Shown here one piece after another: positions 1 through 64,000 of a stretch of DNA of 64,000 nt. How positions within the stretch are numbered: position 1 is the first letter of the stretch; every line of letters starts with the position of its first letter. The stretch comes from Gammaproteobacteria bacterium. GTDB lineage: Bacteria > Pseudomonadota > Gammaproteobacteria > Natronospirales > REEB76. Position numbers and translations under genes: made by a program. The stretch spans positions 157,138 through 221,137 of the forward strand of contig JBAWFA010000004.1 of assembly GCA_049591455.1 (NCBI GenBank), read 5' to 3'. The notes under the pieces are model-generated. The model did not search any database, was not told the DNA's origin, and saw only the letters and a list, made by a program, of their open reading frames with translations.

Positions 1-1576
1 TCGCGGAAAGCGCGGACACCTGTCGCACACCGGCCGTTGCGCCCACGCGCTCCAGCAGCTCTTGGTCAAACACCTTGACCTGCTTGACGTAGGCTTGGTA
101 TTGAGCCTCGGTTTGATCGCCCTCGCCGCCCGGCAACATGACGCTGAAGAAGCTGCGTTGCGCCGGGATAAAGCCGAGGTCTTGATGCTTCAGCCCGAAG
201 ACATTGGACTGCAAATGCGCAGCGGTTAGCAGCAGGATCAGGCTCGCTGCGAGTTGCAGCACCACCAGCGCACGCAGCGTGCGCACCAGGCGCGGCCCGC
301 CGGTGCTGTGGCTGGTGACGGTGAGATCCGCGGCCGCAGCGCCGGGAGCGCGCAGACGCCGCAGGCCCGCGAGTGAGAGCAAAAGGGCGATGATTACGAC
401 CGCGGCGAGCGTCGCGAGCAACACCGGCGCGGAGAATACAGCGGATTGACCGGTCTGGCCCACCAGTGCGCTCAAGGCGCGGCTGCCGAGCCACCCCAGC
501 CCGATACCGAAAATCCCGCCGATGAGACCCAGAGCAAGCAATTCGCGTAGCCGCCCGGCGAACAGCCGCAGCGGTCTTGCGCCCAGGGCCATGCGTGTCG
601 CGAACTCCTGGCGCCGCGCGAGCGCATCGGCAGTCGCAAGGCCAGCGAGATTGGCGAATACCAGCAGCAGCAGCAACACCGCGGCGATTCCAAGTACCTG
701 CAGACGCGTGAGCACGGGGCCGTATTCGCGTTCCGCCAACGTTGCCATTCGCGCGTGCATATCGGTGGAGACAAGATAATGGCGCATGCCGGGGATGTAA
801 CGCGACAGCGATTCCTGGTAGGTACTCTCCAGTGCACCGCGCAGCGTTCCGGGGGCGAGCGGAACGAGCGGGTATACTAGCGCGTGCATGTTGAACTGGA
901 TACTGTCGAGCAGACCAGTCTGCTCGGGCGGGAGCGGCAACCAGGCTTGCGTGACCTGCTCCTCACTCAGACTGCCGGACGGGAAGGTAACAGCTGCCGG
1001 TAACACGCCGACGACTTCAGTGGTCTCTCCGTTGAGCGTCAGAATCCGGCCGATGGCCGCGCCGGCGCTGCCAAATTGTGAGCGCGCCAGATTCTCTGAA
1101 ATCACGATGACTGATGCTGCCCCCGGAAGGGAATCAGCGGAGTTCAACATGCGGCCCGCCATGACCTGTATGCCGAGTACCTGGGCAAGCGACGGCGTCG
1201 CCCTCACATAAGCTATTTGCCGAGGGTTGCCGTTGTTGATACTCAGCGTGCCGCTGAGCGACCAGTACAACGCGGTTTCGGCGCGGCCTTTGAGCGTGGA
1301 CGCGAGCCCGTCGTACACCGGCCGGGAGACGCCCATAGCCGAGGGTGGCAAGGCCTTGAATTCCATCGGCTGGAGATAAGGTTCGATCAAGTGCTGATGC
1401 GTGGCGCCCGGCACCACGGGGCCGAAGAGCACGCCCAAGTTTCCGAGCACCGCGATATTGGCGGCCACCGCAATCGCCAGAGTTGCGATCACTCCCAACT
1501 TGAACGAGAGGCGCCGGCCGTGCAGGGCATGGCGCCAGTCCGTCTTCAATCCCGAGATCGCATCAAGAAGTTTCAT
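1..1576 (-). CDS. ABC-type efflux permease, FtsX/MacB-like, second tandem copy (N-terminal ~525 codons; 3' end lies beyond the window edge)
   Basis: This ORF is absent from the ORF track because it runs off the window. Hand translation of the minus strand from ATG 1576 gives MKLLDAISGLKTDWRHALHGRRLSFKLGVIATLAIAVAAN..., the same N-terminal architecture as the neighbouring permease. It also gives an FtsX-type TM stretch LALGLIGGIFGIGLGWLGS around 480-540. The two listed minus-strand ORFs here (66..494, 472..837) are in the other two frames. Confidence 0.6.
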   Translation of the reverse strand, partial: MKLLDAISGLKTDWRHALHGRRLSFKLGVIATLAIAVAANIAVLGNLGVLFGPVVPGATHQHLIEPYLQPMEFKALPPSAMGVSRPVYDGLASTLKGRAETALYWSLSGTLSINNGNPRQIAYVRATPSLAQVLGIQVMAGRMLNSADSLPGAASVIVISENLARSQFGSAGAAIGRILTLNGETTEVVGVLPAAVTFPSGSLSEEQVTQAWLPLPPEQTGLLDSIQFNMHALVYPLVPLAPGTLRGALESTYQESLSRYIPGMRHYLVSTDMHARMATLAEREYGPVLTRLQVLGIAAVLLLLLVFANLAGLATADALARRQEFATRMALGARPLRLFAGRLRELLALGLIGGIFGIGLGWLGSRALSALVGQTGQSAVFSAPVLLATLAAVVIIALLLSLAGLRRLRAPGAAAADLTVTSHSTGGPRLVRTLRALVVLQLAASLILLLTAAHLQSNVFGLKHQDLGFIPAQRSFFSVMLPGGEGDQTEAQYQAYVKQVKVFDQELLERVGATAGVRQVSALSA

Positions 1577-1615
1577 GGCATCCTTATCTTCAAGAGTTAA
1601 TTTCGAGCCAAAGTG

Positions 1616-4135
1616 TTATTCCAGCCTCAATGCCGTCGCCGGTGAAACGCGGCTCGCGCGCCATGCCGGAATCCAGCCGGCGGCGAGTGCAGTAAAGCTC
1701 AGAATCACAAATACCAGGAATAGCGACACCGGGTCGGCGAAGTTCACGTCATAGAGCGCCGCGCTGAATACATGGCTGAGCAATACCGCGCCAATGAGTC
1801 CGAGGACGAGGCCGATCACCAGGAGCTTCGCGATCTCGCGCATCACCAAGCCAAGCAACTTACTGCGGTCCGCGCCCAGGGCCGCGCGGATGCCGAACTC
1901 ACGCAGTCGCTGGCTGATGCTGTAGCTTTGCACCGCGTAGAGGCCCACCGCCGCGAGCAGCAGCGCACCGGCTGCGAACATCAGGATCAGGGTCATGAGG
2001 CCGCGGCGCGGGGAAAGTTGCGCCGATAGGCGTTGATCCATGCTACGTACATCGTAAATGGGTACGCCGGGCACGGCGCGGGCCACGGCTTGGCTCAAGG
2101 CCGGCAGAATTGCGGCAGTCGACAGCGGCGTGCGCACCGCCACGTACCAGGATGATGGTGCAAATGAGTAACCTTTCATGCTTAACATCTGACTGCGATC
2201 CAGGTAAATCGCCCCACGGCGCGGCGCTTGCCCCACTTGTTCGCGATGCGTGACGCCCGCGACGCCGATTACCTTGTACAGAAAGCCGACGCGGGTCCTG
2301 TTCGGTGCGTCCAAATTGAACTCGCGGCCCACGACGGTGGTCGTGCCGAACATCTGCTCGGCGGCCTTGACGTCAATGATCGCGACTCCTGTTTGGGGGT
2401 TGGCACCCTGCGGCGCGGCGAAAGACGCCGCCGAGGGCGCAGCGGCATCCTGCGGTGTGAAACTGCGTCCCGACAGCAACGGAACGGCGAGAGCTTGGAA
2501 GTAATCTGTGTCCGTAGTGATTGCAGCAACGTTAGCTGAATGTTTCCTATCCCAGGGATATGGAAATACCGATTCCCAATCCGCGGTCCCGGCAAATGGC
2601 ACATCGCTGGTAATGGTGGCCGCGTTCACGCCGGGGACCTGAGCGAGTGCAGCGCGCAACTGTGAAAGTTCAGGGCCGATATTCGACAATGCAGTGGCAT
2701 TGTTGTCGGTGTTCACGGGCAAGTTGATCTGGAAGGTGATCACATGTTCAGGCTGAAAGCCGAGCTTGACGGTGTTGAGCTTCATCAGGCTGTGGACCAG
2801 CATGGCGCCGATGCCGGTAAGGATGCAGGCAAGCACCAGTTGGGTAATAACGAGAACCGCGCGGATGCGGTGTTCGCCAGCCCCGCCGGAGCTGCGCGCG
2901 TCGCCTTCTCTCAACGCTTGGGCCAGATCTTGACGGCGGATGAAATACAGGCCGGCGAACGAGAACACCAGCGCTGAGAGGATCGCGAGCACCAAGGCGA
3001 TGCCGGCGGATATGCCCCACTCATGCACCGGGAACGCGAGTGCGGAGGCGCCAAAGCCAGTATGCAGCAATATCCGCAGCAACACTTCCCCAAAAATCAG
3101 ACCGACGATGGCGCCGGCCACACACAGCACCAGGCTCTCCGAGAACAGTTGGCGAAAGAGCGTGCGGGTGTCGGCGCCCAACACGCGCCGCAGAATCAAC
3201 TCACCGCGCCGCGAAAGAGCGCGGGCAATGAATAGGTTGGCGAGGTTGAACCACACCAGCAGCAGCAACAATCCGGTCGCCAGTTGCACCAGGATCAATC
3301 GTTGGCTCAGGTCGCCGACGAGCGCGACGCGTAGCGGCGTCGCGGTAATTCCGAAGCCAACCTTTTTGTACAGTGGGATGGCCGCGGGAGCGGGATAATG
3401 GGCAATCGCATTTTCCAGGACCGTTTGTGCCTGGGTATTAAAAATGGCCGGTGTTGCGATGGGTTTGAGTCGCGCGATCATCTGTTTATTGAAGTTCCCT
3501 AAACGCTGGGGATTGTGGTCATCGGCCGTGATGATCTCGGGAATCCACACATCGATCTCGGGATTGGGGAACTGAAAGCTCTGTGGCATAACGCCGATCA
3601 CGGTGTAGGCGTTGTCGTTTAGCCGCACGGTGCGGCCGAGCACCGCAGGATTGCGGTTGAACAGTTGCGACCACAGCCGGTAGCTCAGCACGATCTCGCT
3701 AGCGGCACCCGGTTGGTTCGCGGGCGGTGCGAACACTCGCCCTATGAGCGGACGCATTCCCAAGGTCGCAAACAGGGAAGATGTGGCGGACACGCCGCGC
3801 ACGTGCACCACCTGTTCCGCAATCGCCAAGTTGAGATCCTCGTAGCTGTATATCCCGGCATTGCCGAGTGCCGTGCTCTGCGACAGCATGTCAAAATACA
3901 ACGGCGATGACACCGAGCCGTCCATGACCATGGTTTTGGCGCTCAGCGATACCTGTACCAACTGCCCGGCGTTGGGATACGGTAAAGGCGCGAGCAGATA
4001 GCCGTAGAGCAGACTCAAGGTCGCGGTGTTGGCGCCGATGCCGATGGTAAGCGTCAGGATCACGGCGACCGCGAAGCCGGGTTTGCGCGCCAGCGTGCGG
4101 ACGAGTGCGGTCAGGCGATGAGCGAAGATTTCCAT
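1616..4135 (-). CDS. ABC-type efflux permease with duplicated FtsX/MacB-like modules (~840 aa)
   Basis: 861-aa ORF. It has an N-terminal TM helix (GFAVAVILTLTIGIGANTATL), large extracytoplasmic domains and two FtsX-like 4-TM blocks. The C-terminus ...IPAWRASRVSPATALRLE is typical of FtsX-family permeases. I moved the start to ATG 4135 (MEIFAHRL...) so it does not overlap the upstream ATPase gene. Confidence 0.8.
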   Translation of the reverse strand: MEIFAHRLTALVRTLARKPGFAVAVILTLTIGIGANTATLSLLYGYLLAPLPYPNAGQLVQVSLSAKTMVMDGSVSSPLYFDMLSQSTALGNAGIYSYEDLNLAIAEQVVHVRGVSATSSLFATLGMRPLIGRVFAPPANQPGAASEIVLSYRLWSQLFNRNPAVLGRTVRLNDNAYTVIGVMPQSFQFPNPEIDVWIPEIITADDHNPQRLGNFNKQMIARLKPIATPAIFNTQAQTVLENAIAHYPAPAAIPLYKKVGFGITATPLRVALVGDLSQRLILVQLATGLLLLLVWFNLANLFIARALSRRGELILRRVLGADTRTLFRQLFSESLVLCVAGAIVGLIFGEVLLRILLHTGFGASALAFPVHEWGISAGIALVLAILSALVFSFAGLYFIRRQDLAQALREGDARSSGGAGEHRIRAVLVITQLVLACILTGIGAMLVHSLMKLNTVKLGFQPEHVITFQINLPVNTDNNATALSNIGPELSQLRAALAQVPGVNAATITSDVPFAGTADWESVFPYPWDRKHSANVAAITTDTDYFQALAVPLLSGRSFTPQDAAAPSAASFAAPQGANPQTGVAIIDVKAAEQMFGTTTVVGREFNLDAPNRTRVGFLYKVIGVAGVTHREQVGQAPRRGAIYLDRSQMLSMKGYSFAPSSWYVAVRTPLSTAAILPALSQAVARAVPGVPIYDVRSMDQRLSAQLSPRRGLMTLILMFAAGALLLAAVGLYAVQSYSISQRLREFGIRAALGADRSKLLGLVMREIAKLLVIGLVLGLIGAVLLSHVFSAALYDVNFADPVSLFLVFVILSFTALAAGWIPAWRASRVSPATALRLE

Positions 4136-4154
4136 GACAGCGGTGTCCCGATGA

Positions 4155-4898
4155 TTAAAATTTCGACACTTTTTCCAGCTTGTGAAGCACGACTCCAGCA
4201 TTGTCGGCCTTGTCGTTCTCGGACACGATCTGGCCGTCGAACAGCCGCACTATGCGCTTGGCGTGTGCTGCGTAGCGCGGGTCGTGGGTCACCATGACGA
4301 TGGTCGCACCCTTGGCGTTGAGCGCCGCGAGCAGCTCCATGACCATCTCACCGTTGGTGGAATCCAGGTTGCCGGTAGGCTCATCCGCCAGCAGGATGGC
4401 CGGATCGCCCACCAACGCGCGCGCGGCGGCCACGCGCTGCTGCTGGCCACCCGACAACTGCGCGGGATAATGACGCACGCGATGTGACATGCCGACGCTT
4501 TCGAGCGCCACCTGCACCTTGTCGCGGCGCTCGGCGCGACTCACGCGGCCGCGATATACCAGTGGCAGTTCTACATTTTCGAACACGTTGAGGTCGCCGA
4601 TGAGGTTGAAGGACTGGAACACGAAGCCGATATTGCGGTTGCGGAATTTCGCACGCGCGGCGGCGTCGATTTCAGACACTTCGTTGCCAGCCAATTGATA
4701 GCGTCCCGACGTCGGCGTATCCAGCAATCCCAGTATGGACATGAGCGTGGTCTTGCCGCAGCCGGAAGGCCCCATGATGGCCACGTATTCGCCACTCTTA
4801 ACGCTCAGGTTGATCCCAGACAGCGCATGGGTTTCCACTTCGTCAGTCTGGTAAACCTTGGTTAGGTCTTTGATCTCGATGACGGCGTTGGCGTTCAT
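4155..4898 (-). CDS. ABC transporter ATP-binding protein (MacB/LolD-type)
   Basis: Walker A GPSGCGKTT, ABC signature LSGGQQQRVA and Walker B ILLADEPTGNLD. It overlaps the upstream OMP gene by 4 nt. Confidence 0.9.
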   Translation of the reverse strand: MNANAVIEIKDLTKVYQTDEVETHALSGINLSVKSGEYVAIMGPSGCGKTTLMSILGLLDTPTSGRYQLAGNEVSEIDAAARAKFRNRNIGFVFQSFNLIGDLNVFENVELPLVYRGRVSRAERRDKVQVALESVGMSHRVRHYPAQLSGGQQQRVAAARALVGDPAILLADEPTGNLDSTNGEMVMELLAALNAKGATIVMVTHDPRYAAHAKRIVRLFDGQIVSENDKADNAGVVLHKLEKVSKF

Positions 4899-6331
4899 GG
4901 CACAGGCTCTCCATTTATATTGGTGTCATTGGAACCTTGATAAGGCTGATTGGATTCGAGTCGCTTGCTCAGGTCCGACAACAACGCGGGTGAAAGCGTA
5001 CCGAGCGCCTGGGCAAGCGCGACACGGTTAGTCATGAGATCTACTACGGCTTGCGCGTAGGCAGTTTTGAGCGAGAGCAGCGTCTGACGTGCAATTACCA
5101 GATCCTGCTCCGAGTTCAACCCCTTCGCGACCGCCGCTGCGGTGGCGTTGACCGCCGCCTGTGCGGACGTCACCCCGGTTCGCAGTTGCTGGACGCGCTT
5201 GTTGGCGCTTTCAAGACCATCCAGCGCGTTATTAACCTGACTACGTACGGTCAGCTCGGTCGTGCGCGTCGTCGCATCCGCTGACTCTTCCTGAGCTTCG
5301 GCTGTCTGGCTGGCCGCGGAGGTAGCGCCGCCCGAAAAAATCGCCCAGCTGAGTTGCACGCCGATCAGGTTTTGGCTGGAATCCTGATTGGCGGGACTGG
5401 TGAGAATGGAGCCTGGAACCGAAAAATCCTGGTTGCCCACCACGAAATTACGCTGATGGCTCAACACCAAGGAGACTGCTGGCAGATACCCGCTCTGGGC
5501 CGCCGACAGGGCATGCCCGGCGGAATTCTGATTCAAACGAGCGGCCGCCAGCGTGGGATTTTGCGCCAGCGCCTGCCTTAACCATGCGGCGTTACTTATG
5601 GTTGGTGGCAGGTGCAGAGCCGCCGTCGCCGGCAATTCTGGAAAGGGGCCGGGTACGGGCACGCCGGTGTCGGTATCCAGCGTTCGATGGGCCTGTCGCA
5701 ATGATTGTTCCGCGGCCAAGGTTTCCGCTTGGGCCTGAGCCAGCGCTGCTTGGGTCTCGTCGGTCCCGATGATACCGCTCAGACCCGCTTGGTAACGCGC
5801 GGCCGCCTGGGTGGCCTGCACGTCGAACCCATGCTCCGCTTCGCGTGTGGCGTCCAATTGTGCCTGAGCATTCAGCACCGCCAGGTAATCCTGAGTCAGC
5901 GTCGCCATGAGCGTCTGGCGTGCAGCCTCCGCCGTTGCGACGCCGGCCGCTTCACTATAATCGGCGGCCGAGAGATTCTGGATCGCCTGCCAGTTGAACA
6001 GCGGTTGATCAAGCTCCAGATCCCAACCATTAGTGCGGGCATTCGAGGCCTGGGTCACCGGCACGATGCTGCTTCCATAAAACTCCGGTCCGCTGGATGA
6101 CTGGTTATCGACAACGCGGCTGGCGTTCAAATTCAGGGATGGCATTAGGTTAGCGAGGGCGGCTGAGTGTGCGGCCTGCGCTTCGCTGAGCGTGGCCTCG
6201 GCCTGTACGAGTGCGGGCGCGTGAAGTTTTGCCAGTTGCCACACTTGCAATAGGCTGGTGCCATGCGCTGAAGGAATTGCAGTAATGGCTGCTAGCATAA
6301 GTAGTAGATGAGACAGGGTTTGCATCTTCAT
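4895..6331 (-). CDS. TolC-family outer-membrane efflux protein
   Basis: Signal peptide MKMQTLSHLLLMLAAITAIPSAHG. The body is a two-fold repeated Ala/Gln/Leu-rich helical pattern typical of OMF/TolC proteins. It overlaps both neighbouring genes by 4 nt, which suggests translational coupling. Confidence 0.8.
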   Translation of the reverse strand: MKMQTLSHLLLMLAAITAIPSAHGTSLLQVWQLAKLHAPALVQAEATLSEAQAAHSAALANLMPSLNLNASRVVDNQSSSGPEFYGSSIVPVTQASNARTNGWDLELDQPLFNWQAIQNLSAADYSEAAGVATAEAARQTLMATLTQDYLAVLNAQAQLDATREAEHGFDVQATQAAARYQAGLSGIIGTDETQAALAQAQAETLAAEQSLRQAHRTLDTDTGVPVPGPFPELPATAALHLPPTISNAAWLRQALAQNPTLAAARLNQNSAGHALSAAQSGYLPAVSLVLSHQRNFVVGNQDFSVPGSILTSPANQDSSQNLIGVQLSWAIFSGGATSAASQTAEAQEESADATTRTTELTVRSQVNNALDGLESANKRVQQLRTGVTSAQAAVNATAAAVAKGLNSEQDLVIARQTLLSLKTAYAQAVVDLMTNRVALAQALGTLSPALLSDLSKRLESNQPYQGSNDTNINGEPVP

Positions 6332-7596
6332 CGCACGTTCACCTGCTTTGCGCCGGCAAACCCAGAAGTGTCGGAGACGATAACCTGTTCTCGGGGCGTC
6401 AACCCGCTCAACACCTGGATGTAGCGGTCGGAGGCGGCACCGAAATGAACCGAGACCGGAACCGCGGTGTTGCTACCCTCGCTCAGCCGATACAGCGTCA
6501 TGGTGCTGTTGGGGTTGGCGTAAGCGGGACGCTGGATATATAGGGTCTTTGCGATGTTAGCGATGTGGATCTGCCCCGTCACGGCGAGATTCGGACGAAC
6601 GTCGGAGGGCAACATACCATCCGGCATGACGTCCACATCTACGTTGTCGTTGCTGACCGTGGGCGAGACACGTGTGACGTGGCCGGTAAGATCCTGCGTA
6701 TCGGTGCTCGCCAATTCCAGCGTCACTGGCTGGCCGGTGGCCACTTCGCTGGCCTGGCTAGCAGGCACCTGCAGCGTGACCTTGAGTGACTTGAGGCTCG
6801 CAACACGCGCAATGTTGCCGCCGAGCGCGAGGGTCTGGCCTGACTGTATGGCTACATCTTGAACCACCCCCTCGAGATTGGCAGTCACGCGTAAGGCACT
6901 CACTTGTTGTTGGCGATCACTGAGCACCGCTTTGAGCGCAGCGACTTGGGCATTCGACGCGCGGTCTTGGGCCGCCATGCTTTGATGAAATGCATCGACA
7001 CGCTGCTGTGTCAGCGTGACCAGTTTCGCCAATTCTTCGGCCTCCAGCTGCGTGCTGGCGAAATCAAGCCGCGACACGATATGCTGGCTAAACAGGGACT
7101 GCTCGGCCTCATCCTTAAGCGCAGCAGTCTTGGCATTGACCTCAGCAGCATCCAGTGAGGCCTCAAGATCGAGAAGTTGATTTGTCAGCTGCGCTTTCTG
7201 GGATGCCCGATTCGCTTCCGCATTCGCCACATCCGCGCGCCCCTGCACCAGTGCGGATTCAATCGAGGGATTGGATAATATGGCGAGCACCGAGTTGGGC
7301 TTTACTTGGTCGCCTGCCTGCACATTCACGGTCTCGACAACGCCCGGAGCAGCGGCCGTGATCCAGCGCTCCACTACCGGTTTGAAGGTACCCGTGGTGC
7401 TTACGATGATGGGCAAAGGCCCCTGCTGCACCGTCGCGATCCATAAATCAGAGCGCTGCACGCTAGGCTCGGCCGGTGCGCGCGTGAGTGCCCAGATCAC
7501 CAGAGCAAGAAGGACCACGCCTACCGCAGCCACATAGGCGTAGCGCTTAAGCCTGCGACGGCGACGGATTTCCAGGGGGATGGCGACATCTGGCAT
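6328..7596 (-). CDS. HlyD-family periplasmic adaptor (membrane fusion protein)
   Basis: An N-terminal TM anchor (YAYVAAVGVVLLALVIWAL), a long coiled-coil segment, and lipoyl and beta-barrel-like flanks. It is the first gene of the efflux operon. Confidence 0.8.
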   Translation of the reverse strand: MPDVAIPLEIRRRRRLKRYAYVAAVGVVLLALVIWALTRAPAEPSVQRSDLWIATVQQGPLPIIVSTTGTFKPVVERWITAAAPGVVETVNVQAGDQVKPNSVLAILSNPSIESALVQGRADVANAEANRASQKAQLTNQLLDLEASLDAAEVNAKTAALKDEAEQSLFSQHIVSRLDFASTQLEAEELAKLVTLTQQRVDAFHQSMAAQDRASNAQVAALKAVLSDRQQQVSALRVTANLEGVVQDVAIQSGQTLALGGNIARVASLKSLKVTLQVPASQASEVATGQPVTLELASTDTQDLTGHVTRVSPTVSNDNVDVDVMPDGMLPSDVRPNLAVTGQIHIANIAKTLYIQRPAYANPNSTMTLYRLSEGSNTAVPVSVHFGAASDRYIQVLSGLTPREQVIVSDTSGFAGAKQVNVR

Positions 7597-7688
7597 GGGC
7601 GCATCTCACTATGGGTTACCCCAGATGCAGCAAGTTACATGCCAAGAAGGCTTAAGTGATGTAAACGTTTGATTGTAGAAAGATAAAG

Positions 7689-8279
7689 CTAGATTTCTCC
7701 GTACGCACACCAATTCCCTAGTCCCAAATTTGGAACTGGAGGAGGCTCTGGTCCCAAATTCGGGAAAATCACTCCCGTCGACGTGCAATTGGCCAGCGCG
7801 TTCTGCAGCAGGGTCGCGTTGTCCTCGGGCTGGGATATCTGGTTGAAGTGGATGGTCTCATGCACGACGCCGAACGGCACGAGGAACAGACTGCGTCTCT
7901 GCAAACAGCCTCGTTGCGCAACGGACGTCATGCGCTGGCCACGATGTAAGCCGCACGAGAGAGCCCTATTCGAAATACGGCGTCCGGATAAAATATAGTC
8001 GATAAGCCACATGATAATTGGCGATGAGTGAGTCATTTTCTGAAAAATCTCACTCAAAACTTCTTAGACTTGGTGTCGCGGACACGCGGACGGGACAACG
8101 CAAGCCTCCAGCGGCAGCTTGACGGAAGTGTCGACCGACTGGTTCTGGCCGAAATTCGCCTCAGTCAGAAACCGACCCATACCTGCGTATGGTGACTGTC
8201 TGCATTCGAGAAAGCTTGTAACCACTACAGGCCAAGCTCGCGCTTGGACGCCATCCTCAAGATCATCTGGACTTCGCAA
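7689..8279 (-). pseudogene. Possible gene remnant: two ORFs in one frame separated by a single TAA
   Basis: ORFs 8064..8279 and 7689..8057 share the same minus-strand frame and are separated only by a TAA at 8064-8066. The downstream ORF begins with TTG. I recognise no family, and local GC is lower than in the flanks. Confidence 0.25.
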
Positions 8280-8306
8280 AGTCTGCAGGACCGCGGCTGA
8301 CGGCTC

Positions 8307-9152
8307 TTAACCGTGGGTTTGTCTCATATAGCTTCTGTCCAGCCTAACAGCCGATGGCGTACGCCCAAGCACGCGCTTAAAGGTCCGGTTCATGTGGCTT
8401 TGATCGCAGAAACCCGCTTCTGTCGCGATCCATGCAAGTAGTAAGTCAGTTTCACGCAACAATCGGGCCGCGCGCTCAACGCGGAACCGCGCTGCGGTAT
8501 TCAAAAGTCCCTCGCCTACAGCATTTCGGTAAGCTGTGCCCAGCCAGGATGGGTGCAATCCAGCGTCGCACGCAAGTTCGCAGATTCTTCGGGTCGGATC
8601 GTCCCTGAGATGCCGGGTTATATCGTTAAGCCAATCAGGACGTCTCGCCCGGGATTCGAAGGGTGCTATTTGTAAGAATCGCCGAAGTGCCGCGAGAAGT
8701 CGCTTCTCGGTTATGCCCTGGCTGCAAGCACTGGCGAGCGACTGAGCTTCGGCGCCATCGCGGCCACCTATCCATCGCGAGACCGGGCCATCAGGAAGCC
8801 GCAGGCACCGAAGCCAGGCTGGGTCGAATTCAATCTCGATCTGTTCGAACCCTTCGGGCCCTGCAGTGTTGCGGTGTGCCGCACCGGCGGCATAGAGGAC
8901 GGCCGAGGGTCCGGAAATAAACTCTGTTCCAATGTCGGTCTGATTCGAATAAGCGCCGATGACGAATAGGGAGAGCAGCGGCCAATCATGAGCGTGCTCC
9001 GGCACGCAGGCACGGCTTCTATCGATGGTTCTCCTGACATTGGCCCCACTGAACCTGTGTAGCATCTTGCTCCCCGCATTCTGATGCGAGATTCGTATCC
9101 AAGGGGCAACATACCACCGGCCGGCAGCTCTGGCAAAACGACCGTAATCCAA
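8307..9152 (-). CDS. AraC/XylS-family transcriptional regulator
   Basis: The C-terminal double HTH is typical of AraC (…WIATEAGFCDQSHMNRTFKRVLGRTPSAVR), with a cupin-like N-terminal half. The true start may be the internal Met (MLHRFSG..., about 9065). It is divergent from the 9236 gene. Confidence 0.8.
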   Translation of the reverse strand: MDYGRFARAAGRWYVAPWIRISHQNAGSKMLHRFSGANVRRTIDRSRACVPEHAHDWPLLSLFVIGAYSNQTDIGTEFISGPSAVLYAAGAAHRNTAGPEGFEQIEIEFDPAWLRCLRLPDGPVSRWIGGRDGAEAQSLASACSQGITEKRLLAALRRFLQIAPFESRARRPDWLNDITRHLRDDPTRRICELACDAGLHPSWLGTAYRNAVGEGLLNTAARFRVERAARLLRETDLLLAWIATEAGFCDQSHMNRTFKRVLGRTPSAVRLDRSYMRQTHG

Positions 9153-9235
9153 GGGAAAGCCGCACCTTGAAACCGTCCAATACGCCGCCCTAAGCCACGC
9201 GCTACGGTAAGCACAGATAATGCATCAGTGACCCA

Positions 9236-9715
9236 ATGTCCTCGGATTTCCATTCTTTAATCGTCACTATCGGAACCGAGAGCTTCTCGGCACGGCCTCG
9301 GTACGATTTGGCGCCTCGCTCGTGTGCATGCTTGATGGCATTGCTGCCGTATTTTGGAAAAGTGATTCATGCTCGCTGGAGCGGAGAAGCGCTGTGGTCG
9401 CCACTTTCCAGGGTTTTGCCCTTGGACTTTATCCTTCCTCGGGAAAATCCCAGCGGCCGCCCCGGTCCGGGTGAAATACTGCTCTTTGCCGGAGAGCAGA
9501 GCGAACCCGAGCTGCTGATCGTTTACGGGACCAGCCGCTTTGCGAGCGAGGCCGGGCCGCTTGAAGGTAATCCCGTCCTTACTATCGAAAACCAACTTGA
9601 TCGCGTCTCGCATCTCGGTCCCCAGGTTCTATGGAGTGGGGCGATGGAGCTTCGTATCCAGTCGCAACCCCAAATACAGCTGCCGCGCGCAGGCACCCCT
9701 ACACGGATGACGTGA
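9236..9715 (+). CDS. Cyclophilin-like-fold protein (DUF3830-like)
   Basis: 159-aa ORF containing ...IHARWSGEALW... and APRSCACL segments that I associate with the DUF3830 family. This is recalled from memory only. Confidence 0.4.
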   Translation: MSSDFHSLIVTIGTESFSARPRYDLAPRSCACLMALLPYFGKVIHARWSGEALWSPLSRVLPLDFILPRENPSGRPGPGEILLFAGEQSEPELLIVYGTSRFASEAGPLEGNPVLTIENQLDRVSHLGPQVLWSGAMELRIQSQPQIQLPRAGTPTRMT

Positions 9716-9789
9716 GATACGCCCCATAATCCCTTAACTCGGAGTTAATCAATATGTATACCTATGGAATTCAGTTTCAACCGGTGAAT

Positions 9790-11169
9790 ATGATGAAACA
9801 TCTGGTTCGATTTTGCGGCGTACTGCTGGTACTTCTTGCAGTACCATGCATTGCTATTGCCGACAAAGACGTGGATTGCCACATCGGCGGCTACCGGCTG
9901 GCCGATGGTGGCGTCGTGGCCATTACGCCCTCCGACGGTGGCACACTCCGCTGGCTGCGCTTCGACGGCGAAACGGGCGTGCTGCACAGGACAACCGGAG
10001 ATACATGGAGCAGCACCAAGGGTTGGACCCAACAGACGGACGGCATCACCGTCAGCCTCCCGGACTGCAAGACCGGGGAAATCAATTTCAACGGTATCCA
10101 CGGTCGGCGCCTCACGTTCGACACGGAGAACGTGCGCTTCAGGGGCCACGGCGTCACCCTCGCTGGTCGACTTGTGATGCCACCAGGAACGAACAAGGTG
10201 CCGGTGTTGATCTTCGTGCACGGCTCTGAACACGCCTCCGCAATAAGCTCCTACTCCACGTTTTCTTATGCCCTGCAACGTATGCTGCCCGCTGAAGGGA
10301 TCGGTATGTTCGTGTACGACAAGCGCGGGACCGGCGCATCCGGCGGCCAATACACCCAGGACTTCAGTCTGCTGGCAGACGACGTCGATGCCGCAGTGCG
10401 TGAAGCCCGCCATCTGGCGGGACCGCGGCTGGGACGTATCGGTTTCTTTGGGGGTAGCGAGGGTGGTTGGGTCGCGCCTATTGCGGCAAATCGTGTGCAC
10501 GTGAACTTTGTCATCGTAGGTTACGGGCTGGCGGTAAACGTCATTCAAGAGGATCAGGAAGAGGTAGAACTCCAAATGCGGCAAAAAGGCTATTCGCCCG
10601 AGATAATTGCCAAAGCACTCGAGGTGGCGCGCGCCGCCGAAACCGTAATGGAAAGCGATTTCAAGCATGGATTCCGGAAGTTAGATGCCATAAGGGCTAA
10701 GTATGGAAGCACACCCTGGTACAAAGAAGTATATGGTGATTACGCATGGATCGTACTGCAGCAGCATTCCGACGCGCAGCTCCGCGCCATGGCGCCAAAG
10801 TTCGACTGGCATACGCCCTTCCACTACGACCCGATGCCCACCCTACGTGCTGATAAGACCCCGCAGCTTTGGATCCTCGGTGGCGAGGACTACGAAGCGC
10901 CGAGTGCGGAGACGAGTCGCCGCATCAAGACGCTTATAGCAAGCGGGTTGCCATTTACGTTGGCCTACTATCCGCATGCGGATCACGGCATGACTTTATT
11001 TGAGACTCAAGCTGACGGCACGCGGGTTGATATCCGCTACGCGCCAGGTTACTTCGCCATGATCCGTGACTTTGCGCGTCTGGGTTGGCTTCCAAGTAAA
11101 TACGGCGACGCCGAGATATCGCGCTCTCACGTGGGTTCAGTTCCCGCCACAGGAACCTCATCCCATTAG
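9790..11169 (+). CDS. Secreted alpha/beta hydrolase (prolyl-oligopeptidase/dienelactone-hydrolase-like)
   Basis: Signal peptide MMKHLVRFCGVLLVLLAVPCIA, nucleophile elbow GGSEGGW, and a C-terminal ...YYPHADHGM region consistent with a catalytic His. The start was set to ATG 9790. Confidence 0.7.
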   Translation: MMKHLVRFCGVLLVLLAVPCIAIADKDVDCHIGGYRLADGGVVAITPSDGGTLRWLRFDGETGVLHRTTGDTWSSTKGWTQQTDGITVSLPDCKTGEINFNGIHGRRLTFDTENVRFRGHGVTLAGRLVMPPGTNKVPVLIFVHGSEHASAISSYSTFSYALQRMLPAEGIGMFVYDKRGTGASGGQYTQDFSLLADDVDAAVREARHLAGPRLGRIGFFGGSEGGWVAPIAANRVHVNFVIVGYGLAVNVIQEDQEEVELQMRQKGYSPEIIAKALEVARAAETVMESDFKHGFRKLDAIRAKYGSTPWYKEVYGDYAWIVLQQHSDAQLRAMAPKFDWHTPFHYDPMPTLRADKTPQLWILGGEDYEAPSAETSRRIKTLIASGLPFTLAYYPHADHGMTLFETQADGTRVDIRYAPGYFAMIRDFARLGWLPSKYGDAEISRSHVGSVPATGTSSH

Positions 11170-11327
11170 AGTAGCAATTATTTGTGGATAGCAAGAAGCG
11201 ATAGTTCATACCCATGGCAGGCCAGCCGTAAATGAAAAGATGGATTAACCTGGGGCAGAATTGAACATCGTCATCACTAGTCTTGGTTCATGGTCTCCAT
11301 GATGTCTCTGGATTAGAGGAGAAAGTT

Positions 11328-12332
11328 ATGAAACTGGTAAGACTGAAAGCACCGGCTGGGTTGCAAAATCTCCAATTGGTCGATGAAAATCATCCCGAAC
11401 CGGGGCCGGGTCAAATGCTGGTCAGGATCCGGGCCAGTTCATTGAATTTCCACGACGAATTGGTGGTGCAGGGAAAGATTCCGTGTGCCGACGGCCGTAT
11501 TCCCATGAACGACGGCGCCGGGGAGGTCATATCGGTTGGCGAGAACGTCGACGGGTTCAAGGCCGGAAACCACGTGGTCAGCACGTTTTGGCCCTATTGG
11601 TTGGAAGGCGATATGACACCGGCTACCCGGCGGGACATTCCTGGGGACAGTATTGATGGCTATGCCCGCGAATTTGTGTGCATGCCAGCACACGCTTTCA
11701 CCAAGGCCCCGGCAGGCTACACGCACGCCGAGGCGGCGACGCTGCCCACGGCCGGTGTGACCGCCTGGAGAGGTTTGGTCGAATGCGGCCATGTAAAACC
11801 CGGGGACTCTGTGTTGATCCTGGGCACCGGCGGCGTATCAATTTTTGCTCTGCAATTCGCCAAAGTTGCGGGCGCGCGCGTCATCGCTACTTCGTCCTCT
11901 GACGAGAAGCTGGAAAAGTTGAAGCGCTTGGGAGCCGACGACGTCATCAATTACAAGTCTGTACCGAAGTGGGGCCAGAAGGTAAAGGATCTGACGGATG
12001 GGCGTGGAGTTGATCAGGTCATTGAGGTCGGCGGACCCGGCACATTAATGCAGTCAATTGAAGCCTGCAGGATGGGCGGGCATATCGCCCTGATTGGAGT
12101 TTTGACCGGTTTTGCAGGAGAACTGTCGATCGGAGCACTGTTGTCTAGTCAGATCCGCACCAGTGCGATCATGGTTGGCAGCAGAGCCAATCAAGAGGAC
12201 ATGATCCGGGCCATAACCTCGAATCGTTTGAAGCCAGTTATTGACCGCCAGTTTCCACTCCAAGAAATTGTCGCGGCGTTCAAGTACTTCGAATCCCAAA
12301 AGCACTTTGGCAAAGTTTGCCTGCAACTTTAG
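11328..12332 (+). CDS. NAD(P)-dependent MDR-family (zinc-type/quinone) oxidoreductase
   Basis: GroES-like N-terminal domain and a Rossmann motif VLILGTGGVSIFALQFAK. The C-terminus ...KHFGKVCLQL is typical of the family. An RBS (gaggag) precedes ATG 11328. Confidence 0.85.
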   Translation: MKLVRLKAPAGLQNLQLVDENHPEPGPGQMLVRIRASSLNFHDELVVQGKIPCADGRIPMNDGAGEVISVGENVDGFKAGNHVVSTFWPYWLEGDMTPATRRDIPGDSIDGYAREFVCMPAHAFTKAPAGYTHAEAATLPTAGVTAWRGLVECGHVKPGDSVLILGTGGVSIFALQFAKVAGARVIATSSSDEKLEKLKRLGADDVINYKSVPKWGQKVKDLTDGRGVDQVIEVGGPGTLMQSIEACRMGGHIALIGVLTGFAGELSIGALLSSQIRTSAIMVGSRANQEDMIRAITSNRLKPVIDRQFPLQEIVAAFKYFESQKHFGKVCLQL

Positions 12333-12425
12333 GCGTCAACCACCGATCTGAGGCCCAACATACTTGTTACTCACCGTGTGTAGATATTTGGAGTTAAATT
12401 TATCTCGTGATCAGCAAGCATTGAA

Positions 12426-13277
12426 TTGCAGACAGCTACGAAACAGGAGAATACGGCTATGACAAAACACATCATGACAACGAGCAAGGAAAAAGATAAA
12501 GAAGACGAGAAAGGGCAACTCCGCATGAATACACCTCCAATAGTGTCGCCTGAGGCGTGGGAGGCCGCACGTCAGCAGCTGCTTGTGAAGGAAAAGGCAT
12601 TGACCCGCTCCCGTGATGCGCTCGCCGCCGAACGTCGACGGATGCCGTGGATGATGGTGGAAAAGAACTACGAGTTCGACAGCCCTAAAGGTAAGATAAA
12701 CCTGCTCGACTTGTTCGAAAGCCGCCGGCAGTTGATCGTCTACCGCGCCTTTTTCGAGCCCGGGGTGTTCGGCTGGCCTGAGCACGCCTGCCGCGGCTGC
12801 TCCCTGGGCGCCGATCAGGTCGCCCACCTCGCGCATCTGAACGCGCGCGACACCACGCTTGCCTACGCCTCACGCGCGCCGCAGGCGGACATCGCCCGTT
12901 TGAAAGCACGCATGGGTTGGGAGATGCCTTGGTACACCATTACCGACAGCTTCGACACTGACTTCGGCGTTAACGGTTGGCACGGCCACAACGTGTTCTT
13001 CCGCGACGGCGAGCGAGTTTTCCGCACGTACTTCATCAACAACCGTGCCGACGAGGCGATGGGAACCACCTGGAGTTACCTCGATATCACGCCACTCGGG
13101 CGTCAGGAGACCTGGGAAGATTCGCCTGAGGGTTATCCCCAGTCCCCGCCGTACAAGTGGTGGAACTGGCACGACAACTACGACGCCGAGACCGCGCCGG
13201 ATCCGAAGTGGGTCGACATCATCACCGACCCCCAGGAAGCCGCCGCCCGGAGGCGCGACGAAGATGAGAAGGAATGA
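12426..13277 (+). CDS. DUF899 thioredoxin-like protein, copy 1
   Basis: Characteristic N-terminal segment PPIVSPEAWEAARQQLLVKEKALTRSRDALAAERRRMPW...LLDLFESRRQLIVY. The start is ambiguous (Met at 12426, 12459 or further in). Confidence 0.75.
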   Translation: MQTATKQENTAMTKHIMTTSKEKDKEDEKGQLRMNTPPIVSPEAWEAARQQLLVKEKALTRSRDALAAERRRMPWMMVEKNYEFDSPKGKINLLDLFESRRQLIVYRAFFEPGVFGWPEHACRGCSLGADQVAHLAHLNARDTTLAYASRAPQADIARLKARMGWEMPWYTITDSFDTDFGVNGWHGHNVFFRDGERVFRTYFINNRADEAMGTTWSYLDITPLGRQETWEDSPEGYPQSPPYKWWNWHDNYDAETAPDPKWVDIITDPQEAAARRRDEDEKE

Positions 13278-13333
13278 CCCTGCACATGACTGCGGCTTCT
13301 TCAAGCAGAGTTATTGCCGCAAAGGAAAAAACC

Positions 13334-14080
13334 ATGAAAGACGCCGTCAGCAATGAACTTGGAGCTCCGAAATTAGTCGATCGGAGCATTTTTCAGGCCG
13401 AATTGGACGTGCTGCGCATTCGGGAGAAGGCTCATACAAAGGAAGGCGACGCCATTGCAGCTGCCCGCCGACGACTTCCGATGGTCGAGGTGGACGGCAC
13501 CACACCACTGATTAGCGCACATGGGGCAGTGACACTGCTGGATGCGTTTGAGCGCCGCCGGATACTGATCGCCTACTACTTTATGTGGCACACCGGCCAC
13601 CCTGCGCCGGAACAGTGCGAGGGCTGCACTTGGTTAACATCGCAGGTTCGCGAGCTATCCTATATCCATTCCCGCGACGCCACCTACGCCGTGTTGTGCC
13701 AAGGCCCGTATGAAGAGAGCGCCCGGTACCGCGACTTCATGGGCTGGGAGATGCCTTGGTACTCGGCCAGGGACTCGCTCGATACTCTCCTGGATGGAGG
13801 CCGTGCGGGCATGTTCCACCTCGTTTGCTACCTGCGACAAGGATCCAAAGTCTATGAGACGTACTGGACGACGGGCCGCGGCGGCGAGGCGATGGACATA
13901 AGCTACGGTCTGCTCGACTTGACCGTCTACGGGCGGCAGGAGCCGTGGGAGGATTCGCCGGCTGGCTGGCCACAACATTTCAAAGGCAAGCAGACCTTCC
14001 GCATCGACGGACGCCCTACCCCTCAGTGGTCTCGCCTGAAGGCCGGATATTCGGACGATCTGGGCACTGGCAGCCGCTGA
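13334..14080 (+). CDS. DUF899 thioredoxin-like protein, copy 2
   Basis: Paralogous pattern FQAELDVLRIREKAHTKEGDAIAAARRRLPM...LLDAFERRRILIAYYFMW. ATG 13334 (MKDAVSN...) was chosen. Confidence 0.75.
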   Translation: MKDAVSNELGAPKLVDRSIFQAELDVLRIREKAHTKEGDAIAAARRRLPMVEVDGTTPLISAHGAVTLLDAFERRRILIAYYFMWHTGHPAPEQCEGCTWLTSQVRELSYIHSRDATYAVLCQGPYEESARYRDFMGWEMPWYSARDSLDTLLDGGRAGMFHLVCYLRQGSKVYETYWTTGRGGEAMDISYGLLDLTVYGRQEPWEDSPAGWPQHFKGKQTFRIDGRPTPQWSRLKAGYSDDLGTGSR

Positions 14081-14129
14081 CTTCGTTCCTGCACTACAGC
14101 GACTGGAACCTTAAATAGGAGGTTATATT

Positions 14130-14495
14130 ATGAGGCATCAGATTGCAGCGCACGAAGAATGGTTAACCGCGCATAGCGGTCAATGGGGAAACGGCAGCAA
14201 CCCCGAAATGATTGCCAGCGGGCCCGAGTTGATTAACTCTGAACCCACATCGTTTCGAGCTCGGCCTCATATCAGCGCGGATCGTCTGCTGTCCCTCGCG
14301 GCTGCGCCGACCTTTGCACTCATGGCCTTAATGACGGGGATTTATGGAGGTAGCATGCCGGATATGCTCTGCCCGTCTCCTGGAAGCGAATTGCCACTCA
14401 GCGGAATGTGCTTGATGTACTTACTGATGAGTGCCTTCCATTTGGGAGCTTGGCTGAGACTGGTCTCCCGCCAAAGCAGTGCTGCTGGTCGATAA
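14130..14495 (+). CDS. Small hypothetical membrane protein
   Basis: 121-aa ORF with an RBS (aggagg) about 8 nt upstream and two hydrophobic segments (LLSLAAAPTFALMALMTGIY; GMCLMYLLMSAFHLGAWL). No family recognised. Confidence 0.4.
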   Translation: MRHQIAAHEEWLTAHSGQWGNGSNPEMIASGPELINSEPTSFRARPHISADRLLSLAAAPTFALMALMTGIYGGSMPDMLCPSPGSELPLSGMCLMYLLMSAFHLGAWLRLVSRQSSAAGR

Positions 14496-14767
14496 ACGCA
14501 GGCCGATTTGAATTACTGGTTCTGACGGTATATTTGCCGTGGATCGTTGCGGGGCGGCATCCGTATTGAGACACATGAAGTTTATGGAGAACCCGTAATC
14601 TGGACCCAAATTATTTATTTGCTTTTCACTAAGATAAACTCATTTCGAGTGGTGGCGAATGTCTGCCCCTAGCCGCAAGGCGTCCCTAAAATATATAGTG
14701 CGCATAAATTGATGATATGTAAGATTGGGCACCCTCACCCACAGCTATAAATTGGTACTCTGCACCT

Positions 14768-15772
14768 TTAATCCAGATTAGCAGCGAATTCGACGTCTTC
14801 CTCGGTTAAGTCAGACAAATTATCTAACGCTTTCAATTGGCTAACATCGTCCAGAGCCATCGAAAAGTTTAGCCTGGGGTTGAAGCGCATGTAGTTTTGT
14901 TTGAGCAGTAACTGTGCCTGATCGTGAACCAGAGTTGATTGACTCTGCATCGTTATCTCAAAAAACGGCGGAGATGAGAATTTCCGAGTCCATCCCTTAC
15001 CCCCTGTATTGATCAGTGTCCTATAGTCATACGACACTGCATGAGGTATCCCAGTTCCCACGGAAAGCATTCTGAGTCGTGTACCGCTCGCCGTATTTAA
15101 GCTGTGCTCTGGATTCCTACCACGCTTACTTTTGCGTTCAAACTGCAGTGCTTCCACCAATGCAATCATAGAAGGGTTATTTGCGCAGAGCCCGCCATCA
15201 ACAATGTAAGAAGAATGTTGTGATGAATGGCTAGCAAAGTATGTCGGCGCCGCTGAAGTACACAGAGCCACGTCCACCAACCGCTCCTGGAGACGGCCTG
15301 AATTCCGTGCTAAGTAGTCAGTTTTGAATAATCTGGACTGTGCATTTTGCAACCCAACACCAATAATACAGGCGTCTGTATTTAAATCAGCGAGACACCG
15401 GCGCCCAAAACACTCAATAAGAAAGTCTCGAAGTATCCGGTTATCATACTTCGGGCGCCACCAGGGTAGGAGATGCCTTGCTTTTGGGCCAAATATTTTC
15501 GGCAGATAAGTTTCGTGTAATTCACGTATCTTCCCTGCAGAAATCCCCACAGCCAATCCAAGAGCGATTATTCCGCCGGTCGAAGTACCGACAATAAAGT
15601 CAAACCGCTCACCGAGAGACACAGTGCGTCCGGTACTCCTATTCAGATGGGTCTCAAGATTCTCCAAATATCGAATCGATAGATAACCTCTCGACCCGCC
15701 ACCATCTAAACTCAACACACAAAAATTATCTGACACTTCTTGTATCTGCATCAGCCCTACCAACCATTCCAC
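14768..15772 (-). CDS. Patatin-like phospholipase, CBASS effector (CapV-like)
   Basis: Oxyanion motif DGGGSRG, nucleophile GTSTGG (GxSxG) and catalytic Asp motif DGGLCANNP. It overlaps the upstream CD-NTase gene by 16 nt, or starts at MQIQE... (15751), 5 nt after its stop. Confidence 0.85.
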   Translation of the reverse strand: MEWLVGLMQIQEVSDNFCVLSLDGGGSRGYLSIRYLENLETHLNRSTGRTVSLGERFDFIVGTSTGGIIALGLAVGISAGKIRELHETYLPKIFGPKARHLLPWWRPKYDNRILRDFLIECFGRRCLADLNTDACIIGVGLQNAQSRLFKTDYLARNSGRLQERLVDVALCTSAAPTYFASHSSQHSSYIVDGGLCANNPSMIALVEALQFERKSKRGRNPEHSLNTASGTRLRMLSVGTGIPHAVSYDYRTLINTGGKGWTRKFSSPPFFEITMQSQSTLVHDQAQLLLKQNYMRFNPRLNFSMALDDVSQLKALDNLSDLTEEDVEFAANLD

Positions 15773-16677
15773 AGCTCAATGAGCTCAGAAGTAAACGAGC
15801 GAGCTTGTGATACTGTCAACTGATATCGATGATCTCCAAATAATGCCCAACGGCCGTGTTGGAATGTGAAATTCTGTGCCGCAGGTCCTTGCAGCGAATG
15901 ATGAAGGAAATTGATAGCGTGTATTACAGTAGACTCGTAGCTAGCTCCGAATTGGCCATCAGGCACATTAAATAGCAAGCATTCAACAAAGTATGATGGT
16001 ATTTTTGTCGTGAAGAAAGTTACGTTTATGTCAGAAGCGCGATTGCGCATGTTCTTGAAGATCCTCACAGTTGGCTTATACCATCCATTTGTTCTTAACG
16101 GGGAATTTTTATTTGCGCCATTGTCGCGGTGCGCCTTTGGGTATGCCTCATATTCAAGCTCATCACTTTGTCCCCTAAATTTGACGCCTTCAGCCTCAAG
16201 CTTCAAGCCATTGTAGTGGCAATACTTAATGCAAGGGATTACGTCCGCTTTCAAACGCCCTGGCTGTGCGCCAATCTTAATGGACTTGTTCCCACGCGTT
16301 ATGGATCCACGACCAAAATGCGCAACTAGTGCATGCAATACTTCGCTATTGAAACGCTGCACCGGGTAAGTGCCTGCAATTAGACCAAGCTGCTGCTTAT
16401 CAATTGGTGTGAGATTTGAATCGAATTGCGAGGTAAACTCACATATCACATCAATGTCACTGTCGGCGCGAATATTTGTAGCATTTGCATAGGAACCCTG
16501 CAGGTACACCTCATAACTCATGCTCTGGGGCCAAGTATGTCTGGCAAGCGCTGTTTCGACCGATCGATACGTATCGGCTGACATAGTTGTCGCGCCTTGG
16601 TTTGCCCATGTAGTAAGCTGGTCTTCAGGTATTGCCATTGATACCGCTTCCTCACTCTGGTTCGCGCCCCGGTTCAT
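15757..16677 (-). CDS. cGAS/DncV-like nucleotidyltransferase (CD-NTase, SMODS family)
   Basis: Pol-beta NTase core LQGSYANATNIRADSDIDV (GS...DxD) and a third acidic residue in KADVIPC. The downstream blocks YPKAHRDNGANKN...GWYKPTVRIFKNMRN and SYFVECLLFNVP are typical of SMODS/CD-NTases. Confidence 0.8.
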   Translation of the reverse strand: MNRGANQSEEAVSMAIPEDQLTTWANQGATTMSADTYRSVETALARHTWPQSMSYEVYLQGSYANATNIRADSDIDVICEFTSQFDSNLTPIDKQQLGLIAGTYPVQRFNSEVLHALVAHFGRGSITRGNKSIKIGAQPGRLKADVIPCIKYCHYNGLKLEAEGVKFRGQSDELEYEAYPKAHRDNGANKNSPLRTNGWYKPTVRIFKNMRNRASDINVTFFTTKIPSYFVECLLFNVPDGQFGASYESTVIHAINFLHHSLQGPAAQNFTFQHGRWALFGDHRYQLTVSQARSFTSELIELWNGW

Positions 16678-16929
16678 ACCGTGCTGTTAGACCCCTTATT
16701 GCGACTCCGGGTTGTTGATACTAGCCAAAAGTTGACCTCAAACTCTAGGTGACCTTTGCGCATATAAATAGAACAAAGTTCGGTTTATACATTAAGAGCT
16801 ACGCGTTGCCACTCCGGTCATTCTTCGTTCAACATTATGGTCCAAGTGGCATCATTTCTCGACCAGCGTCGCCATACGATGTGCATACCACGTTGTACGA
16901 ATACTGGGGTATCGTGTAGTGTATAACTG

Positions 16930-17766
16930 ATGTTTAAGACCATAGGTAAGTCTGTCTGGGCGTTCGACCTTGAATGGGTACCCGACCCACTCGCGGCCAA
17001 GCGCTTAGGATTGGTAGATGAGGGCGCTTCCGATGCGGAAGCGATAAAGGCACTCTGGATTCGGACTGGAGTCACCGAATCCGACCCTCAACCTTTCGTG
17101 AAAACCGTTCTGTCCAGAATAGTCTCAATATCCGCAGTTAAACGTGAAACTTTAGACAATGGGACCGTGACCTTGTCACTCACCTCAATGCCACGGCCTG
17201 GAGATGAGATGGATGAGAAGTCTTTGTTATCCAGCTTTTTCACGGCCATAGGACGCACAAAGCCCCAACTTGTCGGATTCAATAGCGGCAGTTCCGACCT
17301 CAAGATCCTAACTCAGCGGGGTATAGCCCTGGGAATATCAGCACCCGGATTTGGGCAACGCCCCAATAAACCATGGGAAGGGTATGACTACTGGGCCGCG
17401 CACGGTAGCGAAGGTCATATTGATCTTGCAGACATCGTCGGTGGATGGGGTAAAGCAATGCCGTCGCTCCATGAGATCGCTGTCGTTTCCGGTATCCCCG
17501 GTAAGCTCGGTATCGGTGGGGATAAGGTTGCGCCAATGTATTTTGCGGGCGATATCGCCGGCATAGTCGCCTATAACGAATGCGATGCTATCACTACATA
17601 TTTACTCTGGTTACAGGTTGCTAATTTTGGCGGTTTTTTCAATGCAGGTCAGTTTCTTGAAGAGCAGCGTCGAGTTGCAACATTGCTACTCTCGCAGTCG
17701 CGAGAGAAACCGCAATTAAACAATTACATTAGAGAGTGGCAAAGACTAGGCGGCTATCCTTCATAA
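16930..17766 (+). CDS. DEDDy 3'-5' exonuclease related to the PolB exonuclease domain
   Basis: ExoI WAFDLEW, ExoII VGFNSGSSDLKIL and ExoIII AYNECDAITTY. It is divergent from the CBASS operon and convergent with the 17768 gene, with stop codons 1 nt apart. Confidence 0.75.
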   Translation: MFKTIGKSVWAFDLEWVPDPLAAKRLGLVDEGASDAEAIKALWIRTGVTESDPQPFVKTVLSRIVSISAVKRETLDNGTVTLSLTSMPRPGDEMDEKSLLSSFFTAIGRTKPQLVGFNSGSSDLKILTQRGIALGISAPGFGQRPNKPWEGYDYWAAHGSEGHIDLADIVGGWGKAMPSLHEIAVVSGIPGKLGIGGDKVAPMYFAGDIAGIVAYNECDAITTYLLWLQVANFGGFFNAGQFLEEQRRVATLLLSQSREKPQLNNYIREWQRLGGYPS

Positions 17767-17767
17767 T

Positions 17768-18313
17768 TTATTTACGGAGTAGTATCTTTGCGACATAAGA
17801 TGCAACATCATTTTCATAGCCAGATCGTGACAAGCGTAGTAGCTTTTCCTTTATCCAAGCATCATCATATAAACGCCAACCATGTCGCTCACAAATCTTT
17901 CCGATTGATTCCCGGTCCGTTTCGCTTGCAATATTGCCTGCTGCAAGACAAAGAGTCACTGTTGGCCTAGGAGCGCATAATCCATAAGATACAAGTTGCT
18001 TAACAAGCCTGGCCAAAATCACCTTTCTGAGTGTTGAGTCGTTAAATAATTTGTATTGCTGGCCTGCATCTGCATTTGTTCCATCCAGTCCGTGAGCGCG
18101 CACCCCGGTAGAATCAAGGTACGATTTACACTCAACTACAAGCAATTCATTCGACTTGGCTTTATATGCGAGAACATCTACTTCCCACCGTGGTGAGGTA
18201 GGCCGCTTGATTTTCTTTTTGTCCTCTGGAGTAAGTTCAACCTTGAGATTCCTTCGCACCCAATAGCCTTCCTTTTCTAGCAGAAATCCGACAAGCGATT
18301 CAAACGCATCCAT
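17768..18313 (-). CDS. Small PD-(D/E)xK (Mrr-cat/restriction-endonuclease-like) nuclease
   Basis: N-terminal FESLVGFLLEKEGYWV helix followed by WEVDVLAY ... LLVVECKS. This gives the E...D...ExK arrangement of the restriction-endonuclease fold. Confidence 0.6.
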   Translation of the reverse strand: MDAFESLVGFLLEKEGYWVRRNLKVELTPEDKKKIKRPTSPRWEVDVLAYKAKSNELLVVECKSYLDSTGVRAHGLDGTNADAGQQYKLFNDSTLRKVILARLVKQLVSYGLCAPRPTVTLCLAAGNIASETDRESIGKICERHGWRLYDDAWIKEKLLRLSRSGYENDVASYVAKILLRK

Positions 18314-18326
18314 TTATTTATATCTT

Positions 18327-18911
18327 TCAGCCAAATTCGGCGACTTTGTCATTCTGTGCTATCGCTAGAAAGTTACTTACTTTTATAAACTTCCCAAATG
18401 CCCATAGGGCTTTATCTACATCTCGGCCATCGATACCAGCAAATGTCGCATGGAACGGCATGTAACTAGTAATGTAAGAATTAATTGTTCTTGGATCATA
18501 ATTCGATATTTCCATTGCTACACCAGTCTGTATAAATGTCATTGCACGGTGGACATGTTGATCATAAATTGGAAAACGCAAAGACTGCCAACAATGCAGC
18601 CAGAAAATTCTCCATATAGCACCTCCGTCTGTGAATATATCTCTTAACAGGACATTAACATATTCGGTGAGCTCAAGATGCGCTAATTCTCGCCGCCGCC
18701 GAACAAAATTGTGCAGCACAGAATCTCTCTTTCGTGCAGATAACCGCGTTCCATTTTTCCACCGATAAAGATCCAGTATCCGTCGCTGAGTTAGTTCACG
18801 ACCGATATTCTCTTCGTACAGATTTTCTTCAGGGTAGCGGTAGCGGGGACTCCAGAATTCCACGAACTGGTGGATATTAGCTGTCAGTGGCTGGTAAATG
18901 ATCATTGGCAA
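18327..18911 (-). CDS. Hypothetical protein (194 aa, Trp/Arg-rich, apparently all-helical)
   Basis: Clean ORF ending 13 nt upstream of the nuclease gene start and 59 nt downstream of terL. No family recognised (…LYRWKNGTRLSARKRD…FWLHCWQSLRFPIYDQHVHRAM…DKALWAFGKF…). Confidence 0.5.
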   Translation of the reverse strand: MPMIIYQPLTANIHQFVEFWSPRYRYPEENLYEENIGRELTQRRILDLYRWKNGTRLSARKRDSVLHNFVRRRRELAHLELTEYVNVLLRDIFTDGGAIWRIFWLHCWQSLRFPIYDQHVHRAMTFIQTGVAMEISNYDPRTINSYITSYMPFHATFAGIDGRDVDKALWAFGKFIKVSNFLAIAQNDKVAEFG

Positions 18912-18970
18912 TAATGTAAACCCCTCTGCTTACAAATAGGAGATCCTAGGCTGCGTCATCATTAGTTACC

Positions 18971-20455
18971 CTATCTGACTTTGGCCTTCCTTTCCTCAGC
19001 GAGCATGCGGTAATACCCGATAATACCGGGTTCTCGACCAGCTTGTTTGAACCAATCGAGTGCCTGTGCCGTTGAATCAACTTGGTCATCATAGCGGCCA
19101 TTGGGGAATGCAAATAATTCGTGCAAGAAGTCCGTAAGCCAGGGAGCATCTTTCGGGAGATGAACGAATCCATTCTCCATCAAGTCCGTCTGAGCGTGTA
19201 GACGCATCACCTTGTCCTCTTGAGACTGATAACGTTTAACCCCAGCTATCCCTTCTTGGGTGAGCTCTTGAATAAGCTGTGTTCCCGAGGCCTTATCTTC
19301 AATCACTATGACTGAGGCATGATGGAGCTGGGCCTGTTCCCGCACCGCCCGCTTGAGCTCCGGATAGTTCATGCGCTTGCGAAAAGCAGACAACATATAG
19401 AGGTGGTTACCAGTAATACCCCAGGTCGTACATACACTGAAGTCGCTCAGTTCACTCTGTTTATTGGCCGTATCCCAACTCTGAATAATACGATCGAACT
19501 TCGGTAAGAGCTGAGAAGAGTCGTAACGTGGAAACCACACCTCCTTGACCATGGCCCCGCCTCGCGGGACTGGTTGCTGCAAATATTGGGCCGAGAAGTC
19601 AGCCTCGCCCATGGTACGTCGAATGCGCCCCAGCGTTTCAAGGGACTCGCGCCCAGGATGAAGTGCACTGCCCGCCTTCCGTCGATATTTCTGCGCTCCG
19701 TAGGGCGTGGTAATCACGTACTGCTCTTCTTTGTCGGCAATTGCAGATAGTTGTACAACCTCCCATTGCTCCTGGTCAAGCACATGGCCCACGAGATCAT
19801 CTTCATGCAGACGTTGCATCACGATGATGATACAACCGGTGTTCTTGTCGTTAAGCCGACTGTATAACGTGTTCTCATACCACTGATTAACCCGCCGGCG
19901 CTCGCTTTCCGACAGTGCCTGCTCGGGCTTTAAAGGGTCATCGATTACGATTACGTTTGCCCCGCGCCCTGTCAACACGCCCCCTACTGAACTGGCCATA
20001 CGAAGTCCTCCTTGAGTCGTCGAGAAATCCGCTACCGCTTGGCGATCAGGGGAAAGACGCGTGGTAAACAGCCGTTGATACCAGTCACATAACATCACGG
20101 TGCGGCAATCTGATGCATGTTTAACAGCCAGATCCTGGCCATATGACACACACATGAGTTGAACAGTTGGATCGTGCCCTAGCCAGAATGCCGGAAAGGC
20201 CACTGAGGCAGAGATCGACTTCAGTGAACGTGGCGGCACTAAGAGAATTAGGCGACGAATTTCACCTTGGCGACAAGCCTCGAGTTTGCTCGCGATCAAT
20301 TCCAGGTGCCAATTGGGATAAAACAGCGCGGCCGGTGTGACCTGATAATAGACACGCTCGATAAATGCAAAGAGATCAATCCGTAATAAGGCATCAAATT
20401 CATTCATCGTCAGTTTCATCGTCAGCCCCCTTGAGTATCTCTTGCATGCGCTCAA
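18971..20455 (-). CDS. terL: Phage terminase large subunit
   Basis: ATPase half with RRLILLVPPRSLKSI and Walker-B-like NVIVIDDPLKPE. The nuclease half has IIQSWDTANK and RYDDQVDSTAQAL acidic motifs. The likely true start is MNEFDALL (about 20407), overlapping the stop of the upstream gene (ATGAATGA). Confidence 0.8.
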   Translation of the reverse strand: MSACKRYSRGLTMKLTMNEFDALLRIDLFAFIERVYYQVTPAALFYPNWHLELIASKLEACRQGEIRRLILLVPPRSLKSISASVAFPAFWLGHDPTVQLMCVSYGQDLAVKHASDCRTVMLCDWYQRLFTTRLSPDRQAVADFSTTQGGLRMASSVGGVLTGRGANVIVIDDPLKPEQALSESERRRVNQWYENTLYSRLNDKNTGCIIIVMQRLHEDDLVGHVLDQEQWEVVQLSAIADKEEQYVITTPYGAQKYRRKAGSALHPGRESLETLGRIRRTMGEADFSAQYLQQPVPRGGAMVKEVWFPRYDSSQLLPKFDRIIQSWDTANKQSELSDFSVCTTWGITGNHLYMLSAFRKRMNYPELKRAVREQAQLHHASVIVIEDKASGTQLIQELTQEGIAGVKRYQSQEDKVMRLHAQTDLMENGFVHLPKDAPWLTDFLHELFAFPNGRYDDQVDSTAQALDWFKQAGREPGIIGYYRMLAEERKAKVR

Positions 20456-20816
20456 TCAAGTGTTGAGCGACCCGTGTATCGTCTGCACTTGACGTCTTTT
20501 CGTGTTCTACGCCCTTAAAACTCGGATCAACGAGTGGCATTAACCGAATTGTCTGATCACACGCACGCAGATCACCTGCAGCTGCTTTATTCACCATTTG
20601 CTTCGCGATGGCATCCGATTTCGTAATTTCAGAGCGCTTGCCACCTTCATTGACGATCACCGGTTCCAATAGGGCACGATTCAAAGAGGTTTTAAAATTG
20701 GGTGTGCCTTTGGGACGACCCGCTGGGTTACCTGATTTACCCTTGACAAAGCGACCGCTTTTGGGTGGCTTGCCATAACCAACTTTGTCATCATCGTCTT
20801 TGAATGGATTACTCAT
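20400..20816 (-). CDS. DUF5681-like protein (small-terminase position)
   Basis: Basic N-terminus with a KGKSGNPAGRPKGTPN motif. It sits immediately upstream of terL and overlaps the MTase gene by 4 nt. Confidence 0.6.
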   Translation of the reverse strand: MSNPFKDDDDKVGYGKPPKSGRFVKGKSGNPAGRPKGTPNFKTSLNRALLEPVIVNEGGKRSEITKSDAIAKQMVNKAAAGDLRACDQTIRLMPLVDPSFKGVEHEKTSSADDTRVAQHLIERMQEILKGADDETDDE

Positions 20817-22186
20817 GACTGCGCCCTCTCTAGTTCAAGCGTGCTGAAGGATTTATTCGTTTGGGCGTGACGAGCTATTTGCCCTGTGTAGGCCTGCCAG
20901 CGCCGAACACTGGTGTCTACATAAGTTGGATCCAGATCGATACCAAAGCAGATACGCCCGGTACGCTCTGCTGCCAAAACTGCCGTGCCACTTCCTAGGA
21001 AAGCGTCTAAAATAATATCGCCGCGGCTCGAGCAGTCCATGATCGCATCAGCAATCAGGGCGACTGGTTTAACGGTGGGATGCAGCGCCAACAGATTCCC
21101 TTCGCCGGTTGACCGAGAAAATGAATTCACACCGGGGTAATTCCAAATATTTGTCCGATAACGCCCAAACTCACCAAGTTGGATATGATTTTGATGAGGT
21201 GCGTGGCCGTTTTTAAATACAAAACAAAATTCGTGCTGGCTTCTGAACAAACTACCCATACCAGCGTTGTCTTTGACCCACACGCAGACATTTTTGAGTT
21301 CGGTATATGCCTGCCGACCCGCTGCGAGTAGCTCGCCCTGATGTCTCCAATCCATGAAAATGAAGTGGATTGAACCGTCGACACTATTATTAGTGAGCTG
21401 TAAACAAGTCTGGGTAAGAAAGAAGGTGAACTGAATTTCTGTCATCTCGCCCGATGCCATGACGAAATCCTTATGCTGGACTCGCCCAAGACCACTGGCA
21501 TGACCTTGGATCCGGACGTTATACGGTGGATCGGTAATCACCATACGCGCCTTCTGATCCGGCATTAGGTTTTGATAGGACGCTGCATCCAGTGCGCTAC
21601 CGCAGTAGATTCGATGTGGCCCGAGCATCCAAAGATCGCCGGGTATACTGACAGCTGAACCTGATGCGGGAATATCATCGGCAGGATCGGTCTCACCTTC
21701 AGTCATCGGCGCTAGACCCTCGATCAAAAGATCGATCTCTCCCATTTCAAACCCTGTGTCCTCAAGATGAAAATTCAAATCAACTGATGAAAGCTCTTGG
21801 AACTGTTGCGCGAGCAGCCGTTCATCCCAGGCGGCGTTTTCAGTCAATTTGTTATCAGCAATCACAAATGCCCGAACTTGCTGCTCCGTCAGGTGTTCGA
21901 GTCGAATGGTCGGGACTTCGGTCAGGCCGAGAAGCTTGCACGCAGAGATCCGCCCGTGCCCAGCAATGACCCGGCTCTTAGCATCTATAATGACAGGAAC
22001 ATTAAAACCGAAGACTTCGATGCTACGAGCAATTTGCTTGAGCTGTTTTTTGCTGTGTAGACGCGGATTCAGAGGATCGAGTGTGAGCTGGTCAATGGAA
22101 TGATAAGCGATTTCCAGATTCCGATGACGATTGGGCGCCCGGTTTCCGGCGATGAGTGCATTTCGGGTGTTACGCGCACTGCGCAT
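20813..22186 (-). CDS. ParB-like nuclease domain fused to a beta-class N6A/N4C DNA methyltransferase
   Basis: N-terminal ParB/Srx-like domain (LDPLNPRLHS...AGHGRISA). MTase motif IV ITDPPYN precedes motif I DAFLGSGTAVLAAE, which is the beta-class order. Confidence 0.85.
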   Translation of the reverse strand: MRSARNTRNALIAGNRAPNRHRNLEIAYHSIDQLTLDPLNPRLHSKKQLKQIARSIEVFGFNVPVIIDAKSRVIAGHGRISACKLLGLTEVPTIRLEHLTEQQVRAFVIADNKLTENAAWDERLLAQQFQELSSVDLNFHLEDTGFEMGEIDLLIEGLAPMTEGETDPADDIPASGSAVSIPGDLWMLGPHRIYCGSALDAASYQNLMPDQKARMVITDPPYNVRIQGHASGLGRVQHKDFVMASGEMTEIQFTFFLTQTCLQLTNNSVDGSIHFIFMDWRHQGELLAAGRQAYTELKNVCVWVKDNAGMGSLFRSQHEFCFVFKNGHAPHQNHIQLGEFGRYRTNIWNYPGVNSFSRSTGEGNLLALHPTVKPVALIADAIMDCSSRGDIILDAFLGSGTAVLAAERTGRICFGIDLDPTYVDTSVRRWQAYTGQIARHAQTNKSFSTLELERAQS

Positions 22187-22479
22187 TGTGATCCCTCCAT
22201 AGGGATTAATTTATTTTCATGGTTTACCTCTATACATGTTGATTGGGATTGGAACTGAGCAGCTGACCCAATTTATTAGGCTGCCCCGATAGGTTTCTAT
22301 CGGCAAAAAAGTCTATGCCAAATTGTATCCCTCTGCAATTCGACCTACCTATGTTTACTTGTCATGGCTAGGGCACGGGATCCATCCATGCCCTAAACCG
22401 GCCCGATTTCAGCAGGAAAACCGCTTGATTTAGACCCTTCGGCAAGCGTCAATGTCCCACTAGAGACGCGGAGATTCCG

Positions 22480-22941
22480 ATGCCTGAAACTACCCCACCA
22501 CTGGATGGCCTGCCTAGCTTAAATCGGGGGGAATTACTGGCTTTGTGGACGAAGCTTTTTGGCCAGCCGTTAGCATTCCGTGCCTCCAAAGACTTTCTGG
22601 TCTGCGCCCTCGCCTATCGCTTGCAGGAACAATCCCATGGTGGTCTGAGCAAACGGTCCCAAGCGCACCTTCGTAGGCTCGCCAGAGAGTTAGAAGATGG
22701 AGTTGCTCTCACCCCGACCAAGACACTTGCACTTAAACCCGGTACGCGTCTGGTCAGGGAATGGCGCAGTGTGACCCACGAGGTGCGCGTACTCAACACC
22801 GGATTTAAATACCGCAACCGGTCATACCAAAGTCTCTCGGAAATCGCGCGCGAGATCACCGGCACGCGCTGGTCGGGACCTCGATTCTTTGGTCTTAATG
22901 GCAGTCGCGTGCAATCGCGTGGGGTATCCCATGTCTGCTGA
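22480..22941 (+). CDS. DUF2924-like protein (recombinase-associated)
   Basis: The pattern LLALWTKLFGQPLAFRASKDFLVCALAYRLQEQSHGGLS is typical of DUF2924. It overlaps the recombinase start by 11 nt. Confidence 0.6.
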   Translation: MPETTPPLDGLPSLNRGELLALWTKLFGQPLAFRASKDFLVCALAYRLQEQSHGGLSKRSQAHLRRLARELEDGVALTPTKTLALKPGTRLVREWRSVTHEVRVLNTGFKYRNRSYQSLSEIAREITGTRWSGPRFFGLNGSRVQSRGVSHVC

Positions 22942-24670
22942 GTGCACCCGCCCTCTGCAATGTGCGATCTACACCCGCAAATCGTCCGAGGAAGGGCTGG
23001 AACAATCCTTCAATTCTCTGGATGCCCAGCGCGAGGCGTGCGCGGCTTATATTGAAAGTCAGCGGCATGAAGGTTGGAAGCTAGTTGATACGCACTACGA
23101 TGACGGCGGTTACTCAGGCGGCAACATGGAACGCCCAGCACTTGGTCAGCTGTTAGCAGATATTGATCGCGGCCGGATCAATGTAGTGGTAGTCTACAAA
23201 GTAGATCGGTTAACCCGCGCACTCAATGACTTCGCTAGGATTGTCCAGACCTTTGATGCCCACGAGGTTTCGTTTGTCTCGATCACGCAGGCGTTCAATA
23301 CGACGAGTTCCATGGGGCGCTTGACACTCAACGTGCTGCTCTCGTTCGCCCAGTTCGAGCGAGAGGTCACCGGGGAACGGATCCGGGACAAGATTGCCGC
23401 CTCAAAACGAAAGGGAATGTGGATGGGGGGCCGGGTGCCACTTGGCTATGACCTCGTTGGCCGCAAGCTCGTCATCAACGCCACGGAGGCCGAGCAGGTC
23501 CGTCATTTATTCGGCCGCTATGCGGTGCTAAAAAGCGTCGACCAACTTCGAACGGAGCTTGCGAAGCAAGGCCGAACTAGCAAGGTGAGATTAAGCAAGA
23601 CAGGCAAAACCTCGGGAGGTGCAACCTACTCCCGGGGCGCCTTGTACCACATCCTCGGCAACCGTCTTTACCTGGGTGAAACAATCCACCAGGGCCACAC
23701 CTACCCCGGCGAGCATGCGGCAATCGTGTCTCAAACACTCTGGGATCAGGTGCAGATATTGATGAAAGAAAACCAACAAGCGAGACGCACTGGGGCGAAA
23801 GCCAAGGAGCCCAGTCTATTGGCTGGCCTTATATATGATGATGAGGGCCACCGGCTCACTCCCTCCCATACGATCAAGCATGGCAAGCGCTACCGGTACT
23901 ATGTCTCTCAAGCGCGGATCCAGCATGTGGAGGGCGCTCAGAAAAGTGTCGGTCGAATTCCGGCGCGGGATATTGAAACGTTGGTCAGCGAGCGGCTACG
24001 CCGATTATTGGAGTCCAGCGGGGATCTGCGAAAAGCGCTCGGACACCCTGAGGACGACACGGCAACCCAAACTAATTTGATTGCCGAGGCCAAGGACCAA
24101 GCGGCTCGTTGGTCTGACCACGAACCTGCCGAGATCCGGGCATGGTTACTCCAGGTCATCACCAAAATAAGTGTCAGCACCGATCACATTGACATCCAGG
24201 TCAGCCGGATCGGATTGCGTGCCGCGCTGCTCGGCAAGCAAAAAATGGCCCCGCGGGTAAATGAGCGACACACTGAAACGACTCATCACGGCGACGTATT
24301 TAGCCTGACAGTCGAAGCTCAACTTAAGCGCTGTAGCGGTGAAGTACGCCTGATCGTACCCACGGGATCGGCGGAATATCTATCCGCCCATCCCAATGCA
24401 GCCCTCATGAAAGCGATCGCACGTGCACATGACTGGTACGAAATGCTCCTGACCGGCGAGGCCAAATCCCTGCGCGGACTTGCCCGTCAAATCGGAACCC
24501 ATGAGCGTTATGTGAGTCGCATTGTCCGCTGTGTATTTCTCGCACCCGACGTCGTCGCGGTGATCCTCGCCGGTCGCCAACCGCCAGACCTGACACTCGA
24601 CAAGCTCTTGGAAAACTTGCCCACGGACTGGGCTGAGCAACGCCGAGTTCTAAACTGCGCATTCCGCTGA
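22931..24670 (+). CDS. Large serine recombinase (integrase)
   Basis: Resolvase-type catalytic domain CAIYTRKSSEEGLEQSFNSLDAQREA ... VVVYKVDRLTR. It is followed by a recombinase domain and a long C-terminal extension. The start was set to ATG 22931. Confidence 0.9.
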   Translation: MSAECTRPLQCAIYTRKSSEEGLEQSFNSLDAQREACAAYIESQRHEGWKLVDTHYDDGGYSGGNMERPALGQLLADIDRGRINVVVVYKVDRLTRALNDFARIVQTFDAHEVSFVSITQAFNTTSSMGRLTLNVLLSFAQFEREVTGERIRDKIAASKRKGMWMGGRVPLGYDLVGRKLVINATEAEQVRHLFGRYAVLKSVDQLRTELAKQGRTSKVRLSKTGKTSGGATYSRGALYHILGNRLYLGETIHQGHTYPGEHAAIVSQTLWDQVQILMKENQQARRTGAKAKEPSLLAGLIYDDEGHRLTPSHTIKHGKRYRYYVSQARIQHVEGAQKSVGRIPARDIETLVSERLRRLLESSGDLRKALGHPEDDTATQTNLIAEAKDQAARWSDHEPAEIRAWLLQVITKISVSTDHIDIQVSRIGLRAALLGKQKMAPRVNERHTETTHHGDVFSLTVEAQLKRCSGEVRLIVPTGSAEYLSAHPNAALMKAIARAHDWYEMLLTGEAKSLRGLARQIGTHERYVSRIVRCVFLAPDVVAVILAGRQPPDLTLDKLLENLPTDWAEQRRVLNCAFR

Positions 24671-25101
24671 TAACTGCTCATTAGCTGGTCTCAACAGCGC
24701 CCAGTATTCCGGTGCGAAATCCGCAAAGGATTTGTGGTCTATGACACCTCTGCTACTGGCTCGAACGCCATACTGCCTGCTTGAGCATCGCTTGCGTTAC
24801 CCTATTCTGGGCATACGCGACCTTTTTGGCTACAACTGGTCGGTCCCCGCCTCTGTCACGTCGCCCGACAGTGGCCGTTGGAGGGTTGTCTAGTCGGCAT
24901 CGACGGCTGAGCGAGGACACCTGATCCCAGCGTCTACTGGGTCCGGCTATACTGCGCGTTGATAACCTGACAGAGCGGCGCGAAGTTGCGTCAAAATCAC
25001 GGAGTTCCACTACCGTTTGTGGCGCATTGCGTGGGATGTATAACCGGCCCCACGAGTCCGTATATGCAATAGCTCGACGTCATGGATGGATAGGCTGACG
25101 T

Positions 25102-26598
25102 ATGAAGAAACTAATTGACCTTTCCAATGAAGAAGCACGAGCCCATTTCTTTAAGGGCAGTAGCTACTTCAATGGGGATATGCCGTACTACATAAGCTTC
25201 GAGCCAATATTAACGCACGTTGCGGCCGTATTGAACGGCGAAAATTACGCCAAATTCAAATCAAGTAATCCATGCGATTTCTCGAACGTCAACTACAACT
25301 TCATCGCAAACAAAGATGGGAAGTTCGCCTGGCGCCCTTACGAGCTAATGCATCCGGCACTTTATGTTTCATTGGTAAATGCAATATGTGAGGAAGCGAA
25401 CTGGGGCATTATCAAGGCTCGTGTAGCTGAGTTCCAAGGAGGTGTCGTCGACTGCTGCAGTGCTCCGGTAATGTCGGTTGACCATCAAACGGATGTTGCA
25501 ACTCAGATAAAGAGTTGGTGGCAAAAGGTTGAACAAAGGTCACTAACTTATTCATTGGAATTCAGTCATCTTCTCCATACAGATGTAACTGACTGCTACG
25601 GTTCGCTGTACACGCATAGCATTGCCTGGGCAGTACATGGGTTTAACGAAGCGAAGAAGAACAAGGGGAAACACTCTCTTCTCGGAAATAAAATCGACCT
25701 CCACATTCGAGACAGCCGCTACGGCCAAAGCAACGGTATTTCACAAGGCTCAGTCCTTATGGATTTTGTTGCTGAGATCGTTCTTGGATATGTGGATGAA
25801 CAGATTAATTTGGAAATCGAAAACCGCTCTGGCATCCGCATACTCCGATACAGGGACGACTATCGAATTTTTACCAATAGCGACGAGCAAGCGGAGAATG
25901 TCCTCAAGATAGTGAGTGACAAGCTTCGATCGGTAGGTATGAAACTCAGCGTATCAAAAACAATATCTTGTAGAAATGTTGTAGAAGGCTCAATCAAATC
26001 TGACAAACTTGCCGGGATTGAGCTGCAAGATCTCGGGATTACAAATGCCAAGACCATTCAAAAGCAATTGATGCGACTACATGCTTTCGGCCAACGGCAT
26101 CCGAACAGCGGGGCACTTCGAAGACTGGTGAGTGAGTTTCACTCCAGAGTTTCCACTCAGACTGACGCGCCAGATGATCTTGAAGTACAGGTGGCCATCG
26201 CAACTGATATCGCATACGTGTCGCCGGCGACATTCCCAGCAATAGCCGGCATTTTGAGTCACCTAATTTCATTAGCAGCACACCATGAGAAAGTGCCCCT
26301 TTGGACAAAGGTGCGAGATAAGATGCAACATGTCCCATATAACGGCTATCTTGAAATCTGGCTACAACGCGTTACGCAACCAAAGGCCGTTGGTATCAAA
26401 TTCGAAAGTGAAGAGCCCATATGCAAGATTGTGAACGGAGAGTCGCCTCAATTATGGGAGTGCGGGTGGATTGCAAATGAAGCCTTGGAAAAGGCCATTG
26501 ATGTCAAAAAGATACTCGTGGCAGATGCGGCCGAAGCTAAAGAAGTGATACAACCGAAAGAAGTCGAGTTGTTCAAGCAGAACGCATGGGCGTATTAG
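25102..26598 (+). CDS. Stand-alone Abi/UG-type (defence-associated) reverse transcriptase
   Basis: RT finger/palm motifs LHTDVTDCYGSLYTHSI, NGISQGSVLMDFVAEIVLGYVD, catalytic ILRYRDDYRIF (YxDD) and GMKLSVSKT. A C-terminal region of about 190 aa has no recognisable domain. The gene is low in GC. Confidence 0.85.
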   Translation: MKKLIDLSNEEARAHFFKGSSYFNGDMPYYISFEPILTHVAAVLNGENYAKFKSSNPCDFSNVNYNFIANKDGKFAWRPYELMHPALYVSLVNAICEEANWGIIKARVAEFQGGVVDCCSAPVMSVDHQTDVATQIKSWWQKVEQRSLTYSLEFSHLLHTDVTDCYGSLYTHSIAWAVHGFNEAKKNKGKHSLLGNKIDLHIRDSRYGQSNGISQGSVLMDFVAEIVLGYVDEQINLEIENRSGIRILRYRDDYRIFTNSDEQAENVLKIVSDKLRSVGMKLSVSKTISCRNVVEGSIKSDKLAGIELQDLGITNAKTIQKQLMRLHAFGQRHPNSGALRRLVSEFHSRVSTQTDAPDDLEVQVAIATDIAYVSPATFPAIAGILSHLISLAAHHEKVPLWTKVRDKMQHVPYNGYLEIWLQRVTQPKAVGIKFESEEPICKIVNGESPQLWECGWIANEALEKAIDVKKILVADAAEAKEVIQPKEVELFKQNAWAY

Positions 26599-26989
26599 AT
26601 TGTTGCACGCAACCACCATCGCAACCTTTGCGGTCCTCTCGGTTTCACATAAAGTATAGGGATCGTCTCCAACGGCGCTCGAGAGCAGTTGCTAACTCAA
26701 ACGTTACCAGGATTCCCAAAAACGGTCCTTCGTTAACGACAGAAAGGAGTCGTTTCCGACCATTTATTCCGAACTGACATCGCTCCGGATATCCAAATCC
26801 CAGCAAAAGTCAGATCCTTAAACCGCACTTTGACAATGCGGCCCAGAGACTTTTGGGCTGGTGGGCGGCAATTCATGGCATTCCCGTGCGGTTTGCCAGA
26901 GCAACCGCGCGGGAATGATCCAAGAATTACCGAGAATATCGGCCTTTCCTCCGTTAGTCAGAGACGGAGACAAAAAGCCGATGACTGTA

Positions 26990-27080
26990 TGGCGGAGAGG
27001 GCGGGATTCGAACCCGCGATACGCTTTAGGCGTATACACGCTTTCCAGGCGTGCTCCTTAGACCGCTCGGACACCTCTCC
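26990..27080 (-). tRNA. tRNA-Ser (anticodon GGA), class II with long variable arm, CCA encoded
   Basis: The reverse complement reads GGAGAGGTGTCCGAGCGGTCTAAGGAGCACGCCTGGAAAGCGTG...GCGGGTTCGAATCCCGCCCTCTCCGCCA. It has a 7-bp acceptor stem (GGAGAGG/CCTCTCC), anticodon loop CTGGAAA and a T-loop GGTTCGAATCC. Confidence 0.9.
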
Positions 27081-27248
27081 GTAACTCAACAAATCTGCAC
27101 TGAACCGTCCCTAGGGGTTGTCCAGCTCGGCATCCCTGCCTCGCGTTCGCCGGCAAAATTGATTCACTGGACCAATTTTGCTCCGACTCACCCGCTCGGA
27201 CACGTCTCCACAAAATTACTACCGCTGGCTCGCAAAAAGTGCGGGAGA

Positions 27249-27677
27249 TTATCGCATGCGCTCCTGAGTCGCAACCGGCGGAGGAACCGTGGTTCCGGAT
27301 ACAGGCGCCTGTGTCTTGTTCTCGCCGGCAGGCTTTGCGGCTGGCTGACTGCCCCCGGGCGACGACGGCACTGGACCGCTCTTCGGTCCAGTTGTGGCCG
27401 GCTTGGGAGTTGCCGCCGGTTGCGCCCTTATCAACTGAGGAGGGTTGATAAGGCAGACACCCGATGCATCCCGGCCCGTGGGCTTGGCCAGATTCGGGGT
27501 GATGCTCTGAATCTCATAGGTCGGGTCGGGAGAAGGCACGCTCAAACCCGGTGGAGCCTGGAGCGCGGGGTGTGCCGCGCTATTGAGATAGGGATGCGGA
27601 TCGCCGCAGGCCAGCGTACTGCAACCTGCTACTCCCATAGCCAGCAGCAATATAACAATTTCAAAATATTTGGTCAT
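27249..27677 (-). CDS. Pro-rich lipoprotein in the bamC/nlpB position downstream of dapA
   Basis: Lipobox LAMGVAGC. Only 142 aa, with a low-complexity Pro/Ala/Thr tail. The call rests on synteny with dapA (dapA-bamC in enterics). Confidence 0.5.
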   Translation of the reverse strand: MTKYFEIVILLLAMGVAGCSTLACGDPHPYLNSAAHPALQAPPGLSVPSPDPTYEIQSITPNLAKPTGRDASGVCLINPPQLIRAQPAATPKPATTGPKSGPVPSSPGGSQPAAKPAGENKTQAPVSGTTVPPPVATQERMR

Positions 27678-27709
27678 GGTCCGATTATCCAGTACCTTTC
27701 AGTATGTGA

Positions 27710-28585
27710 TTACAGTACGCCCACCGCGCGCAGCGCACCGCGTAATTTGTCGTGATGCACTTGCGCCAGGGGCGTCAGCGGCAGACGGATACCGGCTGGT
27801 ATGCGCCCCATCTCCTTGAGCGCCCACTTGACCGGAATCGGGCTACTTTCCAGAAACAAATGCCGGTGCAGTGTATCAAGCTGCTGATTAAGCAGTTCGG
27901 CTTTTTTCCGTTCGCCATTGCACGCCGCCATGCACATGGTATGCATGAGTTTCGGTGCCACGTTTGCGGTGACAGAAATCACGCCCTTCCCGCCTCGCAG
28001 TATGAATTCCATGGCGGTGGCATCGTCGCCGCTCAGAACAAGAAAACCTTCACCACAGCGACGGCGAATGTCCTCCAGCCGCTCCAGTTTGCCAGTGGCT
28101 TCCTTGATGCCGATGACATTAGGTATCGCCGCCAGCCGCTCGATGGTTTCCGGCAGCAGGTCCGCCACGGTACGGCCAGGCACATTATAGAGAATGATGG
28201 GCAGCGGCACCGCTTCGGCGACGGCACGGAAATGCCGGTACATCCCTTCCTGGGTAGGCTTGTTGTAATACGGCACCACTACCAGTGCGGCGGCAGCCCC
28301 GTGTTCACGGGCAAGCCGTGTCAGTTCAATGGCATGCGCGGTGGAATTCGATCCGGTACCAGCGATCACCGGGATACGCCCCGCAGCCTCTTTCAGACAG
28401 CGATCCAACACTTGCATGTGCTCGCTGATTTCCAGGGTTGCCGATTCGCCAGTTGTGCCTACAGCCACGATGGCATCGGTACCTTCGGTCAGATGCCAAC
28501 GCACCAATTTCTCAAGCGCGACCAAATCCAGACGACCATCGTCGGCCATGGGCGTCACCAGCGCCACCATGCTGCCCTGAAACAT
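27710..28585 (-). CDS. dapA: 4-hydroxy-tetrahydrodipicolinate synthase
   Basis: MFQGSMVALVTPM..., GTTGES, and the catalytic-Lys region VIGIKEATG. Length 291 aa. Confidence 0.95.
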   Translation of the reverse strand: MFQGSMVALVTPMADDGRLDLVALEKLVRWHLTEGTDAIVAVGTTGESATLEISEHMQVLDRCLKEAAGRIPVIAGTGSNSTAHAIELTRLAREHGAAAALVVVPYYNKPTQEGMYRHFRAVAEAVPLPIILYNVPGRTVADLLPETIERLAAIPNVIGIKEATGKLERLEDIRRRCGEGFLVLSGDDATAMEFILRGGKGVISVTANVAPKLMHTMCMAACNGERKKAELLNQQLDTLHRHLFLESSPIPVKWALKEMGRIPAGIRLPLTPLAQVHHDKLRGALRAVGVL

Positions 28586-28733
28586 GTACTACCCTCGTTG
28601 TAAACGCGTATGTTACCGGTCGGAAGCCCTCCGGCTCAAGGCAAAGGCCATCGCCGCGCGGTTGCACGCTACACCAAACCCGGTACACTGCTGCCACGTG
28701 CACCCTAGGCAGGATCATCCGCTGCGAGCCCGA

Positions 28734-29264
28734 ATGAAACAGTTTCTGGTGATGTCCGTGCTGGCGGAAGACCGGCCCGGCATCCTCCACGACATCGCGC
28801 GTGCGGTGAAAGACTGCGGCTGCAACGTGGTGGAGAGCCGCATGACCGTACTGGGGGGGGAATTCACCATGCTGGTGCTGGTGTCCGGCAATTGGAACAC
28901 CATCACCAAACTGGAAAACCAGCTGCCGAAACTGGAAAAGCGCCTCTCACTCACGCTGTCAGCACGCCGCACAGCGGAGCGGGAGCCGCGCCACGATCTC
29001 ATCCCCTACGCTATTGACGCAGTGTGTCTCGATCAGCCGGGCATCATCTTCAATCTGGCGAACTTTTTTGCCGAGCGTAACATCGGTATTGCCGATCTGG
29101 TTACCCGCGGTTACCCGGCAGCGAACACCGGCGCGCCCATGTTTTCAGTACAGATGGCGGTGAACATTCCAGCAGACCTCCATATCGGTACGTTGCGCGA
29201 AGAGTTCATGGATTTCTGCGATCGTCTGAACCTGGATGCCATCATGGAGCCCATCAAAGGCTGA
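28734..29264 (+). CDS. gcvR: Glycine cleavage system transcriptional repressor (two ACT domains)
   Basis: MKQFLVMSVLAEDRPGILHDIARAV... plus a second ACT repeat (AVCLDQPGIIFNLANFF). It lies in the enteric-type dapA/gcvR/bcp neighbourhood. The start was set to ATG 28734. Confidence 0.8.
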   Translation: MKQFLVMSVLAEDRPGILHDIARAVKDCGCNVVESRMTVLGGEFTMLVLVSGNWNTITKLENQLPKLEKRLSLTLSARRTAEREPRHDLIPYAIDAVCLDQPGIIFNLANFFAERNIGIADLVTRGYPAANTGAPMFSVQMAVNIPADLHIGTLREEFMDFCDRLNLDAIMEPIKG

Positions 29265-29297
29265 CAATCCGTACTCGATAATTCTAGAAGAGCAAGC

Positions 29298-29774
29298 ATG
29301 ACCAAAACGGCCATCGGTAAACCCGTCCCCGATTTCGAACTTCCCGCCACCGGCGGCAAGACCGTTAAATTCTCTGGATTCAAGGGCCATAACCTCGTGC
29401 TTTATTTTTATCCCAAGGACAATACCACGGGCTGCTCGCTGGAGGCCCAGGACTTCCGCGACCATCAGGGGAAATTCAAGAAGCTCAATACCGTGATAAC
29501 GGGCGTGTCCCGGGACAGTCTGAAGTCCCACGAGAACTTCCGTGAGAAATTTGACCTCAAATTCGATTTGCTGAGCGATGAACAGGAGAAGCTCTGCAAG
29601 CTGTTCGATGTGATGAAGGAAAAGAATATGTATGGCCGCAAGGTTTATGGCATCGAACGCAGCACCTTCCTGATTGACGCCGGAGGCGTGCTTAGAAGGG
29701 AATGGCGCAAGGTCAGTGTCAAGGGACATGTGGATGAAGTCCTGGACGCCGTTAAAACCCTGGGTCGAAAATAG
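29298..29774 (+). CDS. bcp: Thiol peroxidase Bcp (peroxiredoxin)
   Basis: VLYFYPKDNTTGCSLEAQDF contains the peroxidatic Cys motif. Length 158 aa. Confidence 0.9.
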   Translation: MTKTAIGKPVPDFELPATGGKTVKFSGFKGHNLVLYFYPKDNTTGCSLEAQDFRDHQGKFKKLNTVITGVSRDSLKSHENFREKFDLKFDLLSDEQEKLCKLFDVMKEKNMYGRKVYGIERSTFLIDAGGVLRREWRKVSVKGHVDEVLDAVKTLGRK

Positions 29775-29782
29775 GGGCGCGC

Positions 29783-31216
29783 GTGAAAAAGACCCGCGAA
29801 CAACGCCGGCTCTACGTACTCGACACCAACGTGCTGATGCACGATCCCACCGCTATTTTCCGCTTCCAGGAACACGATGTGTTTCTGCCCATGGTGGTGC
29901 TGGAAGAACTGGACGCCGGCAAGAAGGGTTTGTCGGAATCAGCGCGCAATGTACGCCAGGTGAGCCGCTTTCTGGACGAGATGATGCACGACGTTAGCAA
30001 GGTGCAGATTGACGCGGGCGTGGCCATCTCTGGAGCACATCGCAATGCCGGCGCTGCCGCAGTGGCTGCCCACATCGCGGCACCGGTCACCGGACGTTTG
30101 TTTTTCCAGACGGAGCCGCTACCCTCGGTGCTGCCGGATACGCTGCCCGGCAACAAACCCGACAACAACATCCTCGGCACCACCCTCGCTTTGCAGCAGA
30201 ACTATCCCGAGCGTCGCGTGATTCTGGTTTCCAAGGACATCAACCTGCGCATCAAGGCGGCGGTGGTGGGCATCCATGCGGAGGATTATTTCAACGATAA
30301 AGCACTGGATGATCTGGATCTACTGTTCACCGGCGTGGGCGAATTGTCCAAGGACTTCTGGGAACACCATAGCAAGAACATGGAGTCCTGGCAGCAGGAA
30401 GGTCGTACCTATTACCGCATACAGGGCCCGCAGGTGAAGGCCTGGTATCCGAACGAATTTCTCTACAGCGATGCGGACAATTTCGAAGCCATGGTGCGTA
30501 CCCTAGATGAACGCGGCGCGCTCCTGGAACTGACACGCGATTACCGCGGCATTCGCCACACGGTCTGGGGTATCAATGCCCGCAATCGCGAGCAGAATTT
30601 CACCCTCAACCTGCTGTTGGATCCCAACGTGGATTTCGTCACCGTGCTGGGCGCCGCCGGGACCGGCAAGACTTTATTGGCGTTGGCCGCCGGTCTCGCA
30701 CAGACCCTGGAGCAGAACCGCTACCGCGAGATCATCATGACCCGCGTCACCGTGCCCTTGGGCGAGGACATCGGTTTTCTCCCCGGCACTGAGGAGGAAA
30801 AGATGACGCCCTGGATGGGCGCGCTCATGGATAACCTGGAAGTGCTCACCCAGTCCAACGGTGAAGGCGGCGAATGGGGCCGTGCCGCCACCAATGATTT
30901 ACTTCGCACCCGCATCAAGATCCGCTCTATGAACTTCATGCGCGGGCGCACATTTCTGAACCGTTACATCATTGTGGACGAGGCTCAGAACCTTACCCCG
31001 AAGCAGTTGAAGGCACTCATCACCCGTGCCGGTCCCGGCACCAAGATGGTCTGCATCGGCAATATTTCCCAGATTGACACCCCCTACCTGACGGAAACCA
31101 CCTCCGGCCTGACTTTTGTGGTAGACCGCTTCAAGCAATGGCCCCACTCCGGCCATATCACTTTGCTGCGAGGTGAACGTTCACGGCTTGCGGATTACGC
31201 TTCGGATATTCTTTAG
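29783..31216 (+). CDS. PIN-domain / PhoH-like ATPase (YlaK/PhoH2-type)
   Basis: N-terminal PIN (YVLDTNVLMHDP) and a PhoH P-loop GAAGTGKTLLALA with Walker B YIIVDEAQN. GTG start. Confidence 0.85.
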   Translation: MKKTREQRRLYVLDTNVLMHDPTAIFRFQEHDVFLPMVVLEELDAGKKGLSESARNVRQVSRFLDEMMHDVSKVQIDAGVAISGAHRNAGAAAVAAHIAAPVTGRLFFQTEPLPSVLPDTLPGNKPDNNILGTTLALQQNYPERRVILVSKDINLRIKAAVVGIHAEDYFNDKALDDLDLLFTGVGELSKDFWEHHSKNMESWQQEGRTYYRIQGPQVKAWYPNEFLYSDADNFEAMVRTLDERGALLELTRDYRGIRHTVWGINARNREQNFTLNLLLDPNVDFVTVLGAAGTGKTLLALAAGLAQTLEQNRYREIIMTRVTVPLGEDIGFLPGTEEEKMTPWMGALMDNLEVLTQSNGEGGEWGRAATNDLLRTRIKIRSMNFMRGRTFLNRYIIVDEAQNLTPKQLKALITRAGPGTKMVCIGNISQIDTPYLTETTSGLTFVVDRFKQWPHSGHITLLRGERSRLADYASDIL

Positions 31217-31304
31217 CGGCCCCAGTTAAATCGCGGCTACTGACAACCCACTCCGGCTGTGCTTAAATCAGTCAGCCTTTTCGCGGCTTCCTTGAGGAAA
31301 ACTC

Positions 31305-32687
31305 ATGAAGAACAAGCATTTTGCCAAATGGACCTCGCCCTTGCTCGCCGCCGCCGTGACCGCCGCGCTGCCCGGACTGGCAGCGGCTTCCAATTTCGAG
31401 CTCACCGAGCAAAGCGTCACCAGCCTGGGGAGCGCACATGCGGCAGGTGCTGCCTATGCGGATGATGCCTCTACCATCTGGTACAACCCGGCGGGCCTCA
31501 CGCGCTTGAGCGATCCCGAACTGGATGCGGGTATGAGCCTGATCCGAGTCGGCTTCAGCTTCTCGCCCACTACTGCTGTGGATGCCACCGGCGCACCGCT
31601 GTCAGGCAATAACGGCGGTAACCCCGGCAAGCTAGGTGCGGTGCCTTTCATCTATTACTCCACGCCGCTCAACGACAAATTGGCCTTCGGCATAGGCCTG
31701 GGCGTGCCCTTTGGGCTCGCCACCAGCTACAACGCCCAATCCATTTTCCGTTATCAGGCCATTTATACCTCGGTCACGGTGCTCAACATCAACCCGACGC
31801 TGGCCTATAAATTCAACGACAACTGGTCGGCCGGTTTCGGAGTGGACATCCAGCGCATGAATGTGAAGCTCACTAATGACATTGATTACGGCTCAATATG
31901 CTTCGCGGAAGTCAGTCCTACTGTGTGCAGCCAGAGCTTCGGGCTCGTGCCCCAGGGTCACGATGGATTTTTCCAAGGGGAAGCCAGCGATACCCACACT
32001 GGTTTCAACTTCGGCGTGCTGTGGCAGGATAATTCGACCCGCGTGGGCTTCTCATATCGTTCACGCGTCACACACAATTTGACTGGCAACGCCACCTTCA
32101 CCAATGTGCCGACAGTATTTGCAGGACAGGGCCTGTTCCAGGATCAGGGAATCAGCGCCCAATTCACCACTCCACAGATCCTATCCCTAAGCCTGTACCA
32201 GCAACTCACCGACCAGTGGTCCCTGATGGCGGATTGGAGTTACACCGGCTGGAACAGTTTTCAGAACCTCACCATCAATTTCTCCAATCCCAATCAGCCA
32301 CCCGCCACGGTGGATGAAGGATTGTCCAACTCGAATCGGTTTTCGGTTGGTGTGAATTACAAATACAGTGACACCTGGACCTTCCGCAGCGGAGTGGCGC
32401 TCGACAAATCGCCGGTGCCGGATCCCACCGCCACCTCTGCCACCACACCCAACAACCTGAACGGCAGCCGCACGGCACGACTGCCTGACGCAGACCGCAA
32501 ATGGATTGCATTCGGCGCCAGCTGGCATGTCTCGGAACATAGTCAGTGGGACATCGGCTATGCGCATCTGTTCATCAATAGCCACATCCCCTTCAGTCAA
32601 CTGGATGGGAGCAGCGGAGACTATATCTCCGGCCAATTCGATGCCGACGCGGATATTCTCGGCATCCAATACATTTACCGGTTCTAA
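31305..32687 (+). CDS. Outer-membrane long-chain fatty acid/hydrophobic compound transporter (FadL/TodX family)
   Basis: Signal peptide, then the SNFELTEQSVTSLGSAHAGAAYADDASTIWYNPAGL N-terminal hatch motif. The C-terminal residue is an aromatic Phe (…YIYRF). Confidence 0.85.
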   Translation: MKNKHFAKWTSPLLAAAVTAALPGLAAASNFELTEQSVTSLGSAHAAGAAYADDASTIWYNPAGLTRLSDPELDAGMSLIRVGFSFSPTTAVDATGAPLSGNNGGNPGKLGAVPFIYYSTPLNDKLAFGIGLGVPFGLATSYNAQSIFRYQAIYTSVTVLNINPTLAYKFNDNWSAGFGVDIQRMNVKLTNDIDYGSICFAEVSPTVCSQSFGLVPQGHDGFFQGEASDTHTGFNFGVLWQDNSTRVGFSYRSRVTHNLTGNATFTNVPTVFAGQGLFQDQGISAQFTTPQILSLSLYQQLTDQWSLMADWSYTGWNSFQNLTINFSNPNQPPATVDEGLSNSNRFSVGVNYKYSDTWTFRSGVALDKSPVPDPTATSATTPNNLNGSRTARLPDADRKWIAFGASWHVSEHSQWDIGYAHLFINSHIPFSQLDGSSGDYISGQFDADADILGIQYIYRF

Positions 32688-32709
32688 GCCAAATACACCG
32701 GAACGCAAA

Positions 32710-32732
32710 GCCCCCGCGTGCGGGGGCTTTTT
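32710..32732 (+). terminator. Rho-independent terminator after the fadL-like gene
   Basis: gcccccgcgtgcgggggc hairpin (7-8 bp GC stem) followed by ttttt. Confidence 0.75.
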
Positions 32733-32815
32733 ATCCGCGTTGTGCAAAAAGCCGACCGAAGCGGTCAAACCCCTTGGGCTTCGAATAACCACCGACCGTT
32801 ACCCTCCGTGCCATA

Positions 32816-34468
32816 ATGGAGATGGAAGCCCCAGTATCTTCTGAAAATCCGGGTCAGCGGGGCATGAATCACGATATGCATAGCAGCTTTTTCAAGACAT
32901 TGCTTAACTTGGCCCTTGCCGGCTTGCTGACGCTGGCTGGCGGATTCGCGCTGGCGAATCCAGGTAACCCGGCTACCGCGGGCTCCAGCTCACCCTTGCC
33001 GACGCCCAATTACCCCTACAACAGTTTTGGCTCCAACTACAGCACTGAATCACGCAGCGACTTCAACCTGCCGCAAATCGGCAAGGCGGGCGCCAACGTC
33101 CTCACACCCCAACAGGAATACCAGATCGGCGTGCAGATCATGAACGAGGCGCGCAACGAAGGCGCGATCCTGGACGATCCCTTGGTCCATGAATACATAG
33201 ACAACCTGGGCCATGAGCTGTCCTCCCACAGTGACGACCCAACGCTGCAGTTCGAATACTTTGTGGTAAATGACCCGGATATTAACGCCGTGACGCTGCC
33301 GGGCGGTTTCATCGGTGTCAATTTCGGCATGATTCTCGCAAGCGACAGCGAGGATGAACTCGCTGGCGTCATGGCGCATGAGACCAGCCACGTAACTCAG
33401 CGGCACATCGCACGCGGAATGGAAGAACAGAAAGATCGCAGCCTGCTCAACATCGCCACCCTGCTAGGCGCCATTCTGGTGGCGGCGAATGCCGGCGACC
33501 CCGACGTGGCCATGGGCACCATCGCCACCGCCCAGGGCGCCATTATTCAGCACGAGATTACTTTCACCCGCTCACAGGAAGAAGAGGCTGACCGAGTGGG
33601 CATCCAGACACTGGCGCGTGCCGGTTTCCCGCCCCAGGGCATGATCGAATTTTTCCAGAAGATGCAGCGCGATGCGGCCCTCAACGGCTACGACCGCATT
33701 CCGGAATTTCTTCTGGACCATCCGCTGGACGCGACGCGCATGGCGTATCTGCAGGAACGCGCGCTCAGCATGCATGTGCCACCACGTCCCGACAGCCGCA
33801 GTTATGCCATCATGAAAGCGCGGGTGCGGGTGCTGGAGAGCGACGACCCCGACAAGACCCTGCAGTTCTTCCAGGGAGCCCTGGATACCACCCATGGCTG
33901 GAATCAGGACGCCATACGCTACGGACTGGCCCTGACCTACGTGCAGATGGGCCGGAACGAGGATGCCATCAAGATCATGCGGCAATTAAGCGACAAATAT
34001 GACGATGTGGTGGCTTTTCGCATCGGGTTGGCAGATGCACAAATGGCGGCTGGCGAAATCGGCGCTGCTAAGGCCACCTACCAACAGGCGATGCAACTGT
34101 TTCCGGACAGCAAGCCGCTGAACTTGAATTTTGCGCGCGATCTTATTGAGGCAAACCAGCCGCAAGACGCCATTGCCATACTCATCCCCATGTCATTGCA
34201 GAGCAACAGCGATCCGGAAGTGTTGCGCATGCTGGCAAAGGCCTACGACAAAGCCGGCAACATTGCGGATTCTCATTACTACATGTCCGAGTACTATTAC
34301 ACCACCGGCCTGCCGGCGGTAGCCGCCGATCAACTGCGCATCGCGCTCGCCACACCCGGTATAGATGTCATGCAGAAACAGCGCTATCAGACGCGGCTGG
34401 AACGCCTGAAGGAATGGGCGCGCCTCAATCGGCAATCTCTGAAGCCGGGTGGCAACCCCGGGCCTTGA
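32816..34468 (+). CDS. M48 metalloprotease with TPR domain (BepA/YfgC-like)
   Basis: HETSHVTQRH (HExxH) followed by a TPR-like helical C-terminal half. The true start is probably the internal MNHDMHSS... preceding the signal sequence. Confidence 0.8.
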   Translation: MEMEAPVSSENPGQRGMNHDMHSSFFKTLLNLALAGLLTLAGGFALANPGNPATAGSSSPLPTPNYPYNSFGSNYSTESRSDFNLPQIGKAGANVLTPQQEYQIGVQIMNEARNEGAILDDPLVHEYIDNLGHELSSHSDDPTLQFEYFVVNDPDINAVTLPGGFIGVNFGMILASDSEDELAGVMAHETSHVTQRHIARGMEEQKDRSLLNIATLLGAILVAANAGDPDVAMGTIATAQGAIIQHEITFTRSQEEEADRVGIQTLARAGFPPQGMIEFFQKMQRDAALNGYDRIPEFLLDHPLDATRMAYLQERALSMHVPPRPDSRSYAIMKARVRVLESDDPDKTLQFFQGALDTTHGWNQDAIRYGLALTYVQMGRNEDAIKIMRQLSDKYDDVVAFRIGLADAQMAAGEIGAAKATYQQAMQLFPDSKPLNLNFARDLIEANQPQDAIAILIPMSLQSNSDPEVLRMLAKAYDKAGNIADSHYYMSEYYYTTGLPAVAADQLRIALATPGIDVMQKQRYQTRLERLKEWARLNRQSLKPGGNPGP

Positions 34469-34529
34469 GGGCTGGTCTTAGCGTACTTACCTGCTAGCAT
34501 ACGCAAGCCTACCGGTTACTGGAGTTTCA

Positions 34530-35459
34530 ATGTCGGAAAAATACGCCCGCCACAACCGGCGGCAGCTTGGTTTTATGTGTCTCGCGGGCTTGGCATTGGT
34601 GTTAGCGGCTTGCGCTTCTGCACCGCCGGACTACACCACCCAGACCAAAGACCCCTGGGAGAAACTCAACCGTGTCAGCTTTGCCTTCAATCAGAAGTTG
34701 GACAAGGCTGTGGCCAGGCCGGTGGCCAAAACCTACGTACGCGCCGTACCACTGCAAGCGCGTCATGGTGTTCACAACTTTTTCAGCAATCTGGGTGAGC
34801 CGGTCACAATCATCAACGATCTGCTGCAAGGTCAGCTTCGCGCTACTCTCAAGGACACCACCCGCTTTCTCGTCAACAGCACCGCGGGTCTGCTGGGCTG
34901 GTTTGACGTGGCAAGCCATCTGGAACTGCCGGCCCATGATGCGGACCTGGGCGAAACCCTAGCCCACTGGGGCGTACCCTCCGGTCCTTACCTGTTCATT
35001 CCGGTCCTTGGGCCCAGTAGCGTGCGCGACGCCAGCGCCATGTATCCGGATTACTACGCGAATCCCATCAAGAACAACATGCAGGTGCGCTATCGCAATA
35101 GCGGCGCCGTCCTGAATGGCATCGATACGCGCGCCGGTTTGCTGGACCTGGATAGCACCATTGACAGCGCCTACGACCCCTATACTTTCGTGCGCGACGC
35201 CTGGATTCAGCATCGCCGCTTCCAGCTCTACAACGGCAATCCACCTATACAATATCCCGATTATCCGGACCTGCCGCCGGATGATTCCGGTGACAGCAGT
35301 GGACCCGCCGCCGGCACTACCGCGGCACCCGCGGGGGTGAGTGCAAGCACGCCGGCTGCCACAACCCATATCACAACCTCACCAGCTGCCTCCACGCAGC
35401 CACCTGCAGACGTTTTGCCGCCTGAAAACAGAAGCGGCGGGAATATCCCGCCGCCTTGA
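34530..35459 (+). CDS. mlaA: MlaA/VacJ-family lipoprotein
   Basis: Lipobox LVLAACAS and the DPWEKLNRVSFAFNQKLDKAVARPVAKTY motif of VacJ. The C-terminal tail is Pro/Thr-rich. Confidence 0.85.
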   Translation: MSEKYARHNRRQLGFMCLAGLALVLAACASAPPDYTTQTKDPWEKLNRVSFAFNQKLDKAVARPVAKTYVRAVPLQARHGVHNFFSNLGEPVTIINDLLQGQLRATLKDTTRFLVNSTAGLLGWFDVASHLELPAHDADLGETLAHWGVPSGPYLFIPVLGPSSVRDASAMYPDYYANPIKNNMQVRYRNSGAVLNGIDTRAGLLDLDSTIDSAYDPYTFVRDAWIQHRRFQLYNGNPPIQYPDYPDLPPDDSGDSSGPAAGTTAAPAGVSASTPAATTHITTSPAASTQPPADVLPPENRSGGNIPPP

Positions 35460-35480
35460 ACAACGCCTTTCTCCGAAAAT

Positions 35481-35786
35481 TTATGCTGTCAAGGGCAGCA
35501 TCTTGTCTACATCGCTGATGCGAGCGATAGCCATAACCTGTTGAGGTACATTGCGGAAGCTGAGTTTGCATTTACCGTGGTGGGCCCAGACGATCCATTC
35601 AATTAACAGGGATAGACCAGCGCTGTCAGTGGCCTTTACCCCGGACAGATCCAGTTCAATGGCGTGGTATTCAGCAAACAGCCGCCGGCTGGTTTCCAGC
35701 GCTTCCCCCACCGTGTCGAAGCTCAACCGGCCTTCCACCTGGACCCGGCCTCCTCCGACATCCTCGAACACCACCTTGTCCGTCAT
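35481..35786 (-). CDS. mlaB: STAS-domain protein MlaB
   Basis: 101-aa STAS-like protein (…LDLSGVKATDSAGLSLLIEW…). It is the last gene of the mlaFEDCB operon. Confidence 0.75.
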   Translation of the reverse strand: MTDKVVFEDVGGGRVQVEGRLSFDTVGEALETSRRLFAEYHAIELDLSGVKATDSAGLSLLIEWIVWAHHGKCKLSFRNVPQQVMAIARISDVDKMLPLTA

Positions 35787-36439
35787 CAGGAACCACTGCC
35801 CTGGGACTGCGGCGCCGGTGGTTTCTCTGCATCCGCATTGAGCCGCTTGATAAGGGCATCCAGTCCATTCTGCTGGATCTCGGGTCCGAATTGATTGCGG
35901 TAATTCAGGACATAGGAGATGCCCTCGATGCTCACGTCAAACGCCTTCCAGCCATCTTGGGTACGTACCATTATATAATCTACCTGCACAGGCGGCGCAT
36001 TGGCGCGCAATACCTGGGTGCGAATCGTGGCGCGACTGTCATTCGCGCCATGGTGCCACGGCTGCACGCGGATATTTCGTTGGGAATAGTTGCCGTTCAA
36101 CAAGCCGTCACTGTAACTGTGAACCAGATACTTGTAGAACGCGTCTTCAAAGGCCTTGCGCTGCGCTGGCGTTGCTGAATTCCAGTAAGGCCCCAGCACC
36201 AGCCGCGAAGCCAGATCGAAATCAAAATGGGGCAACAAGATATTGCCGATGATCCCATAGAGATCCTGCGGGTGCTGTTTCAGTTCATCACGCTTACCAT
36301 TCACGGCTGCGAATATCTGCGTGGCTGTCTGTTGGATCACCTGGTCCGGAGGCAGTGTGGACGCTGCGGTATTCGCCAGCGCCGGCGCGCTCAGGCACAA
36401 CATCAAAACAGCGATAAACAAGCTCTTGGTATGCATCAC
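35786..36439 (-). CDS. mlaC: Phospholipid-binding periplasmic protein MlaC (Ttg2D family)
   Basis: Signal peptide plus a Ttg2D-like pattern (…LLPHFDFDLASRLVLGPYW…FKYLVHSY…). Operon context supports the call. Confidence 0.85.
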   Translation of the reverse strand: MMHTKSLFIAVLMLCLSAPALANTAASTLPPDQVIQQTATQIFAAVNGKRDELKQHPQDLYGIIGNILLPHFDFDLASRLVLGPYWNSATPAQRKAFEDAFYKYLVHSYSDGLLNGNYSQRNIRVQPWHHGANDSRATIRTQVLRANAPPVQVDYIMVRTQDGWKAFDVSIEGISYVLNYRNQFGPEIQQNGLDALIKRLNADAEKPPAPQSQGSGS

Positions 36440-36906
36440 TTACTCCCTGAAGACGCCTTGTTAAACAGGAATTGGCCAATCAGGTTTTCTAGAATGATGG
36501 CTGATTGGGTGAACTGTATGGTACTGCCATTCTTGAGAAAGGTCCCAGAGCCGCCAAGCGTCAGCCCGACATATTGCTCACCGAGAAGACCGGAGGTAAG
36601 AATGCTGGCACTGGAATCGTCCGGAATATGATTGTACCTGCTGTTAATCCGCATGGTCACGATGGCGTTGAAGGTCTGGGGATCGAGATTAATATCGGTG
36701 ACGCGCCCCACAGCCACGCCTGCCATGGTCACCGGTGCCCGCACTTTCAGGCCGCCCACGTTTGTAAAGCTGGCTGTGACACTATAGCCACCCGTGTCGC
36801 TATACGCCCCGATGTCGGTGGTGCGTGTGGCCAGGAAAAACAGCGCACAGAAGCCCAGAATGATGAACAGGCCCGTGCTGATTTCGATGGTTCTTGTCTG
36901 ACGCAT
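36436..36906 (-). CDS. mlaD: MCE-domain protein MlaD
   Basis: N-terminal TM anchor plus MCE core (GLKVRAPVTMAGVAVGRV). Operon context supports the call. Confidence 0.85.
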   Translation of the reverse strand: MRQTRTIEISTGLFIILGFCALFFLATRTTDIGAYSDTGGYSVTASFTNVGGLKVRAPVTMAGVAVGRVTDINLDPQTFNAIVTMRINSRYNHIPDDSSASILTSGLLGEQYVGLTLGGSGTFLKNGSTIQFTQSAIILENLIGQFLFNKASSGSK

Positions 36907-36909
36907 GAG

Positions 36910-37689
36910 TCACACTCCGTGAAACATTAAAGCCGTGAGAAGATAGTCCAGCACCAGTACCGCCAATGCGCTATTCACCACGGTACGCGTGGTGGCACGG
37001 CTCACTCCCTCGGCGGTTGGGTGCGAGTAGTAGCCTTCATACACCGCCAGCAGGCTGCATGCGCCGCCAAACACAATGCTTTTGATGAAACCGCCGAATA
37101 CATCGTCCCATAAGTCCACGTTGGTGCGCATCTGCGCCCAGAAGGCTCCGGGATCCACGCCCATGAGAGACACACCGACGATATACCCGCCTAGCAAGCC
37201 CACGGCACTGAAAATCATGGTTAACAACGGCACCGAAATAGCACCGGCGAGAAAGCGCGGCACCACGATGCGGCGCACCGGATCCACCGCCATCATTTCC
37301 ATGCCGGCGATCTGCTCGGTGGCGCGCATCAAGCCGATTTCGGAAGTCAGTGCCGTACCGGCACGGCCGGCGAACAATAATGCGGTCACCACCGGACCAA
37401 GTTCACGCAACAGTGAAAGCGCCACCAGTGTGCCGAGTGCCGTGGTCGCCGCGAATTTTGACAGGGTGTTGTAGCCCTGCAGGCCCATGACCATGCCTAC
37501 GAACAGGCCGGACACCATGATAAGCACCAGCGACATGGCGCCAACCGAATATATCTGCTGCCATATGATCCGCCAGCGCAGCAACGCCGCTGGCGTGTAG
37601 CGAAACAGGCGGAACAGGAACAGCCAGCAGGCGCCCAAGCCCTGCAGGAAGTCCAGCAGGATGTAGTACAGTTCCCGAAGCAATCGCAT
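36910..37689 (-). CDS. mlaE: ABC permease MlaE
   Basis: 260-aa polytopic permease. ATG 37689 overlaps the mlaF stop (ATGA); the longer listed ORF is an upstream extension. Confidence 0.85.
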
Positions 37690-38516
37690 CAGATACGCTC
37701 CTCGCCCAATAACTGCTTGGCATAATCCGGCGCGGGATAATGGAACGGCACCGGACCGTCCGCCAGGCCTTTCATGAACTGCCGCACCCAAGCTGATTTA
37801 TTGTGCTCCAACTCTTCAGGCGTGCCATAAGCCACCACCTTGCCGTTGGAAATCAGGTAACTCTGGTCCGACACCGCGTTCACTTCATCCACGTCGTGGG
37901 AAACGATGATGCTGGTGAGTCCCAGGCTGTCATTCAATACGCGGATCAGGCGCACGATCACACCCATGGAAATCGGATCGAGACCCACGAAGGGTTCGTC
38001 ATAAAAGATGATCTTGGGATCCATGGCGATGGCACGCGCCAGCGCCACACGCCGTGCCATACCGCCAGAAAGCTCCGTCGGCATCATGTCAGCGGCGCCG
38101 CGCAGACCCACGGCCTGAAGTTTCATCAGCACAATGTGGCGGATGAGGCTCTCCGGCAGCCGGGTATGTTCGCGCAGGGGAAAGGCTACGTTTTCGTACA
38201 CCGTGTTGTCGGTGAACAACGCGCCGTTCTGGAACAGGAATCCCATCTGCTTGCGCAACTCATAGAGTGCATTTGTGGTCAGGTGCGCGACGTTTTTGCC
38301 CTCGACCATCACCCGGCCACGATCCGGCAATACCTGTCCAGTCATAATGCGCAGCAGCGTGGTCTTGCCGGTGCCGCTTGGCCCCATGATGGCGGTGACC
38401 TTGCCGCGGGGAATGCTGATGTTGAGCCGGTCAAAAATGGCCTTGTCGCCAACCCGGTATTTCAGGCCGGTGATTTCCACCACGTTGCCGCCGTTCTTCT
38501 GCTCTTCTGTTGTCAT
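37689..38516 (-). CDS. mlaF: ABC ATPase MlaF
   Basis: Walker [10 protein letters not shown], signature [12 protein letters not shown] and Walker B IIFYDEPF. Confidence 0.9.
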
Positions 38517-38734
38517 GGCCTTGTCCGTTTGCCGGCGGAACCGCTCATCAAGTTCACCGGAAGAACACCGATTTAGACTGGACGGTCTAGTCTAAATTCC
38601 CTGTTACGTTCCGTCAACAAGCTGACATCTCTAAGACGCCTTGTTTGCACACTCCAAACAAATACCCACCGAAAGTCGCTTCAGAGGCAGCCTGGTTGGC
38701 TTTTCAATGGGTCCAGATCCATGCGCATTGGCGC

Positions 38735-39754
38735 TTAGGCCGCTTTTTCCATCTGGTCCGTGTAGGCGCCTGCACAGGCGGCACTGTTGCACTGCGCGCG
38801 ATGGAAAAACGCATTCTGTCCCGCTGCCATGTTTGTCGCTCGTCCCTTCCAAGCCTCCAAAGACGGTGCCTGCAACGCGCGTCCATAGGAAAAACTGAGT
38901 TCCCAGGGCGCTAGGCCCAGAACATTCATGGCATTTAAATGGGCCGTTGCCAATTCGGCGCTCTGGCCGCCGGACAGGAACATGATCCCCGGCACTGCCG
39001 CGGGCACGCCTCGCTTGAGCACTCGCAAAGTTTGCCGGGCAACCTCCTCCACCCCCGCCTGCTGGGGGCATCTGATACCGCTGATGACCATGTTGGGTTT
39101 GAGAATCATGCCTTCCAGGGCAATCCGGTGCGTATAAAGTTCATCAAATACGGCTTTGAGGGTCACGCTGGTGACTTCTGCACAGCGCGCGATATCATGC
39201 GCTCCGTCCATAAGCACCTCCGGCTCCACGATAGGCACCAGACCGGCTTCTTGGCATAGGGCAGCGTAACGTGCCAGGGCCTGAGCATTCGCGCGTATGC
39301 AGTATTCCGTAGGAATTTCGGAACCGATATCAATCACGGCACGCCATTTGGCGAAACGTGCGCCCAGTTTGTGATACTCCTGCAAACGCTCCCGCAGGCC
39401 GTCCAGACCCTCGGTGACTTTCTCGGCAGGGCTATTCGCCAAGGGTTTGGCGCCCTTGTCCACCTTGATGCCCGGCAGAATATCGAGCCTGGCCAGGAAG
39501 TCCAGAAAGGCCACACCCGTCTGGGTCTTCTGGCGGATAGTTTCGTCATACATGATGACCCCGCTGATGAACTTCTCCACTCCCGGCGTGGTAAACAGCA
39601 TTTCCCGGTAGCTGCGGTGAGTCTCCGCCGTGGATACCACACCGATAGCCTTGAAACGCTTTTCGATGGTGCCAGTGCTCTCATCCGCCGCCAAAAGGCC
39701 GCGGTGGTCCGCCACCATTTGATGGGCAATCCGCTCCAGTTCCTGCAAATTCAT
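38735..39754 (-). CDS. Fructose-bisphosphate aldolase, class I
   Basis: The N-terminus ...GLLAADESTGTIEKRF... and overall length (339 aa) are typical of class I FBA. Confidence 0.9.
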   Translation of the reverse strand: MNLQELERIAHQMVADHRGLLAADESTGTIEKRFKAIGVVSTAETHRSYREMLFTTPGVEKFISGVIMYDETIRQKTQTGVAFLDFLARLDILPGIKVDKGAKPLANSPAEKVTEGLDGLRERLQEYHKLGARFAKWRAVIDIGSEIPTEYCIRANAQALARYAALCQEAGLVPIVEPEVLMDGAHDIARCAEVTSVTLKAVFDELYTHRIALEGMILKPNMVISGIRCPQQAGVEEVARQTLRVLKRGVPAAVPGIMFLSGGQSAELATAHLNAMNVLGLAPWELSFSYGRALQAPSLEAWKGRATNMAAGQNAFFHRAQCNSAACAGAYTDQMEKAA

Positions 39755-39962
39755 GGATATGCAACCTCTTTTGATGCTCGGCTTTAACTAAAAAACCCGC
39801 GGATCGCCCCCTCCCGTGTACCCGCCAGCGTGGAACCTGATGCGCAAGATTTTACCAGAACCCCCCGGTCAGCCACAGCCAATGGGGCCACGCATGATCC
39901 AACTGTTTGTAAGAAAATCTGCTGAGCCGGATTTACACGGGACTGATCGGTACAAGAGGATT

Positions 39963-40151
39963 TTATCCGTGTCTGGAAGAAGAGACTTTCCCTGACATCA
40001 TGGCAATGGTGTCTGCAAGGCCCAAGCGTATTGCTTCGAGGGTGTCTGCAATCAATTCCAGCGCCACGACTCTGCGTTGTTCCACGTGCATTTCTGCTCT
40101 TTCACTGCGCCTGCGTTCGGCAATTTGTAACGGGTCTGTAGCCATTTTCAT
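39963..40151 (-). CDS. Small hypothetical protein (62 aa)
   Basis: An aggag RBS precedes the ATG and the sequence is charged and helical. No family recognised. Confidence 0.3.
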   Translation of the reverse strand: MKMATDPLQIAERRRSERAEMHVEQRRVVALELIADTLEAIRLGLADTIAMMSGKVSSSRHG

Positions 40152-40413
40152 CTCCTATGTCTTCTTCCAAAGGCAGCATACCTTTCGAGCGCTTGCATTC
40201 CGGCATAATAGTCTTCAGATTCAGTTAATGATCATTGCGAAATCATGCCGGATGCTGGTTTGCACACGCCTCAGCATTGGAAGTTGCACCGGTACGCGGC
40301 TCTATGACGAAAGCCATTAAATCTGCGGGAAGATAAGCGACAGATTGGACGCGGGCGCGCGCATTCCGAGAACCTCGCATCGTATTTTGCGCCGAAACGG
40401 TGAAGGCAGGGTT

Positions 40414-40489
40414 TGGTGGGCCGTGGGAGATTTGAACTCCCGACCAACTGGTTAAAAGCCAGCTGCTCTACCAACTGAGCTAACGGCCC
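40414..40489 (-). tRNA. tRNA-Lys (anticodon UUU), CCA encoded
   Basis: The reverse complement reads GGGCCGTTAGCTCAGTTGGTAGAGCAGCTGGCTTTTAACCAGTTGGTCGGGAGTTCAAATCTCCCACGGCCCACCA. Anticodon loop CTTTTAA; canonical cloverleaf. Confidence 0.9.
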
Positions 40490-40555
40490 GATACAGGAAG
40501 GATTTTACGCAAAGGCGGCGCATGATAACGAATAGGCACCGAATTACAACCCTAA

Positions 40556-41224
40556 TCACCGATATACAGTGGGATCTTGCACACCGGCTTCCCGGAAGCC
40601 CTGCTTTCGCAAACGGCAACTGTCGCATAGCCCGCAGGCCCGGCCCTGCCCGTCCGCCGTATAACAGGACACCGTCAGCGCGTAATCCACACCCAGGCTC
40701 GCACCTTGCCGAATGATCTCGGCCTTAGAAAGTTGCATCAAAGGCGTATGGATATGAAACGGCTGCCCTTCTATTCCGGCACGGGTGCCTAATTGCGCCA
40801 CCCGCTCAAAAGCCGCGATGAATCCCGGCCGGCAATCGGGATAACCGGAATAGTCCACCGCGTTCACACCAATGAAAATATCCTGTGTTCCCAGCACTTC
40901 CGCCCAGCCAAGTGCCACTGCCAGGAACACGGTATTGCGCGCCGGCACATACGTTATTGGAATGCCAACAGTAGGATGTTCCGGAACCTCGATACGGGTA
41001 TCGGTAAGCGCCGAACCGCCGATGGCGGATAAATCCATGACAATCGTCTTGTGCTCGACGGCGCCGAGCGTCTTTGCCACTCGCATCGCAGCAGCGAGCT
41101 CGGCGCTGTGTCGTTGCCCATAGGCGATGCTGAGCGCATGACAGGCATAGCCTTCGCTTTTTGCCATGGCGAGGGTAGTGGCGGAATCCAGCCCGCCGGA
41201 CAACAAGACGACAGCTTTTCTCAT
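40556..41224 (-). CDS. queC: 7-cyano-7-deazaguanine synthase
   Basis: PP-loop [10 protein letters not shown] and a C-terminal Cys cluster [10 protein letters not shown]. Confidence 0.9.
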
Positions 41225-41239
41225 TATTTGATGTGCGAC

Positions 41240-41935
41240 CTAATGGCCAGCCACATTGCCCCAGAGATATTTATGCAATTGTACTTGCAAGCGCACCGGC
41301 AGCCGGTCCGCGAGAATCCAGTCGGCCAATGTCACCGCTTTCAGTTGCTCATGGCTGGGCGAGAACAATACCTGGCAGCGTTCCGCCAGCCCGTGTTCCC
41401 GCACCACTTGGCGCGACCATTCGTAATCGGCGTGATCGCAGATGACAAATTTTACCTGGTCGCCTGGACGTAATTGCCGAATGTTTTCACACAGATTGCG
41501 ATCGCATTCACCGGAGCCGGGCGTTTTCAGATCCATGACGCGTATCACGCGCGGATCAATGTCCGTGATAGCCAAGGCTCCACCGGTTTCGATGGAAACC
41601 TTATAACCAGCATCACACAGGCGCGCAAGTAAAGTCATACAATTCTTCTGCGCCAGCGGTTCGCCGCCAGTGACAGTCACGTAGCGCGGCGTGTATTGCT
41701 CCACCCGCTGCAGGATAGCAGTAATGGTGATCCATTCGCCGCCGTGAAAGGCATAGGCCGTATCACAATACTGACAGCGCAGAGGGCAGCCGGTAAGGCG
41801 CACGAATACCGTCGGCCAGCCGACATGGTCCGCTTCGCCCTGGATGGAATAAAAGATTTCGGTGATTCGCAGCCGCTCTCCCGCGAGCAGTTCATCGCGG
41901 TGCTGTTTCGTCTGTGGCATGACAAAAGAATTCAA
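41240..41935 (-). CDS. queE: 7-carboxy-7-deazaguanine synthase (radical SAM)
   Basis: IFYSIQGEADHVGWPTVFVRLTGCPLRCQYCDT (CxxxCxxC). Confidence 0.9.
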   Translation of the reverse strand: MNSFVMPQTKQHRDELLAGERLRITEIFYSIQGEADHVGWPTVFVRLTGCPLRCQYCDTAYAFHGGEWITITAILQRVEQYTPRYVTVTGGEPLAQKNCMTLLARLCDAGYKVSIETGGALAITDIDPRVIRVMDLKTPGSGECDRNLCENIRQLRPGDQVKFVICDHADYEWSRQVVREHGLAERCQVLFSPSHEQLKAVTLADWILADRLPVRLQVQLHKYLWGNVAGH

Positions 41936-41939
41936 AACT

Positions 41940-42728
41940 TCAATGACCTTCCTTGCGCATGCGCTCCAGTCTTTGTTTGGCCAAGCTGGCTACGCTGGTG
42001 CCCGGATACTGGCTGATGACGCTTTCCAGTGTCTTGCGTGCAGCTTTGTAATTTCCCATTTCATACTGGGAATAGCCGGTTTTCAGCAACGCATCCGGCG
42101 CTTTGGTGGAATTCGGATAACCCTGTACCACCGCCTGATAGTTCACCAGCGCACCCTGGAAATCGCTCATCTGGTAGTGGGCCTCGCCCATCCAGAATTC
42201 CGCGTTGGGTACCAGAGAGCTTTGTGGATACTGCTGGATGAAGTTGGTAAAACCATTAATCGCGTCTTCATAGCGGCCCTGCTTCAGCAGATTGAAGTTC
42301 TGCTGGTAGGCTGCCTGATCACCGCTGGCTGTTGCCGTGCCCGTGGAACTGCCCGCTGCCGGGGCCCGAGTCGCCGCACCGCCACCCGCCACAGAGCCCG
42401 CCGCAGCTGTATTCAGACCCAGTTCCAGTTTCTGCAGACGCTTGTCCAGATCGGAATACAAGTCCCGCTGCTGCTTCTGGGTGAGCTGCTGATCGTGTTG
42501 CAGCACCTGCAGGTCGCCGCGCAGCTGATCCAACTGTTCCTGCTGATTGTCCATACTCTGGGACAGGCTCGCCAGGCTCCGGTTGTTGAGCACCTGATCC
42601 AATCGGTTCACGCGCGCTTCCAGTTGCTGCTGACGAACGTACACCGGATCGTCGGGCCGCACGGTCATGCAACCGCCCAACATACCGGTCAGCCCGGCAG
42701 CCAGCAGGATGACGCGATACGATTTCAT
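41940..42728 (-). CDS. cpoB: Tol-Pal system protein CpoB/YbgF (coiled coil + TPR)
   Basis: Signal/lipobox-like N-terminus, a coiled-coil Q-rich region and C-terminal TPRs (…YPNSTKAPDALLKTGYSQYEMGN…). ATG 42728 overlaps the pal stop (ATGA). Confidence 0.8.
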   Translation of the reverse strand: MKSYRVILLAAGLTGMLGGCMTVRPDDPVYVRQQQLEARVNRLDQVLNNRSLASLSQSMDNQQEQLDQLRGDLQVLQHDQQLTQKQQRDLYSDLDKRLQKLELGLNTAAAGSVAGGGAATRAPAAGSSTGTATASGDQAAYQQNFNLLKQGRYEDAINGFTNFIQQYPQSSLVPNAEFWMGEAHYQMSDFQGALVNYQAVVQGYPNSTKAPDALLKTGYSQYEMGNYKAARKTLESVISQYPGTSVASLAKQRLERMRKEGH

Positions 42729-43249
42729 CTCAGATACACAAGCACGGCACGGCGGTTCTGCGACCAGCAACCTTCATTGTGCTCGCTGCACACCGCATGC
42801 GCTTCACCATAACTCACGGTGCTGATCTGGTCAGGATTCACACCCTGGAACAGCAGGAAACGGCGTACGGATTGGGCGCGGCGATCACCCAGGGCGATAT
42901 TGTATTCCCAGGTACCGCGCTCGTCGGTATAACCCTCGATGCGGATCTTCTGATTGGGATTGGCAATCAGGTACTTGGCATGCGCCGTGAGCAGGTCCAG
43001 AAATTCCGGCTTGATATTGCTCTTGTCGAAATCGAAGTACACAACTTTCTTGTAGAGAATGTTGTTGGGATCATCGAGCGGGCTGAGCTGCGTCTGGGCC
43101 GGTGCGGCGGCCGTAGAGGTAGAGGGTGCCGTGGTAGCAGGTGCGGCTGTGGCAGCAGCTGGTGCCGTAACCGGTTTCACCGTTTTGGCACAACCCGCGG
43201 TGAACAGTGCCACCGCCAGTACCATGAGACCGTAACGCAGAACTTTCAT
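42725..43249 (-). CDS. pal: Peptidoglycan-associated lipoprotein Pal
   Basis: Lipobox LFTAGC and an OmpA-like domain (IEGYTDERGTWEYNIALGDRRA). Confidence 0.9.
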   Translation of the reverse strand: MKVLRYGLMVLAVALFTAGCAKTVKPVTAPAAATAAPATTAPSTSTAAAPAQTQLSPLDDPNNILYKKVVYFDFDKSNIKPEFLDLLTAHAKYLIANPNQKIRIEGYTDERGTWEYNIALGDRRAQSVRRFLLFQGVNPDQISTVSYGEAHAVCSEHNEGCWSQNRRAVLVYLR

Positions 43250-43299
43250 GACTGTCTCCTTAATCTATTAAAACCACGAAATATGGAATCATTCGTGCG

Positions 43300-44610
43300 C
43301 TATTGTGACAGGAATGGACCCCAAACGGGAGCATGTACGCTCACGCCCGGCTGGGATTCCGACAGGCGTTCGCGCACCTGGCCGTCCACCGACACCTCCT
43401 CCAGCACGCCCTGGCCGCGGTAAGTGGCTTCGTAGATGATCATGCTGCCGTTGGGCGCAAAGCTCGGCGACTTATCCAGATCGCCGTCCGTCAGGGTCAG
43501 GAGTGCGCCGGTGTTGAGGTTCATAACCGCGATATGCAGTTCGCCGTTCTCACGATGCACCATGGCCAGCGTCTGGCCATCCAGTGAGACGCGCGGCCGG
43601 GCATTGTAACTGCCGTCAAAGGTGATGCGCTGGGGCGTACCACCATTCAGATTCACCTTGTATATCTGTGGACTGCCACCGCGATCCGACGTGAAATACA
43701 GACTGCGGCCGTCCGGCGACCAAGTCGGTTCGGTGTCAATGGCCTCGGACGTGGTGATACGCTGCAAGGCGTGTGTGGCGAGATTCATAACATAAATATC
43801 CGGATTGCCCGGCGAGGACGACAGCACCAGGGCCAGCGACCGGCCGTCCGGCGAAAACACCGGCGCGCTATTCAGGCCCGGCCGCTCGGACAGGAGTTCA
43901 CGCCGTCCGGTATAGATGTTCTGCCAATAAATTGCCGGCCGCTGGTTTTCGAAAGACACATAGGCCAGATACTTGCCGTCCGGCGACCAATCCGGCGACA
44001 TGATGGGCTCGTTGGAGCTGAACACCGTCTGCGGTCCGAAGCCGTCGGAATCCGCCACCACCAGCGCATAATGGCTATCCTTTCCGCCTTTTCCCGAGAC
44101 TTCCACATAAGCGATACGCGTGGCAAAGGCACCGCGCTGGCCGGTGAGCTTCTGATAAATCAGATCGCTGATTTTGTGGGCAGTCCAGCGCAAACCTTGA
44201 GACGTCGTCAGCACGGACAGACCCAGAAGCTGTTGGCCGGTGTACACGTTGAATAACTGGAACTCTACCTGGTAATTGCCTGCAGCGGCTGGCTTGATAC
44301 GGCCGATCACCAGATCGTTGACGGCCAGCACGCGCCAGTTGGTGAAATTGATGGCGCTGGCTTCCGTGGGTTTCTCCAGCATGGAACTCGAGGGAATCGC
44401 CTTGAAGCGTCCGCTGCGGGAGAGATCAGCGCCGACAACCGCCGCTACATCGGTAGCCGGCGCCGGGCCCTGCACCTGCCAGCCAAATGGCACGATAGCC
44501 ACTGGCACGGCAGTATCCACTCCACGGGTAATGGTAATTTCCAATGTTGCCTGTGAAGCTGCCAATGGAAGTAAGGCTAATCCGATAATAAATAAAAACT
44601 TACGCCACAT
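43300..44610 (-). CDS. tolB: Tol-Pal system beta-propeller protein TolB
   Basis: Signal peptide MWRKFLFIIGLALLPLAASQA and repeated ...SPDG.../...WSPDG... propeller blades. The start was set to ATG 44610. Confidence 0.9.
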   Translation of the reverse strand: MWRKFLFIIGLALLPLAASQATLEITITRGVDTAVPVAIVPFGWQVQGPAPATDVAAVVGADLSRSGRFKAIPSSSMLEKPTEASAINFTNWRVLAVNDLVIGRIKPAAAGNYQVEFQLFNVYTGQQLLGLSVLTTSQGLRWTAHKISDLIYQKLTGQRGAFATRIAYVEVSGKGGKDSHYALVVADSDGFGPQTVFSSNEPIMSPDWSPDGKYLAYVSFENQRPAIYWQNIYTGRRELLSERPGLNSAPVFSPDGRSLALVLSSSPGNPDIYVMNLATHALQRITTSEAIDTEPTWSPDGRSLYFTSDRGGSPQIYKVNLNGGTPQRITFDGSYNARPRVSLDGQTLAMVHRENGELHIAVMNLNTGALLTLTDGDLDKSPSFAPNGSMIIYEATYRGQGVLEEVSVDGQVRERLSESQPGVSVHAPVWGPFLSQ

Positions 44611-44612
44611 GT

Positions 44613-45419
44613 TTAATTCCCCGGGCCGCATCCTGGACAAAATGTAATCGTCAAATTTCTGTCGAAAATGGAGGGATCCGGCGGTGGTGGCAAGGGCGAA
44701 GATTTATACACAGCATTTACGATTGACTGACGTACTGCATCATCACCATTGCAATCTCCGAGTTGGACGTTTGTTACAGTGCCACCTGGAACCTGTTCCA
44801 CTTTTAGGATACATTTTAAATCATCTGGAGCCGTTGGTGGCTTTATCCAGTTATTCTCGATTTGTTGAGCAATCAGCGCAACCCAGTTCTGTCGATAGGT
44901 GGCTTTCTTAGCATTCAAAGCGCCCTGCTCCACCGCGATTTCTCGCTGTAATTCAGCGCGCAGTTGCGCATTTTTCGCGCTCTGGCGTTTCTTGGTCTGG
45001 GCCGCTGCCTCGGTCTTGAGCTGCGCCAGATGCTGCTGCTCCGCTTGGGCCTGTTTCTGCAAGTCCGCCAACTTCTGGTCCAGCGCCTGCTGGGTGGCCG
45101 CCTGTTGTTGCTTGAGCTGGGTGACTTTCTGCTCTTCCTGCTCACGCTCGCTCTTGGCGGCCGCCGCCTGCTGCAACAACTGCTGCTGGGCCTGTTGTTT
45201 CTGCTTTTCCTGGGCCTGTAACAGCGCCATTTGTTGATTGATCAGCTTCTGGTCCACCACCGTGGCCTGCACCGGCTGCGCAATCTGACCATTGCCGCCC
45301 AGTGACGGCAGCGTCGAATTGGTCCAGTGAATGCTCAATACCATGAGCACCACGAACCCAACGTGCAGCAGCACCGAATAAACCCAGGGCAGCAGGTGTT
45401 GTGCGCGGGTATCCATCAC
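44613..45419 (-). CDS. tolA: TolA
   Basis: N-terminal TM anchor, a long Ala/Gln/Lys/Glu-rich helical domain II and a small C-terminal domain. It sits in the tolQRAB position. Confidence 0.75.
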   Translation of the reverse strand: MMDTRAQHLLPWVYSVLLHVGFVVLMVLSIHWTNSTLPSLGGNGQIAQPVQATVVDQKLINQQMALLQAQEKQKQQAQQQLLQQAAAAKSEREQEEQKVTQLKQQQAATQQALDQKLADLQKQAQAEQQHLAQLKTEAAAQTKKRQSAKNAQLRAELQREIAVEQGALNAKKATYRQNWVALIAQQIENNWIKPPTAPDDLKCILKVEQVPGGTVTNVQLGDCNGDDAVRQSIVNAVYKSSPLPPPPDPSIFDRNLTITFCPGCGPGN

Positions 45420-45871
45420 GGCTTGCCGGTAATCTTCATGGTTGGCACGTCGTTGGGATTTGTTTCCAGACCCACACTCGGGGCACCAGCTACTGTCATC
45501 AATGAGATTCCGCTCATTACTAAGCCATAACTGGCATCTTTATCAGCACGGACCACAACATGGGTTTCGGGTTTCAGTCGCATCACCGCAGCAACCGTGG
45601 CCACTAACAGTTGTGCATCAATCGGCTGATCGGGATGGGCGCCGATGTTCAAGTAATACTTGCCAGTGGATGTGACAGTCAGAATCACCGGCGTTTCGTT
45701 GGCCTTGAGATCGAGAGGTTTGGCGCTGGCCTTGGGCAGGTTCACCTTTACGCCTTGACTCAGCAAGGGTGCGGTAATCATGAAGATGATAAGCAGCACT
45801 AACATCACGTCAATGTAGGGCACGACGTTGATCTCGCTAATCATGCGCCGTTTGCTGCGCCGTCCGGCCAT
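45416..45871 (-). CDS. tolR: TolR (ExbD/TolR family)
   Basis: EINVVPYIDVMLVLLIIFMITAP TM motif. Length 151 aa. Confidence 0.85.
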   Translation of the reverse strand: MAGRRSKRRMISEINVVPYIDVMLVLLIIFMITAPLLSQGVKVNLPKASAKPLDLKANETPVILTVTSTGKYYLNIGAHPDQPIDAQLLVATVAAVMRLKPETHVVVRADKDASYGLVMSGISLMTVAGAPSVGLETNPNDVPTMKITGKP

Positions 45872-45877
45872 GGAGCC

Positions 45878-46564
45878 TTACCCCTGGGCCGCGGCGCGTG
45901 AACCCACGTGCCGCTGCAGAATGGTGGAGAACTCGTCCAGAAAACTGTCAAAGCGGGTTTCCAGGCGTTCCACGTGATTAGCGAAGCGGTTGTAGGCGAT
46001 CACCGCGGGAATTGCCGCGAACAGGCCCATCGCGGTCGCGATGAGCGCTTCGGAAATGCCCGGCGCCACCATGGAAATAGTGGCCTGCTGTACGTTTCCG
46101 AGTCCGTGGAAGGCATTCATGATGCCCCACACGGTGCCGAACAGCCCCACATACGGGCTGGTGGAACCCACGGTTGCCAGGAACGCGAGACTCTCTTCCA
46201 GCCGGTCCACTTCACGCACCTGAGCCACGCGCATGGCGCGCCGCGAACCCTCGATAACCATGCCCTGAGCATCGCCCTGCTTGCGCAGCCGCGCGAATTC
46301 CCCGAAGCCCGCTTCAAAAATACTTTCCATGCCGCTTTCTGCGCCGGTGCTGCTGATCTCCTTGTAGATGGGGGCGATTTCACCGCCCGCCCAGAAGCGC
46401 TTTTCAAAGCTGTCGGTGGCAGCGCGCGCTTCCTTGAGCATGCGATGCTTGCGGAAAATTACTGCCCAGGAGGCCAGCGAGGCCGCCACCAGGATCAGCA
46501 GCACGATTTTCACCACCAGGCTGGCGTGCAAGGCGATTTCGAGAAAGGATTCTTCACCGCTCAT
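45878..46564 (-). CDS. tolQ: TolQ (MotA/TolQ/ExbB proton channel)
   Basis: Three TM segments and a conserved ...GLFGTVWGIMNAF... block. The start was set to ATG 46564. Confidence 0.9.
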   Translation of the reverse strand: MSGEESFLEIALHASLVVKIVLLILVAASLASWAVIFRKHRMLKEARAATDSFEKRFWAGGEIAPIYKEISSTGAESGMESIFEAGFGEFARLRKQGDAQGMVIEGSRRAMRVAQVREVDRLEESLAFLATVGSTSPYVGLFGTVWGIMNAFHGLGNVQQATISMVAPGISEALIATAMGLFAAIPAVIAYNRFANHVERLETRFDSFLDEFSTILQRHVGSRAAAQG

Positions 46565-46565
46565 A

Positions 46566-47045
46566 TCATTCAAGCTCCGCCACGATTTCACGCGGCAATG
46601 ATTTGGGTTTGAGTTTCACACTGTCCACACAGGCTACACGAACCTCGGCGGAACAGACCAGTACATTGCCCGCCGAAACAACGTGGATGGCTTGACCGAA
46701 CACCAGGCTGGCGCGCTTTATTCCGATGATTTTCACGCTTGCCAGAAGCTCGTCGTTGAAACACGCGGGCCGATGGTAATCGAGCTTTGCGCCCACTACC
46801 ACGAACTGGACGCCGAGCCGGTGCCGCAATTCATCCTGTTCGAAACCCAGATGCCGCAGCCATTCGGTACGCGCCCGCTCCAGAAACCGCAGGTAATTGG
46901 CGTGATACACCACGCCGCCCAGGTCCGTATCCTCGTAATACACCCGAATCGGCCAACTAAAAACAGCGTGCGAGACCGCCGACGGTTTACCGCTCCGTGT
47001 TCTGTGACCGGATATGCTGGTGCCGGTTCCCCGGTCCACGCTCAA
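46566..47045 (-). CDS. ybgC: Acyl-CoA thioesterase YbgC (4HBT hotdog fold)
   Basis: [29 protein letters not shown] motif. The start codon is uncertain and the N-terminal extension is probably not real. Confidence 0.8.
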
Positions 47046-48082
47046 TCCCCGCCTGGTTCGAACAGATCAGCGGAGGGATCGCGTCGCGGCGGTGCCAATC
47101 CGAAATGCTGATACGCAGTCTTGGTGGCCATGCGGCCACGAGCGGTGCGCATCAGGAACCCCTGCTGAATCAGAAACGGTTCCAGCACGTCCTCGATTGT
47201 GCCGCGTTCTTCTCCGATGGCGGCTGCGAGACTATCCACGCCCACCGGACCGCCGTCGAATTTCTCGATGACCGCCAAAAGCAGCTTGCGGTCCAGCATG
47301 TCGAAACCGTGCACGTCCACCTCCAGAAGGTCCATGGCCTGGTGGGCAATGTCGGCGGTAATGCGACCGTCCGCTTTGACCTCGGCAAAATCCCGAACCC
47401 GTCTGAGCAGCCGGTTGGCGATGCGCGGCGTGCCACGGGAACGTGAGGCGATCTCCTTCGCACCTTCTGGATCCACGCTGAGCGCCAGGATGCGCGCCGA
47501 GCGCATGACAATGTGGGTCAGGTCGGCGTGGCTGTAGAACTCCAGGCGCTGCACGATGCCGAAGCGGTCGCGCAGCGGCGAGGTCAGCAGGCCCGCGCGG
47601 GTGGTGGCGCCCACCAGAGTGAACGGCGGAATATCCAGTTTGATGGAGCGCGCCGCCGGACCTTCGCCGATCATGATGTCCAGTTTGTAGTCCTCCAGCG
47701 CCGGATACAGCACCTCTTCCACCACCGCACTCAGACGGTGGATTTCGTCCACGAACAACACATCGCGTGGTTCGAGATTGGTGAGCAGCGCCGCGAGATC
47801 GCCGGGACGTTCCAGCACTGGTCCCGATGTCTGGCGCAGGTTCACGCCGAGCTCGTGGGCGACGATGTGCGCCAGCGTAGTCTTGCCCAATCCGGGCGGG
47901 CCGAAGATCAGCACGTGGTCAAGTGCCTCGCCGCGCTTCTTCGCCGCACCGATGAAAATTTCCATTTGCTCGCGCACCGCTGGCTGGCCGATGTAATCCT
48001 TGAGCGTGCGCGGGCGAATGGCGCGGTCCAAAGCCTCGTCTTCGGCGGTATGCTTCGCAGTCACCAGGCGTTCCGTGGTCAT
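47042..48082 (-). CDS. ruvB: Holliday junction helicase RuvB
   Basis: Walker [10 protein letters not shown], Walker [10 protein letters not shown] and the typical RuvB length. Confidence 0.95.
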
Positions 48083-48091
48083 GGCGCTTCC

Positions 48092-48679
48092 CTAGCCCGC
48101 GCGCGCGGCGTTTTGCAACGCGCGGCGGATGAATTCCTCGCTGCTGATATCGGTTTCCCTGATGCCTTGCAACATGCGGCTGGCCTCTTGGGGTTTGTAA
48201 CCCAGACTCACCAGCGCCGACAGAGCTTCCTCCCGCGGACTCACCTCGCCCATCACAGTTATGGAGCCGCTGGAGGTCTCCTCCAGCCGGTCGCGCATTT
48301 CCACTACCAGGCGCTCGGCGGTCTTGCGGCCGATGCCCGGCATGCGAATAAGCGCGGCGGTGTCATTGTCACGCACGCAGCGCACAAAATTATTCACGCT
48401 GATGCCGGACAGAATCGTCAATGCCAGGCGCGGACCGACACCGTTCACGCGGATCAGTGCGCGGAACAGGCGGCGTTCAGTTTCCGTGCCAAAACCGAAC
48501 AGGATGTGGGCGTCCTCGCGCACCACAAGATGGGTGTAAAGCAGCACCTCGGTGCCCGCTTCCGGCAAACTGTAAAAAGTGGACATGGGCGCCTCCACTT
48601 CATAGCCCACGCCGTGCACCTCTATTAATAGATGCGGCGGCTGCCGGCGCAGGATCAAGCCGCGCAGGAAGCCGATCAT
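48092..48679 (-). CDS. ruvA: Holliday junction DNA-binding protein RuvA
   Basis: MIGFLRGLI...VHGVGYEV N-terminus and HhH motifs (GVGPRLALTILS, PGIGRKTAERL). Confidence 0.9.
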   Translation of the reverse strand: MIGFLRGLILRRQPPHLLIEVHGVGYEVEAPMSTFYSLPEAGTEVLLYTHLVVREDAHILFGFGTETERRLFRALIRVNGVGPRLALTILSGISVNNFVRCVRDNDTAALIRMPGIGRKTAERLVVEMRDRLEETSSGSITVMGEVSPREEALSALVSLGYKPQEASRMLQGIRETDISSEEFIRRALQNAARAG

Positions 48680-49173
48680 CGCGGCGCTCCCGCGAGCCGC
48701 GCGCGCAGCGTGCGGCTGTGGGCGTGACAGATGGCCACCGCCAGCGCGTCGGCACTGTCAGCCTGCAAACGGCCTTGCAGACCGAGAAGCAGCTTCACCA
48801 TGTGTTGCACCTGTTCCTTGCCGGCGCTGCCTTTGCCGGTGAGAGCCAGTTTCACCTCCCTCGGTGTGTATTCATGCAGCGGCAGCGGACGGCTCAATGT
48901 GGCACAGATAGCGGCGGCGCGCGCCTGGCCGAGTTTAAGGGCGCTGTCGGCATTCTTGTGCACGAAGGCTTTTTCCACTGCCAGTTCCTGTGGCTTGAAT
49001 TCATTGAGCACAACGCCCACGCCGTAAAAAATATCCCGCAGCCGTTCGGCGAATTCTCCGCCTGAAGTGCGGATGCAACCACTGGCCACGTGTTTCAAAT
49101 CCTGTCCGTCGTTATCCACCACACCGTAACCCGTGTACAGGGAACCCGGATCAATGCCCAGGATGCGGATCAC
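48676..49173 (-). CDS. ruvC: Holliday junction resolvase RuvC
   Basis: ILGIDPGSLYTGYGV N-terminus and the ...ADALAVAICHA C-terminal motif. Confidence 0.9.
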   Translation of the reverse strand: MIRILGIDPGSLYTGYGVVDNDGQDLKHVASGCIRTSGGEFAERLRDIFYGVGVVLNEFKPQELAVEKAFVHKNADSALKLGQARAAAICATLSRPLPLHEYTPREVKLALTGKGSAGKEQVQHMVKLLLGLQGRLQADSADALAVAICHAHSRTLRARLAGAPR

Positions 49174-49183
49174 TCACGCACAC

Positions 49184-49927
49184 TCATGAAGCTTTCAGCA
49201 TTGCGTCGGGAAATTCGGCATTGGAATGCACGATCTGCACGTCGTCGAGGTTTTCCAGCGCCTCCAGCAATTCCAGTACCGATTGTGCCCGGACCATATC
49301 CAGTATCACAGAAGTGGACGCGCGCTGGGTGATGTCCGCCGCAGTGGGCTTGAGGCCGGCCTTTTCCATATCGGCTTTCACCTTGTGAAATGTCGCCGGG
49401 TCCGTCAGCACCTCAAAACCACCCACTCCATCGGCAATGACATCCTCGGCGCCAGCGTCCAAGGCTGCTTCCATAACCCTGTCCTCGCCAAGACTCGCGG
49501 GAAACATCAGTACGCCGCACTTGTTGAACAGATAAGCCACGGAGCCATCGGCGCCCAGATTGCCGCCGTGTTTGGCAAACGCGTGGCGCACTTCGCCCAC
49601 GGTGCGAGTACGGTTGTCCGTCAGGCATTCCACGATGATGGCCACGCCGCCCGGCCCGTAACCCTCATAGCGTGCTTCCTCATAGGCCGCGTCTTCCAGT
49701 TTGCCCGCGCCGCGCTTGATGGCACGTTCAATGGTGTCCTTGGTCATATTGGCGCCGAGGGCGTTGTCCACCGCCAACCGCAGACGCGGATTGGTATCCG
49801 GATCCGGATCACCATGGCGCGCGGCGATGGTGATCTCACGGATCAGGCGTGTGAACAGCTTGCCGCGCTTGGCGTCCTGGGCGTTTTTGCGGTGCTGGAT
49901 GTTAGCCCATTTGCTGTGACCGGACAT
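49184..49927 (-). CDS. yebC: YebC/PmpR-family transcriptional regulator
   Basis: MSGHSKWANIQHRKNAQDAKRGKLFTRL is the canonical family N-terminus. Confidence 0.9.
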   Translation of the reverse strand: MSGHSKWANIQHRKNAQDAKRGKLFTRLIREITIAARHGDPDPDTNPRLRLAVDNALGANMTKDTIERAIKRGAGKLEDAAYEEARYEGYGPGGVAIIVECLTDNRTRTVGEVRHAFAKHGGNLGADGSVAYLFNKCGVLMFPASLGEDRVMEAALDAGAEDVIADGVGGFEVLTDPATFHKVKADMEKAGLKPTAADITQRASTSVILDMVRAQSVLELLEALENLDDVQIVHSNAEFPDAMLKAS

Positions 49928-49948
49928 GAAATTATCCGCGCTGTCTCA

Positions 49949-50527
49949 TCAGAAACTGAGGTTTAAGCCGACCATGAAGGTGCTATCCAGCGTTACAGTA
50001 CTAGTGCCAGTGAAGGCTGCGGAGATATGGCGGTAGCCCACATACAGCTCTGCGTTGCGCAGTATCTCGTAACCAGCGGTCATGCCGTATTGCAGATAGC
50101 GGTCGGCGTTGTTGAACGACACGATCTTGGGCGCGTAATACAGTTCGCCGCCGATGGTGAAGCGGTTGTAGGTGGGCCAGACGTAATTGAAATGGCCGCC
50201 GAGACCCAGCACCGTGCCGTTGCCGTCATATTGTTTCGGACTGATGAAAAACAGCTTGCCGCCTACACCGAAGATAAATGGTGAACCCACCGGATTGGCA
50301 TTCCCCACCACCAGCAGGCCGGCGCTGCCGATGTCCACGGAGTCGATATGATGCAGATAACCGACATCGCCTTCCAACCCGGTGTTGGTAAGGTTGGCAG
50401 CATAGTTGATGGATGCGGCATTGCTCCCGAGATTGATGTCCAGATTGTTTGCCTGGGTGGCAAACGCCGTGATGGAAAGCGCCATAAAAAGGCCTGCACT
50501 GCGTAACAGCATAAATAATCTCCTCAA
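49949..50527 (-). CDS. Small outer-membrane beta-barrel protein (YfaZ-like)
   Basis: Signal peptide, alternating beta-strand pattern and a C-terminal ...VGLNLSF with terminal Phe (OMP beta-signal). Confidence 0.55.
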   Translation of the reverse strand: MRRLFMLLRSAGLFMALSITAFATQANNLDINLGSNAASINYAANLTNTGLEGDVGYLHHIDSVDIGSAGLLVVGNANPVGSPFIFGVGGKLFFISPKQYDGNGTVLGLGGHFNYVWPTYNRFTIGGELYYAPKIVSFNNADRYLQYGMTAGYEILRNAELYVGYRHISAAFTGTSTVTLDSTFMVGLNLSF

Positions 50528-50606
50528 GCGTGAAAACAGGACTGATTAGAGTGGATATATGATAACGGTAAACCCGTGAAACCGCAGCTTTATTGCCGCT
50601 GAAATC

Positions 50607-52709
50607 ATGAACAACGCGCTCTCCTTGCTGCCATCACCCGCGTCCATCGTGGCAGAACTCTCGCGGCTCGCGCCGACAGTTTTACCGATCGACGTGCGCG
50701 AACGGGCCGAGGGCGTGGCCGTCATCCTCGCTGGCCTGGAACTGGACACGACTCTCACTGAGGCGGGTTATGCGTTGCCACTTCTGGAAACAGGTGTCTG
50801 GACTTCTGAGACACTGCCGCCACAGCTTGATTCCGAGGCCGTGCGGCTCGCTCAGGAAGTGCTTGTGCTGCCGGCGGTGGAAGGTATCGGCGTTCAGACC
50901 GGTCGGTTAGCATCGCCGGATCAGGTGGAAAACCTGCGCAAGCTGTTGCTGGCGGCGATCCGCGACGCACGCGTGCTGGTCATCCTCTTGGCTGGGCGCC
51001 TATACGATCTGCGCGTGGCCAAGCAACTGCCGGCTGAGAAACAGCAGACGCTAGCGCGAGCTACGCGGGAAATCTATGCACCCCTGGCCAACCGACTTGG
51101 TATATGGCAGCTCAAATGGGAACTGGAAGATTTGGCGTTCCGCTATCTGGAACCACACAACTATCGCCAAGTGGCTGCCTGGCTGAACGAACGGCGCGCT
51201 GACCGGGAAACTTTTGTCAGCCGCGTTGTAGCGGCATTAGAGCTGGAACTTGGCAAAGCCGGCATCGCGGCGTCGGTGGCGGGTCGACCGAAACACATCT
51301 ACAGCATCTGGCGCAAAATGCAGCGTAAGCAAATGCAATTCAATGAACTGCACGATATTCGCGCGGTGCGGGTGTTGGTGGGTAGCGTGGCAGACTGCTA
51401 CGCGGCCTTGGGCGTGGTGCATACGCTCTGGCACCCCATTCGGCGGGAATTCAACGATTACATCAGCGCCCCCAAGGATAATTACTACCGCTCCCTGCAC
51501 ACTGCAGTCATGGGTTCCGACGACCGGCCCATGGAAATCCAGATTCGTACACGAGAAATGCACCAGCACGCGGAACTGGGAGTGGCCGCACACTGGCGTT
51601 ACAAGGAGGGCGGACGTTTCGACGCTGGACTCGAAACCCGCCTCAGCTGGATGCGCCAGTTGCTTGCAGCCGGAGACAGCGGCGCAGATTTCATTGATCA
51701 CTTCCGCGCGGAACTGGTGGACGAGCGCGTCTATGTACTCACTCCGAAAGGTGAAGTGTTGGATCTACCTCACGGCGCCACGCCGCTGGATTTCGCCTAT
51801 TACATCCACACCGACATGGGACATCGCTGCCGAGGCGCGCGAGTAAACGGCCGGATGGCGCCGCTCACCCAGGTACTGGAAACTGGCGACCAAGTGGAAA
51901 TCCTTACCCGGCGTGAGCGGTTGCCGAGCCGCGACTGGCTAAATCAGCCATCGGGATTCCTGGCCACGCCGCGGGCCCGTGACAAAGTGCGCGCCTTCTT
52001 CCGTACCCAGGATTGGGAACAAAATCTACGCTACGGCCGCGAGGTCCTGGATCGGGAACTGGTGCGGTTGGGTCTGCGGGATTTTCGCCACGAGCGCCTG
52101 CTGGAACAATTTCAATATGCAAGTCTCGATGATCTGTTCGTGGCCTTGGGTGCCGGTGACATCACCACCGCCCAGATCGCCGGCGCCTTGCAGCGGGAAC
52201 TGGCCACACGTGCTCCGCCTGCTCCCATCGCCACGTCTCTGCGCATACAACCTCACAGCGCCCCGGGATCCGCCGTGTGGGTGGCTGGCATCGGCAACCT
52301 GCTCACCCATCTCGCCCGCTGTTGTCATCCGCTACCGGAAGAATCCATCTGCGGCTACGTGACCCGCGGCCGCGGCATCAGTGTGCACCGGGCGGATTGC
52401 ACCAATTTCAGGCGTTTGCTAATACGCGCGCCGGATCGAGAACTGCCCGTAAGCTGGCAAACGGGCGGATCTGCCTATCCCGCCGACGTGGTGATGGAGG
52501 CGGAAAAACGCCGCAATTTGGTCCCGGAACTGACGGCGGTTGTCGCCCACGAAAAAATCCAGTTGCTGGCTCTGCATACCCAAGCGACAGCCAGTGGCAG
52601 TCCGGAGGTGTTGCGGTTGAGCTTGTCCGTGACGGGCCTTGAAGAACTCAGGCGGCTGCTGGTGCGGCTCGCCCAGGTACCCGGCGTGATACGAGTGGCA
52701 AGGGCTTAG
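50607..52709 (+). CDS. relA: RelA-type (p)ppGpp synthetase (GTP pyrophosphokinase)
   Basis: Synthetase motif DYISAPKDNYYRSLHTAV, TGS domain (VYVLTPKGEVLDLPHGATPLDFAY) and a C-terminal ACT-like domain. I see no intact HD hydrolase motif in the N-terminal region. Confidence 0.85.
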   Translation: MNNALSLLPSPASIVAELSRLAPTVLPIDVRERAEGVAVILAGLELDTTLTEAGYALPLLETGVWTSETLPPQLDSEAVRLAQEVLVLPAVEGIGVQTGRLASPDQVENLRKLLLAAIRDARVLVILLAGRLYDLRVAKQLPAEKQQTLARATREIYAPLANRLGIWQLKWELEDLAFRYLEPHNYRQVAAWLNERRADRETFVSRVVAALELELGKAGIAASVAGRPKHIYSIWRKMQRKQMQFNELHDIRAVRVLVGSVADCYAALGVVHTLWHPIRREFNDYISAPKDNYYRSLHTAVMGSDDRPMEIQIRTREMHQHAELGVAAHWRYKEGGRFDAGLETRLSWMRQLLAAGDSGADFIDHFRAELVDERVYVLTPKGEVLDLPHGATPLDFAYYIHTDMGHRCRGARVNGRMAPLTQVLETGDQVEILTRRERLPSRDWLNQPSGFLATPRARDKVRAFFRTQDWEQNLRYGREVLDRELVRLGLRDFRHERLLEQFQYASLDDLFVALGAGDITTAQIAGALQRELATRAPPAPIATSLRIQPHSAPGSAVWVAGIGNLLTHLARCCHPLPEESICGYVTRGRGISVHRADCTNFRRLLIRAPDRELPVSWQTGGSAYPADVVMEAEKRRNLVPELTAVVAHEKIQLLALHTQATASGSPEVLRLSLSVTGLEELRRLLVRLAQVPGVIRVARA

Positions 52710-52855
52710 CCGGGGGTTCCCTTCGGAACGGACATGGACTAGATTTCGTCCATCGTGGAGACGAGGAACGGATCATCCGAGGCGAACCCCGCAACCAGTC
52801 CCAGCCCTCTGTCATCGGCCGCATCAGCCGGTTTTCAGCCTACACCCTGCTTTCC

Positions 52856-53725
52856 GTGATTCCCTTCCTGGTGGCAGGGACCCTTGTCTGGCACTACGGG
52901 CATGCCCCCCCTTCCTCCACGCCGCTCATTGCCCAGATCCAGCTCATTCCCATCAAACCACCTTCCGCCGCGGCATTGGAAAACATCTTTTCCAGCGAGG
53001 ATTACTCCTGGCCACCCCAGGACACGGTGCCCCCCTACGCCATCGAAAGCCTCCCCTACGGCCTCAATACCTTGGATCCGGAGGAAAGGAAGACGGTATT
53101 TTTCAGGGCTCTGCTGCCCATCGTGCTGGCTGAAAATCTGCGCATTTGGAACCAGCGGGTATTCCTCTTGCAGGAATTCGGTGGAGGCAGCATTGATCCC
53201 CAATCCGATGCCGGGCAGGAACTGGCCGCCATCGCAGATCAATACAAGGTCACGGGCGATCTGAACGACCCGAAAGTTCGGGAAACACTGCTCAACCGGG
53301 TGGACATCGTGCCGATCGCGCTGGTACTGGCCCAAGCGGCCCAGGAAAGCGGCTGGGGTACCTCGCGCTTCGCTTTGGAGGGCAACAACCTGTTCGGCAT
53401 CTGGACCTGGGATGCGGACCAGGGAAGCGTGCCGGTTGACCGCCCCGGCGATGCCAATCACTTGGTGCGCGTCTATCCTGATGTGCAGACTTCGGTGCGT
53501 GCCTACTTGCACAACATAAATATTGGCTTTGCCTATGTGGATTTCCGAAATCAGCGCGCTCAAATGCGCGCCACCGGCAAACAGCTGGACGCACTTCAAC
53601 TCGCCGGTGCGCTGAACCGCTATTCGATCACCGGCGATGCTTACATTGAAAATATCCGCGCCATGATCCGCGGCAACGAACTGAGCAAACTCTCCAACCT
53701 CTCACTCGCCAATCTCGGGGAATAA
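52856..53725 (+). CDS. Glucosaminidase-domain protein (Bax/FlgJ-C-like muramidase)
   Basis: LAQAAQESGWGTSRFALEGNNLFGIW motif of the mannosyl-glycoprotein endo-beta-N-acetylglucosaminidase family. It has a GTG start, and the real start could be further upstream. Confidence 0.7.
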   Translation: MIPFLVAGTLVWHYGHAPPSSTPLIAQIQLIPIKPPSAAALENIFSSEDYSWPPQDTVPPYAIESLPYGLNTLDPEERKTVFFRALLPIVLAENLRIWNQRVFLLQEFGGGSIDPQSDAGQELAAIADQYKVTGDLNDPKVRETLLNRVDIVPIALVLAQAAQESGWGTSRFALEGNNLFGIWTWDADQGSVPVDRPGDANHLVRVYPDVQTSVRAYLHNINIGFAYVDFRNQRAQMRATGKQLDALQLAGALNRYSITGDAYIENIRAMIRGNELSKLSNLSLANLGE

Positions 53726-53844
53726 AAGCCGGCCACGCTGCGCTGGTATACAACATCAAAGCTCAGGGTGCATGTGCGCACCCCGAATAAAAATGCATTT
53801 GGCTGATTTCACGACTTCCTGTCATTCAATGCATCCCGCCACAG

Positions 53845-53930
53845 TGTCTCCTGATGCCGACAGCCATAAGTCAGCACCAATTCAATGACTTGGATACCTG
53901 TTAAATTTGAACCGTCGCTGAGAAACGACA
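53845..53930 (+). promoter_or_regulatory. Upstream activator sites for P1 (TGTC-N10-GACA at 53845-53862; CGTC-N10-GACA at 53913-53930)
   Basis: The sites read TGTCtcctgatgccGACA and CGTCgctgagaaacGACA. They start 68 bp apart, and the second lies about 104 bp upstream of the sigma-54 promoter. The same geometry recurs at P2 and P3. Confidence 0.65.
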
Positions 53931-54016
53931 GTTTCACCGGCTATGTATCATTCCGGAGCAGGTCTCATTTCCAATTAAATCCGATAACTTACTGTAATTA
54001 AACGATATGTAATTTC

Positions 54017-54032
54017 TGGCATGGCGTTTGCC
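54017..54032 (+). promoter_or_regulatory. Sigma-54 (-24/-12) promoter P1
   Basis: TGGCAT-ggcgt-TTGCC, with GG and GC in canonical spacing. It lies about 66 nt upstream of ATG 54098. Confidence 0.75.
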
Positions 54033-54097
54033 TGATTTATGGACAGAAACACTGAACCCGAAATGTTCTCATCCGATCACCCATTCAGGAGACCGTC

Positions 54098-54430
54098 ATG
54101 AAAGCTGTAGTTGCAATGATTTTGACTGCGCTTCTGTCGCTTGGGTTTGGCAGTGTCTATGCCCAGACCATGCCATCGCCTCACGCTACACCGGCACCGA
54201 CACCTGCCAGCCAGCCCACGCCGCCACCGGCTCCCAAGGCCAAGCCAGTACCTGCAAAGACCCGGACAAAACCTGCCTGCATGCACGAAGACACTGCTAA
54301 TCACGATACCAAGATGATCGTAGGCCAGAGTGAGGCAGCCTGGACGAAAGCTAAAAATCGCAGCCGGCAGAAAACCCAGGCACTCAAACCGCCAGCCTGC
54401 GTTCCACCGGGCACAGGAGATTTGCCATGA
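54098..54430 (+). CDS. Small secreted Pro-rich protein (110 aa)
   Basis: RBS caggag; signal peptide MKAVVAMILTALLSLGFGSVYA. The mature part is Pro/Thr/Ala/Lys-rich with two Cys and a His/Met patch (ACMHEDTANHDTKM). Confidence 0.6.
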   Translation: MKAVVAMILTALLSLGFGSVYAQTMPSPHATPAPTPASQPTPPPAPKAKPVPAKTRTKPACMHEDTANHDTKMIVGQSEAAWTKAKNRSRQKTQALKPPACVPPGTGDLP

Positions 54431-54720
54431 CTCAGCAGTTGTTCAGACATAGGGGTTTCACCATCAAAGTGATCACTCATGAACTATTCTCGAGCAACAG
54501 TTTCTCAAACAACCATTTGGGATGGCACGCTTGCTCGATCGTGATTTCGCGAGACATGGAAGGTGAACATCATTACCACGAAGAATCTCTGCATCCCGGC
54601 AGGATATCAGTTACACCTGAACGCGCCGTGGAATACGGCAGAAAATACGCGCTGCGCATCATAGATGAAGAAATTCTGTATGCAAACTTGAGTAAATTCC
54701 TGTCAGCCCGCCCGATATAG
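54427..54720 (+). CDS. Hypothetical cytoplasmic 97-aa protein, paralog A
   Basis: It overlaps the upstream gene by ATGA. It is a paralog of 57120..57407, sharing the pattern GF.(I/V)KVI..E...(gap)...PG.I.VT.ERA.E.G..YA...ID. It has a His-rich patch EGEHHYHEESLH. Confidence 0.6.
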   Translation: MTQQLFRHRGFTIKVITHELFSSNSFSNNHLGWHACSIVISRDMEGEHHYHEESLHPGRISVTPERAVEYGRKYALRIIDEEILYANLSKFLSARPI

Positions 54721-54774
54721 CATGTTCTTCTGACGCATCCGGCAAACAACCAGTACACGCAATGGAGGCTCCAA

Positions 54775-55482
54775 ATGAATACGCCAGTCAATCCGGACAT
54801 CGCCAACATCATTAATCCGCCCAATCTGTCACTGGGACAGTTGCTCCTGCATGCGGACCCGGTTGTCCAGGCGGTCATCCTGGTGTTGCTGATATTTTCC
54901 ATATGGAGCTGGGCGGTAATGGTGCAAAAGGCCTTCGAATTGCATCGTGCAAAACGCACGGTCAGCAAACTTGAAATCGCCATCGAGAACGGTCAGACAC
55001 CGGACGAAATTGGCGTGGATGAATCCCATCCCGCGGCCTTGTTGATCCAGGTGGGTGTTCGGGAAGCCCAATCGCTGCCGGGATCAAAGACGCAAGAATC
55101 CCAGGCCGAAGAGCGTGAGCGCATTGAACGCAGCATGCGGAATGCTCTCAGCCACGAAATGCGCCGCATCCAGAAACGTTTGCCGGTGCTCGCCACCGTC
55201 GGCTCGGTTGCGGTATTCATCGGTCTGTTCGGCACCGTCTGGGGAATCATGAACAGCTTTACGGCCATCGCCCAGGCTCATGACACCAGCCTCGCAGTGG
55301 TTGCGCCGGGTATCGCCCAAGCGCTCATCGGCACGGCCGCGGGTCTGGTGGCGGCGATTCCCGCCGTCATCGGTTACAACAAATTTGTCACAGAGATGGG
55401 CTATTACGCCGGACGCTTGCAGACACTCATCAGCACCTGCGGCGGCCTGCTGGTCAAAGGTATCCGCGGGGAGGGCGATTGA
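54775..55482 (+). CDS. exbB: ExbB (MotA/TolQ/ExbB family)
   Basis: Three TM segments and a conserved block VFIGLFGTVWGIMNSF. It is followed directly by exbD and tonB. Confidence 0.85.
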   Translation: MNTPVNPDIANIINPPNLSLGQLLLHADPVVQAVILVLLIFSIWSWAVMVQKAFELHRAKRTVSKLEIAIENGQTPDEIGVDESHPAALLIQVGVREAQSLPGSKTQESQAEERERIERSMRNALSHEMRRIQKRLPVLATVGSVAVFIGLFGTVWGIMNSFTAIAQAHDTSLAVVAPGIAQALIGTAAGLVAAIPAVIGYNKFVTEMGYYAGRLQTLISTCGGLLVKGIRGEGD

Positions 55483-55483
55483 C

Positions 55484-55966
55484 ATGGCCATGAACCTTGC
55501 GCGCAGTGCTCCCCCTGACGACGAGCTTTCCGGTTATCACCCCATGGCGGAAATCAATGTAACGCCACTGGTGGACGTGATGCTGGTATTGCTCATCATT
55601 TTCATGATTACCGCGCCCCTGATGATGGCGCAATTGCCCATCGAGCTGCCGAGAACCAGCGCCGCGGAACTGGGCAAACCCAAGCAACCACTGATCGTGA
55701 GCCTGGATGCGAAAGGCCAGTTTTACCTTGGCGGCAAGCCGGTAGCGGCGGTTGACCTGCCGGCGCAGCTCAAAACTCTCGCCAGCCAGGATCCGGACCA
55801 GACCGTCTATGTTCGCGCCGACAAAACCATCCCCTACGGACAAGTGATGGCATTGCTGGGAGAAGTGGGTCAATCGGGTTTTTACAAGATATCTTTGATC
55901 AGCAAGCAGGCAGGCGCACCCCCGGGCACGAAGTCAGATACGCAGACAAACACACCGCCGGGCTGA
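55484..55966 (+). CDS. exbD: ExbD
   Basis: AEINVTPLVDVMLVLLIIFMITAPLM motif. ATG 55484 lies 1 nt after the exbB stop; the longer listed ORF is an out-of-context extension. Confidence 0.85.
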   Translation: MAMNLARSAPPDDELSGYHPMAEINVTPLVDVMLVLLIIFMITAPLMMAQLPIELPRTSAAELGKPKQPLIVSLDAKGQFYLGGKPVAAVDLPAQLKTLASQDPDQTVYVRADKTIPYGQVMALLGEVGQSGFYKISLISKQAGAPPGTKSDTQTNTPPG

Positions 55967-55969
55967 ATC

Positions 55970-56587
55970 ATGACCCGGTTCAGCCACAGCTTCGAGATTT
56001 CCGTGGGCATTCACGCCGCGGTGATTGGGCTTGTGATCCTGCTGGCTTATTATCATCCTGCCACGCCGTTGCCACCTTCAAATGCCTCATTGGCAAACGC
56101 CATTGCGGTAACTGTCGCCCCGCCGCCACTGCCACAATCACCGCCGCAGCCACCTCAACCGCAGCCGGCTCCGCCAGTGCCGCAGCCGCCACCCCAAACC
56201 ATTTCCACCCAAGCCTCACAGGCGGACATTACCACCCCGCCGCCCAAGAGCGTACCTCTTCCGTCACCGCCGCAACCCGCCCAAACGCAGACAACACCCC
56301 TGGAAGCCACTTATGCACAGATTGTGAGCGCCATCCTGGAGGCGAATAAACGCTATCCGCGGGAAGCGCTGATGGCCGGCGATGAAGGCACCGTGGTGAT
56401 CTCGTTCATCCTCAACCGCGAAGGTACCGTGCTCGCGTATAGCATTGAACAGTCTTCCGGTCAGCCGATTTTCGATGAAGCGGTGAAACGTCTGATCCAG
56501 CGCGTGCATTTTCCACCTTTCCCGCGAGGGGATCTTAGCCAGCGCAAAACCTTTAAAGTACCGATTCAGTTCGAGTTGAATAGTTGA
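55970..56587 (+). CDS. tonB: TonB
   Basis: N-terminal TM anchor, a Pro-rich spacer (PPPLPQSPPQPPQPQPAPPVPQPPPQ) and a C-terminal TonB domain (YPREALMAGDEGTVVISFIL...). Confidence 0.85.
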   Translation: MTRFSHSFEISVGIHAAVIGLVILLAYYHPATPLPPSNASLANAIAVTVAPPPLPQSPPQPPQPQPAPPVPQPPPQTISTQASQADITTPPPKSVPLPSPPQPAQTQTTPLEATYAQIVSAILEANKRYPREALMAGDEGTVVISFILNREGTVLAYSIEQSSGQPIFDEAVKRLIQRVHFPPFPRGDLSQRKTFKVPIQFELNS

Positions 56588-56596
56588 TGCCAAGCC

Positions 56597-56681
56597 TGTC
56601 TCAGGACAACGACAGAATGTTTTCAATTAAATTCAAGAAATTGGCGATTTGTGAGCCAATTCGCGTCGTTCCAGGACGACA
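56597..56681 (+). promoter_or_regulatory. Upstream activator sites for P2 (TGTC-N10-GACA at 56597-56614; CGTC-N10-GACA at 56664-56681)
   Basis: The sites read TGTCtcaggacaacGACA and CGTCgttccaggacGACA. They start 67 bp apart, and the second lies about 102 bp upstream of the promoter. Confidence 0.65.
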
Positions 56682-56765
56682 GTTTTCCATATCAACGCCC
56701 GTGAACCAGCAATTAGACATCAACGCAATTCTGTAACTCCTTGAAAAAATACATCACTTTATTTC

Positions 56766-56781
56766 TGGCATGGCATTTGCT
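56766..56781 (+). promoter_or_regulatory. Sigma-54 (-24/-12) promoter P2
   Basis: TGGCAT-ggcat-TTGCT within the shared context atttcTGGCATGG..TTGC. Confidence 0.75.
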
Positions 56782-56858
56782 CGCATAACAGCCAAGAAGC
56801 GGTAAAGAAATTGCATTCACAGGCCCATATATCACTCGACACCGCATCAGGAGGTACC

Positions 56859-57092
56859 ATGAAACCCGGACACGTGACAGTATTGATAACGTTGTTGGTT
56901 CTCGGTTCCGTCGCTGGCTGCACCAGCAAGAGTCAGCAGAATGACCAGCAAACGACACCCGCACCGGCAACCCAGCAGGCGCCCGCCCCTGCCACTCAAT
57001 CAGCTCCCACTCCAACCACTCAGCAGGCACCCCAGCACACCACTCACAGGGCTGCGACGAATGCCGACCAGCAACTGCCACCGCCGCTCTGA
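56859..57092 (+). CDS. Small Gln/Pro/Thr-rich lipoprotein (77 aa)
   Basis: RBS aggagg; lipobox LGSVAGC. It has a low-complexity QQAP/TPAP mature region and ends ...LPPPL, like the 57439 paralog. Confidence 0.6.
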   Translation: MKPGHVTVLITLLVLGSVAGCTSKSQQNDQQTTPAPATQQAPAPATQSAPTPTTQQAPQHTTHRAATNADQQLPPPL

Positions 57093-57119
57093 TAAGCCCG
57101 CTTACACAGGAGAGTTGTC

Positions 57120-57407
57120 ATGGCTCATAAAATCTTTGGCTACAAGGGTTTTGTCGTAAAAGTCATACCCCGCGAAGTTATCACCGGGAAATCAGCTGCT
57201 AGCAGATGTATCCGATATGCTGCATCCGTCGTGATCATGCGCTTCACAGGCGCTTCGCGACAGAAGTATGAAATGCGCTGTTATCCAGGCGGCATCTGCG
57301 TAACGCGGGAACGAGCGCTGGAATTAGGCACGGACTATGCCACGCATGTCATTGACGACGATTTTTCCAATGCGTCCGTGACAGAGCAGCAAGCATCCTT
57401 TTCCTGA
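57120..57407 (+). CDS. Hypothetical cytoplasmic 95-aa protein, paralog B
   Basis: Paralog of 54427..54720 (MAHKIFGYKGFVVKVIPREV...PGGICVTRERALELGTDYATHVID). RBS aggag. Confidence 0.6.
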   Translation: MAHKIFGYKGFVVKVIPREVITGKSAASRCIRYAASVVIMRFTGASRQKYEMRCYPGGICVTRERALELGTDYATHVIDDDFSNASVTEQQASFS

Positions 57408-57438
57408 ACCATCCACACAACCCAGCAAGGAGACAATC

Positions 57439-57633
57439 ATGAAAAGCGCATATACAGCCATCCCCGCAATACTACTGCTCGCCGGCTTGGTGGCCGGTTG
57501 CTCCGGGAATGCGCCCGACCAGACAGGAAGTACACAGGCGCCACAATCTACAACTCAACAGGCGCCGACGCCCACGACTCAGTCGTCGGCACCCGCATCC
57601 ACTACCCAGCAAGTACCGCCACCACCACTGTGA
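57439..57633 (+). CDS. Small Gln/Pro/Thr-rich lipoprotein (64 aa)
   Basis: RBS aaggag; lipobox LVAGC. The TQQAPTPTTQ repeats and the C-terminal PPPPL resemble 56859..57092. Confidence 0.55.
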   Translation: MKSAYTAIPAILLLAGLVAGCSGNAPDQTGSTQAPQSTTQQAPTPTTQSSAPASTTQQVPPPPL

Positions 57634-57659
57634 TCGCATAGCAATATGTGCCAGCAGAT

Positions 57660-57683
57660 CCCCGGCCGATTTTCTGGCCGGGG
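57660..57683 (+). terminator. GC-rich hairpin after the P2 operon (terminator candidate, no U-tract)
   Basis: ccccggcc-gattttct-ggccgggg, an 8-bp perfect stem 27 nt after the stop of the 57439 gene. Confidence 0.4.
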
Positions 57684-57727
57684 ACGCGAACAGCGAGGCT
57701 TGATTTGAACCTGCCATGTCCCCATGC

Positions 57728-57812
57728 TGTCTCCTGCTGCCGACAGGTCCATTCCGATTCAATTCAGCACCTTGTGAATTCATGCGACTGTCCATGTCTC
57801 GTCACGGCAACA
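57728..57812 (+). promoter_or_regulatory. Upstream activator sites for P3 (TGTC-N10-GACA at 57728-57745; TGTC-N10-AACA at 57795-57812)
   Basis: TGTCtcctgctgccGACA is 17/18 identical to the P1 distal site. The second site, TGTCtcgtcacggcAACA, starts 67 bp downstream and lies about 103 bp upstream of the promoter. Confidence 0.6.
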
Positions 57813-57897
57813 GCTTTCTGGCATTGGGATTTGATCTCAACCCGCATAACACCCTCAGATAACGGCAGCTCGGGGCAAAACAGCGCAGCTTCGATTC

Positions 57898-57913
57898 TGG
57901 CATGGCACTTGCT
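57898..57913 (+). promoter_or_regulatory. Sigma-54 (-24/-12) promoter P3
   Basis: TGGCAT-ggcac-TTGCT, about 75 nt upstream of ATG 57988. Confidence 0.75.
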
Positions 57914-57987
57914 TGATATACATGTAGGAACGATGGATATAAATCGTGCCATTCGCAAACCACCCAATGACTTATCAGGAGGCAAAT

Positions 57988-58326
57988 ATGAAAACCGCAA
58001 TCGCAACCACCCTAGCAACTCTGCTCGCACTTGGTGTGGGTGTAGCTTTCGCTGGCACACCGCAAAATGCCAGCCAGCAGAATATGCAGACACCGACAAT
58101 GGCTCAGCATGCTACGCCCGCCGATCCGCAAAACGCCTGCAGCAGTAAATACCCGGACTTCAACCAAGTAGATACTGCGCACCAAGGTTACATTACCAAG
58201 AAAGAAGCCCGGAAAGTTCCGGGTCTGGTGCAATCATTTAAAAAGGCCGATACCGACCACAATGGCAAGCTGAGTCAGGCGGAATATAAAGCTTGGGTCC
58301 AATCAAAATGCGGTTCCATGGGATAA
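57988..58326 (+). CDS. Secreted EF-hand calcium-binding protein (112 aa)
   Basis: RBS aggagg; signal peptide MKTAIATTLATLLALGVGVAFA. It has a canonical EF loop DTDHNGKLSQAE plus a degenerate one VDTAHQGYITKKE. The start was set to ATG 57988. Confidence 0.7.
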   Translation: MKTAIATTLATLLALGVGVAFAGTPQNASQQNMQTPTMAQHATPADPQNACSSKYPDFNQVDTAHQGYITKKEARKVPGLVQSFKKADTDHNGKLSQAEYKAWVQSKCGSMG

Positions 58327-58407
58327 CCCAAGGATCAGGCGCTCCCGCCGCCGCACGGTTGAGTTGAAGCTCTTGGCGGCCGGTCAAACGCCGTATATAT
58401 AAAAGCA

Positions 58408-58449
58408 TTCTCGGCCGCGCCCCGTAAGCCGTGGGGTTGCGGCCGAGAA
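58408..58449 (+). terminator. Long imperfect hairpin after the EF-hand gene (terminator or REP-like element)
   Basis: ttctcggccgc-g-cccc-gtaagccgt-gggg-tt-gcggccgagaa, giving 11 + 4 bp of pairing. It is flanked by TATATA-like AT-rich runs, and no clean U-tract follows on the plus strand. Confidence 0.45.
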
Positions 58450-58533
58450 CGCTGTATATTGTAAGAGACCGTGAGAGCCAAAGGACCACGCTGACTTGGT
58501 CCTGCAATCTGTCAAGGCCGCCAGAACAGGATT

Positions 58534-60036
58534 ATGACCAGGGCAGCCTCCTGTTGCCGACGCCATCGCAGCAGCGCACACAAGGTTTGGAGCAGCAGTG
58601 TGAAATTAATCCAGTCCAGCTCCATACGCAAACGGATACTGTTCGCCTTCTCGCTGGTGGTACTGCCGCTGATCGTCGGACTGGCTGCGGCGATTCTTTC
58701 CATCCAGAAACTCGGCACTCAGGGCCAACTCGCGGTCCTGAACGCGGCTAACACAGTACAATATAGCCGCCTGTTGTTGGAAGAACTGCCCGACATGGAG
58801 CGTAATGCGCTTCAATACAGGGTGCTGCATGACCCATCGCTATACGCGCTGTATGTGGAACGCCACCAGCAATTTCAGCAGACCAGTGCTGACTTTTCCC
58901 GTCTGAATCTCAACGATGCCATGCGCGAGAAACTCAACGAACTCAGCACGCGCGAACTGGTGGTGTTCAACAATTTCTCAAAAGTTAATCCGAACTCGGC
59001 CGACTCCAGTATTGCAGTGGCACAATTCGAGGATCTTAATAACCTGGCGCGATCCATTCTGGCACAAGGCACGCAATCCATCGCCACCGAAATCAACAAC
59101 ATGCAAACAGCCGCCAGCCGGCACCAGCGCCAGTTGGCATGGCTGGCTGCGATTCTGATCCTGCTGGCTTTTCTATTGGCGCTGGTGTTCATCGTGCACA
59201 TCACCCGGCCAATACGGGCAATAGACCAGGCCATCCGGAAACTGGGTGCCGGCGAACTCGCCACTCCCATCCTCGTGCAAGGACCGCGTGATTTGGAAGA
59301 ACTGGGCAAGCGCCTCGACTGGTTGCGTGCCCGCCTGCTTGAGCTTGAAGAACACCGCGTCCGTTTCCTGAGACACATTTCCCATGAACTCAAAACGCCG
59401 CTGACCAACATACGTGAAGGAACCCAGTTGCTAACCGAGCAGGTGGTGGGCCCTCTTAACCCGGAACAGCTTGAGATTGCACAGATTCTGAACAAAAATG
59501 GCCTGCAGCTGCAAAAACGAATCGAAGATCTGTTGAATTTCAGCGCCGCGCAAGGATCCCGAATCTTCAAGGAGGATCAACTGGTGAAATTCAATCGCGT
59601 GGTGACGAAGGTGGTGGAGGAACAAAAAATGGCCATCAAGGCCAAACACATCAAAATTGACGCCCGTTTGCGCGAAGCCACAGTTCTTGCGGATGCAGAA
59701 GAAATTCGCATCGTCGTGGACAACCTGCTTTCCAATGCCATTAAATACTCTCCCACCGGCGGCACGATCCGACTGTTCCTTAAAGTCAAGGACGGGCAGG
59801 CAGTTCTGCACGTGAAGGATCAAGGCCCAGGAATACGACCGGATGAAAAGGAGAAGATTTTTGAGGCCTTCTATCAGGGTCAGGACAGCAATTCCGGTTA
59901 TGTGAAAGGCACGGGCCTGGGTTTGTCCATCGCTCGTGAATACATGCGTGTCCACCATGGGGTCATTGAAATTGTCGAACAACAAAAGGGCGCGCATTTC
60001 CGCGTTGCCCTGCCGGCAGCCCGCCTGGGAGTTTGA
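58534..60036 (+). CDS. Sensor histidine kinase, GlrK/QseE-like (2 TM, HAMP, HisKA, HATPase)
   Basis: H-box FLRHISHELKTPLTNI, N-box LLSNAIKYSP and G-box GTGLGLSIAREY. The likely real start is GTG at about 58600 (VKLIQSS...), preceded by ggag. Confidence 0.85.
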   Translation: MTRAASCCRRHRSSAHKVWSSSVKLIQSSSIRKRILFAFSLVVLPLIVGLAAAILSIQKLGTQGQLAVLNAANTVQYSRLLLEELPDMERNALQYRVLHDPSLYALYVERHQQFQQTSADFSRLNLNDAMREKLNELSTRELVVFNNFSKVNPNSADSSIAVAQFEDLNNLARSILAQGTQSIATEINNMQTAASRHQRQLAWLAAILILLAFLLALVFIVHITRPIRAIDQAIRKLGAGELATPILVQGPRDLEELGKRLDWLRARLLELEEHRVRFLRHISHELKTPLTNIREGTQLLTEQVVGPLNPEQLEIAQILNKNGLQLQKRIEDLLNFSAAQGSRIFKEDQLVKFNRVVTKVVEEQKMAIKAKHIKIDARLREATVLADAEEIRIVVDNLLSNAIKYSPTGGTIRLFLKVKDGQAVLHVKDQGPGIRPDEKEKIFEAFYQGQDSNSGYVKGTGLGLSIAREYMRVHHGVIEIVEQQKGAHFRVALPAARLGV

Positions 60037-60621
60037 ATGTACATTATTTGGCGTTACATGCCTTTACTACTCGCCGCACCGATGTTCATATCCATGGCGG
60101 GCTGTGTCCCACACGCCGCACGGCCGGATGTGGTGGTGGTGCCGGAGACAAGCGAAGACCAGATTGCGCAGGTTTTGGACTATGTAAGCATCATTTCGAA
60201 TGAACCTCCTGCTGCGCAAGCGGCGGCGCAGGAAAAACTGGCGGTCCAACTTAAGTTGACGCAGTTCCCAGAGGACCGAATGCGCCTCGCCCTGTTGGAC
60301 GCCCTGCTACCCGCACCCGCACGCAATGACGGCCACGCGACCATGCTGCTTTCAGGATACAACTGGGAAGCCGTGGGACCGGGCTTCAAGGGATTGGCCG
60401 TGTTGGTCTTGAGTGTCCTGAAGGCGCGGCAGATAGATGCCAGCAATTACCAGGCGCTCACGGAGCAGTTGACGTCCGAGCGTACTCAAAAAGCCCACCT
60501 GCAGCAACAGCTCGATGCATTGAAGAGCATCGAAAAAACCATGAACAGCCGCGACAAACCCGTCGTGACGTCGCCTGCAGCCAACTCCCATGCTCCCGCC
60601 ACGCCGCCCAGTGAACCATGA
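60037..60621 (+). CDS. Lipoprotein encoded between the kinase and regulator genes (QseG/YfhG position)
   Basis: Lipobox ISMAGC and a helical/coiled-coil segment (QLTSERTQKAHLQQQLDALKSIEK). The ATG abuts the HK stop and the stop overlaps the RR start (ATGA). The assignment is by position only. Confidence 0.55.
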   Translation: MYIIWRYMPLLLAAPMFISMAGCVPHAARPDVVVVPETSEDQIAQVLDYVSIISNEPPAAQAAAQEKLAVQLKLTQFPEDRMRLALLDALLPAPARNDGHATMLLSGYNWEAVGPGFKGLAVLVLSVLKARQIDASNYQALTEQLTSERTQKAHLQQQLDALKSIEKTMNSRDKPVVTSPAANSHAPATPPSEP

Positions 60622-62009
60622 CTCCAGCGGTAACCCAAACCCACGCGGCACAAGGGCGCATCCTGGTAGTGGATGACGACCCGGGTCTGCAGCGCCTCTT
60701 GGTGATGCGCCTGACTGCTGCCGGTCACAAGGTTCAAACGGCGGACAGCGGCGAACAGGCGCTGGTGCAATTGCCGTTGTTCCGGCCGCAGGTGGTGATT
60801 ACCGACCTGCGTATGAGCGGCATGGATGGCATGACCTTGTTCAACAACATCCGTCGCCGCGACCAGACCTTACCGGTGATCATCCTCACCGCCCACGGCA
60901 CCATCCCCGACGCCGTGGATGCTACCTACAACGGCGTGTTTGCGTACCTCACCAAACCTTTTGACAGCCAGATGTTGTTGAAATGGGTGGACGATGCCCT
61001 GCGCATTGCCGGCAAGCCTTACCTGCCGGAGGAACATGACCCCACGCCGTCTTGGCGTACTGGCATCATCACCCGTAGCCTGCTGATCGAAGACCTGTTG
61101 CATCAGGCAAAGCTGGTGTCCTCCGGCGATGTTGCCGTCCTCATTCAGGGTGAGAGCGGCACCGGCAAGGAACTGCTGGCGCGTGCCATCCACCAAGCCA
61201 GTCCCCGCGCCGACAAGCCTTTCGTGGCTGTGAATTGTGCCGCCATTCCCGAAACCCTACTGGAATCCGAGCTATTCGGTTACAGCAAAGGTGCGTTTAC
61301 CGGTGCCACTGCGGACCGGCGCGGGTTATTCCAGGCCGCCGATGGCGGAACCCTGTTTCTGGATGAAATCGGCGACATGCCCTTGAGTTTCCAGGTAAAG
61401 CTGCTGCGCGTTCTGCAGGAAAAGGAGGTCCGCCCGGTGGGCGCGAATCATCCAGTGGCCGTGGATGCACGCATTATTTCAGCGACCAATCGGGACCTTG
61501 AACAGCGGGTCACGTCACGTGAATTCCGCGAGGATTTGTTCTACCGGCTGGCTGTGGTGCCATTGACTATGCCACCGCTGGCAGCCCGCCGTGAAGATAT
61601 CCCACTGCTGGTTACCCATTTTCTGAGCCTGTTGTCCAAAGGCAATGGAAAGAAAATCAGGGGTTTCTCGCCCCAGGCAATGGAATTGCTGCTGAGTGCC
61701 CCCTGGCCTGGAAACGTACGCCAGTTGCAAAACGTGGTTGAGCAAACTGCGGCGCTCGCGACCACACCGCTTATACCCGAGATACTGGTTCAGAACGCGC
61801 TCCGCGACAAGACTGGGCAGGTAGCTTCACTCTCAGAGGCACGGGAACATTTCGAACGGGAATATCTGGTGCAACTTCTGCAGATTACTGAAGGTAATGT
61901 TAGCCAGGCAGCACATCTGGCCAAGCGCAATCGCACTGAATTTTACAAGCTGCTGCACCGGTATCAACTCGATCCGGTAGCGTTCCGCACGGGCTCCGGA
62001 GAAAGCTGA
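60618..62009 (+). CDS. Sigma-54-dependent response regulator, NtrC family (GlrR/QseF-like)
   Basis: REC domain ([10 protein letters not shown]...[12 protein letters not shown]), AAA+ Walker A GESGTGKE, the sigma-54 contact loop GAFTGA and a C-terminal Fis-type HTH ([21 protein letters not shown]). Confidence 0.9.
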
Positions 62010-62011
62010 AC

Positions 62012-63091
62012 TTACAGCCCGCTCCCCGGTGTCGGCGGCAACAGCCACATATGGCTGTACCAGTAATAGCGGCTATTCACCAGCGCGGTGCAGTTGTAGC
62101 GGCTGCGGCCCACGTCCAACGCATGATCAGCCTGCAAACTGAAGCGTGTCCTGGCCGCATCCAGCCAGTTGATAGGCATAGTCGGACCGTTAAGATAGCA
62201 ATGCAATGCCGCCGGCGGAACCATCCCCGGTGCCAGTGAGACCGTGAGCCGTGGTGGGTTGTTGCTTGTGATGAGCGGATTCCAGGGTGTGAGTTGCGTG
62301 ATAGGCAACGGCAAACTCCGGGCCTTGAGCATGAAGCTCGTCAGATCGGCATAGTGTTCCTCGATGGGGAAACGCGGCAAGGCACGCGGATCAAACGGTT
62401 CACCCAGGACACCGGCCTCCTGACCGAATGCCACAAAGCCCAAGCCATTCACCAGCTCCACCAGATCCTGGTCGTATTCACCGTAAGGATACGCAAACAG
62501 CTTGGGTGATGCATTGGTATGCGGACCCAATTCCGCCTGCAGGCGAGCCTGGGCCTGCAAAATATCGCGACGCATCCGGTCAGCCCAAGCCATGTCGGTT
62601 TCGCCTTTGTCCCGGAAGGGCAGATGGGCGTGATCCACCGTGTGATCGCCAAAGGTCGCGCCGTGTTTTTCCATGTCCCGCAGCTCGTCCCAAGTCATGA
62701 AATCCGGCAAGTGCTGGTCAATAGCTCCGGTACTGACAAACAGCGTGAACGGCCAACCGCGCGCCTTCAGGCGCGGATAGGCGTTTTCATATACCGACTG
62801 GAACGCGTCATCAATCGTAATAGCCACCACATAATCCGGAAGGGCCTTATTCTCCTTCAGGTAATCCACGATCTTGGGCAGCGGCCAGACTTGGTAATTA
62901 TTTTTTGCTAGCCAGCTCAACTGCGCATCAAACTGATCCAGACGAATGTTGGTGGAGGGATAACGGTCATCGCCGAAACGGTGGTAGATAAACACCACCG
63001 CATGGGACGGCACCGCGCAGCATACGGTGAGCGGCCACAACAGGCATATACACAAAATAGCTATGCGTCTCTTGTTCAGGTTGTTGGTCAT
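62012..63091 (-). CDS. Secreted polysaccharide deacetylase (NodB-domain, PgaB-N-like)
   Basis: Signal sequence after MTNNLNKRR and NodB motifs VAITIDDAFQSVYENAYP and ...FGDHTVDHAHL. The start was set to ATG 63091. Confidence 0.75.
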   Translation of the reverse strand: MTNNLNKRRIAILCICLLWPLTVCCAVPSHAVVFIYHRFGDDRYPSTNIRLDQFDAQLSWLAKNNYQVWPLPKIVDYLKENKALPDYVVAITIDDAFQSVYENAYPRLKARGWPFTLFVSTGAIDQHLPDFMTWDELRDMEKHGATFGDHTVDHAHLPFRDKGETDMAWADRMRRDILQAQARLQAELGPHTNASPKLFAYPYGEYDQDLVELVNGLGFVAFGQEAGVLGEPFDPRALPRFPIEEHYADLTSFMLKARSLPLPITQLTPWNPLITSNNPPRLTVSLAPGMVPPAALHCYLNGPTMPINWLDAARTRFSLQADHALDVGRSRYNCTALVNSRYYWYSHMWLLPPTPGSGL

Positions 63092-63158
63092 GTTGCCACT
63101 CCGGCAAAAAAATAAAGGCGCCCGCAGGCGCCTTCCGTGGCTTATGGAAAACAAATAA

Positions 63159-64000
63159 TTATCTGTTGATGCCGTCTATAGCGCGTTTGTCCACGGCTAA
63201 TGACGCCTGGTGCATCACTTCGGACAGGGTGGGATGCGCATGGATGGTGCGCTGAATATCCTCGGCGCTGGCGCGGAACTCCATGGCGGTCACCGCTTCA
63301 GCAATCATTTCCGAGGCCATGGGTCCGACAATATGTACGCCCAGGATTTCGTCAGTATCTGCATGAGCCAGCATCTTCACCATACCGGCGGCGGCTTCCA
63401 TGGCTTTAGCCCGGCCGTTTGCGGCGAATGGGAATGTTCCTGTTTTGTACTTGATGCCCTGTTTCCTGAGTTCTTCCTCGGTCTTGCCTACCCAGGCGAT
63501 TTCGGGCCAAGTGTAGATGACCGATGGAATCACATCGTAATTCATTTCAGCTACCTTGCCGGCAATTAAATCCGCCACCATGATGCCCTCTTCCGAACCC
63601 TTGTGGGCCAGCATGGGTCCGCGCACGCAATCGCCGATGGCCCAGATACTCTTCACACTGGTGCGGCATTCCCCATCCACCTGGATGAAACCGCGTGGGT
63701 CGAGTTTCACACCACTGCCGTCTTCCAGCAGATTGCTGGTAGCAGGCCGGCGCCCCACAGCGACAATAAGTTTGTCAACTTCGATATCGTGCTTGCCACC
63801 TTTGTCCTCGTAATGCACCGCGATGCCGGTCTTGCCCTTGCCGGTGCCAGTGACTTTCGCGCCCAGGCGTACATCCAAGTCCTGTTTTTTGAATTCGCGC
63901 GCCGCGGTCTGGGCGATCTGCTGATCCGCCATGAACAGAAAATTATCCATAGCTTCGAGGATGATCACTTGGGAACCCAAACGCTGCCAGACACTGCCGA
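63159..64000 (-). CDS. lpdA: Dihydrolipoyl dehydrogenase, C-terminal part (5' end beyond the window)
   Basis: WAIGDCVRGPMLAHKGSEEG, the dimerisation-domain motif TIHAHPTLSE, and the frame stays open to the window edge. Confidence 0.85.
   Translation of the reverse strand, partial: GSVWQRLGSQVIILEAMDNFLFMADQQIAQTAAREFKKQDLDVRLGAKVTGTGKGKTGIAVHYEDKGGKHDIEVDKLIVAVGRRPATSNLLEDGSGVKLDPRGFIQVDGECRTSVKSIWAIGDCVRGPMLAHKGSEEGIMVADLIAGKVAEMNYDVIPSVIYTWPEIAWVGKTEEELRKQGIKYKTGTFPFAANGRAKAMEAAAGMVKMLAHADTDEILGVHIVGPMASEMIAEAVTAMEFRASAEDIQRTIHAHPTLSEVMHQASLAVDKRAIDGINR

Follow-up and report, generated by a model that had tools for sequence, protein, structure and literature searches.

Organization and composition of the A194-B181 locus

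The stretch of 64,000 nucleotides analysed here (the window) carries two small open reading frames on the minus strand, directly downstream of a terminase gene. The first, A194 (18327-18911), starts with a TTG codon and encodes 194 amino acids, while the second, B181 (17768-18313), encodes 181 amino acids. Both share their strand with the genes of a ParB-methyltransferase (20813-22186), a DUF5681 protein (20400-20816) and TerL (18971-20455), which were identified by domain scans and form an operon (18971-22186, minus strand) whose order is kept in related contigs. The 59-nt spacer between TerL and A194 (18912-18970) contains a Shine-Dalgarno-like GAGGGG at 18926-18921 on the minus strand, 9 nt 5' of the A194 start, and the spacer between A194 and B181 (18314-18326) has 13 nt. 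No terminator was predicted by the terminator scan in either spacer. The gap between A194 and B181 also has no strong ribosome-binding site, and the two genes are therefore likely to be co-transcribed. Analysis of the composition of the island genes gave a GC of 0.429 and a GC3 of 0.39 for A194, and 0.441 and 0.37, respectively, for B181. These are the lowest GC values of the island, compared with a GC of 0.516 and a GC3 of 0.55 for TerL, a GC3 of 0.50 for the PolB-exo2 gene on the other side, and a GC of 0.56 for the whole window. Gene order, spacing, shared strand and low GC were thus confirmed as described in the initial annotation. The near-equal GC3, the co-orientation and the 13 nt without a terminator are as expected after joint acquisition or under local co-function, and run counter to independence of the two genes.

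The remaining genes of the region were located on both sides of this operon. Divergent from the methylase operon lies an integration module (22480-24670, plus strand) composed of the open reading frames of a DUF2924 protein (22480-22941) and a large serine recombinase (22889-24670), both named as in the initial annotation, without a domain scan. An Abi-P2 reverse transcriptase (25102-26598) is situated between the recombinase and a tRNA-Ser(GGA) gene (26990-27080, minus strand) that adjoins the island. On the opposite side, a PolB-exo2 3'-5' exonuclease (16930-17766, plus strand) is convergent with B181, with stop codons 1 nt apart, and is followed by a CD-NTase (15757-16677) and a patatin (14768-15772), both on the minus strand and recognized by domain scan, which constitute a co-resident CBASS system.

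Comparison with related elements revealed that the order ParB-methylase, DUF5681 and TerL is present in all nine related viral contigs and in a further locus, L066, and that homologues of DUF2924 and the recombinase occur in eight of the nine contigs. The sequence 3' of TerL, in turn, is non-homologous among the nine. In L066 the conserved genes are followed by Dcm, Vsr and an MvaI/BcnI restriction-modification system, then by B181, and finally by an AAA_21 ATPase and a UvrD helicase. The two genes had been proposed to replace the portal and capsid genes expected after a terminase, which was an interpretation; such genes are absent also from the relatives of this element. The supposed portal slot belongs to a family of capsid-less islands whose backbone consists of five genes (serine recombinase, DUF2924, ParB-methylase, DUF5681 and TerL); in these islands it is where the variable cargo lies, and not a site of recent replacement. 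A194 and B181 illustrate the cargo slot of this terminase-carrying family. The island resembles phage satellites (PICIs, cf-PICIs and P4-like hotspots) in being integrative and tRNA-adjacent and in combining a conserved mobility and packaging core with an ever-changing cargo region, which here starts directly after TerL; its capsid-less backbone, however, matches no described satellite family that was found. A recurring GTGAGTGGG after TerL in the relatives was considered as an attachment site and rejected, as it is the coding sequence of the C-terminal TerL tail.

Predicted fold and relatives of A194

Homologues of A194 were found in 678 clusters of a library clustered at 90% identity, and the family comprises 875 clusters at 50% identity. 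The relatives come mainly from metagenome-assembled genomes (MAGs) of Acidobacteriota, Planctomycetota and Desulfobacterota, and none was found in the viral contigs scanned. As in the family of B181, the alignment contains many invariant columns; both are real genes and not chance open reading frames. The lack of a nameable family noted for the 194-residue protein was borne out by searches against Pfam, NCBIfam, PADLOC and PHROG, none of which gave a family match; with Pfam and NCBIfam there was no match at E <= 0.1, glycosylase models (PF00730, PF21790, OGG-fold) included.

The AF2 model of A194 (pLDDT 86) is all-helical, and its 16 best Foldseek matches in the PDB were all HhH-GPD glycosylases. 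Scores were weak (best E 0.27, probability 0.77; TM 0.33-0.46 over these 16 and 0.37-0.46 among the better ones), the best matches including MjaOgg (3knt), MutY and Tm1821, with MagIII, hOGG1 and AGOG lower in the list. A helix-hairpin-helix is predicted at residues 85-108 (helix 85-92, hairpin FTDGG 93-97, helix 98-108), and it is followed by a Pro-rich loop, QSLRFPIY (109-116), and by D117. Two aspartates, D117 (codon 18563-18561) and D166 (codon 18416-18414), are invariant across 93 diverse members of the family. When A194 is placed in register with E. coli Nth without gaps, G97 corresponds to G118, D117 to D138, H119 to H140 and R122 to R143, and the two proteins have in common the hairpin Gly, the interval of 20 residues and the motif D-x-H-x-x-R. 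In this way D117 would occupy the position of the catalytic Asp of endonuclease III, and D166 would be placed on a helix lining the base pocket. When the A194 profile was compared with Nth by hhalign, with Nth alone or as a profile, the helix of the catalytic Asp was chosen each time, the best stretch pairing YDQHVHRAM with VDTHIFRVCN, which holds D138; the probability was below 1% and not significant. A homologue search with Nth yielded relatives at 86-99% identity only, which did not improve the Nth profile. Sequence-profile searches of the PDB with two A194 alignments returned spurious matches only (IFI16, Mesd and RNR beta). The same ungapped register places I99 of the second HhH helix at the position of the lyase lysine of Nth (K120), and A194, if active, would therefore be monofunctional.

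Based on model and motif together, A194 appears to have the HhH, the Gly/Pro-rich loop and the invariant Asp about 20 residues past the hairpin Gly, and most likely belongs, as an Ogg-like protein, to the HhH-GPD DNA glycosylase superfamily, with a predicted glycosylase activity. A gene left blank by every annotation library thereby receives a testable identity. With the canonical members (EndoIII/Nth, MutY, Ogg and MagIII; PF00730, PF21790) it would share the all-helical two-lobed fold, the HhH, the Pro-rich loop, the Asp at the G118-D138 spacing of Nth and the helix starting with D-x-H-x-x-R. It differs from them in that no HMM or profile matched it significantly, in lacking an Fe-S cluster and a lyase Lys, and in being horizontally mobile, whereas the canonical enzymes belong to the core genome.

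Stand-alone glycosylases of the HhH superfamily defend against 7-deazaguanine phages and are missed by sequence searches (doi 10.1101/2025.10.29.685425). Such enzymes have been known as anti-phage effectors only since 2024-2025, and their detection by sequence is hard. Dag (Getz et al., bioRxiv 10.1101/2025.10.29.685425) and Brig1 (PMC11078745) are stand-alone defence glycosylases that excise bases and leave abasic sites. Like A194, Dag1-Dag17 and Brig1 are single small genes of atypical GC on mobile DNA and are invisible to searches with canonical glycosylase sequences. Dag1 depends on aspartates and on a Trp that stacks on the base and follows an Asp at a distance of four residues (D184, W188), and its Lys K118 is essential (10.1101/2025.10.29.685425). 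In A194, W170 lies four residues past D166, the same spacing as D184/W188 when compared by published description only, whereas K118 has no counterpart; moreover, relatives of A194 were found mainly in MAGs of the phyla listed above and not in Vibrio integrons. In the manner of Dag and Brig1, A194 may flip out and excise a non-canonical base, for instance a phage DNA modification, and the resulting abasic sites could stall or break invading DNA. It would then extend the class of stand-alone defence glycosylases to soil and sediment phyla. The initial annotation had suggested modification-dependence on account of the adjacent methyltransferase. A link to modified DNA is indeed plausible, because A194 resembles a base-excision enzyme, but the neighbouring methylase is not the reason for it.

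B181 as a minimal PD-(D/E)xK nuclease

The family of B181, bare nuclease domains on mobile DNA that likewise lack annotation, is larger still, with homologues in 1287 clusters of the library clustered at 90% identity. The family alignment showed four invariant residues, E5 (codon 18301-18299), D46 (18178-18176), E61 (18133-18131) and K63 (18127-18125), and the motif can be aligned to the nuclease motif of Card1. Sequence matches to Mrr_cat and Upx in the domain scans were weak, and B181 remained below the gathering threshold of Pfam Mrr_cat (PF04471), with 17.4 bits (E 0.005) against 21 bits. The AF2 model (pLDDT 89.6) has the order helix 2-14, strand 18-26, strand 42-51, strand 56-64, helix 81-110 and strand 118-125. 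This predicted alpha-beta-beta-beta-alpha-beta core has the E in helix 1, the D where strand 2 ends and the ExK in strand 3, in agreement with the catalytic positions of PD-(D/E)xK enzymes that had been assigned to the motif. The best structural matches by Foldseek were the nuclease domain of Upx (9wuf; E 3.8e-5), AF1548 (1y88; E 3.9e-4) and MspJI (E 7.7e-4), while a fold search against viral structures gave generic "restriction endonuclease" matches only.

B181 shares the E...D...ExK arrangement of the PD-(D/E)xK core with Type IV nucleases of the Mrr and MspJI types, with the nuclease at the C-terminus of Upx and with AF1548. Unlike these, it consists of the catalytic domain only and lacks a winged-helix, SRA or NTPase sensor. 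The Mrr-cat-like layout without a DNA-recognition domain, as read initially from the sequence, was upheld by the invariant residues and the structural matches, and the model identifies B181 as a single-domain minimal PD-(D/E)xK nuclease. It would be an effector of the Mrr/Upx/MspJI type that works as a stand-alone, metal-dependent endonuclease on DNA, and it is carried alone by mobile elements. A nuclease as bare as this raises the question of how killing of the host is avoided.

The predicted folds also bear on whether A194 and B181 could be inert or decayed leftovers of an earlier prophage that no longer serve any function. The island has no structural genes and neither gene has an annotated family, as would be the case for such debris. 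Both open reading frames, however, are full length, retain every family-invariant residue and yield confident models, which makes decay extremely improbable.

Pairing and genomic neighbourhoods of the two families

Genomic context was analysed in fetched flanks of 8-10 kb as requested, many contigs being shorter. Within these flanks, a B181 relative was found in none of 49 A194 loci (43 informative) and an A194 relative in none of 99 B181 loci (65 informative). The partner is also missing from the loci of the closest relatives (64-71% identity). Among 17 long A194-family proteins or open reading frames scanned, no fusion to a nuclease was detected; a weak UDG-like domain, DUF6884 and AbiTii were each seen in a single one. 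The bipartite module of a sensor and a catalytic subunit proposed for this locus is contradicted by these counts, which show the lack of conserved adjacency that the initial annotation had itself named as a refutation, and the false two-gene system was dropped from the candidate list. We consider it probable that A194 and B181 are independent single-gene cargo modules that came to lie side by side by chance downstream of TerL. Their host element is the capsid-less serine recombinase/DUF2924/ParB-methylase/DUF5681/TerL island next to tRNA-Ser.

A pairing confined to this island lineage was also evaluated. Under this explanation the genes were brought together here as a split glycosylase-nuclease restriction module, in which A194 would recognise or excise a modified phage base and B181 would then cut the marked or abasic DNA. 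The 13-nt spacing, the common strand and the absence of a terminator are consistent with it, as is the matching low GC3 (0.39 and 0.37), unlike that of the TerL (0.55) and PolB-exo2 (0.50) flanks. Defence proteins that couple a glycosylase-like domain to a nuclease are, in addition, known: in END nucleases, a nuclease is fused to an EndoIII/Ogg-like domain (PMC12191111). Other nuclease genes also lie within two genes of a few A194 relatives, namely ERCC4 (locus L001) and Endonuclease_1 (two loci). Against this stand the complete absence of the pair from the 43 and 65 informative loci, the lack of any nuclease family recurrent beside A194 and the absence of a nuclease domain from all 17 long proteins or open reading frames scanned. 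Each family also persists well alone, and therefore neither needs the other. The comparison with END nucleases is itself divided. They resemble this locus in having an Ogg/EndoIII-like module beside a nuclease in a defence island, with hypermodified phage DNA as the proposed target. They are, however, single polypeptides in which the EndoIII domain has lost its catalytic activity and, in the member of the END-PaCF1 type, the nuclease is of the PLD type (PMC12191111), whereas here two genes are involved, the putative catalytic Asp is kept in A194 and the pairing is not conserved. A local functional pair is thus rather unlikely. A further reading combines both ideas: the A194 family, with its roughly 875 clusters at 50% identity, would represent undescribed, widespread stand-alone glycosylases of Ogg type restricting base-modified phages, newly coupled in this island to a minimal PD-(D/E)xK nuclease for cleavage of the abasic or marked DNA. 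The two polypeptides would then form a counterpart of END nucleases that is catalytically active and is observed in the course of its assembly. Taken as a whole, we regard it as quite unlikely.

The neighbourhoods themselves fit the reading as independent modules. Clustering of A194 neighbours by sequence revealed none that is conserved, and in a Pfam tally no family occurred in more than three of 146 neighbours, many of which are housekeeping genes. A conserved partner open reading frame, either of about 100 amino acids 3' or of about 260 amino acids 5' of A194, was considered and rejected, as neither set is homologous. The neighbours of B181 are equally varied and include RepB, integrases, Mrr_cat, relaxase, transposase, caspase, RmuC and ParB-type methylases. 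The last account for six of 149 neighbour proteins scanned (47 loci) and come from about two viral lineages. A role of B181 as cognate restriction endonuclease of the ParB-methylase was rejected, since the methylase is missing from most B181 loci; nor was B181 seen in the short tails of the nine relatives that share the backbone and its methylase. Neither family has any conserved neighbour. The GC of A194-family genes is lower than that of their flanks by 7.3 points in the mean (lower in 38 of 43), and that of B181-family genes by 4.0 points (lower in 40 of 43), and both families therefore look horizontally mobile.

The two modules probably both serve an anti-phage role. With a function outside defence, B181 would be a structure-specific nuclease that serves the terminase-carrying island or phages as a resolvase or packaging helper, and A194 an accessory repair glycosylase, to the benefit of the element or its host cell. 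In line with this, conservation of both families is unusually high, at 50-70% identity across phyla, and housekeeping genes are common beside A194. B181 is also present in viral contigs; in two contig lineages it directly follows a ParB-methylase gene, with genes for a terminase small subunit and DUF3489 nearby. Phage packaging genes are missing, however, from most B181 loci, as is B181 from the short tails of the nine closest backbone relatives; A194 was not found among viral contigs, and the GC of both genes is consistently foreign. This explanation is consequently unlikely. The surrounding cargo, moreover, consists of defence genes here, in L066 and in two other loci, and the placement of both genes among defence and mobile-element cargo made at the outset is supported: in L150 an A194 relative lies beside a TIR-like gene, CoiA_N, a BglII restriction-modification pair and MNT, and in L158 a B181 relative lies beside Schlafen-AlbA_2 and Mrr_cat.

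Gene layout and conservation after TerL

The ORF list and composition analysis showed that A194, a 194-aa protein encoded by the first gene after TerL (18327-18911, minus strand), and B181, the 181-aa PD-(D/E)xK protein encoded by the next gene (17768-18313, minus strand), share their strand with the ParB-methyltransferase (20813-22186; N6_N4_Mtase and ParB_N domains), DUF5681 (20400-20816; domain match 3e-21) and TerL (18971-20455; PHROG 38 match, 1e-104). The gaps are 59 nt between TerL and A194 and 13 nt between A194 and B181, with no terminator-like site predicted in a scan of both, and A194 starts with a TTG codon with GAGGGG located 9 nt 5' of it. Within the island, GC is lowest in these two genes (0.429 and 0.441, with GC3 of 0.39 and 0.37, respectively), compared to 0.516 for TerL (GC3 0.55) and 0.56 for the whole window. 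The initial annotation was accurate on the ORFs, gaps, common strand and GC.

Domain scans revealed a convergent PolB-exo2 3'-5' exonuclease gene opposing B181 (region 16930-17768), with stop codons 1 nt apart and no terminator between them, and beyond it a patatin and CD-NTase CBASS system. A relative of PolB-exo2 was absent from every fetched B181 locus. The window also contains an Abi-P2 reverse transcriptase gene (domain match 1e-188) and a tRNA-Ser(GGA) at 26990-27080. A direct repeat of 20 nt (19/20 identical) has one copy at the 3' end of B181 (17789-17808) and the other inside the Abi-P2 gene (26312-26331), probably by chance.

In a library clustered at 90% identity, homologues of A194 and B181 formed 678 and 1287 clusters, respectively, none of which carried a functional name. 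A full HMM search, covering 1.84 billion representatives, returned 875 A194-family clusters at 50% identity. The relatives came from MAGs of Acidobacteriota, Planctomycetota, Desulfobacterota, Proteobacteria, Campylobacterota, Chlorobi and Verrucomicrobia. Both family alignments contain numerous invariant columns; A194 and B181 are genuine, conserved genes, and the idea that they are inert remnants is highly improbable.

Island backbone and cargo slot

The island belongs to a conserved family. All nine IMG/VR viral contigs found via the window's TerL (L138-L146) have an operon of ParB-methylase, DUF5681 and TerL, at 38-64% identity to the window. In eight of them DUF2924 and the serine recombinase are present as well, in the gene order of window 18971-24670, and identities over the backbone as a whole span 38-70%. 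The sequences after TerL were unrelated to one another, and every contig ended 87-1179 nt past TerL, as would fit a cargo junction at which metagenome assemblies break. In a marine contig (L066:1368-13953), ParB-MTase, DUF5681 and TerL precede genes for an HTH-Dcm methylase, Vsr and an MvaI/BcnI-type REase; next in order are a B181 relative, two unknown genes, and a Gabija-like combination of an AAA_21/AAA_15 ATPase and a UvrD-like helicase. Besides the window, this gives another case of defence genes carried behind TerL. The conserved backbone, the changing sequence behind it and the L066 cargo thus indicate that the stretch behind TerL serves as a cargo slot and is not the site of a recent portal-gene replacement.

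In three of the TerL relatives (L139, L141, L145) the C terminus is extended by roughly 30 aa with the common motif ...NRGA.LRE(W/L)DR...; the window TerL, ending in ...EERKAKVR, lacks this extension.

Predicted folds of B181 and A194

The reading of B181 as a minimal PD-(D/E)xK nuclease was confirmed by residues E5, D46, E61 and K63, invariant in the family alignment, by an AlphaFold model (pLDDT 89.6) showing a single alpha/beta domain with strands in canonical order, and by its PDB matches. The top match, with E 3.8e-5, was the nuclease domain of Upx, an anti-phage protein, followed by AF1548, MspJI, XisH, MunI, VC1899, the Avs3 nuclease and Can2. The motif can be aligned to that of the Card1 nuclease; the score against Pfam Mrr_cat was 17.4 bits, under the 21-bit threshold. 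A separate sensor domain is absent, and B181 would act as a bare Mrr/Upx-type endonuclease.

A194 had no match among Pfam, NCBIfam, PADLOC and PHROG models. Its predicted structure (pLDDT 86, pTM 0.83) consists of helices only, and comparison with 350,000 PDB chains returned HhH-GPD DNA glycosylases as all 16 top matches, including MjaOgg (3knt), E. coli and Geobacillus MutY, mouse MUTYH and Tm1821 Ogg, with weak scores (best E 0.27, probability 0.77; TM 0.33-0.46 over the top 16); MagIII, hOGG1 and AGOG appeared lower in the list. The order of its elements is in register with the superfamily signature: helix 85-92, hairpin FTDGG (G96 and G97 invariant in close relatives), helix 98-108, the Pro-rich loop QSLRFPIY and a following helix opened by D117. 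Aligned without gaps to E. coli endonuclease III (Nth), the A194 sequence pairs G97 with G118, D117 with the catalytic D138, H119 with H140 and R122 with R143, and YDQHVHRAM against VDTHIFRVCN of Nth was the best stretch in all three hhalign runs, none of them significant. Residues W20, Y32, F103, D117, D166 and G173 are invariant over 93 diverse members. Taken together, A194 probably has an Ogg-like HhH-GPD glycosylase fold. If active, it would be monofunctional, since I99 occupies the site of the lyase lysine (Nth K120).

In the proposed mechanism, the HhH of A194 would contact the DNA, and a non-canonical base would be flipped into a pocket of aromatic residues (W20, Y32, W51, F103, Y146, Y150, F153, W170). 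D117 would then cleave the glycosidic bond, leaving abasic sites. A 2025 preprint (doi 10.1101/2025.10.29.685425) shows that the Dag glycosylases, stand-alone enzymes of the HhH superfamily, use base excision to abasic sites to restrict 7-deazaguanine phages; they go undetected when searched for by sequence, fall into a group with MjaOgg and AGOG, and sit in AT-rich mobile DNA. Dag1 requires D184 and W188, four residues apart, and the invariant D166 together with W170 of A194 has equal spacing, a likeness taken from the text of the preprint.

Pairing and genomic surroundings

In the pairing analysis, A194 was represented by 46 genome loci with flanks of up to 10 kb on either side, B181 by 80 loci from metagenomes and 11 viral ones, and the closest relatives of each by 11 added loci. 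By tblastn, B181 was found in none of 49 A194 loci, 43 of which had room for a downstream partner, and A194 in none of 99 B181 loci, 65 with room for an upstream one; relatives at 64-71% identity were likewise unpaired. Neighbour clustering found no recurrent partner of A194, and no Pfam family occurred in more than three of its 146 neighbours. The commonest B181 neighbour was a ParB-type N6/N4 methylase (6/149), limited to about two viral-contig lineages, among varied others such as RepB, integrases, Mrr_cat, TrwC relaxase, IS200 transposase, a caspase-domain protein and RmuC. None of 17 long A194-family proteins or ORFs contained a nuclease domain; Pfam matches at E <= 0.01 were limited to three of them (a weak UDG-like domain, DUF6884 and AbiTii, one each).

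The two genes are therefore not kept as neighbours across these loci, and the bipartite system of sensor and catalytic subunits suggested in the initial annotation is not supported. A194 and B181 are probably two independent single-gene modules. The main alternative is that in this island they act jointly as a split version of the END nucleases, in which a nuclease is fused to an inactive EndoIII/Ogg domain (PMC12191111); their tight spacing and similar GC3 favour such joint action, but the comparative locus data oppose pairing and make it unlikely.

Both families look horizontally mobile: mean GC was 7.3 points below that of the flanks for A194 genes (lower in 38/43) and 4.0 points below for B181 genes (lower in 40/43). 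An A194 relative (66% identity; L150:618-6172) comes first in a row of defence-type genes, comprising a CAP12-PCTIR TIR-like gene, CoiA_N, an N6_N4 methylase with a BglII endonuclease (R-M pair) and an MNT-type nucleotidyltransferase; elsewhere, a B181 relative lies beside Schlafen-AlbA_2 and Mrr_cat (L158), and a further relative has a REase-ARP fragment nearby (L048). Many of the 146 A194 neighbours in the Pfam tally are housekeeping genes, and a role of A194 and B181 in housekeeping or element maintenance is rather improbable, slightly more so than joint action. Both genes are new members of large, unannotated families, HhH glycosylase-like and PD-(D/E)xK, respectively, of kinds and in a type of genomic context already known.

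Rare fusions of the A194 domain were observed in P0292 and P0333, one with the N-terminal UDG-like domain (E 1e-4) and the other with a C-terminal DUF6884, and in a Terriglobia MAG (L016:9989-11026), where AbiTii is joined in a single ORF to the first two thirds of A194, a possible fusion or disrupted gene. In one viral-contig lineage (L081:8566-9564; also L093, L125 and L127), B181 is flanked by a ParB-methylase and a convergent 332-aa protein with CPVCC and CEKC cysteine pairs, a D...EVK motif and no Pfam match; this protein is possibly the methylase's true REase partner.

Follow-up and report, generated by a model that had tools for sequence, protein, structure and literature searches.

The glmY and glmZ promoters of Enterobacterales depend on GlrR (QseF), sigma-54 and IHF (Reichenbach 2009; Goepel 2011, PMC3045617). 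The locus presented here raises the question of what such a system governs in a bacterium where three copies of one promoter module lie within 4 kb, just 5' of a GlrK/QseG/GlrR-like operon. We address this question by computational analysis of the window, meaning the whole 64-kb stretch of DNA, and by comparison with related loci and known systems. Judged from sequence, the three modules, P1 to P3, very probably represent three sigma-54-dependent promoters with their enhancers, for which the adjacent GlrR/QseF orthologue is the most likely activator.

Architecture of the promoter modules

A motif scan of the window located the -24/-12 element TGGCAT-N5-TTGC on the forward strand in P1 (TGGCATGGCGTTTGC, 54017..54031), P2 (TGGCATGGCATTTGC, 56766..56780) and P3 (TGGCATGGCACTTGC, 57898..57912), with a single extra match on the reverse strand at 7630; these four matches compare with 0.34 expected, and no shuffle reached four. 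The three promoters share the extended context TTTC/ATTC-TGGCATGGC-n-TTTGC or CTTGC, and the usual sigma-54 geometry suggests transcription starts near 54043, 56792 and 57924. Upstream of each are two predicted activator sites. The distal ones are perfect TGTC-N10-GACA palindromes (TGTCTCCTGATGCCGACA, 53845..53862; TGTCTCAGGACAACGACA, 56597..56614; TGTCTCCTGCTGCCGACA, 57728..57745), whereas the proximal ones carry one mismatch each: CGTC..GACA in P1 (CGTCGCTGAGAAACGACA, 53913..53930) and P2 (CGTCGTTCCAGGACGACA, 56664..56681), and TGTC..AACA in P3 (TGTCTCGTCACGGCAACA, 57795..57812). Relative to the T of TGGCAT, distal and proximal sites start at -172/-104 in P1, -169/-102 in P2 and -170/-103 in P3. 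An earlier note on this DNA had reported these three promoters and paired 18-bp sites at near-constant distances; all of its promoter coordinates were confirmed, as were its spacings, 102–104 bp from the proximal site start to TGGCAT and another 67–68 bp up to the distal site. The window holds four TGTC-N10-GACA matches against 0.88 expected; the fourth, at 42548, falls within a cpoB/ybgF-like coding region. The P2 proximal site also scores as a terminator-like hairpin.

To count as a full unit, a promoter had to be preceded by two sites (at most one mismatch each) lying 55–80 bp apart and no more than 260 bp upstream. The window contains three such units, and at least one unit occurred in just 1 of 1000 dinucleotide-preserving shuffles. 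When the three modules are aligned, invariant columns concentrate in the paired sites and their intervening motif, and also in the promoter and ribosome-binding site—by our own count of this alignment, about 70% of columns are invariant within these elements and about 19% outside. The predicted activator-site consensus is TGTC(T/G)C-N6-NCGACA, with site centres some 95 and 162 bp 5' of the -24 element, and the extended form TGTC(T/G)C...(G/C)CGACA is common to all groups compared, including the enteric glmY sites.

The motif between the two sites is IHF-like. In P1 (ATTCAATGACTTG, 53880..53892, forward strand) it has one mismatch to WATCAANNNNTTR, keeps its position and orientation in orthologues, and is the counterpart of IHF site 1 of glmY. 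The P2 motif (ATTCAAGAAATTG, 56631..56643, forward strand) is conserved in 7 of 7 orthologues, and a degenerate version with two mismatches occupies the same relative position in P3 (ATTCAGCACCTTG, 57762..57774, forward strand). P2 carries a second IHF-like motif just 5' of its promoter (TTTCAAGGAGTTA, 56734..56746, reverse strand, start at -32); a promoter-proximal motif at -32/-33 recurs in five other loci (L002, L004, L007, L083 and L089), and no clear one was found at P1 or P3. Searches of the region found neither a sigma-70-like promoter on the forward strand nor a separate promoter for the kinase gene.

Genes downstream of the promoters

All of the target open reading frames described here are on the forward strand and have strong ribosome-binding sites (TCAGGAG), and they are conserved as proteins across six related loci. 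Read from the sequence, the output of P1 appears to be a secreted Pro-rich protein, an orphan protein and an ExbB-ExbD-TonB system. The first gene (54098..54430) encodes 110 aa with a signal peptide and two Cys; it matched no Pfam family, but its conserved C-terminal block, C..NHD..W..C, is found again in relatives. The 97-aa orphan (54427..54720) lacks a signal peptide and has just nine members among 5.8 billion clustered proteins, every one in this lineage; its predicted structure (pLDDT 75) shows a long helix along with three strands and has no structural match in the PDB. The ExbB/TolQ-family proton-channel subunit (54775..55482; Pfam MotA_ExbB, E = 1.4e-34) scores under both NCBIfam equivalog cut-offs, TolQ and ExbB. 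It is followed by an ExbD/TolR-family subunit (55484..55966; Pfam ExbD, E = 9.7e-34), whose start agrees with the gene call in L081, and by a TonB-family protein with an N-terminal anchor, a Pro-rich linker and a TonB_C domain (55970..56587; Pfam TonB_C, E = 1.6e-17). A separate Tol-Pal cluster lies at about 42–45 kb in the window.

P2 appears to drive two lipoprotein genes and, between them, a paralogue of the orphan gene. The first lipoprotein (56859..57092) has 77 aa, a VAGC lipobox, a Gln/Thr/Pro-rich composition and a PPPL end; the 95-aa paralogue (57120..57407) is 33% identical to the 97-aa protein (E = 4e-18); and the second lipoprotein (57439..57633) has 64 aa and a PPPPL end. A G+C-rich hairpin with a 10-bp stem and no T run (57659..57684, forward strand) is a possible terminator 3' of this operon.

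The apparent product of P3 is a periplasmic EF-hand protein, encoded at 57988..58326: a secreted protein of 112 aa with two EF-hand loops, for which Pfam EF-hand_6, EF-hand_1 and EF-hand_5 all score above cut-offs. Lanmodulin was considered as an identity for this protein and rejected, at 25 bits against a cut-off of 135. The P3 leader contains an inverted repeat, ACGAT-N8-ATCGT (57930..57947, forward strand), that forms a small hairpin in the computed fold and is kept in 7 of 7 orthologous P3 leaders. A strong hairpin (58408..58449, forward strand), possibly a terminator or attenuator, separates the EF-hand gene from the kinase gene.

The adjacent two-component operon

The operon that follows, also on the forward strand, had been described as GlrK/QseG/GlrR-like and placed at 58534–62009. 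The identity of its members holds, but the start most likely lies at 58600, giving a kinase of 478 aa (58600..60036) as relatives are called. This sensor histidine kinase of GlrK/QseE type is 33% identical to E. coli GlrK (E = 3e-71). Between kinase and regulator, as for QseG, lies a 194-aa lipoprotein gene (60037..60621, lipobox MAGC) whose product resembles QseG weakly yet collinearly (BLASTP E = 0.002); in the profile-profile comparison by hhalign, the C-terminal LDALKSIEK..SR motif aligns with a probability of 87% and E = 3.9e-6.

The regulator (60618..62009) combines REC, AAA+ and HTH domains, the AAA+ domain carrying GAFTGA. A full-length comparison with E. coli GlrR gives 56% identity, and the two match in the recognition helix, GAFTGA, Walker A and the equivalent of Asp56. 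GlrR is its best NCBIfam model at 594.7 bits, under the equivalog cut-off of 763, with NtrC second at 418. The recognition helix is common to GlrR-like orthologues and differs in other activators at 40–45% identity. Within the 64-kb window this regulator is the sole GAFTGA protein encoded.

Conservation in relatives and other lineages

Motif and spacing, on whose conservation in orthologous loci the earlier note had made its reading depend, are kept in six syntenic loci from uncultured relatives; sites, IHF-like motif and promoter persist there while the spacers and flanking DNA diverge. The P1 distal site is conserved in L083, L089 and L091 and the P1 -24/-12 element in orthologues, and the core of the P2 distal site, TGTCTCA..CCGAC, is invariant in 7 of 7 orthologues. 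P3 is more variable: the orthologous P3 of L083 has no recognisable sites, and those of L085, L087 and L090 have the proximal site at most.

Seven other loci with glrR orthologues, mainly betaproteobacterial (Sulfuriferula, Herbaspirillum, Variovorax, Rhizobacter, and Burkholderiales or beta-proteobacterial MAGs), carry paired sites 56–68 bp apart and a sigma-54 promoter right beside glrR. In L003, a gammaproteobacterial MAG, the kinase gene follows an EF-hand gene that has paired sites upstream. Across relatives and other lineages, the module precedes genes for BON-domain proteins, EF-hand proteins and periplasmic-glucan synthesis.

Comparison with known systems

The earlier note had recognized TGTC-N10-GACA as the GlrR motif at glmY, in agreement with the GlrR sites published for the DNA 5' of the sigma-54 promoters of glmY and glmZ (PMC3045617). 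At glmY, IHF sites flank the proximal activator site, IHF site 1 is essential, and ABS1 is reported to be dispensable (PMC3045617). Our comparison of positions relative to -24 places E. coli ABS2 at -170 and ABS3 at -107, with IHF1 in the interval and an IHF-like site starting at -31—nearly equal to -172 to -169 and -104 to -102 here, with the intervening motif in the same place and, in P2, a second one just upstream of the promoter. As at glmY, the module adjoins a glrK-qseG-glrR operon, and P3 occupies the slot directly upstream of the kinase gene that glmY takes in Enterobacterales. The modules differ, however, in having two sites per promoter rather than three, a centre-to-centre spacing of 67–68 bp rather than the enteric 63 bp, no overlapping sigma-70 promoter, and threefold occurrence within 4 kb. 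Their products would be envelope-protein mRNAs, since an open reading frame with a ribosome-binding site follows each promoter, in contrast to the small RNAs of glmY/glmZ; an Rfam search of the window found no GlmY or GlmZ.

A protein-coding target of a GlrR/QseF-type activator has a precedent in E. coli rpoEP2, which is QseF- and RpoN-dependent and linked to envelope stress (Klein 2016, to the extent that it is cited in PMC6358824 and PMC7073468). There the target gene encodes a sigma factor and lies far from the two-component genes, whereas the targets considered here are neighbouring operons that encode secreted proteins, lipoproteins, an EF-hand protein and a TonB system. Tandem dimer sites 100–200 bp upstream of -24/-12, IHF-aided looping (as we propose it here) and a regulon adjoining the two-component genes are features shared with NtrC-family enhancers in general, such as NtrC-glnAp2, DctD-dctA and ZraR-zraP; unlike in NtrC or ZraR, recognition sequence and recognition helix here are those of the GlrR clade.

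Proposed mechanism and alternative explanations

In the mechanism we favour, an envelope or periplasmic signal would be sensed by the GlrK-like kinase, on which the QseG-like lipoprotein would probably act as a modulator, and the kinase would phosphorylate the regulator. Regulator dimers would bind both TGTC(T/G)C-N6-NCGACA sites, and IHF-type bending—at the intervening motif and, for P2 at least, also at the second motif about 30 bp 5' of the promoter—would loop the AAA+ ring, once assembled, onto sigma-54 holoenzyme at TGGCAT-N5-TTGC, where ATP hydrolysis would drive promoter opening. Read-through beyond the P3 hairpin could mean positive autoregulation of the kinase/regulator operon.

The promoters might instead be real but served by another enhancer-binding protein encoded elsewhere in the genome, of which our view covers 64 kb. 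Short TGTC-containing repeats also serve other NtrC-family activators, such as PilR, and the regulator here falls under the GlrR equivalog cut-off. We nevertheless consider another activator improbable: in its recognition helix the regulator does not differ from E. coli GlrR, a protein that binds TGTCN10GACA; several independent lineages have the module close to their glrR orthologues; and the window yielded no second GAFTGA protein. A GlrR-like protein could also bind the sites chiefly to repress or autoregulate the two-component operon, with the upstream reading frames incidental; P3 does lie directly 5' of the kinase gene, like glmY in enterics, and the kinase gene has no separate detected promoter. 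This is very improbable, as P1 and P2 lie 2–4.5 kb from the kinase gene with hairpins between, the upstream frames combine strong ribosome-binding sites with protein-level conservation, and the same module serves other genes in other lineages.

Least probable is that the palindromes are leftovers of tandem duplication, or terminator hairpins of upstream genes. In both P1 and P2 the first gene encodes a small secreted protein and the second a 95–97-aa paralogue, which makes an old duplication plausible; yet with paralogues just 33% identical, neutral intergenic DNA of that age would keep no similarity, while sites, spacing and IHF-like motif have lasted in the paralogous modules as well as in orthologues. 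The terminator variant draws on the P2 proximal site, which is followed by AGTTTT, but only 1 of the 6 sites scored in this way, the terminator-like total is not above that of shuffles, and the distal sites give 4-bp stems only. E. coli glmY, moreover, carries the same sites, proven there to be activator sites.

Implications

Activation of P1 to P3 by the adjacent regulator thus remains our preferred reading, and the earlier proposal of a local regulon of this two-component system is supported by regulator identity, glmY-like geometry, conservation and the other lineages. That proposal also held the output to be one not described for the family. This applies to the genes found here; since rpoEP2 is already reported as a QseF target, it does not extend to protein-coding outputs as such. 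The modules suggest what a GlrK/QseG/GlrR-type sensor system controls outside enteric bacteria—apparently genes for envelope proteins in place of a small RNA.

Predicted Promoters and Their Activator Sites

Three predicted sigma-54 promoters, here called P1, P2, and P3, match TGGCAT-N5-TTGC, a -24/-12 element of the TGGCAC-N5-TTGCW class, on the forward strand of the window at 54017, 56766, and 57898, and each is preceded by two putative activator sites. The distal sites are perfect copies of TGTC-N10-GACA starting at 53845, 56597, and 57728, and the proximal sites, which carry one mismatch each, start at 53913, 56664, and 57795; every promoter therefore has one perfect and one single-mismatch site. 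Measured to the T of TGGCAT, the distal and proximal sites start at -172/-104 in P1, -169/-102 in P2, and -170/-103 in P3. An earlier note on this DNA had listed these three promoters and six sites, and our motif scans place all of them at the same positions; the measured site starts likewise bear out its proximal distance of 102-104 bp and its inter-site step of 67-68 bp.

The window holds four matches to TGGCAT-N5-TTGC against 0.34 expected, the fourth being at 7630 on the reverse strand. We defined a composite unit as a promoter that has, in the 260 bp ahead of it, a pair of sites separated by 55-80 bp—the window contains three such units, and at least one unit arose in only 1 of 1000 dinucleotide-preserving shuffles. 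When the three modules are aligned, identity is concentrated in both sites, the motif between them, the extended promoter (TTC-TGGCATGGC-N2-TTGC in all three), and the ribosome-binding site TCAGGAG, while the spacers are essentially unrelated.

The proximal sites each run straight into a short extension, G(T/C)TT(T), seen as GACAGTTT, GACAGTTTT, and AACAGCTTT (53931-53934, 56682-56686, and 57813-57817). The extension is kept in the orthologues of this lineage, and an A-run takes its place in E. coli and Burkholderiales; it gave rise to one terminator-like call and may provide an intrinsic bend or an extended contact.

The fourth promoter match, TGGCATGTAACTTGC at 7630-7644 (reverse strand), lies about 35 nt upstream of an ORF start. 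Two ORFs follow on that strand: 7596..6328, which we take to be a membrane-fusion protein of the HlyD type, and 6331..4895, presumably an outer-membrane factor of the TolC type. An IHF-consensus motif starts at -30; since no pair of TGTC-N10-GACA sites was found with this match, it may represent a sigma-54 promoter that responds to a different activator.

The Adjacent GlrK/QseG/GlrR-Like Operon

Directly 3' of P3, at 58600-62009 on the forward strand, lies an operon that the earlier note had read as GlrK/QseG/GlrR-like. The regulator is a sigma-54 activator of 463 aa with REC, AAA+ (including GAFTGA), and HTH domains. Aligned over its whole length with E. coli GlrR (443 aa), it shows 56% identity. 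Among NCBIfam models GlrR scores highest, with 594.7 bits, short of the GlrR equivalog cut-off of 763; NtrC follows at 418. It is the sole GAFTGA protein encoded in the 64 kb window. Its DNA-recognition helix matches GlrR of E. coli and Xenorhabdus at every residue, and activators at 40-45% identity to it have quite different recognition helices.

The histidine kinase (478 aa) aligns with E. coli GlrK across 414 aa at 33% identity (E = 3e-71); no GlrK model appears among the 25 of 79 NCBIfam matches listed. The order kinase-lipoprotein-regulator is that of E. coli, and the 194-aa lipoprotein encoded between the other two thus has the position of QseG and a similar size. Its similarity to QseG is weak and collinear: BLASTP gives 24% identity (E = 0.002), and profile-profile alignment with hhalign gives 87% probability over 45 C-terminal columns that include an LDALKSIEK..SR motif. 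The lipoprotein has no Pfam hit and none among the NCBIfam matches listed.

The P2 operon and the EF-hand gene behind P3 are each followed by a G+C-rich hairpin (57659-57684 and 58408-58449, respectively). We found no sigma-70-like promoter ahead of the kinase gene, which makes read-through from P3 into that gene, and with it positive autoregulation, plausible.

Comparison with the Enteric glmY Promoter

In Enterobacterales, GlrKR (also called QseEF) has been studied well and acts mainly through two sRNAs, GlmY and GlmZ. The NifA-type upstream activator sequence has the form TGT-N10-ACA; in the sites of the window, 12 bp separate TGT from ACA, and the window holds no NifA-like gene, so we rejected this assignment.

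Goepel et al. described three TGTCN10GACA sites bound by GlrR upstream of the sigma-54 promoters of glmY and glmZ, with two IHF-like motifs (WATCARXXXXTTR) flanking the proximal site, ABS3; IHF site 1 is essential and ABS1 is dispensable, ABS2 and ABS3 being the sites that matter (PMC3045617). Positions in the E. coli K-12 glmY promoter were measured in the same way as those in the modules of the window. The distal sites correspond to ABS2, which is at -170 in glmY, and the proximal sites to ABS3, at -107; the architecture is alike, but none of the three promoters has an equivalent of ABS1 (-203 in glmY), and the inter-site step is 67-68 bp rather than 63 bp. A putative IHF-like motif is centred between the sites at -131 in P1 and -129 in P2 (one mismatch each) and at about -130 in P3 (two mismatches), against -144 in glmY. 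Near the promoter, where glmY has such a motif starting at -31, only P2 has one (-32); none is clear in P1 or P3. The sites of the window and of enteric glmY share the extended consensus TGTC(T/G)C..(G/C)CGACA.

The products differ: those of glmY and glmZ are sRNAs, whereas the modules of the window precede ORFs for envelope proteins. An ORF with a ribosome-binding site begins within 55-67 nt of each promoter, and an Rfam search of the window returned two tRNAs only, with no GlmY or GlmZ; as a positive control, the same approach detected GlmY in the Xenorhabdus locus, upstream of glrK. The proposal in the earlier note that the output is not an sRNA agrees with both results.

Genes behind the Three Promoters

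The P1 unit encodes a 110-aa signal-peptide protein, a 97-aa protein without a family, ExbB, ExbD, and a TonB-family protein. The last three are assigned by Pfam at E = 1e-17 to 1e-34—the domains MotA_ExbB, ExbD, and TonB_C are encoded together and all score well above cut-offs—and stay below the NCBIfam equivalog cut-offs for TolQ, ExbB, TolR, and ExbD. Because the window has a separate Tol-Pal cluster (pal-like 42725-43249, tolB-like 43300-44640, and a cpoB/ybgF-like gene), the ExbBD-TonB genes of P1 are additional to the Tol system. The window's one remaining perfect TGTC-N10-GACA, at 42548-42565, falls inside the cpoB/ybgF-like coding region with no sigma-54 promoter nearby; we rejected it as an activator site, and it is most likely a chance match.

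The P2 unit encodes a 77-aa lipoprotein, a 95-aa paralogue of the 97-aa protein (33% identity), and a 64-aa lipoprotein; the P3 unit encodes a 112-aa secreted protein with two EF-hand loops. The family of the 97-aa and 95-aa proteins (54427-54720 and 57120-57407) has nine members among 5.8 billion clustered proteins, and all that could be located sit in this conserved syntenic locus. The 97-aa protein is predicted to fold as a three-stranded sheet with a 30-residue helix (pLDDT 75); it has no Pfam family and none among the NCBIfam matches listed, and a Foldseek search of the model against the PDB gave no match with E below 0.8. Nothing beyond New_glue was hit by the small secreted proteins or the lipoproteins, and we set those hits aside as sub-threshold and low-complexity; a lanmodulin reading of the EF-hand protein was rejected at 25 bits against a cut-off of 135.

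Many secreted products of the predicted regulon end in a short polyproline tail, in the window (57081-57092 and 57619-57633) as in its relatives L083-L091. The lipoproteins of the window and its orthologues end in PPPL, PPL, PPPI, PPPV, or PPPSI; in the relatives, the EF-hand proteins end in TPPPV(G) and the first P1 gene product in KPPPI or KPPPN. The EF-hand protein of the window itself has no such tail. One possible role of the tail is that of a common tag for sorting or interaction, perhaps with the TonB-like motor of the same predicted regulon.

Conservation in Syntenic Loci

Six loci from uncultured proteobacterial relatives (L083, L085, L087, L089, L090, and L091) share one gene order: small secreted protein, 97-aa protein, ExbB, ExbD, and TonB; then lipoprotein, a paralogue of roughly 91 aa, lipoprotein, and EF-hand protein; then kinase, QseG-like protein, and regulator. 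The earlier note had named a lack of conserved spacing in orthologous loci as a sign against its reading; instead, each of the six has both the P1 and the P2 module, and the inter-site spacing is 65-68 bp wherever one promoter has both sites, with an IHF-like motif between them. In the alignments of orthologues, the sites, the IHF-like motif, and the promoter form conserved islands amid diverged spacers. P3 is more variable: all three modules are complete in L091, P3 has no recognisable sites in L083, and in L085, L087, and L090 the P3 promoter lies one gene further upstream with the proximal site at most.

An inverted repeat, ACGAT-N7-9-ATCGT(G), is found 6-25 nt into the predicted P3 leader (57930-57947 in the window) and is kept in 7/7 orthologous loci, even where the promoter precedes another first gene. 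Some P2 leaders have a similar GCGAT..ATCGC repeat. The P3-leader repeat might form a hairpin that stabilises the 5' end, or it might bind a protein.

Three of the relatives have a fourth module, divergent from P1 and on the reverse strand (L085 9069, L087 9079, and L090 6477). Its sites are at -161/-94, the distal one doubling as a far-upstream (-217) site of P1, and an IHF-like motif is found at -127 in L085 and L090. Behind it are a 92-aa gene, a BON-domain gene, and then genes that differ by locus: in L085 and L087 their products have 110 aa and 175-178 aa, and in L090 they are a 102-aa protein, a DUF4382 protein, and a 169-aa protein. In the window, a glucosaminidase-domain gene takes this position.

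Related Modules in Other Lineages

When species-representative genomes were scanned with the regulator, GlrR-like orthologues with 50-63% identity came up, Xenorhabdus included. Seven mainly betaproteobacterial loci have, directly 3' of their glrR orthologue, a predicted sigma-54 promoter preceded by paired TGTCG..CGACA sites at a spacing of 56-68 bp, often with an IHF consensus between the sites (AATCAATGACTTG in L002 and AATCAAGCACTTG in L007). The genes that follow vary: an EF-hand protein and then an EF-hand plus BON protein in Sulfuriferula (L001), a BON-domain protein in Herbaspirillum (L002), and a membrane-anchored protein in a Burkholderiales MAG (L006). Rhizobacter (L007, 6311-10127) has MdoG, of periplasmic glucan synthesis (Pfam E = 1e-193), and then a 727-aa ORF that we take to be OpgH; in Variovorax (L004, 11541-13794) a family-2 glycosyltransferase follows, presumably OpgH-like. 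The L007 and L004 modules would link GlrKR orthologues to periplasmic-glucan control. No convincing gene was identified after the promoter of L005, a beta-proteobacterial MAG, and we did not count a sigma-54-like match in L009 that lies inside the kinase coding region.

The gammaproteobacterial MAG locus L003 repeats the arrangement of P3: a predicted sigma-54 promoter and paired sites (one mismatch each, 79 bp apart) stand in front of an EF-hand gene, and the kinase gene comes directly after it.

The last of the seven loci, L013, is in another Burkholderiales MAG (JANMNT010000125.1, 7427-7590) and has two perfect TGTCG..CGACA sites and a predicted TGGCAC-N5-TTGC promoter downstream of the glrR orthologue. 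What follows is apparently a structured, terminator-ended RNA: about 135 nt, strongly structured and without an ORF, ending in the terminator GGGGTGATC..GATCACCCC-T7. A 159-nt stretch folds with a minimum free energy of -69.6 kcal/mol (z = -5.4), and no Rfam family matched the candidate, which may be a GlrR-dependent sRNA outside Enterobacterales.

Envelope and periplasm are the common theme of the apparent targets across lineages. The theme accords with what is reported of QseEF in E. coli, namely a role in the envelope exerted through glmY/glmS and the rpoEP2 promoter (PMC6358824, PMC7073468).

Proposed Mechanism and Alternatives

P1, P2, and P3 are most likely GlrR-type, sigma-54-dependent promoters served by the adjacent regulator: judged by motif and spacing, their enhancer-promoter architecture is identical in kind to that of glmY, and it stands beside a GlrR-clade activator with the same recognition helix. 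Phosphorylated dimers of the regulator would occupy both sites of each module, IHF would bend the DNA, and the AAA+ oligomer would contact the sigma-54 holoenzyme and open the promoter, with transcription predicted to start near 54043, 56792, and 57924.

The sites could in principle be served by another activator encoded elsewhere in the genome; however, the recognition helix shared with E. coli GlrR and the recurrence of the module beside glrR orthologues both speak against this, and we disfavour it. Nor are the palindromes likely to be terminators or the remnant of a duplication. Three observations contradict that pair of readings: the motifs are kept selectively in both paralogous and orthologous modules, the stems of the distal sites are weak, and the same sites have a proven activator role in E. 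coli. Control by the adjacent GlrR-like regulator is the reading that we prefer.

Significance

The regulatory device itself is already known; its occurrence three times in tandem in one locus is new. Also new are its predicted outputs—mRNAs for envelope proteins (a second TonB system, an EF-hand protein, and the orphan pair) rather than GlmY and GlmZ—and the apparent extension of glmY-type enhancer geometry across Beta- and Gammaproteobacteria. GlrKR orthologues have been listed for beta- and deltaproteobacteria (PMC8895600). Our literature search returned no description of a GlrR/QseF regulon in Betaproteobacteria or elsewhere outside enterics, an absence that is no proof.

We tentatively suggest, as one possibility that we hold with considerable doubt, that a sigma-54/GlrR/IHF enhancer beside glrK-qseG-glrR is ancestral to Beta- and Gammaproteobacteria and originally drove a periplasm-homeostasis regulon. 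Such a regulon would have comprised EF-hand calcium-binding proteins, BON/OsmY-like proteins, genes for making periplasmic glucans, small lipoproteins, and a dedicated ExbBD-TonB motor. The enteric glmY sRNA would have arrived later, displacing a protein-coding gene from the slot behind this promoter, ahead of glrK. If true, this would give QseEF/GlrKR a defined physiological output outside enterics, and an sRNA gene would have taken over a pre-existing enhancer-promoter.

The locus and its relatives offer a concrete, testable predicted regulon for a non-enteric GlrR. Although the source organism is uncultured, the prediction is open to test in E. coli, whose GlrR has the very same recognition helix. 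The predicted targets, in the window and in the other lineages, would all act in the envelope.
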